64,000 nucleotides of DNA from an uncultured Caulobacteraceae bacterium. Lineage in GTDB: Bacteria > Pseudomonadota > Alphaproteobacteria > Caulobacterales > Aquidulcibacteraceae. This document shows, piece by piece, positions 1 to 64,000 of this stretch. Each line of letters opens with the position of its first letter. The stretch's first letter is position 1. The notes under the pieces are model-generated. The model saw only the letters and a program-made list of their open reading frames with translations. It searched no databases and was not told the DNA's origin. The stretch covers positions 5,905 through 69,904 of the forward strand of contig CADEDT010000004.1 of NCBI GenBank assembly GCA_902826145.1. Direction: 5' to 3'. The position numbers and the translations under genes are program-made.

Positions 1-1317
1 GCGCGCGAAATCGGTGTCGTAGGTGAAGGCGCTCATGACGAGCGAGCCCTTGCCCCGATTGGCGAGCGCGCTGGCGTCAGCGGCATCCTTGTACGGCATC
101 AGCGTGGAGACCGGGCCGAAGGCTTCTACGTCATGCACAGCGCGCGCTTGCCATGGGTTTTCGCAGCGCAGCAGCACGGGCGAGATGAACGCGCCCTTTT
201 CGTTGAACGGCGCAGCGTTCGGGTCGCCATATACGATTGCAGCGTCGGCGCTGATCTCTTTGATCTTCTCGCGCACGTCGTTGCGCTGGCTCGTGCTCAC
301 GAGCGCGCCCATACGCGTCGCTTCATCGCGCGGATCGCCGATGGTGGTTTTCTCCAAACGCGCTTTCAGCGCGCCTTGTGCTGCGTCTAGGAGCGACGCC
401 GGGACCATGGCCCGGCGGATGGCGGTGCACTTCTGCCCCGCCTTCACGGTCATTTCCTTGGCGACCTCTTTGATGAAGAGATCGAACTCCGGCGATTCCG
501 CCGTTACGTCGGGGCCGAGTATCGAGGCGTTGAGCGAATCCTGTTCCGCAACGAAGCGGACGCTTTCGCGGACGATGACGGGGTGGCTCTTCAGTTTGTT
601 CGCTGTCGCGGCTGAGCCCGTGAACGAGACGACATCCTGCGTTGTCAGGTGCTCAAAGAGATCACCGGTTGAGCCGACGATAAGCTGCAGCGCCCCTTTA
701 GGCAGGACGTTGGCGTCGAGCATCACGCGAACGGCGGCTTCGGTGAGATAGCTCGTTGCGCTCGCGGGTTTCACGATCGCCGGGACGCCAGCGAGGAAGG
801 TTGGCGCAAGTTTTTCCAGCATGCCCCAGACGGGGAAGTTGAAGGCGTTGATGTGAACGGCGACGCCTTGCAGCGATGTGAAGACGTGCAGTCCCTGGAA
901 CGTACCATTGCGCGAGAGTGCTTCGACGTTGCCGTCAATCAGGATGCGCTCGTTCGGCAGCTCGCGGCGGCCTTTGCCTTGATAGACCGCGAACGTTCCA
1001 ATGCCGCCGTCGATGTCAATCCAGCTGTCGGCCTTGGTGGCGCCGGTGTTGTAGCTGAGTTCGTAGAGATCATCCTTTTTGGCGTTGAGCGCTTCGGCGA
1101 GCGCCTTCAGCATGAGCGCGCGCTGGTGGAAGGTGAGCGCGCGCAGCGCCGGGCCACCCTGCTCACGCGCAAATTTCAGCATCGCACCGAAGTCGAGGCC
1201 TTGCGACGACGTCAGCGCGACGACGTCGCCGTTCACGGCGGAGCGCAATTCGGCGAGGCCGCCGGCGCCCGCGACCCAACGGCCTTCGGCATAGTTCTGC
1301 AGCGAGATCGGTTTCAT
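1..1317 (-). CDS. paaZ: PaaZ/PaaN phenylacetate degradation aldehyde dehydrogenase (N-terminal part; runs off left edge)
   Basis: Not in ORF track (no stop in window). Manual minus-strand translation from ATG 1317: MKPISLQNYAEGRWV...VHINAFNFPVWGMLEKLAP...FTGS...KAGQKCTAIRR (ALDH catalytic Cys motif)...VEAFGPVST; directly downstream of paaG. Confidence 0.92.
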   Translation of the reverse strand, partial: MKPISLQNYAEGRWVAGAGGLAELRSAVNGDVVALTSSQGLDFGAMLKFAREQGGPALRALTFHQRALMLKALAEALNAKKDDLYELSYNTGATKADSWIDIDGGIGTFAVYQGKGRRELPNERILIDGNVEALSRNGTFQGLHVFTSLQGVAVHINAFNFPVWGMLEKLAPTFLAGVPAIVKPASATSYLTEAAVRVMLDANVLPKGALQLIVGSTGDLFEHLTTQDVVSFTGSAATANKLKSHPVIVRESVRFVAEQDSLNASILGPDVTAESPEFDLFIKEVAKEMTVKAGQKCTAIRRAMVPASLLDAAQGALKARLEKTTIGDPRDEATRMGALVSTSQRNDVREKIKEISADAAIVYGDPNAAPFNEKGAFISPVLLRCENPWQARAVHDVEAFGPVSTLMPYKDAADASALANRGKGSLVMSAFTYDTDFAR

Positions 1318-1320
1318 GAC

Positions 1321-2109
1321 TTAGTTTCCGGTGAATTTCGGCGTGCGCTTTTCCATGAAGGCGCCGACGCCTTCCTTGTAGTCGCTGGTGCGGCCGAGGG
1401 CGCGTTGTGCGTCGCGCTCGATGTCGAGCTGATCAGGCAATGTCCGCGCACCGCTCTCGCGAATAAGCTTCTTGGTCAGCGCCAAGCCGCGCGTGGGGGC
1501 TGAGGCGAACTTGGTTACGAGCGCGTCGGTTTCTTCACGCAACTTGTCGTCATCCACGCATTTCCAAATCATGCCCCATGCCTCGGCGCGCTCCGCGGTG
1601 AGCGGTTCACCTGTCAGCGCCAGGCCCATGGCGCGGGCTTGGCCGGCGAGACGCGGCAACGTCCAGGTGCCGCCGCTGTCGGGGATGAGGCCGATATTGG
1701 CGAAGCTTTGAATGAACTTGGCGCTCTTGGCGGCAATAACGATGTCGCACGCGAGCGCGATGTTGGCGCCGGCGCCGGCTGCCACGCCGTTCACGGCGCA
1801 GATCACTGGCATTTCGAGCGAGGTGAGTTTGCGGATCAGCGGATTGTAGCGCTTCTCCAGCGACTCCCCAAGATCAACGCCTTCACCACCCGGAGCCACC
1901 GCCCGATCGGAGAGGTCTTGGCCAGCGCAGAAGCCGCGGCCGGCGCCAGTCAAAACAAGCACGCGCGCATCGCTTTTCGTCACGGCTTCTAGCGCACGCG
2001 AGACTTCGTCGTGCATTTGCGCGGTGAAGCTGTTCAGGCGATCGGGCCGATTGAGCGTGAGGCGCGCGACGCCATTGGCGATCTCCAGCTGAATGGTTTC
2101 GTAGTCCAT
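1321..2109 (-). CDS. paaG: PaaG ring-1,2-epoxyphenylacetyl-CoA isomerase (crotonase family)
   Basis: From ATG 2109, 262 aa: LNRPDRLNSF, FCAGQDL, VNGVAAGAGANIALACD, GLIPDSGGTWTLPRL; paa context. Confidence 0.95.
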   Translation of the reverse strand: MDYETIQLEIANGVARLTLNRPDRLNSFTAQMHDEVSRALEAVTKSDARVLVLTGAGRGFCAGQDLSDRAVAPGGEGVDLGESLEKRYNPLIRKLTSLEMPVICAVNGVAAGAGANIALACDIVIAAKSAKFIQSFANIGLIPDSGGTWTLPRLAGQARAMGLALTGEPLTAERAEAWGMIWKCVDDDKLREETDALVTKFASAPTRGLALTKKLIRESGARTLPDQLDIERDAQRALGRTSDYKEGVGAFMEKRTPKFTGN

Positions 2110-2149
2110 TTCTCGCCTCCTCGCGCGTGGGCGTGGGGTATGATAGAAT

Positions 2150-2166
2150 GCATGGTCGGTCAATTC
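2150..2166 (-). promoter_or_regulatory. Degenerate copy of the putative PaaR operator in the paaG/paaI divergent region
   Basis: Minus strand reads GAATTGACCGACCATGC, sharing TTGACCGA with the palindrome at 3980-3994. Confidence 0.45.
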
Positions 2167-2177
2167 ACGAGAAGCGC

Positions 2178-2600
2178 ATGAACGAAGCGGACAATCTCGC
2201 GCGGCGCGTCGCCGAAACTCTGCTGAGCCGTGAAGGCACTGGGCCTGCTTGGGGGATCGTGATCGAAGACGCACGCGAAGGCTACGCACTCATCCGCATG
2301 AAGGTGCGGGACGACATGCTCAACGGCCATCGCATCGGCCACGGCGGTATGATCTTCGCGCTCGCCGACACGGCGTTCGCGTACGCGTGCAACTCGCGCA
2401 ACGAAAACACGGTAGCGCAGAACGCGACCATCTCTTTTCTTGCGCCAGCGCAGCCCGGCGAAGTGCTCATAGCTGAGGCACGCGAAGCTTCACGCGCCGG
2501 TCGCAGTGGCGTTTATCAAGTGAGTGTCCGGTCAAGCGAAGGACGCGTCATCGCCGAGTTCACCGGCCTTTCAAAGACGATCGGCGGCGCGGTCGTTTAG
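2178..2600 (+). CDS. paaI: PaaI hotdog-fold acyl-CoA thioesterase
   Basis: MLNGHRIGHGGMIFALADTAFAYACNS motif; ATG 2178; paa context. Confidence 0.93.
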   Translation: MNEADNLARRVAETLLSREGTGPAWGIVIEDAREGYALIRMKVRDDMLNGHRIGHGGMIFALADTAFAYACNSRNENTVAQNATISFLAPAQPGEVLIAEAREASRAGRSGVYQVSVRSSEGRVIAEFTGLSKTIGGAVV

Positions 2601-3901
2601 TTGACGCTCAGATAACGCGGCGACGTCGTTTCGCGCAGCAGCACCACGGCGTCATATTGTTCGCTCAGGATCATTGGCAGATCTGCGGCGCCCCAATATT
2701 TCGCGCTCGTCGGCTGATGCCACAGCGGATCTCTTGAGCCATCAGTCGGCGCAAGGAACAGCATTCCCGGCGCGCCCGCTGGTATTGCTTGCGCTTCGAG
2801 GGAGTTTGGCAACACCGGCGTGACCGTGATCACCTCGCGATCGTTGCGCGCCATCCGCCCCGCGGACGCGTAGAGCCCAATTGTATAGAGGTCGTCGCCA
2901 TAACGCTCGCGCAACCACCAACCGGCGGAGCGCGATGAGATTTCGGGTTCGTCAACGCCGGTGAGATCGATGGTCTGATTGTTGTATTGAATGTGTGCGT
3001 TGTGCGCCCAGGCGATGACGCGCGCGCCAGGGCGCAGGGTCTCGGCGAGATAGATCAGGTTTTCGGCCATGCCCTGATCTCGCAACTCCATGTACTCGAG
3101 CGTCGTTTCCGCCGTTTGCTGGCGAAGATACTGCGCCATCGAATAGCTGATCTGCTGCGCCATCAGCGGCGCGAGCGGGTCGGCGTTCGTGGCGAAGGCT
3201 TGCACAAGCAGCGATTCGCGTTCCCGCAAGAACGTGTTCAGGGCCACGTAACCGTCAATCAACTCTGAGCGATGTTCGTTGAAGTATGCCCGCCCGGCGC
3301 GCCTGCCACTGCCGTAAGCGGTGAGAAAGCGCTGATCCAACGCGCGCACCTCCTCCGCATACGCCGGATCGACCGTCGCGACGACTTGCGCCAAATAGTC
3401 CGGACGTCCCTGCTTGTTCGGCCCGATCGGCTGAATATCGTAGCCGGCAAGGATCAACGGCCGATCTGTTGTGCGTGTCGCGCGGATATACTCGAAGAGT
3501 TCACGCACTTCCTCCGTATGCCAGACGCCGACGACGCAGGAGGTAAGCGTAGCGACGGCGCTTGCCTCACCAGCGGTCTGGTTGGCGAGCGCGCACTGAT
3601 ACGGATCGCTTTCGAACGCGAGGACATCGAAGCCCATCTCTTCGTGCAGGAAACGCACGAGGCGCGTCTTGATTTGATTGTACTCGGCTGCGCCATGGCT
3701 GCTCTCACCGAGTTGCACAATGCGAACGCCGTCGAGGCGTTGGCGCAAAGGGGCAAGGTCGGAGAAATTGGTCGACGTCAGCGAGTGAAGCGGAACGGCT
3801 TCCGCTGGCGCGCCTCGCGCGGGTGGCGGCGTGGTTTGACAGCCGGCCGACAGCAGAATTGCCGAAACGGCGAGTAAACTGAGAATTGACCCCACGCGCA
3901 T
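2597..3901 (-). CDS. Erythromycin esterase (EreA/EreB)-family lipoprotein
   Basis: LGESSHG, GFDVLAFESD, WAHNAH, YTIG motifs; signal peptide with lipobox-like SAGC. Confidence 0.85.
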   Translation of the reverse strand: MRVGSILSLLAVSAILLSAGCQTTPPPARGAPAEAVPLHSLTSTNFSDLAPLRQRLDGVRIVQLGESSHGAAEYNQIKTRLVRFLHEEMGFDVLAFESDPYQCALANQTAGEASAVATLTSCVVGVWHTEEVRELFEYIRATRTTDRPLILAGYDIQPIGPNKQGRPDYLAQVVATVDPAYAEEVRALDQRFLTAYGSGRRAGRAYFNEHRSELIDGYVALNTFLRERESLLVQAFATNADPLAPLMAQQISYSMAQYLRQQTAETTLEYMELRDQGMAENLIYLAETLRPGARVIAWAHNAHIQYNNQTIDLTGVDEPEISSRSAGWWLRERYGDDLYTIGLYASAGRMARNDREVITVTPVLPNSLEAQAIPAGAPGMLFLAPTDGSRDPLWHQPTSAKYWGAADLPMILSEQYDAVVLLRETTSPRYLSVN

Positions 3902-3979
3902 GTGACGAGCCTACAGAATTGGCCGGCGGCGGCGACCACCAGAGCTCCTTTCCCGCAAAATTTGCGACCGGCGAATTAG

Positions 3980-4008
3980 TTGACCGATCGGTCAGCGAAT
4001 GCTATGGT
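3980..4008 (+). promoter_or_regulatory. sigma70-type promoter of paaABCDE with overlapping 14-bp palindromic operator
   Basis: TTGACC (3980-3985), 17 nt spacer, TATGGT (4003-4008); perfect palindrome TGACCGATCGGTCA at 3981-3994. Confidence 0.75.
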
Positions 4009-4034
4009 AGAGCAGCTTCCAGAAGGCTGAGCGC

Positions 4035-5033
4035 ATGTACACCACTGATCTCTCCGGCAAGGGCAAAGGCAAGGCTGAGAAAGCCGTCGCGGAAGATCCG
4101 GCGCTTGTCGCCGCGTTCGAAGCGCGTGTGGCGAGCGACGAATTCATCGAGCCGAAGGATTGGATGCCGGAGGCGTACCGCAAGACGCTGGTGCGGCAGA
4201 TGTCGCAACACGCGCACAGCGAGATCGTCGGCATGCTGCCGGAGGGCAATTGGATCACGCGCGCGCCGAACTTGCGGCGCAAGGCGATCCTGCTGGCGAA
4301 GGTGCAGGATGAAGCTGGGCACGGGCTCTATCTTTACTCGGCCGCAGAAACGCTCGGCACCTCACGCGATGAGATGACGGAGGCGTTGCTGTCTGGAAAA
4401 GCGAAGTACTCGACCATCTTCAACTATCCGACGCTGACCTGGGCGGACATCGGCGCAATCGGCTGGCTCGTTGACGGCGCGGCGATCATGAATCAAGTGC
4501 CGCTACAGCGAACGTCTTATGGCCCCTACGCGCGGGCGATGGTGCGTATCTGCAAGGAAGAGAGCTTCCACCAGCGCCAGGGCTACGAGATCATGATGCA
4601 TCTCGCTGATGGCACTGATGCGCAGAAGCGCATGGCGCAGGATGCGCTGAACCGCTGGTGGTGGCCGTCGCTGATGATGTTCGGCCCACCGGACGACAAG
4701 TCACCGAACACCGAACAAAGCATGCGCTGGCGCATTAAACGCGATACCAACGATGAGTTGCGCCAGAAGTTCGTCGATATCACCGTGCCGCAGGCAGAAG
4801 CGATTGGGCTGACAGTGCCGGACGATAAGCTCGTCTGGAACGAAGAGCGCGGCGCTTATGATTTCGGCGAGGTTGATTGGGAAGAGTTCTACGCCGTCGT
4901 GAAGGGCGAAGGCCCCGTCGCGAAGGAGCGCATGCAAGCGCGCGTGAAGGCATGGGAAGACGGCGAGTGGGTACGCGATGCAGCGCGGGTGCATGCCGAG
5001 AAGCGTGCGGCGGCAAAGCTGGCGGCGGAGTAA
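4035..5033 (+). CDS. paaA: Phenylacetyl-CoA epoxidase subunit A
   Basis: [55 protein letters not shown] di-iron motifs. Confidence 0.98.
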
Positions 5034-5037
5034 GGCA

Positions 5038-5331
5038 ATGAGCGACGCGAGCAAGGAATGGCCGCTGTGGGAAGTGTTCGTGCGCGGCAAGGGCGGGCTT
5101 TCGCACCGCCATGTCGGCAGCGTTCACGCGGCGGATGCCAAGATGGCGCTTGAGCACGCGCGCGATACCTACACGCGGCGCATGGAAGGCGTGAGCTTGT
5201 GGGTGCTGCCTTCGGCGCAGATCACGTCGTCCGATCCGGGCGACGCGGGCGCGTTGTTCGAGCCGGCGGAAGATAAGGTCTATCGCCACCCGACCTTCTA
5301 CAAAATTCCTGACGGCATCACGCACATCTGA
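5038..5331 (+). CDS. paaB: Phenylacetyl-CoA epoxidase subunit B
   Basis: EWPLWEVFVR...GLSHRHVGSVHAADAKMALEHARDTYTRRMEGVSLWV...YRHPTFY; ATG 5038. Confidence 0.97.
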   Translation: MSDASKEWPLWEVFVRGKGGLSHRHVGSVHAADAKMALEHARDTYTRRMEGVSLWVLPSAQITSSDPGDAGALFEPAEDKVYRHPTFYKIPDGITHI

Positions 5332-6080
5332 TGGATGCAGTCGCGACATATGCGCTGCGGCTGGGCGATGACTCGCTCATTCTCGGCCAGCGGCTGAGCG
5401 AATGGTGCGGACATGCGCCGGCGCTGGAGGTTGATCTTTCGCTGGCGAATGTGGCGCTGGATCAGATTGGGCAAGCCACGCACTTTTTGAACCTCGCGGG
5501 CGAGCTTGAGGGCAAAGGCCGCGATGGCGACGCCCTCGCCTTTCGCCGCGATGTGATGGATTTCACCAATTGCTTGCTGGTCGAGCAACCGAACGGCGAT
5601 TTCGCGCAGACAATCGCGCGGCAGTTCCTATTCTCGCACTATCAGGAGCTGTTGTTCACGGCTCTGATGGCTTCGAAGAACGCGACGATAGCGGCGATAG
5701 CGGCGAAGGCGGTGAAGGAAACGGCGTATCACGCCGTGCTGGCGAGCGATTGGGTCGTGCGCCTGGGTGACGGCACGGACGAGAGCAAGGCGCGCATGAT
5801 CGCTGGGCTCGATTGGATGTGGCGCTTCGCCGACGAGCTGTTTGCGATGGACGATGTCGACGCGGCGGCGATCAAGGCCGGCGTTGGCATCGATAAGGCG
5901 GCCCTGCGATCGTCTTGGGATACGCGGATCGATGCGGTGTTGGCGGAAGCGACGCTGATGCGGCCTGCTTCGCGGCGGCCGGTGCTTGGCGGACGCGTGG
6001 GCCGTCATTCCGAGCACCTGGGCCACCTGCTGACCGAGATGCAATTCTTGCAGCGCGCTTATCCGGGCGCGACGTGGTGA
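5331..6080 (+). CDS. paaC: Phenylacetyl-CoA epoxidase subunit C
   Basis: LRLGDDSLILGQRLSEWCGHAP, AVKETAYH, HSEHLGHLLTEMQFLQRAYPGATW. Confidence 0.97.
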   Translation: MDAVATYALRLGDDSLILGQRLSEWCGHAPALEVDLSLANVALDQIGQATHFLNLAGELEGKGRDGDALAFRRDVMDFTNCLLVEQPNGDFAQTIARQFLFSHYQELLFTALMASKNATIAAIAAKAVKETAYHAVLASDWVVRLGDGTDESKARMIAGLDWMWRFADELFAMDDVDAAAIKAGVGIDKAALRSSWDTRIDAVLAEATLMRPASRRPVLGGRVGRHSEHLGHLLTEMQFLQRAYPGATW

Positions 6081-6562
6081 GCGCGGTGGTCGCGATTTCC
6101 AACGCCGATCGCATTCGCGCGGTGCTTGCGGATGTGCCTGATCCGGAAATTCCGGCGGTCTCCGTGCTTGATCTCGGTATTGTGCGCGAGATCGGCGTGG
6201 ACGCGGTGACGATCACGCCAACCTACACGGGTTGCCCAGCAACGATCGCGATTGAGCAATCGATCCGGGCCGCGCTCGACGCGAATGGCTTTGTCGATGT
6301 CGCGATTGCAACGACGCTTTCACCGCCTTGGTCCACGGACTGGATCAGCGACGAAGGCCGCGAGAAACTGCGCGCGTATGGCATTGCGCCGCCACCGAAG
6401 GGCGCTGGCGCTTCGGCGCTGAAGAACCAGACGCTGGCCGAATGCCCACGCTGCGGTTCGAGCAATACGGAAGAAATTTCCCGCTTCGGCTCCACGCCGT
6501 GCAAAGCGCTGTGGCGCTGCAAGGCGTGCGCGGAGCCGTTTGACCGGTTCAAGTGTCACTGA
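6077..6562 (+). CDS. paaD: Phenylacetyl-CoA epoxidase subunit D
   Basis: VPDPEIPAVSVLDLGIVR, TPTYTGCPA, CPRCGS...FGSTPCKALWRC..C.EPFD.FKCH; GTG 6077 overlaps the paaC stop. Confidence 0.96.
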   Translation: MSAVVAISNADRIRAVLADVPDPEIPAVSVLDLGIVREIGVDAVTITPTYTGCPATIAIEQSIRAALDANGFVDVAIATTLSPPWSTDWISDEGREKLRAYGIAPPPKGAGASALKNQTLAECPRCGSSNTEEISRFGSTPCKALWRCKACAEPFDRFKCH

Positions 6563-7641
6563 TGGCGAGCATCGCTTTTCATAAGCTGCGCGTCGCCGAG
6601 GTGAAGCGCGAAACGCCGGACGCGGTGTCAGTGCGCTTCGAGCTGCCTGATGCGCTGCGTGAGGCGTTTGCGTTCAAGGCAGGGCAGCACCTCACTTTCC
6701 GCCGAGAGCTCGGCGGCGAGGAAGTGCGGCGCAACTATTCTGTTTGCGTGTCGCCCAGCGAAGGGATGCTGAAGATCGGCGTGAAGAAGATCGCTGGTGG
6801 TGTGTTTTCGGGCTGGGTCAATGACGAGCTGAAGGCTGGCGACGAACTTGATGTGATGGCGCCACATGGGTCGTTCTGCTGGAATTTCGATGCGAGGGCG
6901 CGGCGCGAATATGTGGCGTTCGCGGGCGGCTCCGGCATCACGCCGGTGCTTTCGCTGCTCAAGACGGCGCTGGCGATGGAGCCACAGTCACGCTTCACAC
7001 TCTTCTACGGCAACCGCAACTCACCTGGCGTCATGTTTCTCGAAGAGATCGCGGGGCTGAAGGACCGCTATCTCGACCGTCTCTCGGTGTTTCATTTCCT
7101 TGAGGAAGAGGAAGAAGAGATTGAGCTGTTCAATGGCCGGCTCGATCGCGCCAAAGCTGAAGAGATCCTGTCGACGCTGGTGAATCCCACAAACATCGAT
7201 GCCTTCTTCATCTGCGGTCCCGGCCCGATGATGGATGCGGTTGAAGAAGCGCTGGTCGCCAAGGGCGTCGACAAACCGCGCATTCTGATCGAGCGTTTCA
7301 CCACTGGCCCCCTCTCTGCGGCACAAGCAGCGGCGGCGCGTGCGCTGGAGGAGAAGGCAGCGGGGCTGAAGATGAGCGTGACGCTCAATGGCCGCCGCAT
7401 GCAGGTGGCGTTCGATCCCGAGAAGCACTCGATCCTGGACAATGTCCGCGCCGCAGGCCTGCCCGCGCCGTTCGCGTGCAAGGGCGGCGTCTGCGCCACG
7501 TGCCGCGCCAAGGTGACGGCCGGCGAAGTGAGCATGAAGGTGAACTACGGGCTTTCCGAGCAGGAATTGGCCGATGGTTACGTGCTCACCTGCCAAGCAA
7601 CCCCTCTTACCGAAGGCGTGGCGCTGACGTACGACGTCTAG
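6562..7641 (+). CDS. paaE: Phenylacetyl-CoA epoxidase reductase subunit E (FAD/NAD, 2Fe-2S)
   Basis: RRNYS, AGGSGITP, FICGPGPMM, CKGGVCATC...LTCQ. Confidence 0.96.
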   Translation: MASIAFHKLRVAEVKRETPDAVSVRFELPDALREAFAFKAGQHLTFRRELGGEEVRRNYSVCVSPSEGMLKIGVKKIAGGVFSGWVNDELKAGDELDVMAPHGSFCWNFDARARREYVAFAGGSGITPVLSLLKTALAMEPQSRFTLFYGNRNSPGVMFLEEIAGLKDRYLDRLSVFHFLEEEEEEIELFNGRLDRAKAEEILSTLVNPTNIDAFFICGPGPMMDAVEEALVAKGVDKPRILIERFTTGPLSAAQAAAARALEEKAAGLKMSVTLNGRRMQVAFDPEKHSILDNVRAAGLPAPFACKGGVCATCRAKVTAGEVSMKVNYGLSEQELADGYVLTCQATPLTEGVALTYDV

Positions 7642-7644
7642 GTC

Positions 7645-8364
7645 ATGTCAGAAAATGGTTGGAGCGAGTCCGCGTCCGCTTGGATCGCGGATATGGGAGA
7701 ACACGGCGATTTCGGCCGCCGCTATGTGCTTGATCCCATCATGCTGCCGCGGGCATTGGCGACCGCGCCGAAGACAGCGCTAGATGTTGGTTGCGGCGAA
7801 GGCCGATTCTGCAGGATGCTCGGCACCGAGGGCATTGCCAGCACCGGCATCGACCCGACACGCGTATTGCTTGAGCGTGCTCGCGAGCTTGATCCGGGCG
7901 GAATCTACTTAGAGGCAAGCGGCGATGCATTGCCTGTGGGCGATGCAAGCTTCGACCTCGTCGTCAGCTACCTTAGCTTGATCGATATGCCAGAGATCCG
8001 CGCGCCGATCGCGGAGATAGCGCGTGTGCTGAAGCCTGGCGGCACGCTGCTGATCGCCAATTGCAATGGCTTCAACACGGCCGGAGCGGAGACGGGTTGG
8101 GTGCGCGGGATGACTGGCGCGCACTTGCACTATCCGGTCGACAACTATCTCGAAGAGCGGGGCTTCTGGACCGAGCGGCGCGGCATTCGCATCGTCAATC
8201 ACCATCGACCTCTCAGCGCGTACATGCGTGAATTGTTGCGCCACGGGCTGGAGCTTCGATTCTTCGATGAGCCGGCGCCAGTTGCAAACGCTCCTAATCC
8301 GAAGGCAGAGCGTTATCGTCGCGCGCCTTGGTTCGTGGTGATGGAGTGGCGCAAGCCCGCCTAG
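7645..8364 (+). CDS. Class I SAM-dependent methyltransferase
   Basis: LDVGCGEGR motif I, GIDP, SFDLVV, RVLKPGG. Confidence 0.88.
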   Translation: MSENGWSESASAWIADMGEHGDFGRRYVLDPIMLPRALATAPKTALDVGCGEGRFCRMLGTEGIASTGIDPTRVLLERARELDPGGIYLEASGDALPVGDASFDLVVSYLSLIDMPEIRAPIAEIARVLKPGGTLLIANCNGFNTAGAETGWVRGMTGAHLHYPVDNYLEERGFWTERRGIRIVNHHRPLSAYMRELLRHGLELRFFDEPAPVANAPNPKAERYRRAPWFVVMEWRKPA

Positions 8365-8963
8365 CCGCCAGCGGCGCGCGCGAGGCCGCCGAGGGTTACG
8401 TTCACAGCCATATCAGCCAGCTCTTCGGCGCTCACGGCGCCGGTCGGTTTATACCAGGTGTGCGTCCAATTGATCATACCGAAAAAGAGCATCGCGGCAG
8501 CGAGCGCTTCGCCGGGACGCTTGTTCAGATCCGGCGCGATCTCCAGAAGCAGCTTACGCAAGTTCTCGATCAGTCCGCGCTGCACCGCGACGATTTCCGC
8601 GCGCTTGGACTTCGGCAAACGGCCAAGATCGTTCAGCAGCACTTTGTGCCGATCGGCGGCGCCGACATAGAGCGCCATGAAGAGCTGTGCCAACTCGCGC
8701 AGCTTCTGCTTGGGGCCCTCAGTTCCGGCCATTGCATCAGCTGCGGCGGCCTCCAGCGCGCGGACGTGGCTGATCATGACATCATAGAGAATGTCCTCTT
8801 TGGACTCGTAATAGTGATAGACGAGCGACTTGGACGTCTTACATCGCTCGGCGATGTCGGCCACGGACGCGCCATTGAAGCCGTCAGCCGCGAAGAGCGC
8901 GGCGGCCGCCTCAACGATCGCCTGCTTTCGCTCATCGTAATCCGCTGCCTGCGTACGCGCCAT
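8361..8963 (-). CDS. TetR-family regulator, probable PaaR
   Basis: N-terminal TetR HTH (GFNGASVADIAERCKTSKSLVYHYYESKEDIL), FGMINW.HTWY C-terminus; adjacent to paa operon. Confidence 0.88.
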   Translation of the reverse strand: MARTQAADYDERKQAIVEAAAALFAADGFNGASVADIAERCKTSKSLVYHYYESKEDILYDVMISHVRALEAAAADAMAGTEGPKQKLRELAQLFMALYVGAADRHKVLLNDLGRLPKSKRAEIVAVQRGLIENLRKLLLEIAPDLNKRPGEALAAAMLFFGMINWTHTWYKPTGAVSAEELADMAVNVTLGGLARAAGG

Positions 8964-9020
8964 TTGTCCCTCGCCGGCAAGACTACAGGCGATGCGGGCG
9001 CCGGCGCTAGACCGGTTGCA

Positions 9021-9920
9021 TCAAGCGGCGCGCTGTGCGGTGCCGGCGGGAGACGCGGGCACGAAGAGTGCGAAGGCGCCGTGGGCCGCAAAGTCGGTGA
9101 GGATCGGCGCGAGCGCCAGATCGCCGGGCATTTCATCACCTCGCTTGCCCAGCATGGTGAGGCTAATCTCACACGACTCGCCGTCGCGAAGCACGCGCTC
9201 GATCATCTCGGCCACGTCACGGCGCTGGCCGGCGGAGACCAAGTCAATCACCCGGTGGCCAACCACGTCAGCGGCTGCGAAGCCGGACCAAGCAGCGAAA
9301 GTTGTGTCGATACTCTCAATACGTGCTCGGGCGTCCAACTTGATAGCGGCTGCGCGTGGATGACGCCGCACGGCTTGCTGCATGGCCTCGCCTTCTTCCA
9401 GGCGCTGACGCAAAACGCGCAGTTCGGTCGTATTGCGCAGTAGCACTCCCGCGCCGACCGACACGGGAAAAACAGTTACTGCGAAGTGACGATTGTCCTG
9501 TGCACCGACTTCGAAACGCTCCGCTTGGCGTGTTCGCATCACGCGCTGGACGCGGTCGGCGAGGATGGAGGCCAGAGGCTGCGGCAGGGCTTGCAAGATG
9601 GCCGCGCCTTCGAGGTCGCCCCGGGACAGACCGCTGATAGCCTGAGCTACAGAGTTGCTGTGACGGACACAGAGCGCAGCGTCCACGGACAAGTAGCCGT
9701 CTTCCAAATTCTCCTGAACCGCAGCCACATCGGCCCGCAGCTTGGCGAGCCCGTGCGACGAGTCCTCTGCTGAAGAGGTTGAAAGGACATCGGGCGCGCT
9801 GAGCACAAGGCGCTCGCGTCCGTGATGCGTGATCGAGACTGGCTGTCGTAACGCCTCGTTCTGCCAGTATCCGATGTTACGGATGAACTCAGCAGATGAC
9901 ACGCTGATGCGGTTTGGCAT
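9021..9920 (-). CDS. Phd/YefM antitoxin-like N-terminal domain fused to two PAS domains
   Basis: SVSSAEFIRNIGYWQNEALRQPVSITHHGRERLVL matches the Phd/YefM pattern; two PAS-like segments follow (NSVAQAISGLSRGDLEGAAILQAL; FAAWSGFAAADVVGHRVIDLV). Confidence 0.75.
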   Translation of the reverse strand: MPNRISVSSAEFIRNIGYWQNEALRQPVSITHHGRERLVLSAPDVLSTSSAEDSSHGLAKLRADVAAVQENLEDGYLSVDAALCVRHSNSVAQAISGLSRGDLEGAAILQALPQPLASILADRVQRVMRTRQAERFEVGAQDNRHFAVTVFPVSVGAGVLLRNTTELRVLRQRLEEGEAMQQAVRRHPRAAAIKLDARARIESIDTTFAAWSGFAAADVVGHRVIDLVSAGQRRDVAEMIERVLRDGESCEISLTMLGKRGDEMPGDLALAPILTDFAAHGAFALFVPASPAGTAQRAA

Positions 9921-10158
9921 GAACCCTCCGAATCAAGTTCTGCGAATAACACTGACATCACAGAAAACGCCTTACAACCTGCGCGGGCACGCCGTTCGGC
10001 ACGTTTTTGGCGTCGTTCGTCGTGTCGTATTCCCTTAGCGTTAGGCGAGATAACACGCATCTTTCTGCAGTTTTTGAAACATTCGAAAAATTCAACACGG
10101 CGAGATCGCAAGTCCTTTTTGCGAGGCTTTCACTCCAGAGATCAAGGAGCGCGAAGCC

Positions 10159-10620
10159 ATGGGGTTCTCGCTTAAGTTGTCCAAAAGATTCCGAGCATTC
10201 AGGCTTGTACGTCTGGATCGCGCGGTCCGCTCGAAGGCCGGGGGCGCGGCGGTAGAGTTTGCGATTGTGGGCCCCGTGTTGCTCCTTCTGATGACGGGCA
10301 TTTTCACGTATGGCGGGTACTTTCTTACCGCACATACGGTCCAGCAGCTAGCGAATGACGCCGCGCGCGCCTCGATTGCGGGGCTAGACGATGAAGAGCG
10401 GCTCGCATTGGCGCGCGAGGCCATGGAAGCGGGCATCTCTGGCCAGCGCTTCATGCGCGGCGAGGTCTCACAGGTCGCCCTCTCGCATGAAGGAACGACC
10501 ATCTCAGTTTCCGTTACGTATGACGCCAGCGACGATGTGTACTGGACGTTCGAGTCCTTGATCCCAGCGCCACCGCCAGTGATTTCCCGCCGCTCCACCA
10601 TCCGCTTGGGCGGCTACTGA
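10159..10620 (+). CDS. tadE: TadE-like pseudopilin
   Basis: GGAAVEFAIVGPVLLLLMTGIF prepilin-type motif; LANDAARA. Confidence 0.88.
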   Translation: MGFSLKLSKRFRAFRLVRLDRAVRSKAGGAAVEFAIVGPVLLLLMTGIFTYGGYFLTAHTVQQLANDAARASIAGLDDEERLALAREAMEAGISGQRFMRGEVSQVALSHEGTTISVSVTYDASDDVYWTFESLIPAPPPVISRRSTIRLGGY

Positions 10621-12269
10621 TGCTCTGCCACCCCTTCCTACGCGCGCGCGACGGCGGAATTTCGGTGATTACGGCCGTAAGCTTCGTGGTGCTGATTGGC
10701 TTTGCCGGCTTGGCCGTCGATGTCGGTAGCGTCTACCTGGAATCCCGCCGCCTACAGGGCAGCGCCGACCTTGCCGCGCTCGCGGCGATGCAGAACCCGG
10801 CGCAAGCGGAAGCGCTCGCCACCGCCACCGTCGCCGCCAACCGGTGGCCGCTCGACACACGCGTCCGTGTCGTGCGCGGAACCTATGCGCCGGATCGTTC
10901 CGTTCGGCCCGGCGAGCGCTTCCGCCCTAGCTCTGCCGCACCGAATGCGGTGCGCGTCGAACTCACCACGAGTGCGCCACTGTACTTCGGACGTCTCTTC
11001 ATACCGAGCGGGCGTATGCAGATTCGGCGTCAAGCAACGGCCGCCGAAACGCAGATGGCGAGCTTCCAGATCGGCACACGGCTGCTGTCGCTGCAAGGCG
11101 GTGTCGCCAACCAAGTGATGAGCGGACTGACAGGCAGCAACGTCAACCTGTCCGTCATGGACTACAATTCGCTCCTGCGCGCCGATGTCGACGTGCTCGA
11201 CTACGTCGAAGCGTTGCAAACGCGGCTCGATCTTGAAGCGGCAAGCTTCGACGAGACGCTGGACGCCGAGGCGGAGGCGCCGGAAGCGCTGGCCGCGCTG
11301 GCGGACGTCGTGGCGCAGACAGACGAAAGGGCCGAGCGCGCGCTGCGCGCCATGGCGCGCGCCTCAGAGCGCAGCGGACCGTTGCGGGGGCTAAGTAACG
11401 TCTTAGATCTCGGCCCGTATGGCGCTCAAGATCACGCAACGAGGAGCGCCGACACCGGCATCAAAGTCAGCGCCATGGATCTGGCGACCGCCATCCTGCA
11501 GGTCGCTAACGGCGATCGGCAGGTTCAGCTCGATTTAGGCGGAGGCGTGCCGGGGCTGGCATCGACCAACGTTTGGCTGGCGATTGGCGAACGACCGAAC
11601 AACTCACCCTGGCTCACTGTCACGAGCGATGAAGACGTCATCATTCGCACCGCGCAAACGCGGCTTTATGTTGAAGCCAACGCCGGCGCCGGAGCGTTGA
11701 CGAATGTGCGGGTGCCTATTCTCGTTGAACTCGCTTCCGGGCAAGCCCGCCTCGAGGACATTGCCTGCGGTTGGGGCGGCGGCGGCAATCGCGCCGTGAC
11801 GCTCGGCGTGTCGCCTGGGATCGGCTCGTTGATGCTGGGAGAAATCGATCGCGGACGGCTCAACAATTTTCGCACCAACCTCACTCCCTCACCGGCTCAG
11901 CTGGTTCGCGTAGGGTTAGCCCGCGTCGAAGGCGAATCTCGCATCGATGTTGGTGGCCAGACTTGGAGCAACGTGCGCTTCAGCGGCAGCGATATTGATC
12001 GCGGCGTCGTGAAGTCGGTGCAAACACGCGACGCGGCGCGCGCCACTGTCTCAAGTTTACTTGGGCAGACGCAACTAACGGTGCGCGCAGGCGGGATCGG
12101 CCTCAACACCGGCGCACTAACTTCGAGTGTGAAAGGTGTGCTCACGGCGGCAGCGGCGCCGCTTGATAGTCTTTTGAATGGGTTGTCGGACCTCCTCGGT
12201 GTGCGCCTAGGGGAGGCCGACGTTCGGGTGAACGGCGTGCGCTGCGGCGGCGCTGCATTGGTGGCGTGA
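10620..12269 (+). CDS. tadG: TadG-like Flp-pilus pseudopilin/anchor protein (Tad + DUF2134-like)
   Basis: RDGGISVITA...GLAVDVG...LQGSADLAALAA; NAVRVELTTSAPLYFGRLF; TGATG overlap with tadE. Confidence 0.8.
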   Translation: MLCHPFLRARDGGISVITAVSFVVLIGFAGLAVDVGSVYLESRRLQGSADLAALAAMQNPAQAEALATATVAANRWPLDTRVRVVRGTYAPDRSVRPGERFRPSSAAPNAVRVELTTSAPLYFGRLFIPSGRMQIRRQATAAETQMASFQIGTRLLSLQGGVANQVMSGLTGSNVNLSVMDYNSLLRADVDVLDYVEALQTRLDLEAASFDETLDAEAEAPEALAALADVVAQTDERAERALRAMARASERSGPLRGLSNVLDLGPYGAQDHATRSADTGIKVSAMDLATAILQVANGDRQVQLDLGGGVPGLASTNVWLAIGERPNNSPWLTVTSDEDVIIRTAQTRLYVEANAGAGALTNVRVPILVELASGQARLEDIACGWGGGGNRAVTLGVSPGIGSLMLGEIDRGRLNNFRTNLTPSPAQLVRVGLARVEGESRIDVGGQTWSNVRFSGSDIDRGVVKSVQTRDAARATVSSLLGQTQLTVRAGGIGLNTGALTSSVKGVLTAAAAPLDSLLNGLSDLLGVRLGEADVRVNGVRCGGAALVA

Positions 12270-12380
12270 TGTCGAGTGCAAGACGACGGACCAAAGCGGC
12301 GTACGCCGTTCACATCCCTATGCCTTCAGGCATAGGCCGCCCTCTACCTCGCGCGGTAGAGCGCCAAGCAGAAGCTCAAC

Positions 12381-12395
12381 TTAAGCGCTTTTTAG
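12381..12395 (+). promoter_or_regulatory. CtrA-like box upstream of the csu major pilin gene
   Basis: TTAA-GCGCTTT-TTAG, one mismatch to TTAA-N7-TTAA, about 45 nt before ATG 12440. Confidence 0.35.
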
Positions 12396-12439
12396 CCGGC
12401 AGGGGCGCAAAAGCCTCGCAACAACAAATTGGTGTGGTG

Positions 12440-12934
12440 ATGTTTCGTTCTCTTCTTTCTTTGACGCTGGCAGGTGCAATGCTCGTACCCTCCGCTGCGT
12501 TCGCGGCGGGCAGCGATACGGATTCCCTTGAGGTTACCGCGACCGTGCTGGCTTCCTGCGAAGTCAACGCAACCGATCTTATTTTCGGCAATTATGATCC
12601 GGTCGCGGCGACGCACGTCGAAGCGCAGACGTCGCTGAGCGTTACGTGCACAAACGGCACGCCCTATCACGTCGGCCTCAGCCTCGGTGACGGCTCGGGC
12701 GCGTCGATGGCGAACCGCCGCATGACCAAGGACGGCGGTTCGCAAACGCTGAACTACGTTCTCTATAAGGACAACCAGCACTCGGTTCTCTGGGGCAACA
12801 GCGGCACGGATCGCGTGTCGGCCACTGGCGACGGCACTTCGGACACGATCGACGTGTTCGGCCGCATTCCGATGCAGCAGGCCGCTCCCGCAGGCGACTA
12901 TTCCGACACCGTCGTCGTAACCGTGTCGTGGTGA
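12440..12934 (+). CDS. Csu-type (spore coat U domain) major fimbrial subunit
   Basis: Signal peptide; VTATVLASC...LIFGNYD...VTCT.GT.Y.VGL..G; LNYVLYKD...WG; PAGDYSDTVVVTVSW. Confidence 0.9.
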   Translation: MFRSLLSLTLAGAMLVPSAAFAAGSDTDSLEVTATVLASCEVNATDLIFGNYDPVAATHVEAQTSLSVTCTNGTPYHVGLSLGDGSGASMANRRMTKDGGSQTLNYVLYKDNQHSVLWGNSGTDRVSATGDGTSDTIDVFGRIPMQQAAPAGDYSDTVVVTVSW

Positions 12935-13608
12935 GTCCGCGCGCCCTCCTCCTGGCGTTGGCCCTGCTGGCCTCGCCATCCGCGGCGGGCGCGCAAACCG
13001 GCGGCATCCAAGTGGCGCCCGTGCTCGTCAACATGAGCGCGGAACGCAACATCAGCTCCGTTCGTGTGCGTAACGGACGTGACCGCCCGGTCTCATTCGA
13101 AGTTGACGCATTCGTGTGGACACAGACGAACGGCCGCGACGTCCTTACGCCAACACGCGATCTTCTGGTTGCGCCCGGCGTGTTCGAGGTTGCCGCGAAC
13201 GCAGAGCAGGTTGTCCGGCTTGGCGCCCGGGCGTCTGGTGAGACGGAGCGCGCGTACCGCATCGTCATGCGCGAGCTTCCTAGCGACAGACACAACGGAA
13301 TGGCGCTCGGCTTTACTTTGGAAATGTCGCTCCCCGTCTTCGTCAGCCCCGCGCGTGCTCGCGCGAATGTCGATGCACAGCCGACGGCAACTGGCCTCAT
13401 TCTCTCAAACACTGGCGCGGGCTACGCGCAGATTGCGCTGCTGGATGGCGGTGAGTATCTGAACGCGCCGCGTTATCTCTTGGCGGGCGCATCCGCTGAA
13501 ATTCCCCTGCCGGCGCATGCGAACGCGATTCGGCTCCGTGCTGCCGATTCCGGCGGCGAGCTGAGCGAGCGCACGATCCATGTCGGCCCGGGCGCTTCTT
13601 TGCATTAG
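12931..13608 (+). CDS. PapD/CsuC-like periplasmic fimbrial chaperone
   Basis: Signal peptide; IQVAPV, LLVAPGVF, QVVR, ERAYRIVMRELP, MSLPVFV. Confidence 0.88.
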   Translation: MSPRALLLALALLASPSAAGAQTGGIQVAPVLVNMSAERNISSVRVRNGRDRPVSFEVDAFVWTQTNGRDVLTPTRDLLVAPGVFEVAANAEQVVRLGARASGETERAYRIVMRELPSDRHNGMALGFTLEMSLPVFVSPARARANVDAQPTATGLILSNTGAGYAQIALLDGGEYLNAPRYLLAGASAEIPLPAHANAIRLRAADSGGELSERTIHVGPGASLH

Positions 13609-15805
13609 CCTGCTCTTCGCAACGCCCGCCGCCGCGCAAGATGCGGCGTCGCCGTTTGTGACGCAGCTGCGGCTGCCTGCGCGTGGCGTAACGCGCGACG
13701 TGTTCGCGTGGCGCGACGATGCGGGCCGTGTCTCGGTCGAAGCGAGCGCGCTTGCATCGTTCGGTATCACAGTGCCGGACGGCGACGCGCAGGTGCTTCT
13801 CTCAAGTATTCCGGGGCTTCAGTACGAGGAACGCGCGGCAGCCGGGGCTATCGTGATCACCTGCACGTCGGCGTGCTATGAGCAGCAGCGCGTGGACCTG
13901 ACGCCGGATGCTCAGCAGGCTGAAATCGTTTCGGCGACGGGCGGCTACCTCAACTATGAGGCCGAAGCGAATTGGGTCGATAGCGATGGCGCGAGCATTG
14001 GCGGCATCGCCGAAGCCGCGTTCTTCGGGCGCTGGGGTTTGATTGAAAGCTCCTTCGTCGGCCAAGCCGACAATGAAACGTCACGGCTCACGCGCTTGGA
14101 AACAAGCTGGACGATCGACCGTCCACGTGAAGGCGTGCGCATCCGCCTTGGTGACGCTGCGTTCGCAAGCGCCGGCGGGGCGCCAGTGCGATTTGCCGGC
14201 ATCCAGCTTGGACGCCATTTCGCACTGACGCCGTCGCTGATCACCTACCCTACGCCCGCGCTGACTGGCGAAGCGGAAACGGCATCTACCGTTGAACTCT
14301 ATGTCGACGGCGCGCTGCGCGCTCGCGGTGAAGTGGCTGCTGGGCCGTTCGTGATTGATCACGCACCAGTCGTGAGTGGCGGCGGCCAGGCGGAGCTGGT
14401 GGTCACGGACATCTTGGGCCGGCAGCAGACCATCACGCGCCCGTTCTTTGTCGACACCGACATGCTGCGCAAAGGGCTGAGCGACTGGTCGGTTTCGGCC
14501 GGTGCGGAGCGGCGCGAGTTCGGGAGGAAGAACGGCGACTATGGCGCGGGCTTCATCGCGGCGCGCTATCGCCGCGGCATAACCGACGCACTCACGCTCG
14601 AAGGCGCAATCGAGCACGCGGAGGACACAACGACGTTTCAAGCCGGCGCCGGCATCGCAACGATCTATTCCGGCCACGTCTATATCTCCCGATCGCAGAA
14701 CGAGACGGGCGGCTACACGACGGCGTCGTGGCTCTACGACGCGCGTGTTTGGTCAGCTGGCATTCAGTTCGACCAACGGGACCGCGAGTTTCAAGCGCTC
14801 GGCCAAAAGGGCGACAATGACTTCGAGACGGGTGTTGCGGCGAACGTCTCCCTGAATCTTGGTGACTTCGGCGGTGTCGCGTTCACAGCGGCGCAAGTGA
14901 ACTATGAGGACGAGGAGGATGCCCGCACGCTCTCGCTCTCCTACTCGCCGGACTTCGGTGGCGGCGCGATTTCCTTTCGTCTCTTGCACACTGACCGCGA
15001 GGACAGCGAACTGGCAGCGGGTGTTAGCATCAGCTTTGAGCTCGGCGATGATGCATCCGGCAACGCAAGCCTGGAGTCCGATCGCCGGGGTCAAACATAT
15101 AGGCTGAGCGCGCAACGCGCGGTCACACCGGAGCGGCTGGGTTGGCGCGCACGTGTTTCCGCCGGTGCGCAAGATCGCGTGGACGTCGCCGCGCTCGCCC
15201 GTACAGGACTTGGCGACAGCATGGTGCAGATCGCCTATGCGGACGGTGACACCGGTCTGCGCGTTCGTCACGGCGGCAGCATTGGCTGGATCGAGAGCAT
15301 GCCGTTTGCGGGGCGGACCATCGAGGGCGCGTTTGCACTCGTGGATGCTGGCGCACCGGGCGTCACGGTGACGCGCAACAGGCTAAGCGCGGGTGTGACT
15401 GGCGCCGACGGCCGATTGCTGGCGACGAGCCTGCGCCCCTACGACGACAACACGATCGCCATCTCAGAGGACGATCTGCCTTTCGACCGCGCGCTCACAA
15501 CGCCCGTTCGCAGCATTACACCGGCGCAGGGCGCCGGCGTCGTGGTTCGCTTCTCGGACGCGGCTCAGCATCTGATCGAAACGAGTGTGCGCTTCAGCAA
15601 CGGCAACACACCTGCGCGCGGCGCGGTGTTGCTCCGCGACCGCGATGGCGGGCGCTTCCCGATCGGAAGCGATGGACGCGTGGTGCTGAGCGGTGCGGCT
15701 ATTGGTGATGTCGTGCGCTTGGAAAGCAGCTTGAACTGCAGCGCGGTGGCGAACGAAGACGCTGCGCGCGACGGTTTGCAGCTTGTGTGCGCGGTGGCGT
15801 CATGA
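13580..15805 (+). CDS. CsuD-like outer-membrane fimbrial usher
   Basis: GGYLNY, RLETSW, RIRLGD, RFAGIQLGRHFAL.P, STVELYVDG, GPFVI, G.TLEG; 741 aa. Confidence 0.9.
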   Translation: MSARALLCISLLFATPAAAQDAASPFVTQLRLPARGVTRDVFAWRDDAGRVSVEASALASFGITVPDGDAQVLLSSIPGLQYEERAAAGAIVITCTSACYEQQRVDLTPDAQQAEIVSATGGYLNYEAEANWVDSDGASIGGIAEAAFFGRWGLIESSFVGQADNETSRLTRLETSWTIDRPREGVRIRLGDAAFASAGGAPVRFAGIQLGRHFALTPSLITYPTPALTGEAETASTVELYVDGALRARGEVAAGPFVIDHAPVVSGGGQAELVVTDILGRQQTITRPFFVDTDMLRKGLSDWSVSAGAERREFGRKNGDYGAGFIAARYRRGITDALTLEGAIEHAEDTTTFQAGAGIATIYSGHVYISRSQNETGGYTTASWLYDARVWSAGIQFDQRDREFQALGQKGDNDFETGVAANVSLNLGDFGGVAFTAAQVNYEDEEDARTLSLSYSPDFGGGAISFRLLHTDREDSELAAGVSISFELGDDASGNASLESDRRGQTYRLSAQRAVTPERLGWRARVSAGAQDRVDVAALARTGLGDSMVQIAYADGDTGLRVRHGGSIGWIESMPFAGRTIEGAFALVDAGAPGVTVTRNRLSAGVTGADGRLLATSLRPYDDNTIAISEDDLPFDRALTTPVRSITPAQGAGVVVRFSDAAQHLIETSVRFSNGNTPARGAVLLRDRDGGRFPIGSDGRVVLSGAAIGDVVRLESSLNCSAVANEDAARDGLQLVCAVAS

Positions 15806-16293
15806 TGCGCTTAGCGTTCATCTGTTTGGTGTTCACATGCGTCTGGATGGCGCCGACGCGGGCTGACGCCCTGCTCTGCGGCATCCTTGGGTGCTCATGC
15901 ACGGTCACGGCAACGCCGCTCGACTTCGATGATTTCAATCCGCTCGATGGCGCGCAGGACGCTGAGGGACAAATCGAAGTCGATTGCACGGGCCTCGCCG
16001 AGCTGCACCCCACGATGGTGGTGCGCATGCAAAGCGGCACGTGGGGAACGATCAGCTCGCGCAAGATGCGATCAAGCGCGGGAGATCTGCTCAACTACAA
16101 CATCTACACGACAAGCCAGCACAGCGTCGTCTGGGGCAACGGCACAACGGGAAGCACGGTCACCGTGTCAGGCGGCCTACTCACGCTCGGCCATTGGCGC
16201 GTGACGCGCGCCGTCTATGGCTTGGCTGCGCCGACTGCGGCGACGAAGCCCGGCAATTACTCCGACAACGTCGTCGTCCGCATCGACTGGTGA
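15802..16293 (+). CDS. Second spore-coat-U-domain fimbrial subunit (CsuE-like/minor pilin)
   Basis: CSCTVTATPLDFDDFNP, VDCT, LLNYNIYT...VWG, KPGNYSDNVVVRIDW. Confidence 0.85.
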   Translation: MMRLAFICLVFTCVWMAPTRADALLCGILGCSCTVTATPLDFDDFNPLDGAQDAEGQIEVDCTGLAELHPTMVVRMQSGTWGTISSRKMRSSAGDLLNYNIYTTSQHSVVWGNGTTGSTVTVSGGLLTLGHWRVTRAVYGLAAPTAATKPGNYSDNVVVRIDW

Positions 16294-16296
16294 GCA

Positions 16297-19104
16297 CTAC
16301 TGCGCCGGCACAACCTCGATCTCGAGCCCGAGATTGGCGAGCTGCGGGCGCACAACGGACGCATCGCCGACGACCACCCAGATAAACTTGGTTGGATCGA
16401 TCACGGCGCGCGCCGCTGCATCCATCTGCGCCGAGGTCATACCGCGATAGCGCGAGGCGACGCTTTCCCAATAATTGTCCGGCCGGCGATAAAGCTGGTT
16501 CGAGCGTAGCGCACCGAGCACCGCGCCCGCCGTCTCGAACGAGCCGGGCAGCTGGCGGATGTTGCCGTTGATGGTGCGCGTGTGTTCGGAGGCGCTCACG
16601 CCGTTCGTCGAGTTAAACGCATTGATCTGCGCGATCAGCTCGCGAATTGAATCACCAGTGCGATCGGCCTGAACGGGGGCGTTGATGATGTAGGGCACCT
16701 GTTGTTCGCGCAGGTTCACAACACCGCTCAGACCATACGACCAACCGCGGCGCTCACGGATTTCCGTGTTGATGCGCGAGAGGAAGTTGTTGCCGAGCAC
16801 TTCGTTGGCGGCGTTGAGCGTCAGCGTGTCGTCCGAACCGCGGATCGGCAGCACGGCGCCAGCATAGATCACCGATTGCGGCGATTGCGGGCGATCGACG
16901 ATCACGATGCGTGAGCGTGGCGCGGGGATCGGCGTGTCGAAGTTCTTGCGGCCGACGGCAACACTCGTCCCCTGCCAGTTGCCGAAGCGCGCGTTGAGGG
17001 CGCGCGTGATTTCGTTGAGCGGACGATCCGAGACAACGAAGAGGCGCGCCGTTTCTGGGCGGATCCAAGCTTGGTGGAACGCGATGAGGTCGTCGCGCGT
17101 CAGCGGGGTGACAGACGCTTCGCTTCCCAGGCCAGAGGATGGGCGGCCATAGGGATGGTTCGCGCCGAACACGAGCGCGGGAAATGTGCGCGTCGCCAAG
17201 CCGTTCGGTTGCGTACCTTCGGTTGCGATGGCGGCGAGTTGCTGGTTGCGCTCCCGTGTGACTTCGTTCTCCGCGAAGTCTGGGCGTTGCACCACATCGG
17301 CGAAGAGATCGAGCGAGAGGCCAAGGTTGGCGCTCAGCGTCGTTAGCGTGAGCGCGGAACGATCGAGCGTGCCGTTGGCGCCGATGACAGCACCGAGGCG
17401 TTCTTGCTGCTCAGCGATTTCCATCGCGTCGCGGCCGCCAGCGCCGGAAGTCATCGTCGAGAGCATCAAGCGCTGTGTTCCGAAGCCGCCTTGCGGATCG
17501 GCGGAAACACCGGCGTCGAAGTCGAACGCGACGTATGTGATCGGCACGGCAGCGCGCCGCGCGTAGACAACCTCGATGCCGTTGTTCAGGCGAGCACGCT
17601 GCACGTCCGGGAAATCAAGATCAGCGATCGTGCCAATTTCCGGCATGGGATCGCGCGGCTGCGCGGTTGGCGGACGGTTGTCCGGCGCCGGGCGGCCGGT
17701 GGCGCTCGCTTCCTGATAGGCTTCGCGCGCGCCGGGATCGACACGCAGCGCATAGACCGGGCGCGTCAGCCAGCGGCCCATGACTTCGCGCACGGCGGCG
17801 GGCGTGACATTGCCGTACTCGCGCAGATTGCGCTCATAGAAGCTCGGATCGCCCGTCATGATCGTGCTGTTGGCGAGCGCGACCGTTTTGCCGTTGAAGC
17901 CGCCGATCTGTTCGATCGCGAGCACGCTGCCGAGCACTTGTTGTGTGGCGACGCGCTGGATTTCATCTTCGGTGGGGCCAGTCGTCAGATACTCGCTGAC
18001 AATCTGATCCAGGCGCGCGGAGACTGTTGCGGGATCAACGCCAGGCTTCACGTCCACCGTGACGAAGAACAAGCTGATGCGCTGGAACGGCAGCACACTA
18101 GACGAAACGGACACGGCAGTCTGTTCGTCACGCACCAATATGCGATCGAGCCGCGAGCTATTGAGGCCGCCGAGGACTTGTGCGGCAACGTCGAGCTCGA
18201 GCGTATCTTCGTGCGCTAGGCCCGGCACAACCCACGTGCGGTAGAGGCGCGTATTAGCAACGCGGTCGTGCATCGTGTCATCGATGCGCGCATTCAGCGT
18301 CGGTACATCGGCAGCGGCGGGCGTGTTCGTCGGGCCGCGCGGAATTTGGCCGAAATAGCGCTCCATCAGCGGGCGCGCTTCAGCGACGTTGATATCGCCC
18401 GCGAGCACAATCACCGCGTTGTTCGGGCCGTAATTGTCGCGGAACCATTGACGCACTTCTTCCAGCGACGCGTCGTCGAGATCGGCCATCGAGCCGATGG
18501 TGGAATGGCGATACGGGTGACCTTCAGGGAAGAGACGTTCGAGGATGCGATAGAACGTCATGCCGTACGGCTGGTTGTCGCCCTGGCGCTTTTCGTTCTG
18601 CACAATGCCGCGTTGCGCATCGAGGCTCGTCTGCGTGAGCGCACCCAGCAGATAGCCCATGCGCTCGCTTTCCAGATAAAGCCCGCGATCGAGCGCCGGC
18701 GTCGGCACAGTTTGGAAATAGTTGGTGCGGTCGAACCAAGTGGTGCCGTTCCAATTGGTGGCGCCCATTTCCCGCAGCGGCTCGATCAGGTTCGGCACAT
18801 GCTCGGTGCCGTTGAACAGCATGATGTGTTCGAAGAGGTGCGCGAAGCCGGCTTGTCCAGCGGGCTCATCTTTCGAACCGACATTGTACCAAGCCGCGAT
18901 CGCGACGATCGGCGCCTTGCGATCTTCGTGCACGAGCACGGTGAGACCGTTGTCGAGGGTAAAACGCTCATAGGGGATCTCGACGCCTTGCAGCAGCTCT
19001 TCGACGGTTGCCGGCCGATCCTGGCTGGCCGTTGCCGTGCTCGACGTGGCGCAACCGCTCAACGCCGCCGCAAACATCAACGCTCCCGCAAGCGCACGCT
19101 TCAT
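16297..19104 (-). CDS. M16 (insulinase/pitrilysin) family zinc peptidase lipoprotein
   Basis: GFAHLFEH inverted HXXEH, NGTTWFDRTNY, ESERM; two M16 halves; lipobox LSGC. Confidence 0.93.
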   Translation of the reverse strand: MKRALAGALMFAAALSGCATSSTATASQDRPATVEELLQGVEIPYERFTLDNGLTVLVHEDRKAPIVAIAAWYNVGSKDEPAGQAGFAHLFEHIMLFNGTEHVPNLIEPLREMGATNWNGTTWFDRTNYFQTVPTPALDRGLYLESERMGYLLGALTQTSLDAQRGIVQNEKRQGDNQPYGMTFYRILERLFPEGHPYRHSTIGSMADLDDASLEEVRQWFRDNYGPNNAVIVLAGDINVAEARPLMERYFGQIPRGPTNTPAAADVPTLNARIDDTMHDRVANTRLYRTWVVPGLAHEDTLELDVAAQVLGGLNSSRLDRILVRDEQTAVSVSSSVLPFQRISLFFVTVDVKPGVDPATVSARLDQIVSEYLTTGPTEDEIQRVATQQVLGSVLAIEQIGGFNGKTVALANSTIMTGDPSFYERNLREYGNVTPAAVREVMGRWLTRPVYALRVDPGAREAYQEASATGRPAPDNRPPTAQPRDPMPEIGTIADLDFPDVQRARLNNGIEVVYARRAAVPITYVAFDFDAGVSADPQGGFGTQRLMLSTMTSGAGGRDAMEIAEQQERLGAVIGANGTLDRSALTLTTLSANLGLSLDLFADVVQRPDFAENEVTRERNQQLAAIATEGTQPNGLATRTFPALVFGANHPYGRPSSGLGSEASVTPLTRDDLIAFHQAWIRPETARLFVVSDRPLNEITRALNARFGNWQGTSVAVGRKNFDTPIPAPRSRIVIVDRPQSPQSVIYAGAVLPIRGSDDTLTLNAANEVLGNNFLSRINTEIRERRGWSYGLSGVVNLREQQVPYIINAPVQADRTGDSIRELIAQINAFNSTNGVSASEHTRTINGNIRQLPGSFETAGAVLGALRSNQLYRRPDNYWESVASRYRGMTSAQMDAAARAVIDPTKFIWVVVGDASVVRPQLANLGLEIEVVPAQ

Positions 19105-19212
19105 GAGACCCACTCCCCTAGATCGAGCCGTCCAGGCAGCGCAGGCGCGTCCGCATGTCCAGCATTTTCATGCCGGACTGCGACGAATGGCGTGGATTGG
19201 TCGATGCCCGCG

Positions 19213-20652
19213 CTAGCGGCGGGCGACGACTTCCGGCGGAACGGCCGGGCCGCCACCGAAGGCGCGATAAGTCGCGATCGCGGCGCTCGCGGCTTGCTGC
19301 TCGGCGGTGATGCGCGTGAGGCTCGCATCAATCAGCTGCTGTTCCGAACGCAAACGGTCCGCGAGACTTTGAATGCCTGCGCTGTACGCTGCGCGTGAGC
19401 CGCGTGCGGTTGTTTCGGCAGCTTCTTCTGCGGCGCGCGCGGAATTCAGGCGCTGACGTCCCTGCTCCAGCGAAACGAGCGCGTTCGATGCTTCGGCGAC
19501 GGCTTGTGTCACCGTTTGCCGATACTGGATCAGCGATTGATCGAATTGCGCGTCACGCTGACGCGACACGGCGAAGCGTTGGCCCCAGTCGAACAGCGGC
19601 ATCGAAATGATCGGCGATGCTGAAGCAAGCGTAAGGCCGGCACTTGTCGGATTGCCGATCAAGGCATCCGTGACGTTGATCGAACCGGTGAGGTTGATGC
19701 GCGGCAGGAGATCAGCGCGCGCGGCGCCTAGTTGAGCCGCGGCCACGAGCGTTTGTGCTTCGGCGCGCGCGACGTCCGGGCGGAGCCGTAGCAAATCAGC
19801 TGGCGCCGCAGGGGCTGACGTGAGTTCAAGATGCGGTACCGGTGCGTCTTGTCTCGAGAGAACGGCTTGCGTTTCAGTGGTCTCGGTTCCCGGCGCCTTG
19901 CCGCGCAAAACAGCTAGCACGTTTTCGGCGCGGCGCTGTTCAATGACCAATCCTGGCAGGCGTGCACGTGTACTTTCCGCCAAACGGCGCGCATCTGCAG
20001 CGTCTGCTTCGGAAGCGAAACCTGCGCCGGCGCTTGTCGCAAGAATGCGCGCGAGTTCGTCGGCGCTGGCGACTGAGCGCGTGAGCGCTTCGCGGCTCGC
20101 CTGCGCTGCGCGCAGATCGACGTAGGCCTGCGCCACATCGGCGGCCAACGTGACGCGCGCGCCGCGTAGGTTCGCGAGCGCGACCTGCGTGTTCGCACGC
20201 GCGCCTGTCGTTGTAGCGCCGAGTGCGAACAGCGGAATTTCCCACGAAGCTTGCGCGCCGTAAGAGCCGCTCATGGTTTCGCGCTCCGTGCCGACCGGCA
20301 CGTCACCTTCAACAATGCGCTGGTATTGGCCGCTGCCGGTTGCGCTGAGCTGCGGCAGGAATTGCGTGATCGTCGAGTAGGAAAGTGCACGCGCTTCGCG
20401 GACCCGCGACACGGCGAGCTGGACGTCAGGACCTTCCGAAAGCGCCTCGATGACGAGTTGGTTGAGAGCCGGATCGTTGAAGCCCTGCCACCAATCGGTG
20501 ACTGGCAGCTCGGCGCCCTGAGGGGCATCGCGCCAGGCTGAAGGCAGCGGCGGCGCCTCGGCCCGCTCGCTCGGCATGGTCACGCAGCCGGCGGCCGAGG
20601 CCAGCGCGACAGCCAGCGCGACGCCTCGCAAAGGGTTCACGACTGCAGCCAT
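19213..20652 (-). CDS. NodT/TolC-family outer-membrane efflux lipoprotein
   Basis: AAGC lipobox, WWQGFNDPALNQLV, PADLLRLRPDVARAE, LPRINLTG. Confidence 0.92.
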   Translation of the reverse strand: MAAVVNPLRGVALAVALASAAGCVTMPSERAEAPPLPSAWRDAPQGAELPVTDWWQGFNDPALNQLVIEALSEGPDVQLAVSRVREARALSYSTITQFLPQLSATGSGQYQRIVEGDVPVGTERETMSGSYGAQASWEIPLFALGATTTGARANTQVALANLRGARVTLAADVAQAYVDLRAAQASREALTRSVASADELARILATSAGAGFASEADAADARRLAESTRARLPGLVIEQRRAENVLAVLRGKAPGTETTETQAVLSRQDAPVPHLELTSAPAAPADLLRLRPDVARAEAQTLVAAAQLGAARADLLPRINLTGSINVTDALIGNPTSAGLTLASASPIISMPLFDWGQRFAVSRQRDAQFDQSLIQYRQTVTQAVAEASNALVSLEQGRQRLNSARAAEEAAETTARGSRAAYSAGIQSLADRLRSEQQLIDASLTRITAEQQAASAAIATYRAFGGGPAVPPEVVARR

Positions 20653-20764
20653 TCCCGATTGCTCCTCAAGCACTTAGGCGTCTGGAAAGCAGCGGCTGAG
20701 ACAATCAGCCTGCGCAAGCGATTTGGGTTTTCAGCTTGACGCCGTCCAGGTTTAACATTTAGAG

Positions 20765-20778
20765 AACGAACATTCGTT
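20765..20778. promoter_or_regulatory. Inverted repeat AACGAA-CA-TTCGTT, putative TetR operator of the efflux locus
   Basis: 6-bp arms in the divergent tolC/tetR intergenic region. Confidence 0.5.
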
Positions 20779-20842
20779 TTATATGCGTCGCAACAAAGCG
20801 GCGCAAGCCGTTTCCGGCAATCAGGTACCTGGGGAGCCACCT

Positions 20843-21442
20843 TTGGCCCGTCTAGCCGATCCCGAACTGGCCGAGCGCCGGCGGCGTCAGATCATGGACG
20901 CGGCCATCGCCTGCTTTCGCCGCCGGGGGTTCCACCAGTCGACCATGGCTGAGATCTGCGCCGAGGCGAGCGTCAGCGCCGGCGCGCTCTACCGTTACTT
21001 CTCCAGCAAGGCCGATATCATCGGCGCCATCGCCGAGGACAAGCGCGGCGAGAGCGACCAAGCGTTTCTGCGCGCCGCAGAGGAGCAAGGTTTTGTTCCT
21101 GCAATGTGCCTTGCCGCGCGAGGTTTCTTCGACAAGTTCGCCGATGGAGATGGCGCGCTCATCGCCGACATCTTCTCTGAAGCGATCCGTGACGATGCTG
21201 TGGCGGCGCCATTGCGCGCTGCCGACGATCAAAGTGTCAAAATCTTCATGCGCGCCGTCACGGCTGCGCAAAAGCGCGGCGAAATCGAAACCACACTTGA
21301 TCCTGAAACCGTCACCGACACCTTGTTTGCAGCGCTTGAAGGCATAGGTCTCAGGCGCGCTTTTCGCCGCGACATCAATACTGAAGCCGCGGTCTCCCAG
21401 TTTCGTGCGCTCGCAGAGCGCTATCTCGAGCCACGCAAATGA
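20843..21442 (+). CDS. TetR-family regulator of the RND locus
   Basis: RRRQIMDAAIACF...GFHQSTMAEICAEASVSAGALYRYFSSKADI; TTG 20843 after GGGGAG chosen as start. Confidence 0.9.
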   Translation: MARLADPELAERRRRQIMDAAIACFRRRGFHQSTMAEICAEASVSAGALYRYFSSKADIIGAIAEDKRGESDQAFLRAAEEQGFVPAMCLAARGFFDKFADGDGALIADIFSEAIRDDAVAAPLRAADDQSVKIFMRAVTAAQKRGEIETTLDPETVTDTLFAALEGIGLRRAFRRDINTEAAVSQFRALAERYLEPRK

Positions 21443-22746
21443 ATAAGCCAGAAGACCAAGAAGACTTCACCAAAGCGGAAGGCTTCTTCAAGCGCGCGAA
21501 GGACGCGAGCGGCAAAGCGTTGCGCACAGCGCGTGACGCCGGCAAGCGTGCGTGGGATCGCGCGACAGATGCGCCGGACGAGAACAAGCGCCGCACAAAG
21601 ATTCTCTGGCTCACGGGCGGCGGCATCGCCGCTTTGATCGCGGTGCTGTTTGTGTTGAGCCGCTTGGGTGGCGATGACAACATCGAAGCGCCAGCGCCGA
21701 CGGCGCAGGCCGTGAGCGTCATTCAAGTGCAAGCGCGTGCGTTTGAGACCGAAGTCTCACTGAACGGCGAAGCGCGGCCTGTGCGCGACATTCAAGTCGC
21801 CGCGCCGGCGACGGGTGTCCGCATCTTGCAAATCCTCGTCGATGAGGGCGACACTGTGCGCCAAGGGCAAGCCATGGCGCGGCTCGATACGGCGCTTTCG
21901 ACGGCGCAGACGCGCGCGGCGCAGGCGAACGTGGCTGAAGCGGAGTCGGCGTCGGTGCGCGCGCGTGGTGAATATGAGCGCGCGGAATCCATTCGCGACT
22001 CCGGCGCACTCTCAGCGGAAGCGATCGAACAACGCCGTTCTGCCGCGATCGCGGCGGACGCTCGCCTTGCCGCGTCCCGTGCGCAGCTCGCGGAAGTCAA
22101 TGCGCGCCTCGGTGGCGGGTATGTGCGCGCGCCGGCGTCGGGTTTGGTGATCGACCGCACGGCTGAACTCGGGCGCTCAGTTGATGGCCAGGTCCTCTTC
22201 CGCATCGCCGCAGACAACCGCCTTGAAGTCTCCGCTCAGGTTGCTGAAAGCGACGTGCTGGCGATGCAGGAAGGGCAAAGCGCGACGTTCTCGCTTGTCG
22301 ATGGCTCGACCGTAGAAGGCACGCTGCGTCGCCTCCCCGCATCGATCGATAGCCGCACGCGCACGGGCGAAGCGTTGTTCTCACTGCCGCAGCGCTCGCG
22401 CGTCCGTGCAGGCATGTATCTGCGCGGCCACGCCGACCTGCCGCCGCGCGATGTGATCGCTGTACCGCAAAGCTCGGTGCTCTACGATAGCGGTCAGGCC
22501 TATGTGTACGTCGTTGATGGCACGAACCACGTGCAACGCGCGGACATCCGTCTTGGTGGACGAGACGGTGATTGGGTCGAAGTCGCTACCGGTCTCGACC
22601 TGAACCAACGCATCGTCGGCTCGGGCGCGGCGTTCCTGCAGAATGGCGAAGAAGTGCGTGTGCTGCAAACGCCTGCGGCAACGCAACAGCCTGCGGCAAA
22701 CAACGTCGCACCGTCCGAAAACGACATTCGCGGCCGGAAAGGCTGA
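21439..22746 (+). CDS. RND efflux membrane fusion protein
   Basis: ILVDEGDTVRQGQ lipoyl-like motif, alpha-hairpin, VRAPASGLV, LRAGM-like VRAGM. Confidence 0.92.
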   Translation: MNKPEDQEDFTKAEGFFKRAKDASGKALRTARDAGKRAWDRATDAPDENKRRTKILWLTGGGIAALIAVLFVLSRLGGDDNIEAPAPTAQAVSVIQVQARAFETEVSLNGEARPVRDIQVAAPATGVRILQILVDEGDTVRQGQAMARLDTALSTAQTRAAQANVAEAESASVRARGEYERAESIRDSGALSAEAIEQRRSAAIAADARLAASRAQLAEVNARLGGGYVRAPASGLVIDRTAELGRSVDGQVLFRIAADNRLEVSAQVAESDVLAMQEGQSATFSLVDGSTVEGTLRRLPASIDSRTRTGEALFSLPQRSRVRAGMYLRGHADLPPRDVIAVPQSSVLYDSGQAYVYVVDGTNHVQRADIRLGGRDGDWVEVATGLDLNQRIVGSGAAFLQNGEEVRVLQTPAATQQPAANNVAPSENDIRGRKG

Positions 22747-22752
22747 TCGCTC

Positions 22753-25700
22753 ATGGCTTGGAACATCTCTGCCGGTGCGATCCGCAATCCGATCCCGCCG
22801 ATCCTGCTCATTCTCGCTCTGCTGTTCGCAGGCTGGACGGCCTACGGCCGCCTGCCGATCAACCAACTGCCGAACGTCGATTTCGGCGGCTTCACCGTCA
22901 CCGTCGCACAAGCGGGTGCGGCGCCGGCGGAAATGGAAACACAGATCACGCAGCGCATCGAAGCTGCGCTGACGTCTGTCGAAGGCGTAAAACGCGTTAC
23001 CTCAACCATTTCGCCCGGCGTCTCGGTGACAATGGTGGAAATGGAGAGCGACGGCGATCTTGGCCGCGCCGTCGATGACGCACGCGATGCGATTCAACGC
23101 ATCCGCGCCGACTTGCCTGCCGACATCACCGAGCCTGTCGTTCAGCGCATCGACGCCGCGAGCCAACCGATCGGCTATTACGCCGTCGAAGGCGAAGGGA
23201 TGACGCCCCAGGATATTTCCTGGTTCATCGACAACGACCTGCAACGCGAATTGCTTGCCGTGCCCGGCGTGAGCGCGGTGACGCGCCTTGGCGGCGTCGA
23301 TCGTGAAATTCGTGTCGAACTCGATCCGGCGCGCATGCTTGCGTACGGCGTCTCCGCCGATCGCGTGAACACGCAATTGCGCCAGATCAACGCCGACCTC
23401 CCCGGCGGTCAGGCAGAAGTAGGCGGCCAAGCCCAATCCATCCGCACGCTCGGCGGCGCGCAATCGCTGCAAGAACTGCAGAATCTGAGAATATCCACGG
23501 CTGATGGCGGCACAGTTCGTTTGGCCGACCTCGGCACGGTTACCGACAGCGCCAGCGATCTGAATTCGATCTCGCGTTACAACGGTCAGCCCGTCGTTGG
23601 CTTCATGGTGCAGCGCTCGCGCGGCGCCTCAGAGGTGCAAGTATTCGACCGCATGGATGCGCAGATCGAAGAGATCGAGCACGCACGCCCAGAACTTCAC
23701 ATCACTGAGATCGCCTCAACCGTTGAATTCATCCGCGGCATGCACGAGAGCTCGATCGAAGCGCTGATCGAAGGCGCGTTGCTGGCGTGCTTGGTCGTAT
23801 TCCTGATCCTGCGCGACTGGCGCGCGACGCTCATCGCCGCCGCCGCCATCCCGCTGTCAATCTTCCCGACGTTTGCCGGCATCGAAGTGCTGGGCTTTAC
23901 GCTCAACATGGTGACCTTGATCGCGCTGGCGCTCGTTACCGGCGTCCTTGTCGACGACGCCATCGTCGAGATCGAGAATATCATCAGGCATATGCGCATG
24001 GGCAAAAGCGCCTATGCGGCCGCCCTTGAGGCCGCCGATGAAATTGGCCTCGCCGTCGTCGCGACGACAGGCTCGATCATTGCCGTGTTCCTGCCCGTGA
24101 GCTTCATGGAAGGCGGGATGGGCGTCTTCTTCAAAGAGTTCGGCTTGACCGTCGCGCTCGCGGCGTTCTTCTCACTCGTCGTCGCGCGCTTGATCACGCC
24201 GATGATGGCCGCATTCTTCCTAAAGAACGAAGGTCATGAAGCCGAAGCAAAGCCGGGCGTATTCACGGATGTCTATCACGACGCGCTGAGCTGGGCGATC
24301 CGCAATCCGTGGAAGACGGTAGGCATCGGGCTTGCCGTATTCGTCGCCTCGATCATGCTTGCGAGCACGGTGCCGTCGGTCGTGATCCCGCGGTTCGACA
24401 ATGGCATGATCCAAGCGCGCGTCGAAATTCCGCCGGGCACGCCGGTTGTTGAAGCGGATCGCGTGCTGCAGCGGATGAGCGCGCGCATTCGCGAAAATCC
24501 AGAAGTAATCGGCGTGTTCACGTCGATGAATGGCGCCGACGGCTCGGCGCCCGACGCGAACATGTTCATTCAGCTCACACAGCGGAAAGAGCGCGATCGC
24601 TCGTCTTACGCGATCCAGCAGGAAATGCGCCCGATGCTGTCCGAATTCGCGGACTATCGCGCCGCGTTCGTGCAGGATCAGGGTGGCTCGTCGGGCTCCG
24701 ACATTACTGTACAATTTGTCGGCCAAGATCCGGCTGCTGTGAACGCGGCCGCTGATCGCCTCGCCGCCGCGATGGGTCAGTTGGACTCGCTTGCGGACGT
24801 GCGTTCCACTTCAGCGCTGCGACGCCCTGAAATTCAGGTGCGGCCGCGTCAGGAAGACATGGCGCGTCTTGGCGTGACCTCGGCCTCCCTCGCCTCCGCC
24901 ATCCGCATCGCCACAAGTGGCGATGCGGAGCAAAACCTGCCGAAGTACGATCTGGCCGATCGCCAAATCCCAATCCGCGTCACGTTGCGGCCCGATCTGC
25001 GCAGCGATCTCGACGCGCTGCGTTCGCTCCCCGTGCAATCGACGCTCGGCGCGCCGGTGCGCATCGATGCGGTGGCGGACGTGCAATTCTCACTGGGCGA
25101 AGCCACGATCGAACGGCGTGACCGTGAACGCGCGGTGACGGTGGGCGCCAACGTACGACCCGGAACGCAGCTCTCCACCGCGCAGCAGGAAGTGTTCGCG
25201 CTCCCCGAAGCAAAGGGCGGTCCCGGCGCACGTCTCGCGGCTGGCGGTCAGACCGAAGACTTCGCGGAAATGACCGCGAGCTTCGGCAGCGCGATGCTGT
25301 GGGGCATCATCCTCATCTACATCGTGCTGGTGCTACTCTTCCGCGACTTCTTCCAGCCGATCACGATCATGACGGCGCTCCCGCTTTCACTCGGCGGCGC
25401 CTTCCTCGGGCTCATTATCGCCAATCAGCCGCTCTCGCTGTTCGCATTTATCGGCTTGCTGATGCTGATGGGCCTGGTGACCAAGAACTCGATCCTGCTC
25501 GTCGACTTCGCCGTTGAGCGCATGCACGCGGGCATGAGTCGAAATGCAGCGCTGATGGAAGCTGGCATGAAGCGCGCGCGACCGATCATCATGACGACGT
25601 TCGCGATGTCCGGCGGCATGATCCCGGCCGCAGCGGGCTGGGGCGTTGACGGCACGCTACGTCAAGGCATGGGCGCGGCGGTGATCGGCGGGCTGATGCT

Positions 25701-25839
25701 TTCGACGCTGCTCAGTTTGGTGTTCGTGCCGGCGATGTTTGTGCTGATCGATAAGCTCGAACATTGGGTGCAAGGCTTCTTGCCGAAGCCTACGGCTCAC
25801 CAGGATCCCGAAGAGAGCGCGCATACGCCCGCCGAATAG
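22753..25839 (+). CDS. AcrB/AcrD/AcrF-family RND permease
   Basis: 1028 aa; GVLVDDAIVEIEN, GLVTKNSILLVDFA, RARPIIMTT. Confidence 0.96.
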   Translation: MAWNISAGAIRNPIPPILLILALLFAGWTAYGRLPINQLPNVDFGGFTVTVAQAGAAPAEMETQITQRIEAALTSVEGVKRVTSTISPGVSVTMVEMESDGDLGRAVDDARDAIQRIRADLPADITEPVVQRIDAASQPIGYYAVEGEGMTPQDISWFIDNDLQRELLAVPGVSAVTRLGGVDREIRVELDPARMLAYGVSADRVNTQLRQINADLPGGQAEVGGQAQSIRTLGGAQSLQELQNLRISTADGGTVRLADLGTVTDSASDLNSISRYNGQPVVGFMVQRSRGASEVQVFDRMDAQIEEIEHARPELHITEIASTVEFIRGMHESSIEALIEGALLACLVVFLILRDWRATLIAAAAIPLSIFPTFAGIEVLGFTLNMVTLIALALVTGVLVDDAIVEIENIIRHMRMGKSAYAAALEAADEIGLAVVATTGSIIAVFLPVSFMEGGMGVFFKEFGLTVALAAFFSLVVARLITPMMAAFFLKNEGHEAEAKPGVFTDVYHDALSWAIRNPWKTVGIGLAVFVASIMLASTVPSVVIPRFDNGMIQARVEIPPGTPVVEADRVLQRMSARIRENPEVIGVFTSMNGADGSAPDANMFIQLTQRKERDRSSYAIQQEMRPMLSEFADYRAAFVQDQGGSSGSDITVQFVGQDPAAVNAAADRLAAAMGQLDSLADVRSTSALRRPEIQVRPRQEDMARLGVTSASLASAIRIATSGDAEQNLPKYDLADRQIPIRVTLRPDLRSDLDALRSLPVQSTLGAPVRIDAVADVQFSLGEATIERRDRERAVTVGANVRPGTQLSTAQQEVFALPEAKGGPGARLAAGGQTEDFAEMTASFGSAMLWGIILIYIVLVLLFRDFFQPITIMTALPLSLGGAFLGLIIANQPLSLFAFIGLLMLMGLVTKNSILLVDFAVERMHAGMSRNAALMEAGMKRARPIIMTTFAMSGGMIPAAAGWGVDGTLRQGMGAAVIGGLMLSTLLSLVFVPAMFVLIDKLEHWVQGFLPKPTAHQDPEESAHTPAE

Positions 25840-26976
25840 TCAGCGCGAGCGTCCGCGGGCGCTGACGGGCCAGATGTCGATCAACGTGCCGTCGCGCACG
25901 ACGTGATAGGCGTCGTAGAGATTCACTGTCGGGTCGCAATGGGGCACAGCGAGGCTGACGTGATCGCCGATGCGGAACGTGTGATCCGGCGCGATCAGCG
26001 CGCCATGCTCATCGCCCATAAACACGAACATTGCGGCCTCAGGCGCGCCAGCCTTCACCACCGGCAAGCCGCCGTCGGTTGAGAGCGCTTTGAAGCCGGC
26101 GTCGATTGTCGCCATCGAAGCTGAGTTCGCCGAGATGACGTGCGCGTCGACGAAGAGCGACGTCTCGAACGGCTTGCCACTGTGCCCATCGAGATCGCAG
26201 TCGATGTACTGCTTATCCATGAAGACATACGAGCCGGTCTGCAGCTCCGTGAGCACGCCGAGCTCCGCGTCGATGCGATGCGTGCCGGTACCACCGCCGG
26301 TGATGACTTCCGGCGCGAAGCCGGCATTTCTCAGTGCTTCGATCACTGACGAGAGATAGTCGGTTCGATCTGCGATGGCGGCGCGCCGATCCGCGAAGGA
26401 CTCGATGTGCTGCTGTGCGCCGCAATAATATTGGACGCCCGCGTACTTCAGCGCTGGCAAAGTCGCAATGCGCTTCGCGAGCGCGATCGCTGCCTCGGCT
26501 GACGGCACGCCGGTACGGCGAATGCCGGGATCGATGTCGACGAGTACGGCAAGCGTTTGGTTCGCGGCTTTCGCGACCGTGGCAAGCGCGTCGACGTTAT
26601 CCGGATTGTCGGCGACCACGCGGAGATCGCCGATGCGCGCGCTCAAGGCAATCAGCCGCTCGATCGCCTGCGGCGTGACGACGGGCGAGGTGATGAGGAT
26701 ACCGTTGATCGCGCCTGCGGCGAGCGCCTCGGCCTCCCCCAACTTCGCACAGCACACGCCGACCGCGCCCGCCGCCATCTGGAGTTTCGCGATTTCGACA
26801 CTCTTGTGCGTCTTCGCGTGCGGACGAAGCGCAAGCCCCCTATCCTGCGCGAACGCCGCCATGGCTTCGATGTTGCGTTGAAGTGAATCGCGATCAATCA
26901 CCAAAGCCGGCGTGTTCAGCGACAAGCGCGACCCTTGCCGGCCGATCAGATGCTTGTGCAGATCAATGTCGCTCAC
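25840..26976 (-). CDS. DSD1-family PLP-dependent enzyme (D-threonine aldolase-like)
   Basis: LRPHAKTHK (PLP Lys), GGGTGT, ELQTGSYVFMD, DAGFKA, GDEHG, HCDPTVNLYD. Confidence 0.92.
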   Translation of the reverse strand: MSDIDLHKHLIGRQGSRLSLNTPALVIDRDSLQRNIEAMAAFAQDRGLALRPHAKTHKSVEIAKLQMAAGAVGVCCAKLGEAEALAAGAINGILITSPVVTPQAIERLIALSARIGDLRVVADNPDNVDALATVAKAANQTLAVLVDIDPGIRRTGVPSAEAAIALAKRIATLPALKYAGVQYYCGAQQHIESFADRRAAIADRTDYLSSVIEALRNAGFAPEVITGGGTGTHRIDAELGVLTELQTGSYVFMDKQYIDCDLDGHSGKPFETSLFVDAHVISANSASMATIDAGFKALSTDGGLPVVKAGAPEAAMFVFMGDEHGALIAPDHTFRIGDHVSLAVPHCDPTVNLYDAYHVVRDGTLIDIWPVSARGRSR

Positions 26977-28247
26977 GCGGCTCGTCCCTGGATGTCGAAC
27001 AATTGCATCAGATGCGCATTGGCGAACTTCGCACTTGGGTCAATCGCGTCGCGAACAGATTTGAACTTTGCCGCATCCGGATAGAGCGTGTCGACGTCGC
27101 GCGCCGTCAATGTGTGGCGCTTGGCCCAGTGTGGGCGACCGCCATGGGCGCGAAAAATCGGTTCAGCTTCCGCGAAGAGATCGCGCCACGGCATCTTCGC
27201 GTACTGGTGCATCGAGATCGACGCACCCGGCGTGGCGTTGAACGGCGAGAGCCAGATGTCGTCGGCGGCGGTCAGGCGAAATTCGAAGGGGAATGTCACG
27301 GGCAGCTTGCGCTTCCCGATCCAGGCGATGACTTCCTTCAGCGCCGCCCAGCCGTTGGCGCGCGGCAGTTCATATTCCATTTCCTCGAACTTCACCGTGC
27401 GATCGGAAGGAAATATCTGATAGGCAGGTCCGACGCGGCGCTGGCGCACGCCCGGGCCAATAATGTGCGGCTGCAGGCGAGATGTCAGGAACGGCGCCAC
27501 CGAACACACGTCGCAGACCATCTTGAACAGCCGATCATCCATGTCGGTCATGTGTTTCAGCGGGCCTTCGGCTGGCGCAGGGTTTAGTGTCTTGAGCGCA
27601 ACGTGGCTGCCATACGGAAAGATGAAGAACTCGACGTGGCGGTTGCTCTTCGCCAGCTCGTCCCATCTCTCCTCAATCTCCTCGATCGGGTGAGATTCAA
27701 CGCGCTCTTCAAGGTGATAGGCAGGCAATACGTCGATCTCGATCGCCGTCGCGACACCAACGAGGCCTAGCGACAAGCGAGCCGCTCGGAAAAGGTCAGG
27801 CCGTTCAGTCTCGCTGCACGTGACGATCGAACCATCAGCCATCATCAGACGAAACGCGCGAGCCGCCGTTGAGATCGAGCCCAGTTCGGCGCCTGTGCCG
27901 TGCGTGCCGGTGCCAATCGCGCCGGCGAGCGATTGTGGGTTCACGTCGCCTTGGTTGATCAGCGACACGCCCTCTTCCCAGAGCGCGGCGGTCAGCTTGG
28001 CCAAACTCCAACCCGCTGGGGCCCAGACACGGGTTTTGTCGGCGCTAAGTTCGACGCTGCCTTCAAGGTCAGCAAGCGAGAGCAAGGTCCCGCCGGTTTC
28101 GCAGAGCGGCATGAAGGAATGGCCAGCACCCACGACGCGGACCTTCTCCGCTCGCGCGACCAGCGCGGCGAGTTCAGTTTCCGTTTTTGGGCGCGCGATC
28201 TCGCTTGGGGCGCCGGTGACGCTGCCGGACCAGTTCGTCCACTTCAT
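26973..28247 (-). CDS. FAD-dependent D-arabinono-1,4-lactone/aldonolactone oxidase family protein
   Basis: WTNWSG, VGAGHSF, GTGTHGTG, FEEMEY, GGRPHWAK. Confidence 0.9.
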   Translation of the reverse strand: MKWTNWSGSVTGAPSEIARPKTETELAALVARAEKVRVVGAGHSFMPLCETGGTLLSLADLEGSVELSADKTRVWAPAGWSLAKLTAALWEEGVSLINQGDVNPQSLAGAIGTGTHGTGAELGSISTAARAFRLMMADGSIVTCSETERPDLFRAARLSLGLVGVATAIEIDVLPAYHLEERVESHPIEEIEERWDELAKSNRHVEFFIFPYGSHVALKTLNPAPAEGPLKHMTDMDDRLFKMVCDVCSVAPFLTSRLQPHIIGPGVRQRRVGPAYQIFPSDRTVKFEEMEYELPRANGWAALKEVIAWIGKRKLPVTFPFEFRLTAADDIWLSPFNATPGASISMHQYAKMPWRDLFAEAEPIFRAHGGRPHWAKRHTLTARDVDTLYPDAAKFKSVRDAIDPSAKFANAHLMQLFDIQGRAA

Positions 28248-28287
28248 GCGAGCGCTTTAGATGGTTTCACATTGAGGTGAAATGATT

Positions 28288-29274
28288 TCAGCGCCGGAGC
28301 GGCTCCGTCTTCGCGAGAGAAAGCTCAGCCCAGCGCCGCGTGGCGCTCTGTAGCAAGGTCGGCGCGATTTGCTTGTGCTCTTCAATCAAGCGGTGGCGCA
28401 ACGCGGAGAGCGCGAGATGCTCGCGGCATGCGCCAGGCTCAGCACTTGCCAGCATGTGCATGTCGTTGAGTCTGCCGAGATCGCCTTGCAGGCGCTTAAG
28501 AATGCCGACCATTGTCGCGGCACTCTCATCGTAGCCAATGGACAATTCAGCGCTATAGCGCAACGCCTTCATTTGTTTTCGCAGATCGTGACGATCGATA
28601 TCCGCCAGCAAGCGCAGATCATCACCGTAGCCCACCGCTCGTTCCCTCAGTCCCAGCAGCGCCTTCTGAAGGAGCACGCCAGCCGAGCCCGCGCGGCGCA
28701 TACGTTTTTCTCTGGTGCGCCACTCACCACTTCTCGATTGAAGGATCAGGTCATTCGCAAACGCCGTTGCGCGCGCGGCGCTCAGGCTGGCGCGAACTTT
28801 GCCGCGAACCTCTTCACGCCAAACCTCCGCGGCGCGCATCGGCGCCACATCGAGGCCGAGGGCTGGCCGAAACATCTCTTCGACGATCACATCTGCATCG
28901 CGCAGCTCGCCCACGATCGCGCCGACGTAACGGGCAACCCAAGCCATACGCTTGGCCTCGGCGCGGCGGATTGCTGGTTTGAAGATGCGCAACGTCGTGC
29001 GCAGTCTGCGCAAGGTGACACGCAGTTGATGCGCCCCCTCTGGGTCCGTCTCGGTGAGAACACAACGCAGATTCTCAGCGATCACAGCGGCGTAGTGAGC
29101 CAGCACGAACCCAAACGCCTCGTGCGCGGAAACGTCCGCGCTGAGTGCAATCGGATCGGGACGAACCGGCGCGGCGCCGCGCAGGGCGTGGCCGCCAGCG
29201 ATTTGCAGCGCCGGCGCAATGCCTGCGTCGCGCGCGGAAACGCGCTTCGCGACCAACCGATCCCCTTCCCACAT
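28288..29274 (-). CDS. CHAD domain protein
   Basis: PEGAHQLRVTLRRLR, LRDADV, RHDLRKQMKALRYSAE, LQGDLGRLND. Confidence 0.88.
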   Translation of the reverse strand: MWEGDRLVAKRVSARDAGIAPALQIAGGHALRGAAPVRPDPIALSADVSAHEAFGFVLAHYAAVIAENLRCVLTETDPEGAHQLRVTLRRLRTTLRIFKPAIRRAEAKRMAWVARYVGAIVGELRDADVIVEEMFRPALGLDVAPMRAAEVWREEVRGKVRASLSAARATAFANDLILQSRSGEWRTREKRMRRAGSAGVLLQKALLGLRERAVGYGDDLRLLADIDRHDLRKQMKALRYSAELSIGYDESAATMVGILKRLQGDLGRLNDMHMLASAEPGACREHLALSALRHRLIEEHKQIAPTLLQSATRRWAELSLAKTEPLRR

Positions 29275-29426
29275 GAGTCTCAGCCTAGGATGAGCATTCG
29301 GACGTTTCCAGGCGAGAGCGGCGTTTCACCGTCACGCGACCGTCATAAAACGGAGACGAAAGTGCGTTTTCCACAGGATTCATCGAAAGGCCGCATCCCA
29401 GCTGTCTGGCATCACCAGCGCGCACA

Positions 29427-31019
29427 TTGAACGCCCCTATCCGCAGGATCATAGAAATGCGGGCAGTGAAATGGGCGGCAAGATTGGCGCGCGAATTCGA
29501 AGTCAAACTGGAGATACCGGCGTCAACAGTAAGCAAGGTCATGCGCTTGCCGTGGCTGTGGGAGTTGGCGACGGGCGAGCTGCGCGCCTCGCGCATCGCT
29601 TCAACGTACTATGACACGCCGAAATACGCGCTCCGCGAGCGCGGTATCACGCTTCGTGTGCGACGCGTTGGCTCCGCTCGCCTTCAAACCATCAAAGCAC
29701 GTGTGGCCGGCGGCGCACTGCCGATCGAGCGCGACGAGTGGGAAGAAGAGATCGTCGGCGACGAGCCCGAGCTCAAGCTTGCCGCCGGCACGCCGCTTGA
29801 CGGGATCTCGCGGAAAAAGCTGCGCCGCCAGCTCCAGCCTTGCTTCGAAATACAAGTCGACCGCAGCGCCTTCCCCATCCAATCCGCTAACAGCGCAATC
29901 GAGGTGGCGATCGACCGCGCCAGCATAGTGGGACCCAACCCCACATCGTTCTGCGAAATCGAGCTTGAACTTAAACGCGGCGCCTCCTCCGAACTCGCAC
30001 GGGTTGCGCGCCGCATTGCCAGCGAAGTGCCGGCGGCCTTGGTGCTCTCGACCAAAGCAGATCGCGGTTTTGCACTGAGGAAGGATGAGCCGCCTGGCCC
30101 GTTCCACGCAGAACCGATTGCACTCGATCCGTCAGCGCGAGTCAGCGAAGCTTTCCAAGCGATTGGCTGGTCGTGCATGCGCCACTTCGTACTGAACCGC
30201 AGCGCAGTCGAGGCAGCGGACGTGGGTGCGGTGGCGGAGATGCGCATGGGCATTGAGCGTCTGCACGCTGCTATGGCGGCGTTTGCGCGCTTGCTCGATG
30301 GCCCTGAAACCGACGCCGTTGCGAGCGAACTAAAATGGCTATCAAGCGAACTGCGCCCAGCCCACGAACTCGACGTCTTTTTGCGCGAAACGCTGAGCGC
30401 GACTTGCCCCCACATCGCACCCGCCGCGTTTGATCTCCTGCGTACCGACGCTCAATCCCGCCTGGAGCGCGCGCTTGGCCAGGCGCGAAGCGCTGTAACG
30501 AGCGATCGCTGCCGGCAGCTCATTCTTCGAATCGCGCTTTGGTTGGTCGCGGCGGAATGGTCCGACAGCGGCGCCGAAGCGCGCGATGAGCCTAACCGCC
30601 GCATCGCGGGCTTCGCGGGGCGCGCAATTCAAGAGCAGACGCGGAACACGTTCCGCAATTTGCGTCGCTTTCCCGTTCTCAACGAAGCGGAACGCGACGA
30701 ACTCCGGCGCGGGCTAACGGAATTGCGGCATGCAGCGGATTTTTTCGCCGACGTGCTCCCTAGCACCGGTTCGCGCAAGAAGCGGTCCGGCTTACGGCTA
30801 TCTAGACTTCTCACTCACATGGGGCGCCTTCACGACATCGCGGTTCATGAGCGACTACATGACGAGTTCATGCGCTCTTGGACGGATGAAGCAGCGCCGG
30901 ACGCGCAAGCGGCACACAAGGCGTTCGCAATGGGTTTCGCGCTCGGCCAATTGCAGCAAGAAAAAGAGCAGCGGGAGGCGGCGATCCGTAAACTGAAGGG
31001 GCGCGCGGCCAAGCGCTAG
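29427..31019 (+). CDS. CYTH + CHAD domain protein (start uncertain, possibly TTG 29484)
   Basis: EFEVKLE, STYYDTP, LRVRR, QTIK, EIELELK, SKADRG-like TKADRGF; degenerate CHAD C-terminus. Confidence 0.87.
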   Translation: MNAPIRRIIEMRAVKWAARLAREFEVKLEIPASTVSKVMRLPWLWELATGELRASRIASTYYDTPKYALRERGITLRVRRVGSARLQTIKARVAGGALPIERDEWEEEIVGDEPELKLAAGTPLDGISRKKLRRQLQPCFEIQVDRSAFPIQSANSAIEVAIDRASIVGPNPTSFCEIELELKRGASSELARVARRIASEVPAALVLSTKADRGFALRKDEPPGPFHAEPIALDPSARVSEAFQAIGWSCMRHFVLNRSAVEAADVGAVAEMRMGIERLHAAMAAFARLLDGPETDAVASELKWLSSELRPAHELDVFLRETLSATCPHIAPAAFDLLRTDAQSRLERALGQARSAVTSDRCRQLILRIALWLVAAEWSDSGAEARDEPNRRIAGFAGRAIQEQTRNTFRNLRRFPVLNEAERDELRRGLTELRHAADFFADVLPSTGSRKKRSGLRLSRLLTHMGRLHDIAVHERLHDEFMRSWTDEAAPDAQAAHKAFAMGFALGQLQQEKEQREAAIRKLKGRAAKR

Positions 31020-32596
31020 TTCGCCTTCGACTGCTCATCCAGCCAAGCGAAAAATGTCGGCAAGCACGCCTTCAGCTCGTTTGGCATGTACTCGAAATTT
31101 CGACCGCGATCGATGATTTCCCAGAAGTCCTTATTCTCGACGGTCTCAAGTTGACGCTGGATGATGCTCAAGCGTTCCGCCGGCTCGTCGCGCATATCGC
31201 GGGCAATGGCGCGAGCGCGATCTTCCTGACCGCTGCTGATGTAGTACGCGGCGAGTTTCACCTGCGCTTTGCGAACACCCATCAGCGCCTTCTCCTGCCC
31301 CCGAACAAACGGTGGCCGGTCCAGCTCCAGGAAATCGGCAACGATGCTCTGCTCCGCTGGAGAGTTATGTTCATTGGCGTGCTGCGCCAGCGCCGCGAGA
31401 TCGTACGCCACGGTCTCAGTGATAAAGCTCAACTCCATATCGAAGCTGACGAGGCCGTAGTACCTCATGTGCTTCACGCCATCACTTGCTGCCTTGTGCT
31501 GACCCAACTCAATCATGGACTCTACCAATTTGCGGTATTGGTTCAGCACATTGTAGGCGGTTCGCACGTTGTGGGCATTCAAGGTGGAACGCAGATAAGA
31601 ATTGAGGAAACGATAGACTAGGTTGATCAGCTCAGGGTCGTTGGCCCTGGCGGCCGCCTCGCCGATATACCGCGTATCAATAGCGATCACGTAGTTGACG
31701 TCGCGCATCTCGCTGAGGGCTTCATTGTAGATGCTCAGATACTGACGCATCACCTTCCATTCGACCCAGGTACGCCGCGCTTCCAAGTCGCCCAACGACT
31801 CTTCGTCCATCGCGACGAAATCCGGATTTGACCTGATATCCGGACCGATCAGGAACCAGGCCTCGCTCGCTTGCGATTTCACCTTGAGATACTCGACTGC
31901 GAAATCCTTCAGCGCATCGACAGCGGAGCTGGCGATGATTTTGTCCCTGCCCGAGATCGAATTGTTGGTGATGTCCGTTAGTTCTTCGAGCGCAAAGAGC
32001 ATTTGCGCCTGCGCCTCGAAGCAATGGCGCTTGTCAGCTTTGAGCGCGCCTTCGCTGACACTTTGTATGGCGTCATGCCGAATGTGTTTGACGAGATTTT
32101 GCGGCTCAAGGAACCAAAACACGTAGCCAAAGTACGGCATCATTATCACTAGGCCGCCCGTAGTCAGGCAGAGCATCCCGACCAACGACAGTCGCGGCAT
32201 CCAGTCCGCGTGAATTGCTGAGGTCAACCAGACTGACGTGCCGCAGGTAATGACGTAGTACGCTGCGACGCGAATATTGACGCGATCGCGTAGAAACATG
32301 CGCGCAACGCCAGTGTACCGGTCGGCAGAGAGCTGAACGATAATGCTGACAATTGTGATGACGATCCCGAACACCGCCACGTTGATGCCGGCCAGCGTCG
32401 CAACGGCGTCAGTGTCGGGGTCGAACGAGAAATATCGCGAGAAGGGGCCGCGAAATTCGGCGGCACTTCCTGACTGCGTAAAATAGTGATCCGCCGCGTA
32501 GAGGATCCAGAACAAGATCAGCGCGGCCCACGCGAGGATCGCCGTTTGCATTGCAAACTTGCGAAACGTCTCGCGGCGATCGTTGATAGTGCTCAT
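31016..32596 (-). CDS. DUF2254-like predicted membrane protein
   Basis: N-terminal TM helices with ITIVSIIVQLSADRYT motif, then a long helical cytoplasmic domain. Confidence 0.65.
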   Translation of the reverse strand: MSTINDRRETFRKFAMQTAILAWAALILFWILYAADHYFTQSGSAAEFRGPFSRYFSFDPDTDAVATLAGINVAVFGIVITIVSIIVQLSADRYTGVARMFLRDRVNIRVAAYYVITCGTSVWLTSAIHADWMPRLSLVGMLCLTTGGLVIMMPYFGYVFWFLEPQNLVKHIRHDAIQSVSEGALKADKRHCFEAQAQMLFALEELTDITNNSISGRDKIIASSAVDALKDFAVEYLKVKSQASEAWFLIGPDIRSNPDFVAMDEESLGDLEARRTWVEWKVMRQYLSIYNEALSEMRDVNYVIAIDTRYIGEAAARANDPELINLVYRFLNSYLRSTLNAHNVRTAYNVLNQYRKLVESMIELGQHKAASDGVKHMRYYGLVSFDMELSFITETVAYDLAALAQHANEHNSPAEQSIVADFLELDRPPFVRGQEKALMGVRKAQVKLAAYYISSGQEDRARAIARDMRDEPAERLSIIQRQLETVENKDFWEIIDRGRNFEYMPNELKACLPTFFAWLDEQSKAN

Positions 32597-32679
32597 GTTG
32601 CCGGCGCACCGGCCAGCCGAACGGCCAGGCGCCTAGCAACGTAATTGAGCGCAATCAATCGCACTTGCGACCCTGAGCG

Positions 32680-33057
32680 TCAGATACCTTCGAGGCGTGA
32701 GCTTACGATGCCCGCGATGATAACCGCCGCGTAGCAAGCAAACATCAGCGCTGCGAACTCAGAACCGAGAGAGGGATCGAGGTTCGGAAACACGATGTGG
32801 AAGCTGTTGATCTCGTAGATGCCAACCAGAAGACCAGGCACCGCCATGATCGACGCCGCTTCGGCGCGATCGGTCTGAACGACGCGGAATATCTTCAGGA
32901 ACAGAAAGGTCACGATCAGCAAAGCGATGGGAAGCGTCATGAAGAGCCATGAGACGCCGCCGGCGCCTGCCGTGAACACCTGTTCGCCTACAAAGCGAAA
33001 CGCCAACGCAATTGCGATCCAGAGCACAAAGCCGAACGCCATCCAACGAACAATCAT
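32680..33057 (-). CDS. DUF5367-like small membrane protein
   Basis: Four hydrophobic segments; GFVLWIAIALAFRFVG, VFPNL. Confidence 0.6.
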   Translation of the reverse strand: MIVRWMAFGFVLWIAIALAFRFVGEQVFTAGAGGVSWLFMTLPIALLIVTFLFLKIFRVVQTDRAEAASIMAVPGLLVGIYEINSFHIVFPNLDPSLGSEFAALMFACYAAVIIAGIVSSRLEGI

Positions 33058-33823
33058 TACTTCCCCCTAAGGTTTGCGCGACGCGCACGTTAAGAGTTCC
33101 CCGCGGCCCGGGCAATGCCTGGCCGCGTTCTGCGCGAACGGATTAATCCGTTATATTTCAATAGGGAAGTTTGGTCACCCGGCTTTGCCAGAGGGTGCGC
33201 TCGTGCGGACAATTGTTGGCGCACCCAGGCGCAGCGTCCATTTATGGCGAACCGATCAACCTCGGCGACAAGCGGTTCTGGGCTGATCGTACGGGCCTCA
33301 CGGCGCCCAAGCCGGCATCGCCTCGCGGGCGGAAAGGATAAACAATTTTATCGGCCAGCATCATCGCCTCCACCTGAACGTGCATGACGCCAAACCATCC
33401 TTGCGCCGAGACCTTCGGCACGCTTGCTGACACGCCGAGTACAGCATCCAGTTTCGAGCGCCGCTCTCGAACAAGAGACACCTTGGGCTTGCGCACAATG
33501 ACGCGCCCAAAACCCATAGCGACGCGGCGATCAAACGGATGGCATCGTTGATGCGCACACCATGAATGTGCACTTCCCCGCGCTGGTCCATACCTCGGCG
33601 CTACAAACCATCACCGTTCAGCTCAGCAAGTTTGTTCGCGGTTGCAAGTACAAGCGTCGCAGATCTGAAGCATGCGTTACGGCCCAAGGCCGACCTAGCG
33701 GGTCTTGCCTCCCGAGCGCTCGCTTGAGCACGTTCGATCGCGACAGTTTCCCGCCGTTCGACAGCGCGCGCCTAGACCTGTACTCAATGTAAGCTAGTCG
33801 GCACGCGACGGCGGGGAGACGAA

Positions 33824-36232
33824 ATGGCCGGGGGCACGCACGCTGGTATCCGCCATATCGTGTATCTCATGCTGGAGAACCGGTCACTCGATAACGTGCT
33901 CGGCTGGCTATACGAGGACGGCTCGCCCAGACACGTGCTTCCGCCAGGCTCATCGCCTCACTTCGACGGGCTTCGCGCGGACCTGTTTGGTCGCGACGCG
34001 AACGGAAACAAGCATCCCGTCATACGCGGCACGGGCGGACGCCACGCGGTTCCGCGCTTCGACCCCTACGAGACCTATGAGCACGTCAACTATCAGTTGT
34101 TTGGGACCGAGACGACGCCGGTCAAGCCACTGCATGACAAGCCCCCCGAGCCGAAGATGGACGGCTTCTACCGGGACTACGCCAAGTGGTATCGCAACAG
34201 CGACGAAATCATGATGAGCTACACACCGGAAGAACTTCCGGTGCTCAACACGCTGGCGCGCAGGTTTGCCGTTTCCGACAGATACTTCTCGTCGGTACCT
34301 ACACAAACAAACTGCAATCGCGCATTTGCTGCGGCCGGTAATTCGCTCGGCCTCGACAAGAGCGGCCAGCAAACCGCCTGGGTGAACAATCGCAATTCGA
34401 ACTGGCTGGCCAGACCGGGCGGCGTTCAATTCAGCGAGCGAACGTTGTGGAACGTGCTGGATGAACAAGGCCAGAACCAAGCCAGCGACTGGATGATCTT
34501 TCACAGCAAAGGGAACTGGCTGGAAAATCTCCTAGGCGCCGAGGGCTACCCATACACACGCCGGATCATGCAGCGATTGCAGGATCGCCGTTTCGACAAG
34601 CACTTTGCGGAGGTTGGATCTGCCAGCGGCGCGTCTGAGAGCACGTTGTTCGGAATGATCGAACGCGGAACGTTGCCAAGGTTCAGCTTTATTGAGCCCT
34701 CGTGGACTCTGCCTTTCGGGCCAGGGCTGGGCCCCAATGGCACGGACTATCACCCGCCTGGCGACATCCGGAAAGGTGAGCGTTTCCTAAAGCAGCTGTA
34801 CGAAGCACTCAGCAGCAAACCCGACATCTGGAATTCGCTGCTGCTCATCATCAATTTCGACGAGCACGGAGGCACCTACGATCACGTGCCACCGCCATGG
34901 ACTGCGACGCCACCCTGGCACGACACCGACGACACGCCGAAGCCAACATCTTTCGAGGGTGGCTTCCATTTCGATCGCTTCGGCGTGCGGGTGCCGCTCA
35001 TTCTAGTCTCGCCGTTTGTCCGCGAGAGCACGGTGTTTCGCGCTGAGGGTAACGTCCCGTTCGATCACACTTCGGTGCTTGCAACGATCCTTGAACTGAT
35101 GGGCGTGGAACGACATCACTGGCGCCTTGGCGCGCGTGTCAAACACGCCCCTTGTTTCAGCGACGTCCTATCCCAGCGCCGACGCGATGATATTCCCAAT
35201 CTTGAGGGCTCACCTGTGCAAGACGCGAACATGAGCAAACGTCTCTACGACGCCCTTCTCACCGACTACCCGGATCATCGATCCGGCACGAGACCCGTGC
35301 ACGCCATAGGCATCGGCGCGACCGGTTACTTCGTCGCCTCAGACGATGCCCGTCGATACACGCACGCCGAACAGTTTCAGGACGCGGTCACGCCTGTCAC
35401 AGTGCGGTTCTCCAATGGCTCTGGTTCACCGGTGGAGCACGACAGCGCGCTCGATGTGCGAGGGATGGCGGTGAAATTCCACCTTCGCGACGGTGGCGAG
35501 TCGGATCTCATCGCCATAACGCTCCCAATCTTCTTCGCGCAAAACCCGCAGGAATTTCTGCAGTTCGCAGCCGCCGGCGTGCCGGTCCCGGATAAGCCGG
35601 AAGGTTGGTTCAAACGCATGCTCGACATGCTGCAGTTGCGCGCGCCGCCGCGTCGGCCGGACCTTCCCGAAGACGGCACCGTTGGCGTCGTGCGCTATGC
35701 GAACACGCACATGGCTGCCAGGTCGGGCACGGTTGCCGCCACCATGCTCGTCACACCTGCAAGCTATGCACGCGCCGCCTACCACGCGCTGCATACGTTC
35801 AAACTCGTTGCCGCGGACGGCGCCGTCACTTTCTGCCGCTTCGATTGGGAGCCTGTGGCCGGCGTGATCCCGTTTCTTGAGAAGGGCGTGCACGACAAAT
35901 TTCTTCACGAAGAACTGCGCGAACGCATTAAACGCGGGCCAATTCGGTTCGTGCTTCGCATGAATGTCGCCGGCCAAGGCGATGACATCAACGACCCCAC
36001 AAAAGTGTGGGACACAACACGGCTGCGTGTCGTGCTGGGCGAGCTGTGGATCACGGCGCTCGCGGCCGAGAACGGCGCTGACTGTGAGCGCCTTAGTTTC
36101 AACCCAACACGCCTCGCGCTGGGCATCGAATGTTCAGATGACCCTGTGCTCGCCGCCCGACGCCAGGCCTACGAATACTCGTGCCGGCTTCGCGGCGGCA
36201 GTGGCTGTCCTGTGGGAGGGGATCAGTGGTGA
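33824..36232 (+). CDS. Fusion: phosphoesterase (PlcH/AcpA phospholipase C-acid phosphatase family) + catalase-like heme domain
   Basis: N-terminal: MLENRSLDN, YFSSVPTQTNCNR, DYHPP, NFDEHGGTYDHVPPP, GVRVPLILVSP, FDHTS. C-terminal: RPVHAIG, VRFSNG, DVRGMAVKF, RRQAYEYS. Single 802-aa ORF. Confidence 0.88.
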   Translation: MAGGTHAGIRHIVYLMLENRSLDNVLGWLYEDGSPRHVLPPGSSPHFDGLRADLFGRDANGNKHPVIRGTGGRHAVPRFDPYETYEHVNYQLFGTETTPVKPLHDKPPEPKMDGFYRDYAKWYRNSDEIMMSYTPEELPVLNTLARRFAVSDRYFSSVPTQTNCNRAFAAAGNSLGLDKSGQQTAWVNNRNSNWLARPGGVQFSERTLWNVLDEQGQNQASDWMIFHSKGNWLENLLGAEGYPYTRRIMQRLQDRRFDKHFAEVGSASGASESTLFGMIERGTLPRFSFIEPSWTLPFGPGLGPNGTDYHPPGDIRKGERFLKQLYEALSSKPDIWNSLLLIINFDEHGGTYDHVPPPWTATPPWHDTDDTPKPTSFEGGFHFDRFGVRVPLILVSPFVRESTVFRAEGNVPFDHTSVLATILELMGVERHHWRLGARVKHAPCFSDVLSQRRRDDIPNLEGSPVQDANMSKRLYDALLTDYPDHRSGTRPVHAIGIGATGYFVASDDARRYTHAEQFQDAVTPVTVRFSNGSGSPVEHDSALDVRGMAVKFHLRDGGESDLIAITLPIFFAQNPQEFLQFAAAGVPVPDKPEGWFKRMLDMLQLRAPPRRPDLPEDGTVGVVRYANTHMAARSGTVAATMLVTPASYARAAYHALHTFKLVAADGAVTFCRFDWEPVAGVIPFLEKGVHDKFLHEELRERIKRGPIRFVLRMNVAGQGDDINDPTKVWDTTRLRVVLGELWITALAAENGADCERLSFNPTRLALGIECSDDPVLAARRQAYEYSCRLRGGSGCPVGGDQW

Positions 36233-36870
36233 AAGGCTTTTTCCGGAGTATCTGGACGTTTCTGCAGCATCTGCTTGAGCGCATTCTTATTGCCTTTTGG
36301 CGCCGGGCTGCTCCCATAAAGGTCGCCGAACCGGGTTATTCGACGGTGCTGGCTGACAATCTGCAGATGCACATGAATCTTGTCATGCCGCTGGCAGATC
36401 AGACAGCCGTGGGCCGCGCACGAGCCGCACAAGCCATTGCAGCGAACATCGACGAATTGTTCACGGGCCTCAACAATGTTGGCACCGTGCACTTCGCGCG
36501 CTTCGATCTCATTGGCGGAAATCTCTGCATGTATTCCGTGTTTGACGGAGATTTCCGCGCATACATTCGCGACTTCATATGCGTGTTCGGCTCCGTCTTC
36601 GATTCCTTGCTTGGTCTCGTTGCGGATCCGCCACCCTCACCCTCCGCGCTCAATCCAGAGGCGTTCATCGACTGGATTCACCGCCACGATTCTTTCCAAA
36701 TCCCGCGAGATCTCACGTCGCTGTTTCCAGAGGAGAAGAACCTCGAAAACTTGTCGCGCGATTTGGTGCTCTTGCTCGATGAAAAGCCCAACGTGCAGCT
36801 TGGCCGCTTCAGCGGTTATCCCGGCGTATCGGTCGCTCAAATTCGTCATGGCGCCGGGTTGGGTTGGTGA
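36229..36870 (+). CDS. Uncharacterised protein of the type seen beside DyP/catalase-like genes (GTVHFARF motif)
   Basis: LNNVGTVHFARFDLI...SVFDGDFRAYIRDF; GTG start overlaps upstream stop and its stop overlaps the DyP ATG. Confidence 0.75.
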   Translation: MKGFFRSIWTFLQHLLERILIAFWRRAAPIKVAEPGYSTVLADNLQMHMNLVMPLADQTAVGRARAAQAIAANIDELFTGLNNVGTVHFARFDLIGGNLCMYSVFDGDFRAYIRDFICVFGSVFDSLLGLVADPPPSPSALNPEAFIDWIHRHDSFQIPRDLTSLFPEEKNLENLSRDLVLLLDEKPNVQLGRFSGYPGVSVAQIRHGAGLGW

Positions 36871-38309
36871 TGAGCAACAACCTCAACTTCGCCGACGTGC
36901 AGGGCAACATTCTGCGCGGCTACGGCAAACAATATGTCCGCCATCTTGTGCTCACCGTCGCCAACGCCAGCGCCGCGCGGCGCTGGCTGTCTGAGGCCAC
37001 CAGTGGTGACGAAAGCGCCGCGCCTCAGATCACCAACGCCGAGCCGTGGACCGAACGCCGCCGCACGTGCGTAAACGTGGGCATCACACGTGATGGTCTC
37101 GCGGCTTTTGGCGTGCCCGCTGCTTCACTCAACAGTTTCCCGCACGAGTTCGTAGCGGGCATGGCCGCACGTAACACGCTGCTCGGCGACACCGGCCCGA
37201 GCGACCCTTCGAAATGGAAGGAGGAGTGGAAAGGCGATGGCGTTCACCTGATGATCTCGGTGTACGCCGATGACGCACAGGACCGGACCGCCACCGCCGA
37301 TCGCATTCTCGCTGCCCGCGGCGCTTTTCACCTGCGTGCCGCACTCGACGGCGACGGCTTTCCTGGCGGCGTCGTTCACTTCGGCTACCGCGACAGCATC
37401 TCGCAGCCACAGTTTTACGGCGTGCACGATCCCGACCGCCGCCGCGATGACCAGCCCTTCGTCGAAATCGGCGCCATGCTTCTTGGTCACGCCACGCCGA
37501 TTGAGAACTTGCGTTGGGAAGTGCCGAAACCAAATGTGCTCGGTTACAACGGCTGCTTCAACGCGTTCCGCGTACTTGAGCAGCAAGTGGTTGAGTTCGA
37601 GGCGTTCCTTAGCGAATGCGCCGACGCGCTGATCAAAAATCCGCTGAGCGAAGTGGTGTTGCCGCCGGGAGAAGAAGCCAAATGGGATCCGCCGATGAGC
37701 CGCCATGCGGCTCTGCGCGAAGTGGTTGCAGCGAAGATGCTCGGCCGTTGGCGCAATGGCGTGCCTCTCGCTTTGTCGCCGATCACACCCTCGCCACAGC
37801 CGGCAATCACCGACGCAGGTCTCAACAATTATGGCTACTCGTCCGATCCCGATGGCCAGCGCTGCCCGATCGGCAGCCACATGCGCAGAAGCAATCCGCG
37901 CGACGCAAAAACGGTGCAACGCAATACAAACCATGCGCGCCGTCTTGTTCGACGCGGCATCCCTTACGGACCACAATACGACCCGGCCCATCCCGTGAAG
38001 GCCGAGCGCGGGCTGTTGGGTTCATTTATGTGCGCAAGCCTCACCGGACAGTTTGAGGCCATCCAATACGATTGGACCAATCTAGGCCTCCAGGATCCGC
38101 GCATCACCGGCTCAAACGATCCGATCCTTGGCAATAATGATCCGTTGTTCAGCCGGTTCTCTTTCCCGGTCGGAGACGGCATGGTCAAATTTCGCGGCTT
38201 TCCGCACTTCGTGCATACAAAAGGCGGCGCCTACCTCTTTCAGCCCAGTATGAGCGCCATTCGTCATCTCGCCACGCTCTCTGGCGGCGGGACCGTCAAC
38301 AGGCGATAG
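36870..38309 (+). CDS. Dye-decolorizing (DyP-type) heme peroxidase
   Basis: DVQGNILRGY, HFGYRDSISQP, NGCFNAFRVLEQ, GSHMRRSNPR, RRGIPYG, GGAYLFQPS. Confidence 0.92.
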   Translation: MSNNLNFADVQGNILRGYGKQYVRHLVLTVANASAARRWLSEATSGDESAAPQITNAEPWTERRRTCVNVGITRDGLAAFGVPAASLNSFPHEFVAGMAARNTLLGDTGPSDPSKWKEEWKGDGVHLMISVYADDAQDRTATADRILAARGAFHLRAALDGDGFPGGVVHFGYRDSISQPQFYGVHDPDRRRDDQPFVEIGAMLLGHATPIENLRWEVPKPNVLGYNGCFNAFRVLEQQVVEFEAFLSECADALIKNPLSEVVLPPGEEAKWDPPMSRHAALREVVAAKMLGRWRNGVPLALSPITPSPQPAITDAGLNNYGYSSDPDGQRCPIGSHMRRSNPRDAKTVQRNTNHARRLVRRGIPYGPQYDPAHPVKAERGLLGSFMCASLTGQFEAIQYDWTNLGLQDPRITGSNDPILGNNDPLFSRFSFPVGDGMVKFRGFPHFVHTKGGAYLFQPSMSAIRHLATLSGGGTVNRR

Positions 38310-38315
38310 AGACGA

Positions 38316-41300
38316 ATGCCAACTGAGCAACTCGCGATCCTGTTCACCGATCTCGTCGGCTCCACCGAACTGTCGCAGCAGCATGCTCCGGATGCCGCAG
38401 AGGATATTCGCCGTCAGCACACCGCCATTCTGCGCCAAGCCATCACCGAGCACGGCGGCACAGAGGTAAAAAATCTAGGCGACGGCGTGATGGTCGCATT
38501 CGGCTCCGCCTCTGCCGCCCTCCTCTGCGCGGTGGCGATGCAGCAGCGCGTGGATCTGGACAATCGACGCCAACAACGCGCAGGCGGGCTGCGGGTTGGC
38601 ATCAGCGCTGGCGAGGTCGTACGCGACGAGGACGACTATTTCGGCGACGCCGTCGTGGAGGCGGCACGCCTCTGTGGCCACTGCGAGGGCGGCCAAGTGC
38701 TTTTGGCCGAAGTGGTTCGCCTCATGGCGGGCCGACGCAACACCCACGAGTGCCGTCCCGTTGGCCCACTCACGTTGAAGGGGCTGAACACGCCCGTCGA
38801 CGTTATGGAGGTCATCTGGCCACGGCTGGAGCAGATTGGCGCCCCCTCACGCATTCCCCTGCCTGCCCGCGTTGAACGTCCAGCCTCAAACTTCGTTGGT
38901 CGCGGCGAAGAACTCAGCTTGATCGAGGCTGCCTTTGCGCGCGTGTCCTCTACGTCAGTTCGAGAATTCATCTTGGTCGGCGGCGAAGCGGGTCTGGGCA
39001 AGACCACGATGACGGCGCGCGCGGCGCGCGATGCATTCAACCGCGATGCAAACGTCTTGTTCGGCCATTGCGAGGAAGATCTCGTCACGCCGTACCAGCT
39101 CTTCGCCGAGACCTTGCGCCACTACGTGACACACGCGCCGGAAGATGAACTGCTAGCGCATGTCGTTGAGCACGGCTCCGAGCTCGTGCGGATCGTACCC
39201 GCGCTGGCGGGCCGCATTCCGGACTTACCGCCCACCAAGGCGACCGACGCCGACTCTGAGCGCTCTTTGCTTTTTGCGGCCGTTGTCGGCATGCTCGCGA
39301 CCGCGTCAAGCGCACGCCCGCTTGTACTGCTGCTTGACGACATTCAGTGGGCGGACAAAGGCAGCCTGCTTTTGCTCCGTCATCTTAGCACAATTGAGCG
39401 CCCCATGCGTCTCCTTGTGCTCGCCACTTATCGCGACAACGAACTCAGCATTCTATTGGACACGCTCGCGGCGCTGCATCGGCAAACTGGCGTCACGCGG
39501 ATCGACCTGAAAGGTCTCGACGACGGTGAAGTACTGCAGTGCGTGACGCTAATGGTCGGACGCGCCAAAGATGACGTAGCGCTTAGTCTCGCGAAAGCCG
39601 TGCACAGTGAAACAGATGGGAATGCGTTCTTCGTAACCGAACTGCTTCGGCATCTGACCGAGATTGGCGCCGTCTCTCAGGATGGACGCTGGATGGGCGC
39701 AGGCGGCGTCGACAAGCTTATCCTTCCAGACAGCTTGCGCGAGGTGATCGGCGCGAGGGTCGCGCGTCTCGGAGGCGAATGTGGGCGGGTGCTCGGTCTC
39801 GCAGCAGTCATCGGGCGCGATTTCGACTTTGATTTACTGGCGCGCGCGACTCAGATCCAAGAAGACACGCTCTTGGATGTGCTCGAAAACGCGGCGGACG
39901 CGGCGCTCATTGAAGAACTCGCCGACGGCGTCGGCCGCTATCACTTCGCCCACGGGCTCATTCAGCATGCGCTGTATGAAGAACTTGGCGCAACACGTCG
40001 CGCGAAGGCACACCGCACCGTCGCTGTGGCTTTGGATGAACTATGCGGCGCCCGCCCCGGCTTGCGCATCGGGGAACTCGCGCGCCACTGGTGTCACGCG
40101 CCGCAACGTGAAGATGCCCCCAAGGCCGTTGCTTACGCTTATCAAGCAGGCAGCGCGGCCCTAAGTTCGCTCGCCGCCGCCGACGCGATCGACTACTTCA
40201 CCGCCGCGAACAAGCTCATCGCGGCCCAGGGAATATCCGATGGCGCGATGGAGCTGGATCTCGCTATTGGCTTAGGCACGGCGCAACGCCAAACCGGGGA
40301 CCCCGCATCTCGCGACACGTTGCTGTCCGCAGGGAAACGCGCCGCCGAATTGGGCGATACCGAACGGCTCGTGCAAGCGGTACTCGCCAATGACCGCGGC
40401 TGGCACAGCACTACTGGCGGCGTGGATGCCGAGAAAATCGCGCTCTTGGAACTCGCACTCGAACGCCTCCCCGCCGGCGTATCAGACAGGGCGCTGGTCT
40501 TGGGCACGCTCTGCGCCGAACTTGCTTTTGGCAGCACCCTCGACCGCCGGCGCACCCTCGCAGAGGAGGCGCTGGCGATCGCCGAAGCGGAAGGCGACGA
40601 TTCAATCATCGTACGCACGCTGAACCATATGGCGTTCTCGCTGACTCTACCTTCGTTACTCGAGTCGTCATTGCAGTGGACGGCCGATGCACTCTCGCGC
40701 GCCGAGCGCCTTGGCGATCCTATGCAACTCTATTTTGCCGCCATGTACCGAGCGACCGCGGCCGTGCGCGCGATCGACATCGCCGAAGCGGACCGGTGTT
40801 ACGCCATCGCCGGCGACCTCGTGCGCCGACTCGGTCTTCCGCCGCTCAAGTGGGAGCACGGTTTCCATATGTCGAAGCGCGCGCAGCTAGCCGGCGATTT
40901 GGCGGAAGCCGAGCGGCTGGCAGGTGAAGCAGCAACAATCGGCGCAAGTTGCGGCCAGCCCGACGCGCAAACGTTCTTCGGCGTTCAACTCGCGTGCGTT
41001 AGCTGGATGCGAGGCACTATGGGTGACCTCGCGCCACTTCTCGAGATGATGATGCAAGCGAACCCCGGCCTACCCACGATCCGCGCTTCGCTTGCGATGG
41101 CCTTCGCGCAGGCCGAACGGCGCGAGGACGCCCTTCGTATTCTGGGAGAGTTCGCCGCCACTGGCTATTTCTTGCCGGAGGACGCGGCGTGGCTCAACGG
41201 CATGACCGAGTATGCCGACGCAGCTATAAATTGCGCAGACACCAATACCGCTCCGGCGCTCTATGATTTGCTTTCACCTTGGGCGAGGCACTTCTCCGCC

Positions 41301-41603
41301 GCGGGTGGACTGACCGCCGAAGGCCCAGTTTGCCTCTACCTAGGCGGCCTAGCGACCGTGCTGGGCCGTTTCGAAGACGCCGATCAGCACCTCTCACTAG
41401 CCGCCGAGGTGTGCGACAGGCACGCCATGAAATACTTCGCCGCGCTTACGGGCTTGCGTCGCGGTGAACTCATGCTTCTACGCGGGCGGAAGGATGACGT
41501 GAGCGCGGCGCAAACGCTGCTGGCCAAGGCAAACGAAGCGGCCGCCATCCACGGTTACGGCGCCGTTGGCCGGAAGGCCACTTCGGCCCTGTCACGCAAG
41601 TGA
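38316..41603 (+). CDS. Class III adenylate cyclase + STAND (AAA_16-like) NTPase + helical/TPR-like sensor region
   Basis: LFTDLVGST, KNLGDG, DYFGDAVVEAARL; Walker A GEAGLGKTT; Walker B LLLDDIQWAD; GNAFFVTELL; Ala-rich helical C-terminus without an obvious HTH. Confidence 0.9.
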   Translation: MPTEQLAILFTDLVGSTELSQQHAPDAAEDIRRQHTAILRQAITEHGGTEVKNLGDGVMVAFGSASAALLCAVAMQQRVDLDNRRQQRAGGLRVGISAGEVVRDEDDYFGDAVVEAARLCGHCEGGQVLLAEVVRLMAGRRNTHECRPVGPLTLKGLNTPVDVMEVIWPRLEQIGAPSRIPLPARVERPASNFVGRGEELSLIEAAFARVSSTSVREFILVGGEAGLGKTTMTARAARDAFNRDANVLFGHCEEDLVTPYQLFAETLRHYVTHAPEDELLAHVVEHGSELVRIVPALAGRIPDLPPTKATDADSERSLLFAAVVGMLATASSARPLVLLLDDIQWADKGSLLLLRHLSTIERPMRLLVLATYRDNELSILLDTLAALHRQTGVTRIDLKGLDDGEVLQCVTLMVGRAKDDVALSLAKAVHSETDGNAFFVTELLRHLTEIGAVSQDGRWMGAGGVDKLILPDSLREVIGARVARLGGECGRVLGLAAVIGRDFDFDLLARATQIQEDTLLDVLENAADAALIEELADGVGRYHFAHGLIQHALYEELGATRRAKAHRTVAVALDELCGARPGLRIGELARHWCHAPQREDAPKAVAYAYQAGSAALSSLAAADAIDYFTAANKLIAAQGISDGAMELDLAIGLGTAQRQTGDPASRDTLLSAGKRAAELGDTERLVQAVLANDRGWHSTTGGVDAEKIALLELALERLPAGVSDRALVLGTLCAELAFGSTLDRRRTLAEEALAIAEAEGDDSIIVRTLNHMAFSLTLPSLLESSLQWTADALSRAERLGDPMQLYFAAMYRATAAVRAIDIAEADRCYAIAGDLVRRLGLPPLKWEHGFHMSKRAQLAGDLAEAERLAGEAATIGASCGQPDAQTFFGVQLACVSWMRGTMGDLAPLLEMMMQANPGLPTIRASLAMAFAQAERREDALRILGEFAATGYFLPEDAAWLNGMTEYADAAINCADTNTAPALYDLLSPWARHFSAAGGLTAEGPVCLYLGGLATVLGRFEDADQHLSLAAEVCDRHAMKYFAALTGLRRGELMLLRGRKDDVSAAQTLLAKANEAAAIHGYGAVGRKATSALSRK

Positions 41604-41638
41604 CGGGTCGCTCCACAACAGCACAAGAACGAGTTTGG

Positions 41639-41683
41639 TGGTGGTGGCGGGTGGACTTGAACCACCTACCTTGGGGTTATGAA
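41639..41683 (-). pseudogene. 3'-half tRNA(CAU) fragment, att site of the integrated element
   Basis: Minus strand TTCATAA-CCCCA-AGGTA-GGTGG-TTCAAGT-CCACC-CGCCACC-ACCA: anticodon loop, T arm, acceptor 3' strand and CCA. Upstream GCGCT cannot pair with CCCCA and no D arm is present. Confidence 0.85.
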
Positions 41684-41806
41684 AGCGCTTCTACGTGAAT
41701 TTACACGTCGAGCACTTAGTGCCCTCTGGCCAATTCCTCCCAGTATTTCAGCACTCTTGCTAGGACCTAGGGCCGCCGGTGCCATCCCGGCACTTTGCAA
41801 ATTCTC

Positions 41807-41825
41807 TTAGACCCATGTTAGACCC
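41807..41825 (+). repeat. Direct repeat TTAGACCC-ATG-TTAGACCC, possible integrase arm-type sites
   Basis: Two 8-bp copies between the att fragment and the integrase ATG. Confidence 0.4.
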
Positions 41826-41830
41826 CGGGC

Positions 41831-43315
41831 ATGCGTAAGCCCCGGGTCACGCTGATCGATCTTTCCCGAGAGGGCGAGGCCGAGCACCACTTCGTTCTCA
41901 GCTACCGTGAAAGGGACGATGGCCGGCGCTCCACCTGGGTTTGTCGGCTGCTGCTCCCAAAGGGAGAACGTTCGTCTGGGTGGCCGTACCTGACCCGCAG
42001 CCTCCAAACCACAGACGCCACAGTAGCGCGGGAGCGCGCATTCGCGTGGCGACGACAACAAGATGCGATGGAAGCTGCACAGCGAACCGCCCTGATACCG
42101 ACTTTTCAAAGTGTATCCGAAGCTTGGCTTGAGCACATCGAAACAGAGCGAACGTTGGCCCTCGAATTGGGTGAGAAGGCGCTCGGCATTGATCAGTTTC
42201 GTCGTTACCGCACGAGCGTTCGCAGATACCTCCAGCCGTTCTTCGGCGCGTTGCCCATAAACGGCATCAGCAAGAAGAAAACGGACGGCTACGGCGAATG
42301 GCGTCGTTCGTTCTATACCCGTGGACCCGGGAAAGAAGAGAGCGAGATTGCTTACCGGCGCGGCGACAAGACCGTAGCGAGACCAACCCGGAAGACGACT
42401 CAGCCAGCACGATCAACGGTCGTCAAGGACGCGGAGGTCTTCAACAAGATCATTGTGTACGCGATCAGCGTTCACGACGATCTGGAGTGGCTCGGAAAGC
42501 CCTCACTCGAAGGCGTGGCGGTTGGCAGCCGGCCCCCTGCCCGACGACCGCGCTTTGAACACGATCATGTTCGTGCTGTCTTGAAGTTCGCCCAACAGCG
42601 AGCGTTTACGGACAAGCTCAAGAAGCGCCCGGGGCACGCCTACGCGCGACAGATTCTACTGAGCTTAGTTCGCTTCCTCTGGTGCACGGGCGCCAGAACG
42701 TCGGAGGCGTTAGTCCTGCGGATTGGCGACATCAAGGTCGCCAACGCAACTGCCGATGCGCGAATTCCAGCGATCGGTCGCCTTCACCCGACTTTCAAGG
42801 GCGACTGGACCGCCCCTGATCTCGATCATCCAGATGTGGATTGGGCGAACGCAATGTTCGAATACGAAATCCATTTCCCCGCGATCAAGCACGTCTCGCA
42901 TGAACGAAACGCAACTCCCCGCCAAGAATTCGAAGATTGGTACATGTGGCACGGGAAAATTCTTGGCTCCCGCTTCGGCGCCGACTGGCTCCACAAGATC
43001 GACTCGGACCTGTTGCTGTTTCCAGACTGGAACGGCAAGCGCCTAACCACCGTGGACGACAATCACGACAGCCTACTTGAAAGCTGCAAGACGAAGAAGT
43101 GGCCGGACGGCTTGCTGCACATCAACGGCAAGAAGATGAGCCTTTCGTCGTGGCGCCATACGTACGCATCCGAGATGATCGAAGCGTTCGCCAAGAGCAA
43201 GCGGCCCAACATGATCCGCTTTCTAGCAAGTAACATGGGCACGAGCGAAGCGATGATCGAGCAGCACTACGGGCAAATTCTCCCGGCTTTCGCCAAAGAC
43301 GAGCTTCGCATCTAG
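41831..43315 (+). CDS. Tyrosine recombinase/integrase
   Basis: TGARTSEALVLRIGD (box I Arg), LSSWRHTYAS, LASNMGTSEAMIEQHY (catalytic Tyr). Confidence 0.9.
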   Translation: MRKPRVTLIDLSREGEAEHHFVLSYRERDDGRRSTWVCRLLLPKGERSSGWPYLTRSLQTTDATVARERAFAWRRQQDAMEAAQRTALIPTFQSVSEAWLEHIETERTLALELGEKALGIDQFRRYRTSVRRYLQPFFGALPINGISKKKTDGYGEWRRSFYTRGPGKEESEIAYRRGDKTVARPTRKTTQPARSTVVKDAEVFNKIIVYAISVHDDLEWLGKPSLEGVAVGSRPPARRPRFEHDHVRAVLKFAQQRAFTDKLKKRPGHAYARQILLSLVRFLWCTGARTSEALVLRIGDIKVANATADARIPAIGRLHPTFKGDWTAPDLDHPDVDWANAMFEYEIHFPAIKHVSHERNATPRQEFEDWYMWHGKILGSRFGADWLHKIDSDLLLFPDWNGKRLTTVDDNHDSLLESCKTKKWPDGLLHINGKKMSLSSWRHTYASEMIEAFAKSKRPNMIRFLASNMGTSEAMIEQHYGQILPAFAKDELRI

Positions 43316-43357
43316 CTCAGGTTCTCAGAGAGTTTCCAAACTGGGGATGGCACGACC

Positions 43358-43900
43358 TCACAGGTCAGCGCCAGCCACGCGTCGATGTATCTCCTGGAGC
43401 ATCTCGTTTGCGAAGATGATCGGATGTTCGAGAGATGCATTTGCGGCGAGTCTCTTTTCCTCGATGGTGTCGAAAGACGCTTTTTCAAGAGCGTCGAACG
43501 CTGCATCTGAATATCGCAGGGCACCGAACAAAAAGCCCCAAGCGCGAACTAGGTCGGGTTCACGGACATCTGTTATGTTGAAGCGTTCAGCCGTCTCTCT
43601 CGCCAGACCGACGTGATTTCGATAGAAATCAACGAATACCGCTGTGTCTGGCTTATGACTTGGGTCTGGAGATGCGGGATTGTCGCTAATCGCGAGCAGC
43701 AGGAAATCGCGCAACAACTCAATCGCAACCTCAAGAGATTTGAGGCGCTCAACGTGAGCACGCCTAAGAAGCGCGACGTCCCGGTCGCGATCCAAGCGGT
43801 GTTGGAAGATCACGATTGCCATCGCTACCGCAATAGCCAGCACCGAGCCCAACGCTTGGACCCACGCTGGGAGCCAGTCACTAGTCAGCAAGTCACGCAA
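43358..43900 (-). CDS. Hypothetical protein with N-terminal TM helix
   Basis: PAWVQALGSVLAIAVAMAIVIF hydrophobic segment; 180 aa, convergent on the integrase. Confidence 0.7.
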   Translation of the reverse strand: MRDLLTSDWLPAWVQALGSVLAIAVAMAIVIFQHRLDRDRDVALLRRAHVERLKSLEVAIELLRDFLLLAISDNPASPDPSHKPDTAVFVDFYRNHVGLARETAERFNITDVREPDLVRAWGFLFGALRYSDAAFDALEKASFDTIEEKRLAANASLEHPIIFANEMLQEIHRRVAGADL

Positions 43901-44132
43901 CTGCTCGAATGTGATTAGGCCGATGCCGCTCAGTGCACGTCTCCCGCTTCAGACTGCCGCGCGGATTCTCATGGAGCAACATCGCCAGCGCAAGAACTTG
44001 TCGGTTTGCTGGCGAACTCGTCTGCTATTGAATCTCTCAAGAGACAGTTTTAGCGAATTGACCATTGGCCAATTTGGTCGCTTTCAACAACTGGCCCATC
44101 GAGACTTGCGGCCCAGCCTCGGCTGAGCCGCA

Positions 44133-44390
44133 TCATATCTCGACGTTTTTCGGCAGCTTCCGCACGACGGCGCCGAACAGCGCTTCCGGATCGAGCTTGA
44201 GCGCTCTGGCGATCGCGTAGAACTCGATCAGGTCAACGCGCCGTATCCCCTTCTCGATCGATGAAATGAAAGGCTGCGGTTTGCCGAGGCGTTCCGCCAA
44301 CTCAACTTGGGTGACGCCCGCGTCTTTGCGCGCCGCCGTGAGCACCTTCACAAAGGATGCATAGGCGGACGTGAACTGCGACTTGGGCAT
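44133..44390 (-). CDS. XRE-family HTH regulator
   Basis: [41 protein letters not shown]. Confidence 0.92.
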
Positions 44391-44471
44391 CGGCTGGCGA
44401 TTTCTCGAACCAGCCGCTTGGCTATATCAGAGTTTGCGATATATGATCTTCTTATATTTTGGAGCATGTGT

Positions 44472-44768
44472 GTGGCGACGGCGAACGGTCAAACATCGAA
44501 GTGGATTTGGATCGGTGGCGCAGCGACCGCGACCTTCCTCGTCACGACCGTGCTGCCGACGGCGATCCTCCAGACCGGTGTTCTGCTCTGTCTCGATGTC
44601 GGCGTCCCAGCCGATGTCTGTATGGCGCCTGTCCACGGCACCGCTGAACTCTCAGGATCACAGGTCACCGGCCTGACGATGTCGATGACGACCACGGCCA
44701 AGATCGTGTTGTCGCTGATCGCCGCTGGGATCACGGCGCTGGTGATGCGTCGTCAAGGCCAAGCCTGA
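44472..44768 (+). CDS. Small membrane protein
   Basis: GTG 7 nt after GGAG; two hydrophobic segments; TGATG coupling to the next gene. Confidence 0.55.
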   Translation: MATANGQTSKWIWIGGAATATFLVTTVLPTAILQTGVLLCLDVGVPADVCMAPVHGTAELSGSQVTGLTMSMTTTAKIVLSLIAAGITALVMRRQGQA

Positions 44769-45046
44769 TGGAGCCCAAGGGCACCCACAAGCTGCTCACC
44801 GCCGCCGGCATCGTCCTTGTGATCGTCCTGATCTTTTACGTCATGCGGCTCAACGAACGCATTGACCGCCAGGAAGGCCGTGCGGCCTACGCCAGCGAAG
44901 CCTCACAGTGCTCAGCCAGTTGTGCAAGCAGCTACTCCACGGCGCGTCGGCGCTGTTCAGCTAACAGCTACGACGGCACACGTGACTGGTGTCGTGATCA
45001 AGCACGAGCCGTGCGTTCAAGCTGCATGTCTCGGTGTCCGCGATGA
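44768..45046 (+). CDS. Small membrane-anchored/exported protein with six Cys
   Basis: N-terminal TM; CX3CX10CX11CX10CX3C; start and stop overlap both neighbours. Confidence 0.7.
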   Translation: MEPKGTHKLLTAAGIVLVIVLIFYVMRLNERIDRQEGRAAYASEASQCSASCASSYSTARRRCSANSYDGTRDWCRDQARAVRSSCMSRCPR

Positions 45047-45576
45047 GGCGTCTTGTCATCATGGCGTTGCTCACGCTGGCGGCCTGCGGTGAAGCCGGAC
45101 AGCAACCAGAAACGGTCGAAGAGCGCGTTTGGGTCAGTCTGCCCGACGATGCTCCACGCGGCTACACGATCCGCGAAAACGATCTGGTGTTCGCGGTCTA
45201 CTGTAGTGAAGGCCACGTCTATCACATGGTTTCAGCGCCGGTGCCGTTCTCGGTGGATGATGGCTTCTACATGGGATCAACGGCAGGAACGCTGAGCGAC
45301 TGGGCTTGCAACGACGAACACACATTGTGTGGAACGATGCCGCCAGCCTTGCCGCGCGTTCGAGATGAGATCGTGATGTTCTCGCAGCTAGGCCAGCCGC
45401 AGGCCTATGCCTTCTACATGGAAGGCACGAACATCACCCGGAGTATCACTTTGGATTGGGGTTCGTTCCCAGGTGGGATGAGGTCGTTCATCCTCCGGTG
45501 TCAGGCAAATTCACCGGACATGAACGCGACGGCGCGAAACACGTTCCAGGATGCGGCAGATCAAGTGAGGGACTAG
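45043..45576 (+). CDS. Hypothetical lipoprotein
   Basis: MRRLVIMALLTLAAC lipobox; ATGA overlap with the upstream gene. Confidence 0.72.
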   Translation: MRRLVIMALLTLAACGEAGQQPETVEERVWVSLPDDAPRGYTIRENDLVFAVYCSEGHVYHMVSAPVPFSVDDGFYMGSTAGTLSDWACNDEHTLCGTMPPALPRVRDEIVMFSQLGQPQAYAFYMEGTNITRSITLDWGSFPGGMRSFILRCQANSPDMNATARNTFQDAADQVRD

Positions 45577-45664
45577 CTGGGCGCTGCAAAGAAGCGCTGC
45601 CATTCGCGGTGAACACAGGACCGGGTTCAGGTCGTCGGAATGTCGGAACGGTTTTCTCTGTAGT

Positions 45665-45961
45665 CTATGTTTGGATGAGCCGACGTCCCGCAATCCACCA
45701 ATGCGCGGCGTAGAGTATCGCGACGCCAACATCTATGGGCGCCCAGGTCCCGCGATCGAGAGCCACGATGATGAGAGGATTGAACAGCAGCGCTACTACG
45801 ATAAACCCGACGGACCATGCTGCGTGTTTGGGCCAAGACAGATAAGCTACGGTCCCAGCCGAGACACAGACGACAAGCCGGAGCAGCGTGTAGTAGCCGT
45901 ACGGGAGCGGAGCCAACGCTATCAAAAGCATAGCAGCGGGCACGAACCAGAGCGCAGCCAT
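45665..45961 (-). CDS. DUF6804-like small membrane protein
   Basis: LLIALAPLPYGYYTLLRLVVC...LFNPL...W..IDV pattern. Confidence 0.8.
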   Translation of the reverse strand: MAALWFVPAAMLLIALAPLPYGYYTLLRLVVCVSAGTVAYLSWPKHAAWSVGFIVVALLFNPLIIVALDRGTWAPIDVGVAILYAAHWWIAGRRLIQT

Positions 45962-46021
45962 CGCTAACCTCCATCAACAATAACAGGGCCGCACTCGACG
46001 CCGATGCGAGTCGGGTACCCA

Positions 46022-46825
46022 TTAGAAGCGTTCAAGATTCGCGTTCGTTCGAGCGAAGTACTGTTGCCAGAAAGACTCAAACTGTTCGTCTTGATAAGGA
46101 ATTGTGTTCTCGCTGCGTAGTAGCCGGACGTGAACTACAACACCTGCGAACTCTGGAAAAATCACGGAAGCCGGCGAACCGCCTTCAAGCTCACTAAACG
46201 CACGGTCTTCCGGATTTGCCGCGTAGAGCGAATGCAGGGACGAGTTTTCCAGCATGTCTGAGACGATGACCAATCTCCTGCCCGCCTGTTCTCGGCCAAA
46301 GTCTGGGCGCCACTCCAGGCCGCGAAGGGTCTGTATGATTGGCGATGTGGTTGAATCATTCGGTTGCATCAACCGGGCTAGGGCCTCATCCAACGGCGCT
46401 TCGAATTGGCGACGCCAGTTGCGCTGGACACGTTCAGGATCGGCCAACCATGGGTCAGTATCGGCAGCCGTACCAGGATTGCAGCGCGTGAAGATTTGTG
46501 TCGGTTCTGAAGGCCGATCAGGATCAAGGTAGAGGAGAGTCAACCTACCTCTTACAGGGATGGCATCGCGCTCCTGCAGTATCACTGCTCTCACCGTAGC
46601 AACCTGCGTAGCCGTGAACGCGCTGGTCTGATCCACAACAACGATAGTGTGCGACGAAGGTAGAGAATTGGCCGGACAGAGCAGGTCATCAACGGGTTGC
46701 TCTTGACGAAGCAACTGAAAGGCGATCACGCCGCCGATGGCGCCTGCCCCCAGCACGCCAAGCGCGACCCCGCCGAGCACGAGCGCAATTCCGCCGTCTG
46801 AGCGTCGGCGGGGGCGTCTACTCAT
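46022..46825 (-). CDS. Membrane-anchored periplasmic protein with vWA/MIDAS-like motifs
   Basis: TM, then IVVVDQTSA, TSPIIQ, RLVIVSDMLENS. Confidence 0.65.
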   Translation of the reverse strand: MSRRPRRRSDGGIALVLGGVALGVLGAGAIGGVIAFQLLRQEQPVDDLLCPANSLPSSHTIVVVDQTSAFTATQVATVRAVILQERDAIPVRGRLTLLYLDPDRPSEPTQIFTRCNPGTAADTDPWLADPERVQRNWRRQFEAPLDEALARLMQPNDSTTSPIIQTLRGLEWRPDFGREQAGRRLVIVSDMLENSSLHSLYAANPEDRAFSELEGGSPASVIFPEFAGVVVHVRLLRSENTIPYQDEQFESFWQQYFARTNANLERF

Positions 46826-46826
46826 C

Positions 46827-48293
46827 CTAGTTCCCGCGCTCGACGGAATGTTGCCGGATCAGTTCGTCGCGTACCGCTTGGTCCTCATCAAGCTGCTCAC
46901 GGGCTTGCTTGCGCGCAAAGTCAATAGCCGCCGCCATCTGTTCTTGAAGTTGGTGCTCACGAAACTCTGCCAGTTCAGCGCGCGCCTTCTGTACTTCAGC
47001 GACGATCGACGCGGCCCGTTTTTCCGCTTCGAGCTGAAGGTCAAGAAGAGGATCGATCGGCGGTGGCGATATTTCCAACGACGGAAAGGCGTCGTTCGCG
47101 AAATACGGCGGATTGACCGCCGTTCTCACAGCCTGATTCTGCTGACGATACGTCTTCAGACTTTGGCGGCAGAGACCTTCCAGCCTGTGACAACTGTCAT
47201 CTATCTCAGCCCGGCGAGCCCGGGCTTGTTCAACGGCAGCTTGCGCCGACTCCACTGATCGTCTGGCTCGACCGCTGAAGTCCGTTAGCGTCTTCTCGTT
47301 GTCGGCTAGTTGGTCTTCGGTCTCGGCGCGTATGTGAGCAATCAGATCGTTCAGGCGCTTCTGTGCTTCAACATGGAGCCGTCCGAACTTGCCATAGTCC
47401 CAGTACGGATCGGTGAAGCTGGCCCGACCGTCCAGCATACCAATCGTGAACACGATGAGACCCAGGAAAAACAACAAAACTGAGTTTCCGATCGCCAACG
47501 GATTTTGAGTCAGATGTTCGAGTGCGGCGCCTGCATCGAATCCTCCTTCTTCTGTCACGAGGCTGACTTCGCGAGCGTGTGCGTAGAGCAAGTTCGCGAA
47601 TAGCGCGCCAACCACAAAGACGACCACCACGAGCCAGCCGATCGTGCGGGGAATCGGCATTCGGTTAGAAGCAAGGCGAATGCCGATCATACCGACCACA
47701 ACCCCCATGCCCACGTTCGTAGCGCTTACCGCGATCGCGTAGAAGGCACCTTGAAGGAGGCCCACCCCATGAGCGAAGAATGCCATGTTCAGCGCCGACT
47801 CCAACGCGACGCAGAAGACGAGTATGCCGACGCCGAGAACAACTTTGGGCATGCTCGGAATCTGGACGCTTCGCGCGAGCCGATGAGTTGCCCTAAAGGC
47901 GTTCAAATCCCGACGGCGCTCGTCTTCTTCTAGTGAGAGGTTTTCCAACTCTTTGCGGTTCTCTGCGACAGTCGCTGTCACCACGCTCTTGCAATCACTC
48001 ACCCAAGCTGTCGCATCTAGGTCCGGAGGGAAAAGAGCGCGGATACGATCACATGCGTCCCCAAGCCGCTCCCGCAGCCAGTCCATCAGCAGATCGCGCC
48101 CGTGCTCGAAGACTCCTACGATTTCCAATTCCTTGGCGGACAGTTGGGTGGCGCCGGCAGGAGGCAAGTTCTGGCGCGCGTCCGCGATTGCAGCGTCGTT
48201 GACCTTGAGAGCCGCCAATCGACTTTTCCATTTGGAGCCAAGCCCACCCTCCAGGTCTGGAATCCACTGCGTTTTCTGCCATTTCTCCGCCAT
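46827..48293 (-). CDS. Multi-TM membrane protein with coiled-coil termini
   Basis: ATG 48293 after a GGAGG SD; about four TM helices flanked by charged heptad-rich segments; 1 nt from the next gene. Confidence 0.75.
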   Translation of the reverse strand: MAEKWQKTQWIPDLEGGLGSKWKSRLAALKVNDAAIADARQNLPPAGATQLSAKELEIVGVFEHGRDLLMDWLRERLGDACDRIRALFPPDLDATAWVSDCKSVVTATVAENRKELENLSLEEDERRRDLNAFRATHRLARSVQIPSMPKVVLGVGILVFCVALESALNMAFFAHGVGLLQGAFYAIAVSATNVGMGVVVGMIGIRLASNRMPIPRTIGWLVVVVFVVGALFANLLYAHAREVSLVTEEGGFDAGAALEHLTQNPLAIGNSVLLFFLGLIVFTIGMLDGRASFTDPYWDYGKFGRLHVEAQKRLNDLIAHIRAETEDQLADNEKTLTDFSGRARRSVESAQAAVEQARARRAEIDDSCHRLEGLCRQSLKTYRQQNQAVRTAVNPPYFANDAFPSLEISPPPIDPLLDLQLEAEKRAASIVAEVQKARAELAEFREHQLQEQMAAAIDFARKQAREQLDEDQAVRDELIRQHSVERGN

Positions 48294-48652
48294 CGCCGCC
48301 GCCTCCCTCCCAATAATGTAACAACGCTGGGCTGAGTCGAGCGGTTTGTGATCTGTCCGGCCCGACCTGAAGCGGATCCGATCGACTGATCCATGCTGCC
48401 GACATAGAAAGGGGCGCTTGGCTTTCTGAGGGCCTAGATAAATGTCCGTGATCAAGTGTGATGCGAGCGGCTGCACGGCAAAAAGCCCTGGCCGAATATT
48501 CGCGCGTTGCGAAGCATGTCGCACATGGTGGTGTAGCAAGCACGGCACCAAGGGCAACAAATGCCCAGCGTGCGGTCACAAATACCTAAGGTGATCGCGT
48601 GGTCGGCCCGCAAGCGATAGGGATAGGTCTCGCGCGACAACATTATCCAGTG

Positions 48653-49204
48653 CTATCGTGAATAGTTGCGATCGCCCCATAAGTCCGCCGGACATTGCAA
48701 GCCCCACAACCCTCGTTGTGCGGACCTCGCTGCTCTTTCTTCGTCGGCGTACGCGCCATTGCTGTAACGCGGCCAATCACGGCCCCACCCCTGGGACACG
48801 ATGTAGTCGCCAAGATCGGCGCCATTGACACTGCATGTCGCCGTCACACGGTTGTATCGGTCAGTGCCGCCCGGCGCGCAGGCAACCGTTCGATTCGCAA
48901 TGAAGTCCGCAAGGGCGAGCGACGCTGTTTGATACACATCTATGTCGCCGCATCGAGCGCCGCGCTCTGGCGTATCAAAACCTGACAGACGAATACGCTC
49001 GCCGTGAATCTCGATCGTGTCACCGTCGATCACCGAAGCGATGCCGACGATTTCGTTCGTCGCGGGAGTGGGCGTTTCTGCTTGGGTTTGCTCCGTGGCG
49101 ACGTCAACATTGCAGCTAGTCACAGTCATCAATGCGAACGCGAGCATGACAGCACTATGCCAGCTAATATGCCGGCCTTCGGCATCCGTTTGACCACCGC
49201 TCAT
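48653..49204 (-). CDS. Thermonuclease (SNase-like) family, probably exported
   Basis: VIDGDTIEI, RIRLSGFDTPE, DRYNR, QRGLWG; lipobox-like VTSC. Confidence 0.92.
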   Translation of the reverse strand: MSGGQTDAEGRHISWHSAVMLAFALMTVTSCNVDVATEQTQAETPTPATNEIVGIASVIDGDTIEIHGERIRLSGFDTPERGARCGDIDVYQTASLALADFIANRTVACAPGGTDRYNRVTATCSVNGADLGDYIVSQGWGRDWPRYSNGAYADEERAARSAQRGLWGLQCPADLWGDRNYSR

Positions 49205-49274
49205 CGGGGCCTCCCCTTTCAACTTGTCCAGCTCATGGACTCTTTTGCTCGACAAGTGGAGCGTCGTCGGCAAG

Positions 49275-49484
49275 ATGACTTTGAGCGAGATATGGGAAGA
49301 CATGGCCTTTGACGCCGGCTCACGACCGCCGAAGCCGGTCCCACAACAGCCCATGGACGAGCCGATCGACTGGTTCGATTGGGTTTTGTCGATGGTCTTC
49401 TTCGGCGCGTTGCTCGTGCTGTGGGTGGGGTGGGCTGCCATGGCGATATGGTCCGCCGTTGTCCAGGCTTGGAGCATTTCCTAG
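49275..49484 (+). CDS. Possible small single-TM protein
   Basis: 69 aa with a C-terminal hydrophobic helix; no motif. Confidence 0.35.
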   Translation: MTLSEIWEDMAFDAGSRPPKPVPQQPMDEPIDWFDWVLSMVFFGALLVLWVGWAAMAIWSAVVQAWSIS

Positions 49485-49565
49485 CAGGGTGGAGCGCACG
49501 ATCTTGTCTAGGGCATGAGCTTGCGCCTTCAATGCAAGCATTCTCCATTCGCTTACAGCCGCCGC

Positions 49566-50579
49566 TCAATCAGTGACGGTGATGAACCGTCCGCCGCTCA
49601 GGACGACCAGATCGCGGTCACTGGGCACTTCCAACGCATAGTACTGCCAGCGGTCGGCGCCGCGATACCAGAAGTATCGAGCACGCGTAAAACGCAACGC
49701 CTCCATATTTCCACGCGCCGCTGTATGAAACTCAGCAATGTTGCGGTTCGCGGCGAAGCCTGCCCAGATCAAGTCAATGGTTCGATAGCCGCTGCCCAAA
49801 GTACGAACTTCCATGTCGTTCTCCCACACGCGGCGGGCCATGGCAGGACCGTATCGATTTCGAAGTTCGGGAAAGACCTGAACTTGCAACGCGATCAGCC
49901 GACGCTTGAACCTCTGTCTCACTTGTTCTTGCTCGGGCGACAGGTCAAGCGATGCGCCGTCCCGATACAGGCTGGCTAGGGTTGTAAACACGGCCACCGT
50001 TACAATGATCGTGTCCGGCGTACCGGTATTTTCCAACATTCGCTCGGGCGTCGCACTCTCCAGTTCGCGCTCCAGCCGCGCCACGTACTCGGTACGGCGT
50101 TGATCTGCGGCAGCAGTTGCTGCTGCGGCAGCGGCTTGCTGGCGGACTGCTTCTTGTGCCGCTCGTTGCGCTTCTTGAGCTTCGCGTTCTTCGGAAGTCA
50201 GAGCCCGCTGCGGTTCCGCCGTCCGGGAATTCTGCACAACAGCTTGAGACGGCAACTCCTGACCAGACGGTGGCGTAGGCAAGGCGCCGACCAGGGCGAG
50301 CAAACCGGTGTAGAGAAGGCCAGCAGCACGGGCACGACGCACACGCAATTTGTCGCTGGGTCGGTACATGAAGTAGCCGCCGGCAGCCAATACCAAGACC
50401 GCGAAGACAGCGACCACACGCTGATGCGGCGCTCCGAAGATGAACGCCAGGATGAAGCCACCAACCATCAAGGCGATGGGAGCAACAATCCAAATCCCGA
50501 GTTCGACTAGACGTGACAACCATGGTCGGCGTGGCGGTTCAGGCGTAACCGACACCACCGGTTCTACATCACTTGTCAT
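49566..50579 (-). CDS. Hypothetical membrane protein with coiled-coil stalk and C-terminal globular domain
   Basis: Three N-terminal TM segments, an Ala/Glu/Gln-rich helix, globular C-terminus. Confidence 0.7.
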   Translation of the reverse strand: MTSDVEPVVSVTPEPPRRPWLSRLVELGIWIVAPIALMVGGFILAFIFGAPHQRVVAVFAVLVLAAGGYFMYRPSDKLRVRRARAAGLLYTGLLALVGALPTPPSGQELPSQAVVQNSRTAEPQRALTSEEREAQEAQRAAQEAVRQQAAAAAATAAADQRRTEYVARLERELESATPERMLENTGTPDTIIVTVAVFTTLASLYRDGASLDLSPEQEQVRQRFKRRLIALQVQVFPELRNRYGPAMARRVWENDMEVRTLGSGYRTIDLIWAGFAANRNIAEFHTAARGNMEALRFTRARYFWYRGADRWQYYALEVPSDRDLVVLSGGRFITVTD

Positions 50580-50663
50580 CGCAGCCCCCCGACTGTTCGC
50601 CGGGGACAATAAGCACGCGAGTGAAGAGTGTGAATACGGCTCCGGTAGCGCCAGCGTTTGGTT

Positions 50664-51248
50664 CTAGGCCGCCACTGTCTCTTCCTTGGCTTCCAGGATG
50701 CGATAAACGGACGCGCGGCTGACGCCCGTCCGGCGGACGATCTCGGCCACGCCGTGCCCCTCAGCCTTCAGGGCGCGGACCTGAGACGCCTTCGCCTGGG
50801 CGGTAGGCGCCCTGCCCCGGTACTTTCCCTCGGCTTTCGCCTTGGCGATTCCGTAGCGCTGGCGTTCGAGCATCCATTCGCGCTCGGCCTGACAGATAGA
50901 TGCGGTCAGCGATAGCAACAGCCGGCCCGTCGGTGTGGACGTATCGAGGTCCATGTTGAGGATGCGGACCGTGACACCGCGCTTCGTAAGATCATCGACG
51001 ATGTTCAGGAGGTCGATGGTGTTGCGGGCCAGACGATCGGCTGCGGTGACGCAGAAGACATCGTGCTCGCGAACGTAGGCCAGGGCTTCGGCCAGCTTCG
51101 GGCGCACGGTGCTAACGCTTGAAACGTGCTCCGAGAAAATCTTGGTGGCGCCGGCGGCTTTCAGTTGGGCGATCTGGGCTTCGAGGCCCGCGCGTTGCTC
51201 CAGGGTTGAAGTACGTGCGTACGCGATGACGGCGCCGGTTGGGTTCAT
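50664..51248 (-). CDS. Small serine recombinase (resolvase/invertase) with C-terminal HTH
   Basis: IAYARTST.EQ (catalytic Ser), DRLARN, TPTGRL, ERQRYGI..AKAEGKYRGR, GVSRASVYR. Confidence 0.96.
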   Translation of the reverse strand: MNPTGAVIAYARTSTLEQRAGLEAQIAQLKAAGATKIFSEHVSSVSTVRPKLAEALAYVREHDVFCVTAADRLARNTIDLLNIVDDLTKRGVTVRILNMDLDTSTPTGRLLLSLTASICQAEREWMLERQRYGIAKAKAEGKYRGRAPTAQAKASQVRALKAEGHGVAEIVRRTGVSRASVYRILEAKEETVAA

Positions 51249-51320
51249 TCAAGTCTCACATGGTTCCTAAGCTTGAGAGACCAAGCGTCCCAGAAGCTTA
51301 CACCAACTCATGTGGTACAG

Positions 51321-51343
51321 GAAAGTTTCATATATCAACTTTC
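51321..51343. repeat. Inverted repeat GAAAGTT-N9-AACTTTC upstream of the serine recombinase (possible res subsite)
   Basis: 7-bp arms in an AT-rich intergenic region; a second imperfect IR (GTCTCA...TGAGAGAC) lies near 51253-51281. Confidence 0.35.
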
Positions 51344-51381
51344 TCTCTAGACCTCGATCGTATGAGATGCAACGAGCACTC

Positions 51382-51822
51382 TTACCTGGGCTGGAGCCGC
51401 CTCACAGCTTCGTGCAAGGACGCTTCGTCAATCATGACGCCGGTAGGCACGATGTTGCCTTCGGTATCGAGACAGGCTTGGAGATCGACAATACGAGGAT
51501 CGCGTGTGGTGAACGTTCCAGCGACCACTACCGTGTGATTCCGAAGGAGTGACGCATTCGCCCAAAGAAACTCGTCGTTGTTTAGAATAGTCAGGCAGTT
51601 CTCGGGCGGGCTGGTCTGGCTGGCGACAGCACGATCATACTCCTCCCGCGACTGATAGAGCGCACGCGAGTTTGTACCCAGCAGTACGTACCCCCTAACC
51701 AAAACTCGCTGTCCGTTGTATCGCTCGGGTTCACTGTTCAATTGTGCTGGTGTCGTGACCGGCACTGCGCCAAGCGACGTACATGCCTGAAGGAGCAGAA
51801 TCCCAGCAACTAAGCATCTCAT
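51382..51822 (-). CDS. Putative RHS immunity lipoprotein
   Basis: Starts 8 nt after the RHS stop; lipobox LQAC; EPERYNGQRVLVRG OB-fold-like start. Confidence 0.7.
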   Translation of the reverse strand: MRCLVAGILLLQACTSLGAVPVTTPAQLNSEPERYNGQRVLVRGYVLLGTNSRALYQSREEYDRAVASQTSPPENCLTILNNDEFLWANASLLRNHTVVVAGTFTTRDPRIVDLQACLDTEGNIVPTGVMIDEASLHEAVRRLQPR

Positions 51823-51830
51823 CGCGCACC

Positions 51831-54800
51831 CTATCTGCTCATGAATCGACGTTGCTGTTGGTTAAGGTTGTTCTGAATCCTCACGCGATCGGTGCTAGAG
51901 AGCGCCGATGCAGGAGCTTCGAACACGAGTTGTCCGTTCTCGATCTGGTGCCAACCAACTTGATCTCCCAGTACCGTCGCCATCGGAATACCATACTTCG
52001 CAATCGACTGAGTGTCGCCGTAGTATTGGTTCTCGGGTATGAGTTCATCGACCATAGTTCCGCGCTGCGATCGAACGCCGGCGCCGCCTGCACCGTCTGG
52101 CCTGGTTTGGTGGCCGTGCATGCCGAATTCAGTGTTTTCGGGCGGCACAGAGCCGGCAGTCTGCGCCGAGTTATTTGCAGTTGTCTCCACGTCCTGAGCA
52201 GGCTCAACACTTATCTCGCCATCTCGGCGTACTCCCCACGCCATGGGCTCGGGACCTGTTCGAACCGCCACGGTAGAAGTGTTGGCTTGTGCCGCAGCCT
52301 TGTGCTCGGCGGTCGGCACGGCGGTCTGGCCATTTGACCGTGCTGGATCGTAGGTGTCCGCCGTTATTCGGCAAGTTTCTGAGTTGCAGTTGGTTTCTCT
52401 GCCCGTTGGGTCGGTCAGATTCAATGGGTCATTTCCCACGTACAGATACAGATTCAAGTTGCCTTCGTACCCGATGGGATCAGCTTGCAGGAAGCGACCA
52501 AGGTTCGGGTCGTAGACTCGAGCCTTGTAATGATAGAGCTGAAGCTCCGCGAGAATAGCCTGCCCTGTGTAACGGAAACGCGGTCCCGTCCACTCACGCG
52601 GGATACCATAGGGATCGTAAGCGTACGTCGTAGCTGTACCACTCGCGTTTGTGGTCGCGATGATTGAGCCTTGCCGATCAGCGATCAACCAGTTTTGGCC
52701 TGAGCTTGTGCTTGAGCCCTCATACCAAATGAGCGGTTCATCAACGCCGGGACCGTGTGCGTATCGGCGCGCGACCGCGTTGGAGACATACTCGGCCACG
52801 AGCCGATCGCCGTCATAAAGAAATTCTGTTGTCGTTCCGCCCGTTGCGTACGACCGCAGCCGGCCTAGCGGATCGTACGTCAGCGTTCCGCTCACTGAGC
52901 CAGTCGCCGTCAGCAGTCGGTTTTCCAGATCGTAGGTGAAATTGCGCGAACCATCCGAGATCAGGTTCTGCCGGCCATCATAGTTGAACGCATTGCCGCC
53001 GACCGTCGTGTACCGATTGAGCCCGTCAGGGGTGTAGGCCTGATTGAGCGTCGAAACGGTGCGCTCATAGACCTGAACCAGTGTCCGAGAATTGACTTGG
53101 CCGGCGACGTTGTAGCCGAAGGTCCAATTCGCATCGTTGGTGGTCGTCGGGCCTTCGAGATTGTGGACCAGCGACGTCAGCCGCGAGGCTTGCGAATATC
53201 CGTAGCTCGTCAGCCCACCGGTCGGCAGACCATTAACGATCGCGCCACGCGACAACGATGTCCGCCGCGACATCGCATCGTAAGCGTAGTCAGCGATCAG
53301 ACTGTTGCCGCTCGCTGAGCCGTTGAGTTGCACCTGATCGACGCGGTTCAGAGCGTCATACGTGTATTGGACGTAGAGTGGATTCTGTGTCGTGGAGTCC
53401 GCCCAATCGAGGCGGGTGCGGTTCGAGGCGGCATCGTAGGCGAATTGAAGCCGCCGCCCGTAGCTCGTTTCGTACTGCAGCCGGCCCACTGTGTCGTAGC
53501 AATAATCAATGCCAGGATTGCCGGTCGCCGTGCAATCGCTTGACGGCGTTAACATCGTGGAGAAGCGAGCGAAGGTTCTGCGTCCGGCCAGATCGTAGCG
53601 GGATGTGACATCAGCACTGGTGCCGCCCGGGATGTCCTTCAGGATTTCGCGGTTCAGCGAGTCGTACTGATACGTGATCGTATCGGCGTCGCCGCTGCGG
53701 AGCCGCAGCGAGATACGGTTGTCGTTATCGTCGTAGTCGTTTGCTTCGTAGTCGGTCGTGCTGGCGACGCCAGACCCCAAAGTCCCGTTCGGAAAGTAAA
53801 GACGCTCCAGCCTATCGAAATCGTCATAGTCGAGATTGGACCGATTGCCGTTCGCATCCATCACGGTGTCGAGCTGCCCGTTCGCCGTCCAGGTCCGCGT
53901 CGCGTAGATTTGGACAGATGGCGTCCCATAACCTCGCCGCTCGAACCGCACTTGACCTTCGGCGTCGTACTCCGTGCGCGTGATGCGGTCCGCACCGCCT
54001 GACCCTTGCGCGGACAGCGTGCATGCGCTCGCGGGCAAGCTTCCATACACGGCAGTGTTCATTCGAACAGCGACGCAGTCGGGCCGGTTCAAAGGATCGT
54101 AGCTGTACTGGGTGATCCCGCCGTCCGAGTCAGTCATCCTTTCCGGACGACCGGTCGGGAGGTAAGCGTATGTCGTCGTCGACCAATCATTGGGCGATGA
54201 CAGTCCCGTCGCATGGCGAACGCGATCGACGAGTCCATCGGGGTTGTATCGCCATTCGGTGGCCGCGTTTGTACCTGATGGCCCGTCATAGCGCGTGAGC
54301 CGTCGCGAGGAATCGTAGGTCCCAGTGTGCACATTGCTGCGCGGATCAATGACGCTGGTGATGTCGCCGGCGGTGTTGCGCCCGAACGTCGTGACGATGT
54401 CGCTGGCGCCATTCTCGACCGTCACGGTCTGAAGGTAGTTGGTCGTGCCGTTGTACGCGTTGCGCACTTCCCTATCGGTTGGGTCGGTGCGCGTCAGCAA
54501 CTGGCCAAAGGCGTTCCAGGTATAATCCGTCTCGGGGTTCTCCGGGGACGTAGAACCATTCAACCCGTTATCCACACCGGGCTGGGTCATCCGTGAGACG
54601 AGGCAACGGTTCGCGAGCAACGTATAAGTCGTTGTGTTGCCGTTCCCGTCCGTCTCGGTCAGCGGCATGTTGCAGAGCGTGTCATACGTCGTGGTGGTGA
54701 CGATGTCGGTCGGCCCCCCCGGCGTCTCGCCCTTCCCAACTCGGCGAACGCCCGTACGGTTGTGACGCGTATCGTACGTGTAGATTTCGCGATTGGATTC

Positions 54801-57800
54801 CGGGTACGTGACGCTTTCGACGCGGCGGAAGTTATCGTACGTCGTCAACGTGTCATGGCCCAACCGGTTGGTCACTCGGACGGGCTGGCTGTGCTCGTCG
54901 TAGTAGGTGCGTGCGGCATTGCCGAGCGGATCGACCATGGCGCTGATACGACCCGTCGATATGTAGTATTGCGCGTCGTTGCCGACCGCGTCGGTGAGGC
55001 GTTCGACTTGGCCGCGCACGCGGGTGTCGGGATTACACGGCGGCGTCCCGCAGAGTGTCCACGCATAGTTGAAGGTGACAATCGGGCTCGATGGCGCGGA
55101 AGGCGCAAACACGCGCCAATCGGAGTCTCTTGAACCATCGTAGACCCAGGTGTTGCCATTCGTACCGGTGACCGACATCGTCCCTGGCCCCGACAGCGTC
55201 AGCGCGATCGTGGCGGTGCGGCTCGTCACCGTGTCGTCGCGAACGGTAAAGGCACCGCTGGTCAGCAGCGTGATGCTTCGGCCCAGATTGTTGGATATCG
55301 TCGTGTCATTGAAACTGACTATGACCCCTTCGCGGAAGGCCTGGCGGCGGAAACGCATCCACCGCACGCCACGAAATGGCCCATACGGTTGGGCAGTCAT
55401 GTCGCATGCGGTGAAGCCGCCGTTCCAGGTGCCGTAGAAGGACGTGGAGCCGTCGCGATTGGTCGCCCGGACGCACATGCGATTGTAGAACCAGCGGGCC
55501 GGTTCGTACTTGCCCGAAGGCGCCGGCGTGTAGCGATCGCCGAAGACTTCAATCTGCGTTGGATCGCCCGGCTGACCTAAGTAGGTCCCGTCTGCAAGCC
55601 TGAAGAAAGAACGATTGTCGGCACCATGCACGATCTGGACGGCGTTGTACCTTAGCTGCTCGTTCCACCACGCCAGTGAATGGATGGCGCCAAGCTGATA
55701 TTGAAGCGTGGCGAGATCGCTGCCTTGGTCTGCGCTGAGCGCCAGCAGCACGCGAATGGCGACGATGGTGTCTGTCGCCTCTCGGGGCGATTGATCTCCG
55801 AACGCGCGTTGCCCGTCGTTTTGCATGCGCGCTTCGGCCATCCAGTTCGAGGTCCAGCCGGTGTCCGCGAACCATTCGCCGTATGGCCCTCCAGGCGGCG
55901 GCTGACCGGGCGGCAGATCGCGCTGATATGGCGTGCCGGATCGGTAAGAGCGTTGGAAGCTTAGACTGTACGGATACGCGCCTTCGCCAACGACGATGTC
56001 GGGCGGCGGGGTATAGGTTACAGCGCCCGTCGCCATATCGACATTGTAGGCCTCGGCCCGCGACGTGAATTGCTGTTCGAGGAAGTCTTCGGGAATTGAG
56101 AAGATGCGTGCTGGATTAGTCTCCGCGTCGTTGGTGCCGGCGCCGCCCTTCAGTCCTTCCGCTGATGCAGTGACGACATGGGCAACACCCGTCGGACTGA
56201 TGGCGATGATCGCAGTACCTCGCTCGGGTCCAGGAAAACCACATGCGCCGCCTCCAACAGCGCCGCCAGGACCGCAGACGACGATGCTGGCGAGCCCTGG
56301 ACCAAGACTAGAACTGCGCGGCAGGATGACCGTGTATCCGGCATCGACGTAGCCTTCGGCCAAATCCCAGGTATCGGCGTTGCCATAGTAGCCGTCAGCC
56401 AAAATCTGGCTTTCCACGTAGGCTTTGTTCGACGAGTTGGCCAAATAGAACCGGCGGTCACCCGAGGCACTCGCGCTGAACCAATCGAACCGCGTCGCCG
56501 TCGAGATCGGATTGACCGCATCTAGGTTCTGTTCGAGCGCACTGCCCTCCAGTGCGCCGAGCAACGCAACGGTGGCGCGTCGAACCGCCTGGGTTTGAGT
56601 GGCGTCCGCTGTGTTTGAGTTCGCGGAGAACGCGCCTTGAGTCGAAAGCCCGCCAATCGACGTGACGGGCGTGATCGAGGACCCTCCGATGAACGAAATG
56701 GTGCGCGCGGTCACCAGCATGTCGTGGACGACGATCGTCGAGTCACCGAGTTCGCTGGCCATGTCCAACGCCGAACTAAACTGCGTGGCTAGAGAGGTCG
56801 CGTACCGGCGCTTGGTCGCATGTTGACCGCCCGTCACAACTGGATCACCCGGTTCCTCGCCAACTGTAGGCTGGATCGATACCCAGCCCTCTTCCGCCGA
56901 TGAACGTGCTTCGATGTATGCGCCGAAGTCCGGCGTCATCCGACCAGCGCCGATGATAAATTGCGCGCCGCCAGCGAAGAAGTCGTCAGCAACGCCGCTC
57001 AGCGTCCGGTCCATGTACGCGCCGCTGTTTGCGGCGTACGGATGATTGAACGCCACCGACATGGCGGCGCTGGCGCCAATGCGCCACGGCGTGATCGGCT
57101 CGCTACTGCGGTAGAAGCGATACTGGACCGGATCGGGCGAGCCTTGCGCGGGCAATATCTGCATCGGAATGAGCGCAAGCTCTTCGCCGTAGATTTCATC
57201 GAGTGTCCAGTTGAAAATATCGTTCGCCGTGACGGTGATCGTGGTCTGAGTTCTGAGCGCGAGTGGCACGTCGTTGTTGAACGTCGCCCGCACCGTTCCT
57301 TGCGTGTACGGCAGCGACGTGGGCAACGTGCCTTGAAAAACGACGATGTCGCGACCGCCAACAATGTCCTCGATCTCGTCATTGGCGTGATTGGTGCGGA
57401 TGTCGTTCAGCAGATTCACTGAGTAGGTCTGCAAGTTGGATCGTACATTATTTCGGTTGAACGTGGCGACTTGCGGGGCGCCGGTCGTTGAGGATGATGA
57501 GCCGTTCAAGGCGCCGCCAGACCCGGTGGACATAAAGGTCGAGGGATTGAACCCCATCACCGTATCGAGATTGGTGATGCCCGTTCGAACCGTGTGACTC
57601 TTGAAGCTGGGATCGAGACGGCGAAGCTGACTATCGACCGTCACTTCCACCCATATGTGCAGCAAGGTGTAGGTCGTCGAACCGCCGCTGCCTGAGGTCG
57701 AGTACGGAATGCCGCCGTCAGCAAGGACTTCATTCAAGGCGGTGACGTTGCTCACGCCGAGCCAGTCGCCCATCTGCGTCAGTGTCAGTCCCGTGATCTC

Positions 57801-58229
57801 ACCGAACTTGTAAACCGGCGCGTAGCCAGCGGCGCGCAACAGTTCGCCTAGGAGATGCGCTTGGTCGAATGGCGTGCATGCCTTGTCGATCAGGCACCCC
57901 CGCGCCCCCTTCTGCACGCCAAACATCGGCACGACTTCGATCTCGTTGTAGACGAAGGCGAAGATGCGAGTGGGATCGTCGCCAAAGGCTGAAGCCGTTC
58001 GTTCTATGAGCGGGTCTGAAGGACGGGTCGGACTGGTCAGTCCAACGCCGCTGAAATAGGTCCAAGCAGCGGAGGGCGTCACAGCGGGCGCGTCACCGAT
58101 CACGATAGATTCTTGAGCCGACGCTTGGTCAGCGCAAACGATCGGCACGGCAAGCGACAACACAACGGCGTTCAGGACGCCTATCGCTAAGCCTCGAAGA
58201 CCTCGCATCCCCGCCTCCGCTCGCATCAC
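51831..58229 (-). CDS. RHS/YD-repeat polymorphic toxin with Sec signal, transglutaminase-like N-domain and unknown C-terminal domain
   Basis: Signal ending [31 protein letters not shown]; many YD repeats; core FRYTGQ...[13 protein letters not shown]...PLNLTDPTG; about 189-aa C-terminal domain. Confidence 0.93.
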
Positions 58230-58399
58230 GAACGCACGAAGAGAAATTTGTGCAGCACGTTAGTTCAAACAGATCGATGACATCGATGCAATCGAAAGGA
58301 GAGTTCTTGCGAATTTTTCAACTCTGGTGTTGGATGGCTTCGCTTGCTGGCCCCGTGTGCTGCGCGTGGTCTTCATCCTGTCGGCTGTTCGGGGGAGGC

Positions 58400-60064
58400 A
58401 TGATGCCCGTCCAACGTCGCATGTTGCTTGCGCAATTGCTGGCGGGCGTCTCGACTCTCGCCTTGAGCAGCACGGCGTTCGCCCAGAACGTCATCTACAC
58501 GTATGACTCGCTGGGCCGCGTCACTAGCGTAACAAACCCGGACGGCTCGACGATCAGATACACCTACGATCCCGCCGGCAATCGGACGCAAGTCGTACAA
58601 GCGGCGAGCACCGGTCAACCAGTCGGCGCTTTCTACCCATCACTGTCTTCGATCAGGTCCGGCACGTCCGTCACGCTCTACTGGTCGAGCGCCAACGCGA
58701 CCAGCGCTTCGATCGACAATGGCGTCGGCAGCGTCACGCCCGTCGCCAGCGGTTCAGTTTCGGTGTCGCCAACAACAACCACCACCTACACGCTGACGCT
58801 GACAGGCGCCGGCGGACAGACGACGTTACAAACCACAGTAGCCGTGGCGCCGGGCGGGACACTCTCGGCGTCGCCGTCTGCGATCCAAGAAGGCGCCTCC
58901 ACTACCCTCTCATGGACTAGCGCTGCCGCTACATCAGCGTCTATCGACAATGGCGTTGGCAACGTAACGCCGGTGAGCGGCGGTTCGGTTAGCGTTTCAC
59001 CGGACGTAACGACGACCTACACCCTTACCCTGAACGGCCCTGGCGGGCAGACGATGTTGCCAACCACGGTCACTGTTTACCCGCCGCCGACCGGGACATT
59101 CGAGGCCGATTCATGGGTTATCGGCACTGGGCGCTCAACTACGCTCAGGTGGAAGAGCGAGAACGCGACATCTGCCTCGATCAACAACGGCGTCGGCAGC
59201 GTCGCGCCCGTTGCTGAGGGTTCTGTCGTCGTCTCACCGGCATCGACCACGACGTATACGCTCACCTTGAGCAATCCTGGCGGGCAGATCACGTTGCAAA
59301 CGACGGTCACCGTCAACTCGGACTTCAATCAGACGATTGCTGTCACCGGTACGGGACCCGTGAACCTACGAACGCTTGCTCAGACAGCGGGCTTCGACGG
59401 ATTACGAAATGCCGTCGTTACATTCCAACTCGGCAGCGGCGTCACAATTACCGGTGCTCCGGGCGGAGGCACCGGCATCGACACGGGGCTCTGGCCATCG
59501 GACGACTTCGGCGTCGCGTTGACGGTGCAAGTTAGCGGCAAGGTGCGCGGCGGCGGTGGCGCTGGCGGCACCGGCTCTGACGTGAACAGCTATTCTGCCG
59601 GTGTAGGCGGCGACGCAATCTTCTGTCGCGAGAACATCGCCATCACAGTCAACAGCGGCGCTGAAGTTAGGGCCGGCGGCGGCGGCGGCGCTGGCGGCGG
59701 CGGTTGGAAATCCAAAAACGCCGAAGGCGAATGGGAGCCCTATCGTCAAGGCGGCGGCGGTGGTGGTGGTTTTCCGAATGGGGCTGGCGGGACGGGCGTC
59801 AATACAGGAGGCAGCGGCACAACAAGCGGCGGCGGAGCCGGCGGCGCCGGCTCTTCTGGCGGAACGAGATTGTCGGGCGCCGGCGGGACTGGTGGCGGCA
59901 TCGCAGCGGCGGGTGCGGACGGCGTGGCCGCAACCGGCACGGTCACTTCAAACTTCGAGAAAACGAATCCTGGCCTCGCAGGCGTTGCCGGCTACGCAAT
60001 TCGCAAGAACGGCAAGACCGTCAGCGTCACCAACAACGGCACGATCTCGGGCACGGTCGGCTGA
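58400..60064 (+). CDS. Exported YD-repeat / triple Ig-like / Gly-rich adhesin-like protein
   Basis: ATG after GGGGGAGG; signal ending AFAQ; YTYDSLGRVTSVTNPDGSTIRYTYDPAGNRT; three beta-rich repeats; Gly-rich C-terminus. Confidence 0.85.
   Translation: MMPVQRRMLLAQLLAGVSTLALSSTAFAQNVIYTYDSLGRVTSVTNPDGSTIRYTYDPAGNRTQVVQAASTGQPVGAFYPSLSSIRSGTSVTLYWSSANATSASIDNGVGSVTPVASGSVSVSPTTTTTYTLTLTGAGGQTTLQTTVAVAPGGTLSASPSAIQEGASTTLSWTSAAATSASIDNGVGNVTPVSGGSVSVSPDVTTTYTLTLNGPGGQTMLPTTVTVYPPPTGTFEADSWVIGTGRSTTLRWKSENATSASINNGVGSVAPVAEGSVVVSPASTTTYTLTLSNPGGQITLQTTVTVNSDFNQTIAVTGTGPVNLRTLAQTAGFDGLRNAVVTFQLGSGVTITGAPGGGTGIDTGLWPSDDFGVALTVQVSGKVRGGGGAGGTGSDVNSYSAGVGGDAIFCRENIAITVNSGAEVRAGGGGGAGGGGWKSKNAEGEWEPYRQGGGGGGGFPNGAGGTGVNTGGSGTTSGGGAGGAGSSGGTRLSGAGGTGGGIAAAGADGVAATGTVTSNFEKTNPGLAGVAGYAIRKNGKTVSVTNNGTISGTVG
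58625..59317 (+). repeat. Three tandem ~78-aa Ig/PKD-like repeats
   Basis: Recurrent TL.W.S..ATSASI.NGVG.V.PV..GSV.VSP..TTTYTLTL...GGQ..L.TTV. Confidence 0.9.
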
Positions 60065-60125
60065 TATTGGTTGAACCAATGCAAGCGGTCTGCCCTACTG
60101 AGCGACAAAGGTTGCTGGGGCGAGA

Positions 60126-60854
60126 ATGAAACATCTAGTGCTTGCGGCTGCGTTGTTGGTCGGTGGCTGCGTGACGTACGCCAGCGTGGCATCGCCCATA
60201 TCTCCAGTCCGCACCAACCAAGTTCGTGAGTCCAATTACACGATCGGTGTGGAGAGAAATGTCGTCGTGGGCGATCCCATCGTTCGCGTCCGCGACTATT
60301 CGGAGGTCGTGACCGAGACCACCCTCATGGAGGCCAACGAGTCCTTCGAGTTGTCGGGTGGTATTGTTCACATCAACTTTCAGCGTGGCGAACGGTTGCC
60401 CATCTTTGGACAACGCGTCGAGGACGGCGTGACGTACACGGTCGCGCGCAAAGGCGAGTTCGGCATCCACATCGCGCCGGACGGAACGATCGGCCCAAGA
60501 GTGATCAACGGACTTGGGCGAGCACACACGCCAGCCGAGGTCGTCATGGTCTATCGGTTCTCGCCCAGTTCGTCGTCGGCCCGGTTCAATCGTGTCGCGG
60601 ACAGAAATGTTCAGCGGACAGCAGCCGGTCAGAACTTCGAGATCGTCTTCAACGGGATCGACGGTCAGGCAATGCGGTTTCAGTACCGCGAATACACCGC
60701 CAACGACTTGGCTCGGCCAGCGTTCTTCCAGGAGTTATCGTATCCCTTGGCAACCCGGACGATCCGGTTTCGTGAAATCGTCATCAACGTGGCGTCTATC
60801 GACGCCCAAGAGGTTCGGTACACTGTAGTGGCGGATGGCAGGACATCGCCCTGA
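60126..60854 (+). CDS. Hypothetical lipoprotein
   Basis: MKHLVLAAALLVGGC lipobox; FQYREYTANDLARPAFFQELSY. Confidence 0.8.
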   Translation: MKHLVLAAALLVGGCVTYASVASPISPVRTNQVRESNYTIGVERNVVVGDPIVRVRDYSEVVTETTLMEANESFELSGGIVHINFQRGERLPIFGQRVEDGVTYTVARKGEFGIHIAPDGTIGPRVINGLGRAHTPAEVVMVYRFSPSSSSARFNRVADRNVQRTAAGQNFEIVFNGIDGQAMRFQYREYTANDLARPAFFQELSYPLATRTIRFREIVINVASIDAQEVRYTVVADGRTSP

Positions 60855-60857
60855 CGA

Positions 60858-61172
60858 TCAGCGTCGAATGCTGCTGGCGAACGCGTCCGCCTCGTTCAGC
60901 GCATCTCGCTGAGCGTCTTGAATGCGGCGGATATCGTTGTTGCCGGCTTCGACATAATCGTTGATGCAGTCAATGTACTGGTTCGCGTCGTCCCTGAAAT
61001 TGTCCCACGCGTAGCGGTCATTGCTATAGGGCCGTGAAGGCGCGTAGCAGCGATGGTCTGGATAACCCATCAGCGGCAAGTTGCTCGGCCCGAACACGAT
61101 CGCGAACGCCGTCCCCGTCAGATATGTTGAGACAAGAACCACCAAGAACATCTGCTTAGACGATTTCAGCAT
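60858..61172 (-). CDS. Small exported hypothetical protein
   Basis: ATG after GAGGGAGG; signal-like N-terminus; GYPDHRC...YIDCINDYVEAGNNDIRRI. Confidence 0.7.
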   Translation of the reverse strand: MLKSSKQMFLVVLVSTYLTGTAFAIVFGPSNLPLMGYPDHRCYAPSRPYSNDRYAWDNFRDDANQYIDCINDYVEAGNNDIRRIQDAQRDALNEADAFASSIRR

Positions 61173-61262
61173 CGGCGGCCTCCCTCGCACGTCATATCAC
61201 GCTGCATGTTGAAGGAAACGAAATGTCACCGTGTCGTGAGGGTGCGATCTCGCACGGTGCGA

Positions 61263-61907
61263 CTAGAACCAAGGGTACGGAAGTGTGCCGAGCACGACGC
61301 CGACCAGCAGAAAGATCGCGCCACAGAACGAGAGATCGAGCCCGCCGGTGGCATGCGCCGTCAGCAACTTTCGGACCTCACGAACTTCCGAGACGCGTTT
61401 CGCTTCCTCGGCGCTGATGAGTGCTCTTAGCTCATCGTTCTGTTGCTGAGTACTCTTCTTGAAGGCCGAAAGTTCGCCGCTCTGACGTTCGACTTCTTGC
61501 AACACGTAGGCAATCTTCTCGTCCGGTGTGGCGTTCGGCCTCAAGCCTTGACGCACCGAGATTTCACCGATGGACATCGGCATCCCGAGCACGCCGTCCA
61601 TCGAGATGTACTGCGTCTTCGGGAATAGGACGGGAAATCCTCGGAACCATCCCAACACCGCGCCACGCAGCGACGGCAGCCCGAACTGCGCTCGCGTCAT
61701 CAGGACGCCGACGATCACAAACATGACGCCGATGCATTGAAGCGCCGCGCCGATCGCTCGAACCCAGGTCTCGTGATCAGGTCCCAGACTAGCGAACGCA
61801 TAGACCGATGCGGCGACATTCAAGCCGACCGTTCCGATGCCTAGACCGCCCGTCCGAAGCCAAGCCCCGAGACGACGAGGATACATCGCGAGTTGCTTCC
61901 ACTTCAC
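61263..61907 (-). CDS. Hypothetical membrane protein
   Basis: TM segments at both ends with a central coiled-coil; 214 aa. Confidence 0.65.
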   Translation of the reverse strand: MKWKQLAMYPRRLGAWLRTGGLGIGTVGLNVAASVYAFASLGPDHETWVRAIGAALQCIGVMFVIVGVLMTRAQFGLPSLRGAVLGWFRGFPVLFPKTQYISMDGVLGMPMSIGEISVRQGLRPNATPDEKIAYVLQEVERQSGELSAFKKSTQQQNDELRALISAEEAKRVSEVREVRKLLTAHATGGLDLSFCGAIFLLVGVVLGTLPYPWF

Positions 61908-61965
61908 CGAAAATCATCTCCATCAACAACAGCACGATCTCGGGAACGGTGGGATAGCGTCGTTC

Positions 61966-62421
61966 TCAGAGCCACTGAGCAACCCCGCCATGGTGTGAGC
62001 ACGTGCCGCGTCGGTTTTGGCTGAAACTGTAGGTCCCGTCTCTGCATCGCGCCGTCGCGCCGCTCGGTACTGATCCATCTTCAGTGTACGCTGGTGAATG
62101 CACGCGGTTGCCCCGGCTGTTGGTGTAGTAATTGTCGTTCGACAGCGCCGGCTCATCTCCATAGGCGTCAAGCTCTTCAGGCTCGACTAGCGAGTCGAGT
62201 TCTTCGGTGCCTCCGAAGCTGTCTGCGGCGTACGGTTCGGTTTGGTCAGTGTAGACTGGGGGCGGTGCGTCGTACGCTGGCGGGGTCGTGTACGCTCGCG
62301 TGATGGCCGGAGGATCATAGCTGGGCGCCGGCGGCGAAGTTGAGTCGCTGCACTGACCCACCGCCCAAAGGACAGCGAGTCCAATCAGCAGAGCGCCGCA
62401 ACCGCCGTTGTTACTGGCCAT
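61966..62421 (-). CDS. DUF3761 domain protein
   Basis: C-terminal GATARCRDGTYSFSQNRRGTCSHHGGVAQWL; N-terminal TM; Pro-rich linker. Confidence 0.9.
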   Translation of the reverse strand: MASNNGGCGALLIGLAVLWAVGQCSDSTSPPAPSYDPPAITRAYTTPPAYDAPPPVYTDQTEPYAADSFGGTEELDSLVEPEELDAYGDEPALSNDNYYTNSRGNRVHSPAYTEDGSVPSGATARCRDGTYSFSQNRRGTCSHHGGVAQWL

Positions 62422-62451
62422 CGTCCTCTTCCGCTGAGATCGACGCCTCGC

Positions 62452-64000
62452 CTACTCCACGACAATTCGAGGATGATTGGCGCCGTCAGGAGAATTCGAA
62501 CTCACAAACTCGTTGTAATTGTTGTTGGTGCTGACCGGGCGCAGCACCAGTCCGTAGTTCGGGCGATCGCCTCGCACCCACGCGTTATAGAGGTCGGTGA
62601 TATCGATGCGGACCCAGCCTTCCTGAGCTGAGACGCCAACACGCGCCACTGGACGCGATCGCGGGCGATCTCTCCACCACAGCCGGTCACCAGCGGTCCA
62701 ACCCCAGTCGGCCACCACGACGTCGAGATGCATGTCGGTCGGCATCTCCAACGTGCGGTTATACAATTCCAACGTGGCGCGCTTCGCTTGCGGCGCATCT
62801 CCAGGCAACTCGAAGCGGATCAGCGACCAGTACTCATCGCCCCAGCCGCCCACGCGTAGCTTCTCGTCGTCCAGACCTCCGCCAGGTCCTCCGCCTCCCC
62901 CGGCATACGAGTATACGCTGGTCGTCCAGATATCCCGGCAGTTTGACGGATCGCACGAGAACGTCATCGGTCCCACGACCGCGAGTTGATCAGGCATCGG
63001 ACCCGCACGCACAAAGGTGTGCTGGGCGCTCATGTCGGGGCGACCGGAATTGTCAGTGAAGTGCGTGAACGATGAGAATTCCATCAGCGAGCCGTCGCCC
63101 CGAAGAATCAGAGCGACACTCGTTTGGGCGAAGCCTGGATCGTAAAATGCTTCCAGTGTCAGCGCGTCGGCGCTCTGGCTGTGACGACCGCGCACGACGC
63201 CCCAGTCGCAATCGGTGGGAGAACACGCGCCGAATGCCTGTACCAGCATTCCGTCCTGGTCTTCGGTGATAACAATTCTCGTCACGCCACGCGTGTTGGC
63301 GTCGGTGTTGATCCACTGACCCAACATCGAAGCCGGTGGCAGCAGCGTCGGTTGGACAACGGGCGCAGTGGCAGCGGCTTGAGGTCGGTTCTCAACTATT
63401 GCCGCACGCGCGGGCGGGCGGGTTCGTCCCCCGCCATCGAACAACTGGGCAATCTCTGTACCGATACTCGGGCGAACGAGACCTATAAGTGCCGTGACCG
63501 AAAGCGAGCCGACAGCGGCGACACTCGCAACAATCCAGGCTCGCGCGCGAAGACCATCTTCCGCACGCCACCGCCACGCCGCGAAGCACGCACGGTAGAG
63601 CAGCGAACCGACCACCAGCGACGCCAACGCTCCAGCAAACCAGTCACCTGTCGCCGTCGTCGAGAAGAATACCAAGGCCTGAAGCACAAAGGCGTATGGA
63701 AAGAAGTAGGCAGCGCGTGCGTGCCTGAACTTCCACAACGCGAACATGGCGCCAGCAAACAGGATGATGCCGACAATTGCGCCGACGCCGCCGCCAATCA
63801 CTTTGTTGGCCGCGATCGCGAGCAGAATGATGGGCAAGAAGGGTGTGACGACGGCTGCGATCACGACGCCGATAATGAAAAGGCCAAACACGACCTGGAC
63901 CCAATTGGTCTCGGAGGTATCCGAACTGCTCGAATAGCTTCGTGACGCCCGGGCTTCATTGGCCTCGCGTCTTATCCGCGCTCGATAGTCCCGTTCGTTT
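62452..64000 (-). CDS. Multi-TM protein with C-terminal DNRLRE-like (CBM96-like) domain; 5' end beyond the window
   Basis: Frame stays open upstream of GTG 63891 to the window edge (NERDYRARIRR...); LRVGGWGDEYWSLIRFEL, WVRIDIT, NYGLVLRP, FVSS...HPRIVVE. Confidence 0.78.
   Translation of the reverse strand, partial: NERDYRARIRREANEARASRSYSSSSDTSETNWVQVVFGLFIIGVVIAAVVTPFLPIILLAIAANKVIGGGVGAIVGIILFAGAMFALWKFRHARAAYFFPYAFVLQALVFFSTTATGDWFAGALASLVVGSLLYRACFAAWRWRAEDGLRARAWIVASVAAVGSLSVTALIGLVRPSIGTEIAQLFDGGGRTRPPARAAIVENRPQAAATAPVVQPTLLPPASMLGQWINTDANTRGVTRIVITEDQDGMLVQAFGACSPTDCDWGVVRGRHSQSADALTLEAFYDPGFAQTSVALILRGDGSLMEFSSFTHFTDNSGRPDMSAQHTFVRAGPMPDQLAVVGPMTFSCDPSNCRDIWTTSVYSYAGGGGGPGGGLDDEKLRVGGWGDEYWSLIRFELPGDAPQAKRATLELYNRTLEMPTDMHLDVVVADWGWTAGDRLWWRDRPRSRPVARVGVSAQEGWVRIDITDLYNAWVRGDRPNYGLVLRPVSTNNNYNEFVSSNSPDGANHPRIVVE

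What the first reader, a model, noticed from the sequence alone, without database searches (positions are those of the whole stretch)
9021..9920. Antitoxin-fold (Phd/YefM) DNA-binding domain fused to tandem PAS sensors, with no toxin
Seen: the first ~45 aa fit Phd/YefM, the rest is two PAS-like domains; there is no kinase/GGDEF output and no adjacent toxin gene. It is divergent from tadE-tadG-csu and 57 nt upstream of, and co-oriented with, the PaaR-like TetR. The 238-bp intergenic region has inverted repeats (TTTTTGAA-ACA-TTCGAAAA at 10071-10089; TCGCAA-N7-TTGCGA at 10106-10124). Inference: an antitoxin domain exapted as a one-component regulator that may link aromatic-acid or redox sensing to pilus expression.
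Basis: partly seen in the sequence, partly recalled or inferred. Interest (0 to 1): 0.7.

Follow-up and report, generated by a model that had tools for sequence, protein, structure and literature searches.

The report
Antitoxin-fold DNA binder fused to PAS sensors
A toxin-less protein joins the DNA-binding half of a Phd/YefM antitoxin to two PAS sensor domains, usually sits back-to-back with pilus genes in several alphaproteobacterial lineages, and faces a conserved array of short DNA palindromes, so it is probably an uncharacterised signal-sensing switch for surface-adhesion genes.

Summary
ORF 9021-9920(-) encodes a 299-aa protein with two Pfam-significant PAS domains, no enzymatic output domain and no toxin neighbour.

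Its first ~42 residues model as a Phd/YefM fold. Foldseek top hits are almost all Phd/YefM antitoxin N-domains (TM 0.7-0.8). The window protein itself misses Pfam PF02604 (12.7 bits against a cut-off of 29.8). Caulobacter orthologues pass it (33.4 bits), as do 34 of 71 family representatives at E<=1e-3.

The family (~300 aa) occurs in Terricaulis-like bacteria, Caulobacter, Phenylobacterium and Sphingomonas. Public annotation calls members 'prevent-host-death antitoxin' or 'PAS protein'. I found no paper on it. This scan noted the same architecture on other genomes (e1-5257830, e1-5180898).

The conserved partner is tadE-tadG(-csu), divergent in 24 of 34 loci. The TetR/paa genes are neighbours in one clade only.

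New here: the intergenic region carries 3-4 palindromic hexamers T(T/A)CG(A/T)A at a 9-bp period, usually starting 50-62 nt from the tadE ATG. This is far above shuffles.

Best reading (about 0.6): a one-component regulator of the pilus operon in which PAS domains replace the toxin as allosteric effector. DNA binding, signal and sign of regulation are untested.

The parts
9021..9920 (-). Gene for the 299-aa Phd/YefM-fold + PAS-PAS protein (stop codon 9021-9023)
   Evidence: ORF list and sequence. Pfam and NCBIfam domains. Full-length AlphaFold model, pLDDT 86.7. About 150 full-length homologues at 45-74% identity.
9795..9920 (-). Residues 1-42: Phd/YefM-fold putative DNA-binding and dimerisation domain (strand 5-8, helices 9-14 and 16-23/25, strands 28-32 and 35-40)
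   Evidence: AlphaFold models. Foldseek PDB hits are almost all Phd/YefM N-domains. It is the most conserved part of the protein: 0.88 against 0.63 for the PAS domains in A1, and 0.65 against about 0.40 in 71 diverse representatives. R14, W19 and Q20 are invariant in all 71.
9417..9731 (-). Residues 64-168: PAS-A
   Evidence: PF08448 E=5e-15 and PF00989 E=2e-13. Model pLDDT above 90. Structure hits to tandem-PAS proteins DosP, PpsR, FixL and bHLH-PAS.
9057..9350 (-). Residues 191-288: PAS-B
   Evidence: PF13426 E=4e-7 and TIGR00229 E=6e-12. Model.
9024..9056 (-). Residues 289-299: disordered tail ending ...QRAA
   Evidence: pLDDT 42. The terminal dipeptide is AA in 84 of 117 close-clade homologues although the tail is otherwise variable.
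9921..10158 (.). 238-bp divergent intergenic region between the regulator gene and tadE
   Evidence: Alignment of 15 orthologous regions shows two conserved blocks.
10064..10096 (.). Operator-like array of four hexamers at a 9-bp period: TCTGCA (10064), TTTGAA (10073), TTCGAA (10082), TTCAAC (10091).
   Evidence: Register printed. The period-9 array is conserved in 21 loci: mean score 17.0 of 24, against 11.85+-0.23 in shuffles and 12.2-13.4 at other periods. TTCGAA occurs in 13 of 22 regions against 1.2 expected. Spacing of 9 bp occurs 13 times against 0.39 expected, and 18 bp 8 times against 0.37. Of the eight period-9 arrays at this score in the 3.6-Mb assembly, this is the only one with an A+T-rich, non-coding look; the coding status of the other seven was judged from their sequence only.
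10106..10124 (.). Perfect inverted repeat TCGCAA-N7-TTGCGA. Present here but not conserved as a repeat in relatives.
   Evidence: Only the TTG..ATCT part is conserved.
9927..9946 (.). Two further CG-centred hexamers (TCCGAA 9927, TGCGAA 9941) and a GANTC site (9930-9934) just upstream of the regulator's ribosome-binding site. Possible autoregulatory site.
   Evidence: Conserved block GTTCGa...TTGAnTCGGAG in the alignment. GANTC lies 9-17 nt (mostly 14-17) before the ATG in 10 of 21 loci, against 2.1+-1.3 in shuffles.
10159..12269 (+). tadE-like (10159-10620) and tadG-like (10620-12269) genes, the conserved divergent partners and presumed target
   Evidence: PF07811 E=5.5e-14; PF13400 and PF09977. 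Synteny.
12266..15805 (+). Csu-type chaperone-usher genes (SCPU pilin, PapD-like chaperone, usher) downstream of tadG. They belong to the module in the Terricaulis-like clade only.
   Evidence: PF05229 E=5.5e-38, PF00345 E=6e-14, PF00577 E=4e-31. Present in most Terricaulis-like loci and absent from the Caulobacter and Sphingomonas loci.
8361..8963 (-). TetR-family regulator 57 nt downstream and co-oriented. A clade-specific neighbour that belongs with the paa genes.
   Evidence: PF00440 and PF17932. It follows the gene in the window plus 10 loci only. No terminator-like site was found between the two genes.

Best explanation
The gene encodes a cytoplasmic one-component transcription regulator.

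Shown in silico: residues 1-42 form the dimeric DNA-binding fold of Phd/YefM antitoxins. The antitoxin's toxin-binding tail has been replaced by a flexible linker, a long helix and two PAS domains. There is no cognate toxin.

Inferred mechanism:
- Dimers of the N-domain read CG-centred palindromic hexamers T(T/A)CG(A/T)A. This parallels a YefM dimer, which reads one TGTACA hexamer with its antiparallel helix-turn-helix and its strand 2-strand 3 loop.
- Three or four such hexamers sit at a 9-bp period in the shared promoter region, usually 50-62 nt from the tadE start codon (window 10064-10096).
- PAS-PAS contacts could assemble several dimers on this array.
- A still unknown signal sensed by the PAS domains would change the geometry of the N-domains, as toxin binding does in YefM-YoeB. 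That would switch transcription of tadE-tadG (plus the csu chaperone-usher genes in this clade), and probably of the regulator gene itself.

Repression is somewhat more likely than activation, because all characterised Phd/YefM-fold DNA binders are repressors. The transcription start is not known.
For: Fold
- The N-domain model has pLDDT 87. Nearly all top Foldseek PDB hits are Phd/YefM antitoxin N-domains, including DNA-bound Phd (4zm2) and YefM (6l8e).

Homology
- A Caulobacter orthologue with the same architecture and neighbourhood passes the Pfam PF02604 gathering score (33.4 against 29.8 bits).
- 34 of 71 diverse family representatives hit PF02604 at E<=1e-3.
- An 84-aa protein that passes the PF02604 gathering score (48.5 bits), and so looks like a canonical antitoxin, is 68% identical over the core.

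The N-domain as the functional core
- It is the most conserved region.
- The positions that contact DNA in YefM are Tyr6, Ser7, Arg10, Gln11 and the strand 2-strand 3 loop (PMC7544224). Through the alignments they map onto invariant or near-invariant S9, A10, I13, R14 and T31-R37.

Neighbourhood
- The gene is divergent to tadE-tadG in 24 of 34 loci, down to 30% identity (Sphingomonas fennica).
- In the sampled Caulobacter genus, 9 genomes have both the regulator and a close TadG. The other 11 showed no full-length regulator and no TadG match at the thresholds used.

Operator
- The period-9 hexamer array is strongly enriched and positionally conserved.
- A Caulobacter locus has TACGTA-N3-TACGTA-N3-TACGGC in the same place.
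- Unlinked tadE genes lack the array. Several regulator genes that are not next to tadE keep a period-9 CG-hexamer array upstream (L008 16 of 18, L024b 15 of 18, L050 CGGA x3).
- YefM operators are likewise paired palindromic hexamers (PMC1802561).
Against:
- The window protein itself does not reach Pfam significance for PF02604. Profile searches of the N-domain against PDB sequences give only E~0.5-1.4 to Phd.
- The window's own array is degenerate: one perfect hexamer, then 5 of 6, 4 of 6 and 3 of 6.
- The 9-bp period is shorter than YefM's 12 bp, so how many dimers fit is unclear.
- The loci are phylogenetically related, so the enrichment statistics overstate independence.
- The Sphingomonas locus shows no such array (score 11 of 24). 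Three unlinked regulator genes (L034, L037, L036) show at most weak ones.
- A scan for the Caulobacter RpoD promoter consensus is no better than shuffles (8.95 against 9.08+-0.15). The position of the array relative to the promoter is therefore unknown.
- No cofactor-binding residue (LOV Cys, haem His) is conserved, so the signal is unknown.
Confidence: 0.6

Rival explanations
1. The hexamer array is the binding site of a different factor, such as a global or cell-cycle regulator of Caulobacterales. The Phd-PAS protein acts elsewhere or through other DNA.
For: Nothing here links protein and array physically. GANTC (CcrM) sites recur near the regulator's start, which hints at cell-cycle inputs. 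The Sphingomonas orthologue has the same neighbours but no array.
Against: The array was found in the divergent regulator-tadE regions and upstream of some regulator genes that are not next to tadE. It was absent upstream of all 12 unlinked tadE genes examined, 4 of them in genomes that carry the regulator elsewhere and 8 in genomes without it. In this genome it is the only such array with an A+T-rich, non-coding look, which does not suggest a global regulon. Palindromic hexamers fit the way YefM dimers read DNA (PMC7544224, PMC1802561).
Confidence: 0.15
2. The N-domain no longer binds DNA. It serves only as a dimerisation or protein-interaction module, and the protein is a PAS signalling adaptor, for example controlling a partner protein or being controlled by proteolysis.
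For: The Phd/YefM N-domain is also the dimer interface. A conserved C-terminal AA in an otherwise variable disordered tail suggests regulated proteolysis. No output domain is present.
Against: The highest conservation falls on the positions that contact DNA in YefM, including an invariant Arg in the helix-turn-helix and the basic THHGRER hairpin. The conserved divergent gene arrangement with a conserved palindrome array is typical of DNA-binding regulators.
Confidence: 0.12
3. It regulates, or is regulated with, the TetR/paa aromatic-acid genes.
For: The TetR gene lies 57 nt downstream and is co-oriented, with no terminator-like site between. paaABCDE lie just beyond it.
Against: This adjacency exists only in the window plus 10 closely related loci. 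More distant orthologues keep tadE-tadG but have unrelated downstream genes.
Confidence: 0.07
4. It is a bona fide antitoxin whose toxin is encoded elsewhere or has recently decayed.
For: NCBI annotates Caulobacter members as 'type II toxin-antitoxin system prevent-host-death family antitoxin'.
Against: The toxin-binding C-terminal segment is absent and replaced by PAS domains. No toxin-sized ORF is adjacent in the window, and no toxin gene turned up among the neighbours in the loci inspected, which were compared with the window's neighbouring proteins and, for a few, scanned against Pfam. The architecture is stable at about 300 aa across at least 70 clusters at 50% identity. No other PF02604 gene was found in this 92%-complete genome.
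Confidence: 0.03

Closest known systems
YefM (E. coli, S. aureus) and Phd (phage P1) type II antitoxins, Pfam PF02604
   Same: The N-terminal strand-helix-helix-strand-strand fold is shared (TM 0.7-0.8). Homology is detectable through orthologues. The positions that contact DNA in YefM are conserved within the family. The candidate operator consists of short palindromic hexamers repeated side by side, like the paired TGTACA boxes of yefM-yoeB (PMC1802561, PMC7544224).
   Different: There is no toxin gene and no toxin-binding tail. The tail is replaced by two PAS domains. The base-reading pair is I13-R14 rather than R10-Q11. The hexamer is T(T/A)CG(A/T)A rather than TGTACA. The period is 9 bp rather than 12 bp, with 3-4 copies. 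The presumed target is a divergent pilus operon rather than a toxin-antitoxin operon. The window protein is below the Pfam cut-off.
PpsR/CrtJ (Rhodobacter): PAS-domain repressor of photosynthesis genes
   Same: It is a one-component, PAS-only sensor coupled directly to a DNA-binding domain. Tandem PAS domains are joined by long helices (structure hit 4hh2, E~4e-12; weak TIGR02040 hit E=0.0018). It binds repeated palindromes in target promoters (established knowledge).
   Different: PpsR has three PAS domains and a C-terminal helix-turn-helix. Here the DNA-binding domain is N-terminal and of the Phd/YefM fold. The score is far below the PpsR family cut-off (17 against 275 bits).
Eukaryotic bHLH-PAS factors (AHR-ARNT, HIF-2a-ARNT)
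   Same: The layout is the same: a small N-terminal dimeric DNA-binding domain followed by PAS-A and PAS-B. Structure hits cover the PAS-PAS part (8xs8, 4zp4 and others).
   Different: This is an analogy only. The DNA-binding fold is unrelated, sequence identity is 6-8%, and the lineage is different.
Other toxin-less Phd/YefM-head fusions noted by this scan (Phd-PAS-histidine kinase e1-4688807; Phd-winged helix e1-941928; Phd-PAS-PAS e1-5257830 and e1-5180898)
   Same: The principle is the same: the antitoxin DNA-binding head is re-used in front of another module, with no toxin. e1-5257830 describes the same architecture beside adhesion genes.
   Different: Those are AI notes on other genomes. 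e1-5257830 states that the family is confined to one bacterial family. Here it is found in at least two families of Caulobacterales and in Sphingomonas. The period-9 hexamer array is described here.

Membership tests
Phd/YefM antitoxin family (PF02604): DNA-binding domain | N-terminal strand1-helix1-helix2-strand2-strand3 fold | tested here: met
   AlphaFold models. Nearly all top Foldseek PDB hits are Phd/YefM N-domains, with TM 0.62-0.80 and rmsd 1.3-3.9 A.
Phd/YefM antitoxin family (PF02604): DNA-binding domain | Sequence match to the Pfam profile above the gathering score (29.8 bits) | tested here: inconclusive
   Window protein: 12.7 bits, E=0.11 on the N-terminus alone, and no hit on the whole protein. 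Orthologues: Caulobacter L033 33.4 bits. 34 of 71 family representatives hit at E<=1e-3, best 4.9e-10.
Type II toxin-antitoxin system (Phd-Doc, YefM-YoeB) | C-terminal toxin-neutralising segment after helix 3 | tested here: not met
   After strand 3 come a low-confidence linker (44-52) and PAS-A.
Type II toxin-antitoxin system (Phd-Doc, YefM-YoeB) | Adjacent, co-transcribed cognate toxin gene | tested here: not met
   The neighbours are a TetR gene and tadE. There is no conserved small ORF. The same holds in the relatives' loci inspected.
Type II toxin-antitoxin system (Phd-Doc, YefM-YoeB) | Binds palindromic operator(s) in its own promoter | not testable with these tools
   A conserved array of palindromic hexamers lies in the shared promoter region. 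Binding was not measured.
PAS-domain one-component transcription regulators | PAS sensor domain(s) in the same polypeptide as a DNA-binding domain, with no phosphotransfer domain | tested here: met
   Two PAS domains above the Pfam cut-offs. No HisKA, HATPase, receiver, GGDEF or EAL domain.
PAS-domain one-component transcription regulators | Sequence-specific DNA binding and signal-dependent control of a target promoter | not testable with these tools
   Inferred from synteny and from the operator-like array.
PpsR/CrtJ (TIGR02040) | Equivalog score of at least 275 bits and a C-terminal helix-turn-helix | tested here: not met
   17.4 bits. There is no C-terminal helix-turn-helix.

The most novel reading that the evidence does not exclude
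This is a family of antitoxin-derived sensor switches. The PAS tandem has taken over the toxin's role as the allosteric effector of a Phd/YefM DNA-binding dimer. Several dimers would assemble on a 9-bp-period array of CG-centred palindromic hexamers, turning accessory Tad pseudopilin and Csu-type adhesion genes on or off in response to an unknown small molecule or redox cue. In the Terricaulis-like clade the protein's level would also be set by ClpXP-type proteolysis through a C-terminal AA degron, echoing antitoxin lability.
Probability: 0.35. Interest if true: 0.65.

Novelty: new variant of a known kind. Interest (0 to 1): 0.5.

Why it matters
Phd/YefM domains are known almost only as antitoxin heads that repress their own toxin-antitoxin operons. 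This would be a clear case of that fold recruited as the DNA-binding module of an ordinary signal-sensing transcription factor.

The case comes with a predicted operator and a predicted target, which are surface-adhesion genes. It also offers a structural analogy that can be tested directly: a PAS sensor standing in for the toxin as allosteric co-regulator.

Practically, members are currently mis-annotated as 'type II antitoxins', which inflates toxin-antitoxin counts in Caulobacter and its relatives. Culturable carriers exist (Terricaulis silvestris, Caulobacter flavus, C. radicis, C. endophyticus), so the idea is easy to test.

The value is tempered by two facts. The domain combination is already visible in public annotation, and this scan has noted it before on other genomes.

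Tried and rejected
1. Profile searches of the N-domain against PDB sequences. The top hits were spurious summed repeats (designed 'Pizza' beta-propellers). Phd came only at E~0.5-1.4, so this gave no useful sequence evidence. The structure search was decisive instead.
2. E. coli-type sigma-70 promoter scan of 8900-10250: no hits.
3. Caulobacter RpoD consensus (TTGaCgS-N10-14-GCtANAWC, PMC8144410) across 21 intergenic regions: no better than shuffles (8.95 against 9.08+-0.15). I therefore make no claim about where the array sits relative to -35/-10. One candidate in the window is TCGAAAA-N10-GCGAGATC.
4. Covariation between recognition residues and hexamers. Caulobacter proteins read (V/I)SRNFG against FIRNIG here, but their arrays are TACGTA in L032/L033 and TTCGAA-like in L035. 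There is no clean code.
5. Genome-wide scan for further arrays in the window's genome. The other seven period-9 hits look like coding sequence (Phe-Glu/Asp codon periodicity), though I did not annotate them. No extra regulon emerged.
6. Neighbours of regulator copies that are not next to tadE (L034, L037, L050): a MiaB-like radical SAM gene, a TPR gene and genes with no Pfam hit. Uninformative.
7. Literature searches found no description of the family.
9. PAS cofactor. No conserved Cys (LOV) and no His on the F-alpha helix (haem) appear among the invariant columns. The ligand is left open.
Full report
**1. What is there**

The minus-strand ORF 9021-9920 encodes 299 residues. It starts at an ATG preceded by GGAGG.

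Pfam and NCBIfam find two PAS domains and nothing else:
- PAS_4, E=5e-15, and PAS, E=2e-13, over residues ~64-168.
- PAS_9, E=4e-7, and TIGR00229, E=6e-12, over residues ~193-277.

There is no kinase, receiver, GGDEF/EAL or helix-turn-helix domain. The protein ends 11 residues after PAS-B.

- TetR gene: 57 nt downstream and co-oriented (TetR_N plus TetR_C_24).
- Divergent genes: 238 bp away lie tadE (PF07811) and tadG (PF13400/PF09977), followed by SCPU, PapD-like and usher genes.
- Toxin: no toxin-sized ORF is adjacent.
- Inverted repeats: both are present. 10071-10089 matches 7 of 8 positions and 10106-10124 is perfect.

**2. Is the N-terminus really Phd/YefM?**

By sequence the window protein is marginal.
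- PF02604 scores E=0.11 (12.7 bits, cut-off 29.8) when the first 64 residues are scanned alone.
- Profiles of the N-domain reach Phd in the PDB only at E~0.5-1.4.

Structure and transitive homology settle the question.
- Full-length model: an AlphaFold model built from 22 homologues (pLDDT 86.7) gives strand 5-8, helices 9-14 and 16-25, then strands 28-32 and 35-40. A low-confidence linker (44-52), a long helix (51-70) and two PAS domains follow.
- N-domain model: a model of residues 1-55 alone has pLDDT 87.
- Foldseek: that model retrieves almost only Phd/YefM antitoxin N-domains. Hits include YefM 2a6q, Phd 3hs2/4zlx, Phd-operator 4zm2, YefM-YoeB-DNA 6l8e, M. tuberculosis YefM and RelB-type antitoxins. 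They give TM 0.62-0.80, rmsd 1.3-3.9 A and probability 0.97-1.0. The E-values are only 0.01-0.3 because the domain is short.
- Orthologue: a Caulobacter orthologue has the same length, architecture and neighbours (L033:9785-10681, 36% identical). It passes the Pfam gathering score (33.4 bits, E=3.9e-8).
- Family representatives: 34 of 71 hit PF02604 at E<=1e-3.
- Short relative: an 84-aa protein (L030) is 68% identical over the core ITHHGRERLVL region and scores 48.5 bits, above the gathering score.

So the fold claim is confirmed. The protein is not a toxin-antitoxin component, because the toxin-binding tail and the toxin are both absent.

**3. The family**

About 150 full-length relatives at 45-74% identity come from Terricaulis, 'Hyphomonadaceae' and Caulobacterales metagenome-assembled genomes, and from Terricaulis silvestris.

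A profile of the N-domain searched against 1.84 billion representatives finds 1352 proteins at E<=1e-3. Among the best 150, about half are 280-350 aa Phd-PAS-PAS proteins. The rest are mostly 50-130 aa proteins of antitoxin size.

A second search seeded with the Caulobacter orthologue names these carriers:
- Caulobacter sp. BK020, C. radicis, C. flavus and C. endophyticus.
- Phenylobacterium spp.

Their public labels are 'type II toxin-antitoxin system prevent-host-death family antitoxin', 'prevent-host-death family protein' or 'PAS domain-containing protein'. Their precomputed Pfam annotation is PF02604 plus PAS. Sphingomonas fennica has a 30%-identical member.

Distribution is patchy. In a 301-genome sample of the order, full-length matches occur in 6 of the window's genus (the window's own genome included, plus 5 of 23 others), in three sister genera, and in 9 of 20 genomes of the Caulobacter genus.

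The N-domain is the most conserved part of the protein. Mean column conservation is 0.88 against 0.63 for the PAS domains among close relatives, and 0.65 against 0.39-0.42 among 71 diverse representatives. R14, W19 and Q20 are invariant in all 71.

I found no paper describing the family. This scan had noted the same architecture on other genomes (e1-5257830, e1-5180898).
- My data agree with e1-5257830 that the gene sits by adhesion genes.
- My data do not agree that the family is confined to one bacterial family.

**4. The conserved partner is tadE-tadG, not TetR/paa**

I compared the window's neighbouring proteins with every locus by tblastn.
- The regulator gene is divergent to tadE-tadG, 200-270 bp away, in 24 of 34 loci. 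These include Caulobacter (31-36% identity) and Sphingomonas (30%).
- Four more loci have only csu-type genes on that side.
- Six copies lie elsewhere. Three of these are second copies in genomes that also have a linked copy.
- The TetR gene follows the regulator only in the window plus 10 closely related loci. Elsewhere the downstream genes differ.
- In the Caulobacter genus sample, the nine genomes with the regulator are exactly the nine with a TadG orthologue at E<=1e-20 (48-51% identity). The other eleven showed no full-length regulator and no TadG match at that threshold. Related genomes are not independent observations.

The window's genome has Flp pilin genes on two other contigs (C107 and C38), with tadE-like genes beside the one on C107. 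The tadE-tadG pair beside the regulator therefore looks like an accessory set.

**5. An operator-like array**

An alignment of 15 orthologous intergenic regions shows a conserved block near tadE with consensus CGAATTnTTCGAAnTnTTCGAAAAATnCGAATT.

Quantitatively:
- The best run of four TTCGAA-like hexamers at a 9-bp period scores on average 17.0 of 24 in 21 loci. Other periods (7-13 bp) score 12.2-13.4, and shuffles score 11.85+-0.23.
- The array starts 50-62 nt from the tadE ATG in most loci.
- An unbiased 6-mer count puts ATTCGA and TTCGAA on top. TTCGAA occurs in 13 of 22 regions against 1.2 expected.
- Distances between T[TA]CG[AT]A-like sites peak sharply at 9 bp (13 against 0.39 expected) and at 18 bp (8 against 0.37).

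In the window the array is TCTGCA-gtt-TTTGAA-aca-TTCGAA-aaa-TTCAAC at 10064-10096. The second inverted repeat is not conserved.

Other loci behave as follows.
- Caulobacter L032/L033 carry TACGTA-aaa-TACGTA-ttt-TACGGC in the same place. This is the same 9-bp period with a related CG-centred palindrome.
- None of 12 tadE genes that are not next to a regulator gene has such an array. Four are in genomes that carry the regulator elsewhere and eight are in genomes without it.
- Several regulator genes that are not next to tadE keep one upstream: L008 16 of 18, L024b 15 of 18, L050 three CGGA hexamers. Others show only weak traces, and Sphingomonas shows none.
- In the window's 3.6-Mb assembly, of the eight period-9 arrays at this score, this is the only one with an A+T-rich, non-coding look. 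I judged the coding status of the other seven from their sequence only.

The array therefore travels with the regulator gene rather than with tadE.

**6. Why this fits a Phd/YefM head**

In the S. aureus YefM-YoeB-DNA structure, each YefM dimer inserts its antiparallel helix 1-turn-helix 2 into one major groove. It reads one palindromic TGTACA box through Arg10 and Gln11, with Tyr6 and Ser7 touching the flanking thymines. The strand 2-strand 3 loop contacts the minor groove (PMC7544224). E. coli yefM-yoeB has two such hexamers 12 bp apart (PMC1802561).

Through the alignments, the positions correspond as follows.

| YefM position | Window position | Conservation in the family |
|---|---|---|
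| Tyr6, Ser7 | S9, A10 | near-invariant among close relatives; A10 also in the wider family, where S9 is Ala or Ser |
| Arg10, Gln11 | I13, R14 | R14 invariant in all 71; I13 invariant among close relatives, Val or Ile in the wider family |
| strand 2-strand 3 loop | T31-H-H-G-R-E-R37 | invariant or nearly so among close relatives; E36 varies in the wider family |

The family thus keeps the DNA-reading positions but with a different residue code, which matches its different hexamer. An Arg reading the G of a central CG step is plausible. That last point is inference.

**7. Proposed mechanism and its limits**

Shown:
- The fold, the architecture and the absence of a toxin.
- The synteny with tadE-tadG.
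- The conserved hexamer array.

Inferred:
- The protein binds the array as dimers, which PAS-PAS contacts hold together.
- The PAS tandem takes the place of the toxin as the allosteric input. In YefM, toxin binding changes the crossing angle of helix 3 and moves the DNA-binding domains by ~10 A (PMC7544224). Here helix 3 is replaced by a linker plus the N-cap helix of PAS-A.
- The output is control of tadE-tadG(-csu) and probably of the regulator's own gene. CG-centred hexamers at 9927 and 9941 lie just upstream of its ribosome-binding site.

Not known:
- The sign of regulation.
- The transcription start. Promoter scans were uninformative.
- The signal. No LOV cysteine or haem histidine is conserved.
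- How dimers fit a 9-bp spacing.

**8. Verdict**

The protein is not an antitoxin. It works like a PAS one-component regulator whose DNA-binding module is of the Phd/YefM type. I rate that as a new variant of a known kind. It is uncharacterised experimentally, but it is already visible (and mislabelled) in public annotation and was already noticed by this scan.

Interest is 0.5. Confidence in the regulator-of-tadE reading is about 0.6.

Noticed in passing
window 9024-9029 (last two codons, Ala-Ala): The disordered C-terminal tail is variable, yet it ends in Ala-Ala in 84 of 117 close-clade homologues (QRAA and QQAA are commonest). Only 24 of 118 Caulobacter/Phenylobacterium members end this way. 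This looks like a ClpXP-type degron, and antitoxins such as Phd are themselves protease substrates (recalled, not tested).
   Followed up: partly
window 9930-9934, and the same position in relatives: A GANTC (CcrM methylation) site lies 9-17 nt (mostly 14-17) upstream of the regulator's ATG in 10 of 21 loci, with N = T, G or A. Shuffles give 2.1+-1.3. This may indicate a cell-cycle or methylation input.
   Followed up: partly
P0122, P0124, P0171: These 250-345 aa proteins consist of four tandem Phd/YefM-like N-domains (...FRANFGRY...IITNF..., repeated four times). I did not know this architecture. Their source organisms are not given.
   Followed up: no
L031:6794-7267 (Rhodospirillales MAG): The same ITHHGRERLV-type Phd head is fused to a nucleotidyltransferase domain (PF01909 E=6e-12; PF02604 E=2e-5). 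It may be a Phd-MntA-like hybrid antitoxin.
   Followed up: partly
L024:8830-9693 and 10001-10897: One Terricaulis MAG carries two tandem paralogues of the Phd-PAS-PAS gene (36% and 40% identical to the window protein) next to a csu cluster. The second copy has a TTCGGA/TTCGAA/TTCGGG period-9 array upstream.
   Followed up: partly
G000:C266:1-1476: A second tadG copy, 83% identical to the window's, sits on a short contig of the same assembly. It is either a paralogue or a co-assembled related strain in this 270-contig MAG.
   Followed up: no
window 7645-8364: A 239-aa gene with no domain assignment here (I labelled it a methyltransferase without testing) lies between paaE and the TetR gene. 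It is conserved in that position in six relatives: L007, L010, L011, L014, L015 and L001, the last being the window's own region.
   Followed up: no
G249 (L036) versus its C1:67882-69516: In one genome of the same genus, the regulator is divergent to the csu genes directly, while tadE-tadG lie on another contig without an array. The module can therefore be split, and the regulator stays with the csu genes.
   Followed up: partly

Follow-up and report, generated by a model that had tools for sequence, protein, structure and literature searches.

A block of four genes between 33.7 and 41.6 kb of the 64-kb stretch of DNA analysed here (the window) may encode a cytoplasmic pathway in which lipid hydroperoxides are formed and converted and which is coupled to a STAND cyclase, a reading to which we give an about even chance. 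The same reading, at the same strength, takes the block to be a self-contained, horizontally mobile four-gene operon. The gene combination recurs far beyond chance, and its invariant core, present across at least four phyla, consists of a mini-catalase, a small partner protein (SP) and a class V DyP.

Organization and boundaries of the cassette

The genes at 33824-41603 were all read as ORFs on the plus strand, and their coordinates are given in Table 1 with those of the domains and flanking features. The earlier note had described four co-oriented genes with GTGA and TGATG overlaps and a 6-nt gap, and both the ORF coordinates and the junction letters agree: by direct reading, genes 1 and 2 overlap in GTGA (36229-36232), genes 2 and 3 overlap in TGATG (36868-36872), and genes 3 and 4 are joined as TAG + 6 nt + ATG (38307-38318). 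Such overlaps indicate translational coupling, and a Shine-Dalgarno-like run, GGGAGGGG, was found upstream of gene 2, which has another in-frame GTG at 36226. The claimed absence of evident signal peptides was also borne out in all four genes, as the conserved domains begin near the N-termini, with ENRS starting at residue 18 in gene 1 and the cyclase domain at residue 3 in gene 4, while residue 7 onward of the DyP aligns with residue 4/7 of the crystallised DyP. This leaves no room for signal peptides and supports the cytoplasmic location of the unit.

Table 1. Features of the four-gene cassette and its right-hand neighbour (positions in the window).
Feature	Position	Strand	Details
Putative upstream leader/promoter region travelling with the cassette	33733-33823	+	Left limit of blastn similarity
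Gene 1	33824-36232	+	802 aa ORF; NPC-type phospholipase C/phosphoesterase + mini-catalase fusion (PF04185 + PF00199)
PF04185 phosphoesterase (PLC) domain	33848-35107	+	Gene 1 residues 9-428, Pfam E 4e-58
Mini-catalase haem domain	35204-36229	+	Gene 1 residues about 461-802, PF00199 E 2e-37
Gene 2, small partner (SP)	36229-36870	+	213 aa from GTG 36229
Gene 3, cytoplasmic class V (C-type) DyP peroxidase	36870-38309	+	479 aa from ATG
Gene 4, class III cyclase - AAA_16 STAND NTPase - helical-repeat sensor	38316-41603	+	1095 aa
Cyclase catalytic domain	38322-38783	+	Guanylate_cyc, gene 4 residues 3-156
AAA_16 NTPase domain	38889-39419	+	Gene 4 residues 192-368, Pfam E 1e-25
tRNA-Met(CAT) 3' fragment, att-type repeat	41639-41683	-	45 nt, 100% identity to intact tRNA-Met

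Similarity to 20 relatives (blastn) breaks off at 33733-33848 and 41383-41597, edge positions being counted where the contig or fetched stretch of the relative spans that edge, and the left limit lay at 33733-33848 in 17+3 relatives and never further left. The confinement of DNA similarity to the block, edge to edge, indicates that the block moves as a cassette. A sigma-70 consensus scan of 33733-33823 gave no match.

The cassette was also said to end 35 nt from a tRNA att site, and exactly 35 nt separate the gene 4 stop (41603) from the tRNA-Met fragment, which covers the anticodon loop to CCA and matches G000:C35:2276-2320, part of a complete tRNA-Met(CAT) located on contig C35 of this assembly; no tRNA was detected in the window by ARAGORN or Rfam. 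This att-type repeat bounds an integrated element to its right and adjoins the cassette from outside. An integrase-like ORF (41831-43315; phrog_1, E 7e-8) lies 150 nt beyond the fragment. The G+C content drops at 42-54 kb.

Domains and conserved residues of the four proteins

The top PDB match of the PLC domain of gene 1 was Arabidopsis NPC4 (8hav, E 9e-38), and the fold and catalytic motifs are those of plant NPC4 (8HAV) and bacterial PlcH/AcpA (PF04185); the plant NPC enzymes likewise have no signal peptide, but the gene 1 PLC differs from NPC4 and PlcH/AcpA in being fused to a haem domain. The motifs ENRS, T162-x-x-N-R, DEHGGxxDH and GVRVP are unchanged in 16-17 of the 17 PLCs (16 fusions and one separate), with one of the 17 rows gapped at ENRS. 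The domain scores far short of the cut-offs that NCBIfam sets for its PC-PLC and AcpA equivalogs.

For the mini-catalase domain, the top PDB match was 3e4w (E 3e-43), that is, MAP-2744c from Mycobacterium avium ssp. paratuberculosis (PDB 3E4W/3E4Y), which is, for the C-terminal half of gene 1, the closest relative with a solved structure. The two share a catalase core of ~320-340 residues that carries a distal His and a proximal Tyr, and in neither does an Asn align at the catalase distal position. MAP-2744c has no fusion partner, whereas in gene 1 the domain follows a phospholipase C on the same polypeptide. The distal His is present in 73 and the proximal Tyr in all 74 of 74 relatives, while 73/74 mini-catalases have Thr or Ser where the distal Asn would be; the haem ligands and catalytic residues are thus intact, and the catalase-defining distal Asn is gone. 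A Thr before the distal His is the hallmark of coral AOS-like catalase relatives that convert fatty-acid hydroperoxides. The likeness to coral allene oxide synthase drawn in the earlier note fails at this position, where the residue census gave Val, Ile or Ala.

The SP encoded by gene 2 has no match in Pfam, NCBIfam, PADLOC or PDB sequences, though 480 close homologues and 833 representatives at E ≤ 1e-3 were obtained. Compared by fold, its AF2 model (pLDDT 88) matched ABM/dimeric alpha+beta-barrel proteins weakly (best E 6e-3, TM 0.5-0.6 on the target), with IsdG-type proteins not singled out, and the modelled fold points to SP as the founder of a new, uncharacterised ABM-like domain family. 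The residues His88, Tyr112 and Trp149 are invariant. Fusions of SP occur elsewhere, such as P450-SP-DyP in P0212 (the DyP part being 38% identical to gene 3 over the full length, E 5e-88), SP-DyP-P450 in P0266, SP...P450 in P0233 (whose middle part has no DyP match), SP-DyP in P0210, and P450-SP in P0234 and in P0186 of Leptothrix, where the locus order is CRP / cyclase-AAA_16-TPR / P450-SP / DyP-like / patatin. These fusions link the parts independently of gene order, and single polypeptides joining SP, DyP and P450, the latter in the place of the mini-catalase, show that the parts cooperate physically.

DyPs are peroxidases, and gene 3 matches DyP_N (Pfam) and TIGR01413. Its top PDB matches were 8re3/8re2 (E 1e-56), named DrDyP (DR_A0145, PDB 8RE2/8RE3, from Deinococcus radiodurans), the nearest solved relative; like gene 3, DrDyP is a cytoplasmic class C/V enzyme in which the fifth residue of GXXDG is non-Gly (PMC10820274). 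The distal Asp, proximal His and distal Arg of gene 3 all align with those of DrDyP and are kept in 72-74 of 74 relatives. DrDyP is inactive toward H2O2 at pH 7.5 and is described by its authors as an enzyme on its own, whose physiological substrate is not known (PMC10820274). The DrDyP gene lies beside catalase-like DR_A0146, which is without catalase activity (PMC6300522), suggesting a DyP-catalase pairing as found here. Together, the inactivity of DrDyP and the lack of catalase activity in DR_A0146 argue against simple H2O2 scavenging.

Gene 4 has intact Walker A and B motifs and no DNA-binding domain. Its cyclase domain contains the metal Asp residues D12 and D56 with Lys52, Asp107 and Arg118, and carries Val114 at the position of the transition-state Asn, which is missing in 34/44 relatives. 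Residues 26-910 align with TIGR03903 (E 4e-44; 151 bits against a cut-off of 706), the 'TOMM system kinase/cyclase fusion protein', which, like mycobacterial Rv0386-type cyclases and gene 4, has a cyclase followed by a P-loop NTPase and then by helical repeats. However, gene 4 lacks their kinase and LuxR-type DNA-binding domains, has Val for the Asn, and is linked at the gene level to a defined set of enzymes. The cyclase stretch (38290-38889) is cleanly absent from the Woeseiaceae-type cassettes L029-L031, and with the transition-state Asn mostly missing, this loss in one sublineage indicates that cAMP output is not obligatory.

Co-occurrence and phylogenetic spread

The census covered 80 related loci, with the cyclase/STAND count restricted to 46 loci with full flanks. 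The earlier note had made its reading depend on the genes occurring together elsewhere, and all 80 loci carry the core: DyP lies immediately 3' of SP in 79 (the remaining locus ends at a contig border), a mini-catalase match is found in 80/80 (59 upstream on the same strand and 21 divergent), and 42/46 have a cyclase and/or STAND gene no more than about 8 kb away. This recurrence across phyla supports the view of one functional unit. The mean column identity of the enzymes and SP is 57%. Two parts of the original proposal were narrowed, as the cyclase-STAND gene is tied to the module but not through an obligatory cAMP output, and the core trio is invariant but the PLC is not.

A PLC is present in only 17/80 loci (16 fused and one separate gene), which makes the PLC domain an accessory of particular lineages. 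The PLC-catalase fusion marks one clade in Alpha- and Gammaproteobacteria, comprising about 30 protein clusters, all at least 71% identical; the fused rows form a single branch (SH-aLRT 100) nested among actinobacterial rows, and the full-length fusion is patchy, occurring in 4/25 genomes of the genus. In other lineages, a separate PLC, an alpha/beta-hydrolase or a patatin replaces the fusion; a Solirubrobacterales locus carries a separate PLC gene 3' of the STAND gene, an alpha/beta-hydrolase adjoins the DyP or catalase in 7 loci, and a DAG-kinase-like gene lies close to the nearest stand-alone PLC. The module has repeatedly acquired a (phospho)lipid hydrolase, each of an unrelated kind, and the suggested tie to lipid hydrolases therefore holds. 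Among the recurrent neighbours in the 80 loci, no lipoxygenase or haem dioxygenase family was prominent, and iron/haem transport or regulator genes were not recurrent. A CRP-type regulator is encoded beside a second, paralogous module in the same genome.

Proposed pathway and alternative readings

In the proposed pathway, the NPC-type PLC domain at the inner face of the membrane would supply a lipid, either diacylglycerol or oxidised phospholipid, which the peroxide-primed DyP, together with SP, would oxygenate or oxidise. This step is likened to that of haem dioxygenases using a peroxide-generated protein radical, and the DyP is cast as an oxygenase by analogy only. The mini-catalase (P450 in sister systems) would convert the resulting organic hydroperoxide, while SP may bind or rearrange the intermediate or bridge both haem enzymes, a role drawn from its fold, which is characteristic of cofactor-free oxygenases, isomerases and cyclases of reactive intermediates. 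In the STAND protein, substrate or product would be bound by the TPR-like sensor, whereupon the protein would oligomerise via its NTPase and bring its N-terminal cyclase domains together in pairs to make cAMP, which might be read by a CRP-type regulator such as that beside the paralogous module. Counting against this pathway, phospholipase C yields diacylglycerol, whereas the known oxylipin enzymes use free fatty acid, and these bacteria are not noted for polyunsaturated lipids. The same weight attaches to the lack of a prominent lipoxygenase or haem dioxygenase family among the neighbours, to the Val, Ile or Ala before the distal His, to the cyclase with its frequently missing transition-state Asn and its loss from L029-L031, and to the three enzymes, which have no cNMP-binding domain.

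An analogous logic is found in two-haem oxylipin synthases, in which a peroxide-primed haem dioxygenase is fused or adjacent to a P450 or catalase-related hydroperoxide converter, such as the fungal dioxygenase-P450 fusions (Ppo/linoleate diol synthases), the coral lipoxygenase-catalase-related allene oxide synthase fusion, and the Nostoc 10S-dioxygenase with a separately encoded catalase-related hydroperoxide lyase (PMC13049297). Lipases close by are a further likeness. However, the first enzyme of the cassette is a DyP rather than a cyclooxygenase-like dioxygenase or lipoxygenase, SP is an obligatory third domain, the lipase is a phospholipase C, and the Thr-His distal pair is absent.

Oxidative-stress repair, in which the mini-catalase and DyP reduce H2O2 or organic/lipid hydroperoxides, the PLC clips damaged phospholipids and the STAND cyclase reports peroxide stress, is unlikely. 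Both haem enzymes come from peroxide-using families with conserved residues for peroxide activation, and MAP-2744c is reportedly an organic-hydroperoxide-dependent peroxidase, but the distal Asn is missing from nearly all mini-catalases, the mini-catalase gives way in sister systems to a P450, which does not serve in detoxification, the module is patchy and moves as an accessory cassette, and the strictly conserved SP is left without a role. The properties of DrDyP (PMC10820274) and of its catalase-like neighbour (PMC6300522) likewise speak against it.

We consider quite improbable a conflict or anti-phage role, in which STAND senses an invader, the cyclase signals by cyclic nucleotide, and abortive infection results from membrane or redox damage done by the phospholipase and haem enzymes as effectors. 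Consistent with such a role are the STAND architecture with an N-terminal enzymatic head, weak PycC-like matches of the cyclase, the horizontal spread of the module, in the manner of a cassette, across classes and phyla, its position beside tRNA genes or att sites here and in L015, L021 and L027, and a TIR-FGE-sulfatase gene directly 5' of the PLC-catalase gene in 7 loci. Lipases are also common effectors of cyclic-nucleotide defence systems, and Pycsar/CBASS-type defence similarly couples a nucleotide cyclase to a horizontally moving, phospholipase-containing gene set. However, no cNMP-binding, SAVED or CARF domain was found by Pfam in the enzymes of genes 1-3, no PADLOC model matches these three, the cyclase matches being domain-level only, and one sublineage dropped the cyclase and kept the remainder. 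The CRP-type transcription factors adjoining sister modules point to gene regulation rather than cell suicide, and the high conservation of the enzymes and SP across phyla also weighs against defence.

Haem/iron handling or other non-lipid oxidation (e.g., aromatic-metabolite tailoring), with SP as an IsdG-like ABM haem-binding or haem-degrading protein beside a deferrochelatase-like DyP and a haem-binding catalase relative, and the PLC as an unrelated phosphoesterase, has little to commend it: the ABM/dimeric alpha+beta-barrel fold of the SP core also houses haem-degrading enzymes and three SP residues are invariant, but the SP fold matches are weak and do not single out the IsdG type, iron/haem transport or regulator genes do not recur in the 80 loci, and the module has taken up lipid hydrolases of three unrelated families. 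EfeB-type DyPs, which are linked to iron release from haem (PMC6300522), would favour it.

The earlier note did not recognise the combination as a described system, and our literature search likewise found no paper describing the module. Under the preferred lipid-oxidation reading, it probably represents a hitherto undescribed system of lipid oxidation and signalling, of which SP is the most diagnostic and most novel component.

Organization and mobility of the four-gene cassette

The assembly (3.6 Mb in 270 contigs, 92% complete) represents a Terricaulis-like member of the Caulobacterales, and the window lies on its contig C4. Four plus-strand ORFs fill the cassette, encoding a phospholipase C (PLC)-mini-catalase fusion (gene 1), a small partner (SP, gene 2), a DyP (gene 3) and a cyclase-AAA_16 STAND sensor (gene 4), as shown in the table below. 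The junctions were read directly as GTGA, TGATG and TAG-6 nt-ATG, with the run GGGAGGGG upstream of gene 2, and none of the four genes has room for a signal peptide. The earlier note had described four co-oriented genes with these two overlaps and a 6-nt gap, lacking evident signal peptides and ending 35 nt from a tRNA att site, and this description held throughout: a genome-wide search found that the stop of gene 4 is followed, at a distance of exactly 35 nt, by a 45-nt fragment identical at 45/45 positions to the 3′ end of the intact tRNA-Met(CAT) on contig C35.

DNA similarity to 20 relatives was observed only within the four-gene block, starting at 33733-33848 and ending at 41383-41597 where the relative's sequence reaches, and the flanks showed no similarity to these 20 relatives, even within the genus, cleanly showing that the four genes move together as a single cassette. 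Of the 25 genus genomes searched, only 4 contained the full-length fusion. A search of the genus for the empty site revealed only the DUF2254-DUF5367 pair as common to the genomes. Upstream of this pair lie two adjacent divergent CHAD-domain genes, one fused to CYTH (triphosphate tunnel), which may relate to polyphosphate and which have no link to the cassette in relatives.

The phylogenetic tree of SP and DyP, for which only a midpoint root was available, placed the PLC-fused rows in one branch (SH-aLRT 100) nested among actinobacterial rows and uniting Caulobacterales, Sphingomonadales and Woeseiaceae-type Gammaproteobacteria, a topology that fits a single origin of the PLC-catalase fusion followed by inter-class transfer.

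No tRNA was detected in the window by ARAGORN or Rfam. A very divergent integrase-like ORF lies 150 nt past the tRNA-Met fragment, with no Pfam match and a match to phrog_1 at E 7e-8, so that a tRNA 3′ copy stands beside an integrase gene, as in tRNA-targeted integrative elements; the second end falls outside the window, and no second att copy was found left of the cassette. As the intact tRNA is on another contig, we infer the side of the fragment that holds the integrated element from the integrase, the G+C content and the tRNA polarity; the location of the intact tRNA also implies that the element is probably >22 kb. A stretch of lower G+C beyond the fragment consists mostly of ORFs without family match and contains a serine recombinase/invertase. 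In three relatives, too, a tRNA gene precedes the block by no more than a few kb, the distance being ~450 nt in two of them (L015 and L021).

Features of the window, of related loci and of SP-containing protein representatives
Feature	Location	Strand	Remarks
CHAD-domain genes	window 28288-31019		two genes
DUF2254-DUF5367 pair	window 31036-33121		
Four-gene cassette	window 33824-41603	+	
Gene 1/2 junction	window 36229-36232		
Gene 2/3 junction	window 36868-36872		
Gene 3/4 junction	window 38307-38318		
Stretch missing from Woeseiaceae-type STAND genes	window 38290-38889		roughly 0.5-kb cyclase domain
tRNA-Met fragment	window 41639-41683	-	
Integrase-like ORF	window, to 43315		
Lower G+C stretch	window 42000-54000		~12 kb, G+C 0.57-0.59
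Serine recombinase/invertase	window 50664-51248		
TIR_2 + FGE-sulfatase gene	L096:5744-7312		also in L024-L028, L030 and L031
Woeseiaceae-type STAND gene	L096:12092-14881		also in L029-L031
Tandem-SP locus, Terriglobales	L097:7001-10565		
Stand-alone PLC locus	L106:111-3452		
Second module, contig C8	L111:4644-14090		own assembly (G000)
C8 cyclase-AAA_16-TPR STAND	L111:4644-7583	+	
C8 DyP-P450 fusion	L111:7580-11227	-	1215 aa
C8 SP-like protein	L111:11239-12129	-	296 aa; hhalign 96%, E 5e-9
C8 PAS-LuxR regulator	L111:12171-13238	-	
C8 CRP-type cNMP-binding regulator	L111:13203-14090	+	
P0212			P450-SP-DyP fusion
P0266			SP-DyP-P450 fusion
P0233			SP and P450; no DyP match in middle part
P0210			SP-DyP fusion
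P0234			P450-SP fusion
Leptothrix discophora WP_305749629.1			P450-SP fusion

Co-occurrence of the genes and distribution of carriers

With SP as the tblastn probe, the best 80 of 259 loci were examined. The same DyP directly follows SP in 79 of the 80, the one exception being cut by a contig end. Each of the 80 also has a mini-catalase match, which lies just upstream in the same orientation in 59 loci and is divergent in the other 21. Profile searches located a cyclase and/or STAND gene within ~8 kb in 42 of the 46 loci with full flanks, in a position that varies between downstream, upstream, convergent and divergent. Independent Pfam-annotated contexts agree with this census, and the co-occurrence of the four genes, on which the earlier note had made its reading depend, recurs elsewhere. 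The parts of the module are genetically and, through the fusions described below, physically coupled. The carriers include Alpha-, Beta- and Gammaproteobacteria, Acidimicrobiia, Solirubrobacterales, Acidobacteriota and one cyanobacterial MAG; most are MAGs. Cultured representatives are Bradyrhizobium sp. Tv2a-2 and several Variovorax strains, among them Variovorax sp. KK3 (NZ_CP157616.1), which has no PLC, and Leptothrix discophora for the P450 version.

The Leptothrix locus, in the order CRP-type regulator, cyclase-AAA_16-TPR, P450-SP, DyP-like and patatin phospholipase, represents this system assembled from other components. Contig C8 of the assembly under study harbors a second, paralogous module, whose DyP-P450 fusion contains no SP domain in its N-terminus, so two paralogous modules co-reside in one genome. 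In seven Sphingomonadales and Gammaproteobacteria loci, the PLC-catalase gene is immediately preceded, in the same orientation, by a gene for a TIR_2 + FGE-sulfatase protein (~520 aa), which travels with that cassette branch and is absent from the window.

The SP family and its fusions

SP is a protein of 213 aa that gave no Pfam, NCBIfam or PADLOC match. It has 480 close homologues, with relatives at 259 places among 185,579 species genomes, and no match was obtained by tblastn in 72,556 plasmids. Conservation is strong, the mean column identity across phyla being 57%, and the invariant residues include His88, Arg91, Asp106/108, Tyr112, Arg114, Asp115, Trp149 and a C-terminal Gly-Trp. A sequence-profile search of the PDB returned only noise, and hhalign revealed no relationship of SP to the DyP and catalase alignments. 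AlphaFold produced a confident model (pLDDT 88), and Foldseek gave weak matches of its core (~residues 47-128) to ABM/dimeric alpha+beta-barrel proteins such as MupZ, Rv0793, LsrG and polyketide cyclases; since the best E is only 6e-3, this comparison places the general fold of SP, though not its function.

When 1.84 billion representatives were searched with the profile, 833 proteins emerged, in which the SP core stands alone, in tandem or fused. In the three-domain fusion P0212, the DyP part shares 38% identity with gene 3 along its whole length (E 5e-88). These Rosetta-stone fusions of SP, DyP and P450 show a joint action of SP with this DyP subfamily, and they show that P450 can replace the mini-catalase. 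A Terriglobales locus (L097) encodes a tandem-SP protein (284 aa), a 519-aa DyP-like protein (DyP_N E 1.5e-4) and a 369-aa protein without family match, a minimal SP-DyP pairing with no catalase, P450 or cyclase in its annotated neighbourhood.

The PLC domain and mini-catalase of gene 1

Gene 1 encodes 802 aa. Residues 9-428 match PF04185 at E 4e-58, scoring 197.8 bits where the cut-off is 23 and covering profile positions 1-355 of 356, and there is also a catalase match at E 2e-37. The motifs ENRS, Thr162 (TxxNR), DEHGGxxDH and GVRVP are present in gene 1 and invariant in 16-17 of 17 homologues; ENRS, the Thr nucleophile in TxxNR, DEHGGxxDH and GxRVP are the catalytic motifs of NPC/PlcH/AcpA enzymes. 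Family match and motifs together mark the domain as a PF04185 phosphoesterase of the non-specific phospholipase C kind, a putative phospholipid head-group hydrolase whose best solved relative is plant NPC4 (8hav). The fusion was found in ~30 protein clusters, none of which falls below 71% identity to gene 1 and which the databases name 'phospholipase C' at best. PLC is fused in 16 of the 80 loci; in one Solirubrobacterales MAG it is encoded on its own downstream of the STAND gene, and an alpha/beta-hydrolase adjoins DyP or catalase in seven others of the 80. The PLC-catalase fusion is the tightest physical link so far of the module to membrane phospholipids.

Behind the gene for the closest stand-alone PLC relative (58% identity) come genes for a membrane-like protein of 214 aa, an ABM-like ydhR protein and a lipid kinase (DAGK_cat/YegS), the last of which is an indirect hint that the PLC domain may hydrolyse a phospholipid head group; the adjoining 214-aa gene was considered as a candidate SP and is not one.

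The top PDB match of the haem domain is MAP-2744c (3e4w, E 3e-43). Among 74 relatives, the distal His is retained in 73 and the proximal Tyr in all, and the distal Asn of catalases, Thr in gene 1, is Thr or Ser in 73. With its ~33 kDa core, distal His, proximal Tyr, missing distal Asn and closeness to 3E4W, the domain is a mini-catalase of the MAP-2744c type. A true monofunctional catalase has the proximal Tyr, pairs the distal His with an Asn and reaches a subunit size of 55 kDa or more; this identity was rejected, the Asn being gone and the domain spanning only ~340 residues. A Thr directly before the distal His is the hallmark of catalase-related allene oxide synthase and hydroperoxide lyase; the domain lacks it, as the residue is Val in gene 1 and Val (36), Ile (22) or Ala (16) in the 74 relatives.

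Gene 3 and the STAND sensor

Gene 3 (DyP_N; TIGR01413) aligns over its full length with its best solved relative, DrDyP (8re2/8re3, E 1e-56), and its Asp, His and Arg align with those of the structures. The features of class V (C/D) DyPs, namely two ferredoxin-like domains, the distal Asp of GXXDG, the proximal His and the distal Arg, are all present, with Ser and not Gly as the fifth GXXDG residue. Of 74 relatives, between 72 and 74 retain the Asp, the His and the Arg-Arg pair.

Gene 4 comprises Guanylate_cyc (residues 3-156), AAA_16 (192-368, E 1e-25) and a long helical arm, in which the alignment with TIGR03903 extends as far as residue 910. Both Walker motifs, A and B, are intact, GKT and DD are conserved, and sister STAND proteins have TPR matches, so that gene 4 is a STAND NTPase of the AAA_16/NB-ARC type with a repeat sensor. 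In the cyclase domain D12, D56, K52, D107 and R118 are present and the transition-state Asn is Val114, which excludes the strict class III adenylate cyclase residue set. Among 44 relatives, both metal Asp are found in 40, the Lys in 29, the Asp in 34, the Arg in 42 and the transition-state Asn in 10. Judged by these residues, gene 4 likely works like a cyclase, with an activity that may be low or need activation. In Woeseiaceae-type cassettes the STAND gene opens with AAA_16, exactly the cyclase stretch being missing and the rest of the gene retained. An extra 431-aa gene follows the STAND gene in these cassettes.

Proposed pathway and alternatives

The best explanation, to which we would give an even chance, is a lipid-oxidation pathway coupled to STAND-cyclase signalling. 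The cytoplasmic PLC domain would supply a membrane-derived lipid, which DyP with SP might oxidise or oxygenate. The analogy for this step is the haem dioxygenases, where peroxide gives rise to a ferryl haem and this to a protein radical, which then takes an allylic hydrogen (PMC13049297). The organic hydroperoxide would next be converted by the mini-catalase, or by P450 in sister systems, as the Nostoc catalase-related lyase and fungal P450 partners do (PMC13049297). The STAND sensor would bind the pathway lipid, oligomerise and activate its cyclase, and a CRP-type regulator would read the cAMP. Against this reading, PLC yields diacylglycerol and not free fatty acid, the Thr-His pair is absent, the cyclase is dispensable in one lineage and no lipoxygenase or haem dioxygenase stood out among the recurrent neighbours of the 80 loci, which were clustered and in part annotated. 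A lipoxygenase- and cyclooxygenase-independent lipid-mediator route, from phospholipase through a DyP + SP oxygenase and mini-catalase/P450 to a signalling lipid that would be the STAND ligand and raise cAMP, is a more specific proposal that we regard as doubtful.

Peroxide repair is unlikely. DrDyP, for which no substrate is known, shows no activity toward H2O2 when assayed at pH 7.5 (PMC10820274), and its gene DR_A0145 adjoins the catalase-like DR_A0146, which has no catalase activity (PMC6300522), so that neither looks like a plain H2O2 scavenger. The conflict or defence system that the note had also entertained appears distinctly unlikely: a PADLOC search for known anti-phage systems (Pycsar, Avs and others) gave only weak PycC domain matches, at best E 2e-6, and left genes 1-3 unmatched, no effector with a nucleotide-sensing domain was found, and the sister modules have CRP neighbours. 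Haem/iron or other non-lipid chemistry is quite improbable.

The earlier note had not recognised the combination as a described system, and full-text literature searches indeed gave no description of it, 'minicatalase' likewise returning nothing relevant; the components are named only 'hypothetical protein', 'phospholipase C' or 'cytochrome P450' in databases. We group the system with paired haem enzymes that would act on lipid peroxides under a STAND cyclase, and an undescribed domain family, SP, stands at its centre. The physiological substrates of DyPs and bacterial mini-catalases are long-standing unknowns, and the cassette ties both to SP, lipid hydrolases and a ligand-gated cyclase. If the lipid reading holds, two-haem oxylipin chemistry would have arisen independently for a third time, and gene 4 would be a rare bacterial STAND cyclase whose input can be guessed from its operon. 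The lipid-mediator route, if true, would represent a complete, horizontally mobile 'eicosanoid-like' cascade in bacteria, giving class V DyPs and mini-catalases a long-sought physiological role and making SP a new enzyme domain.
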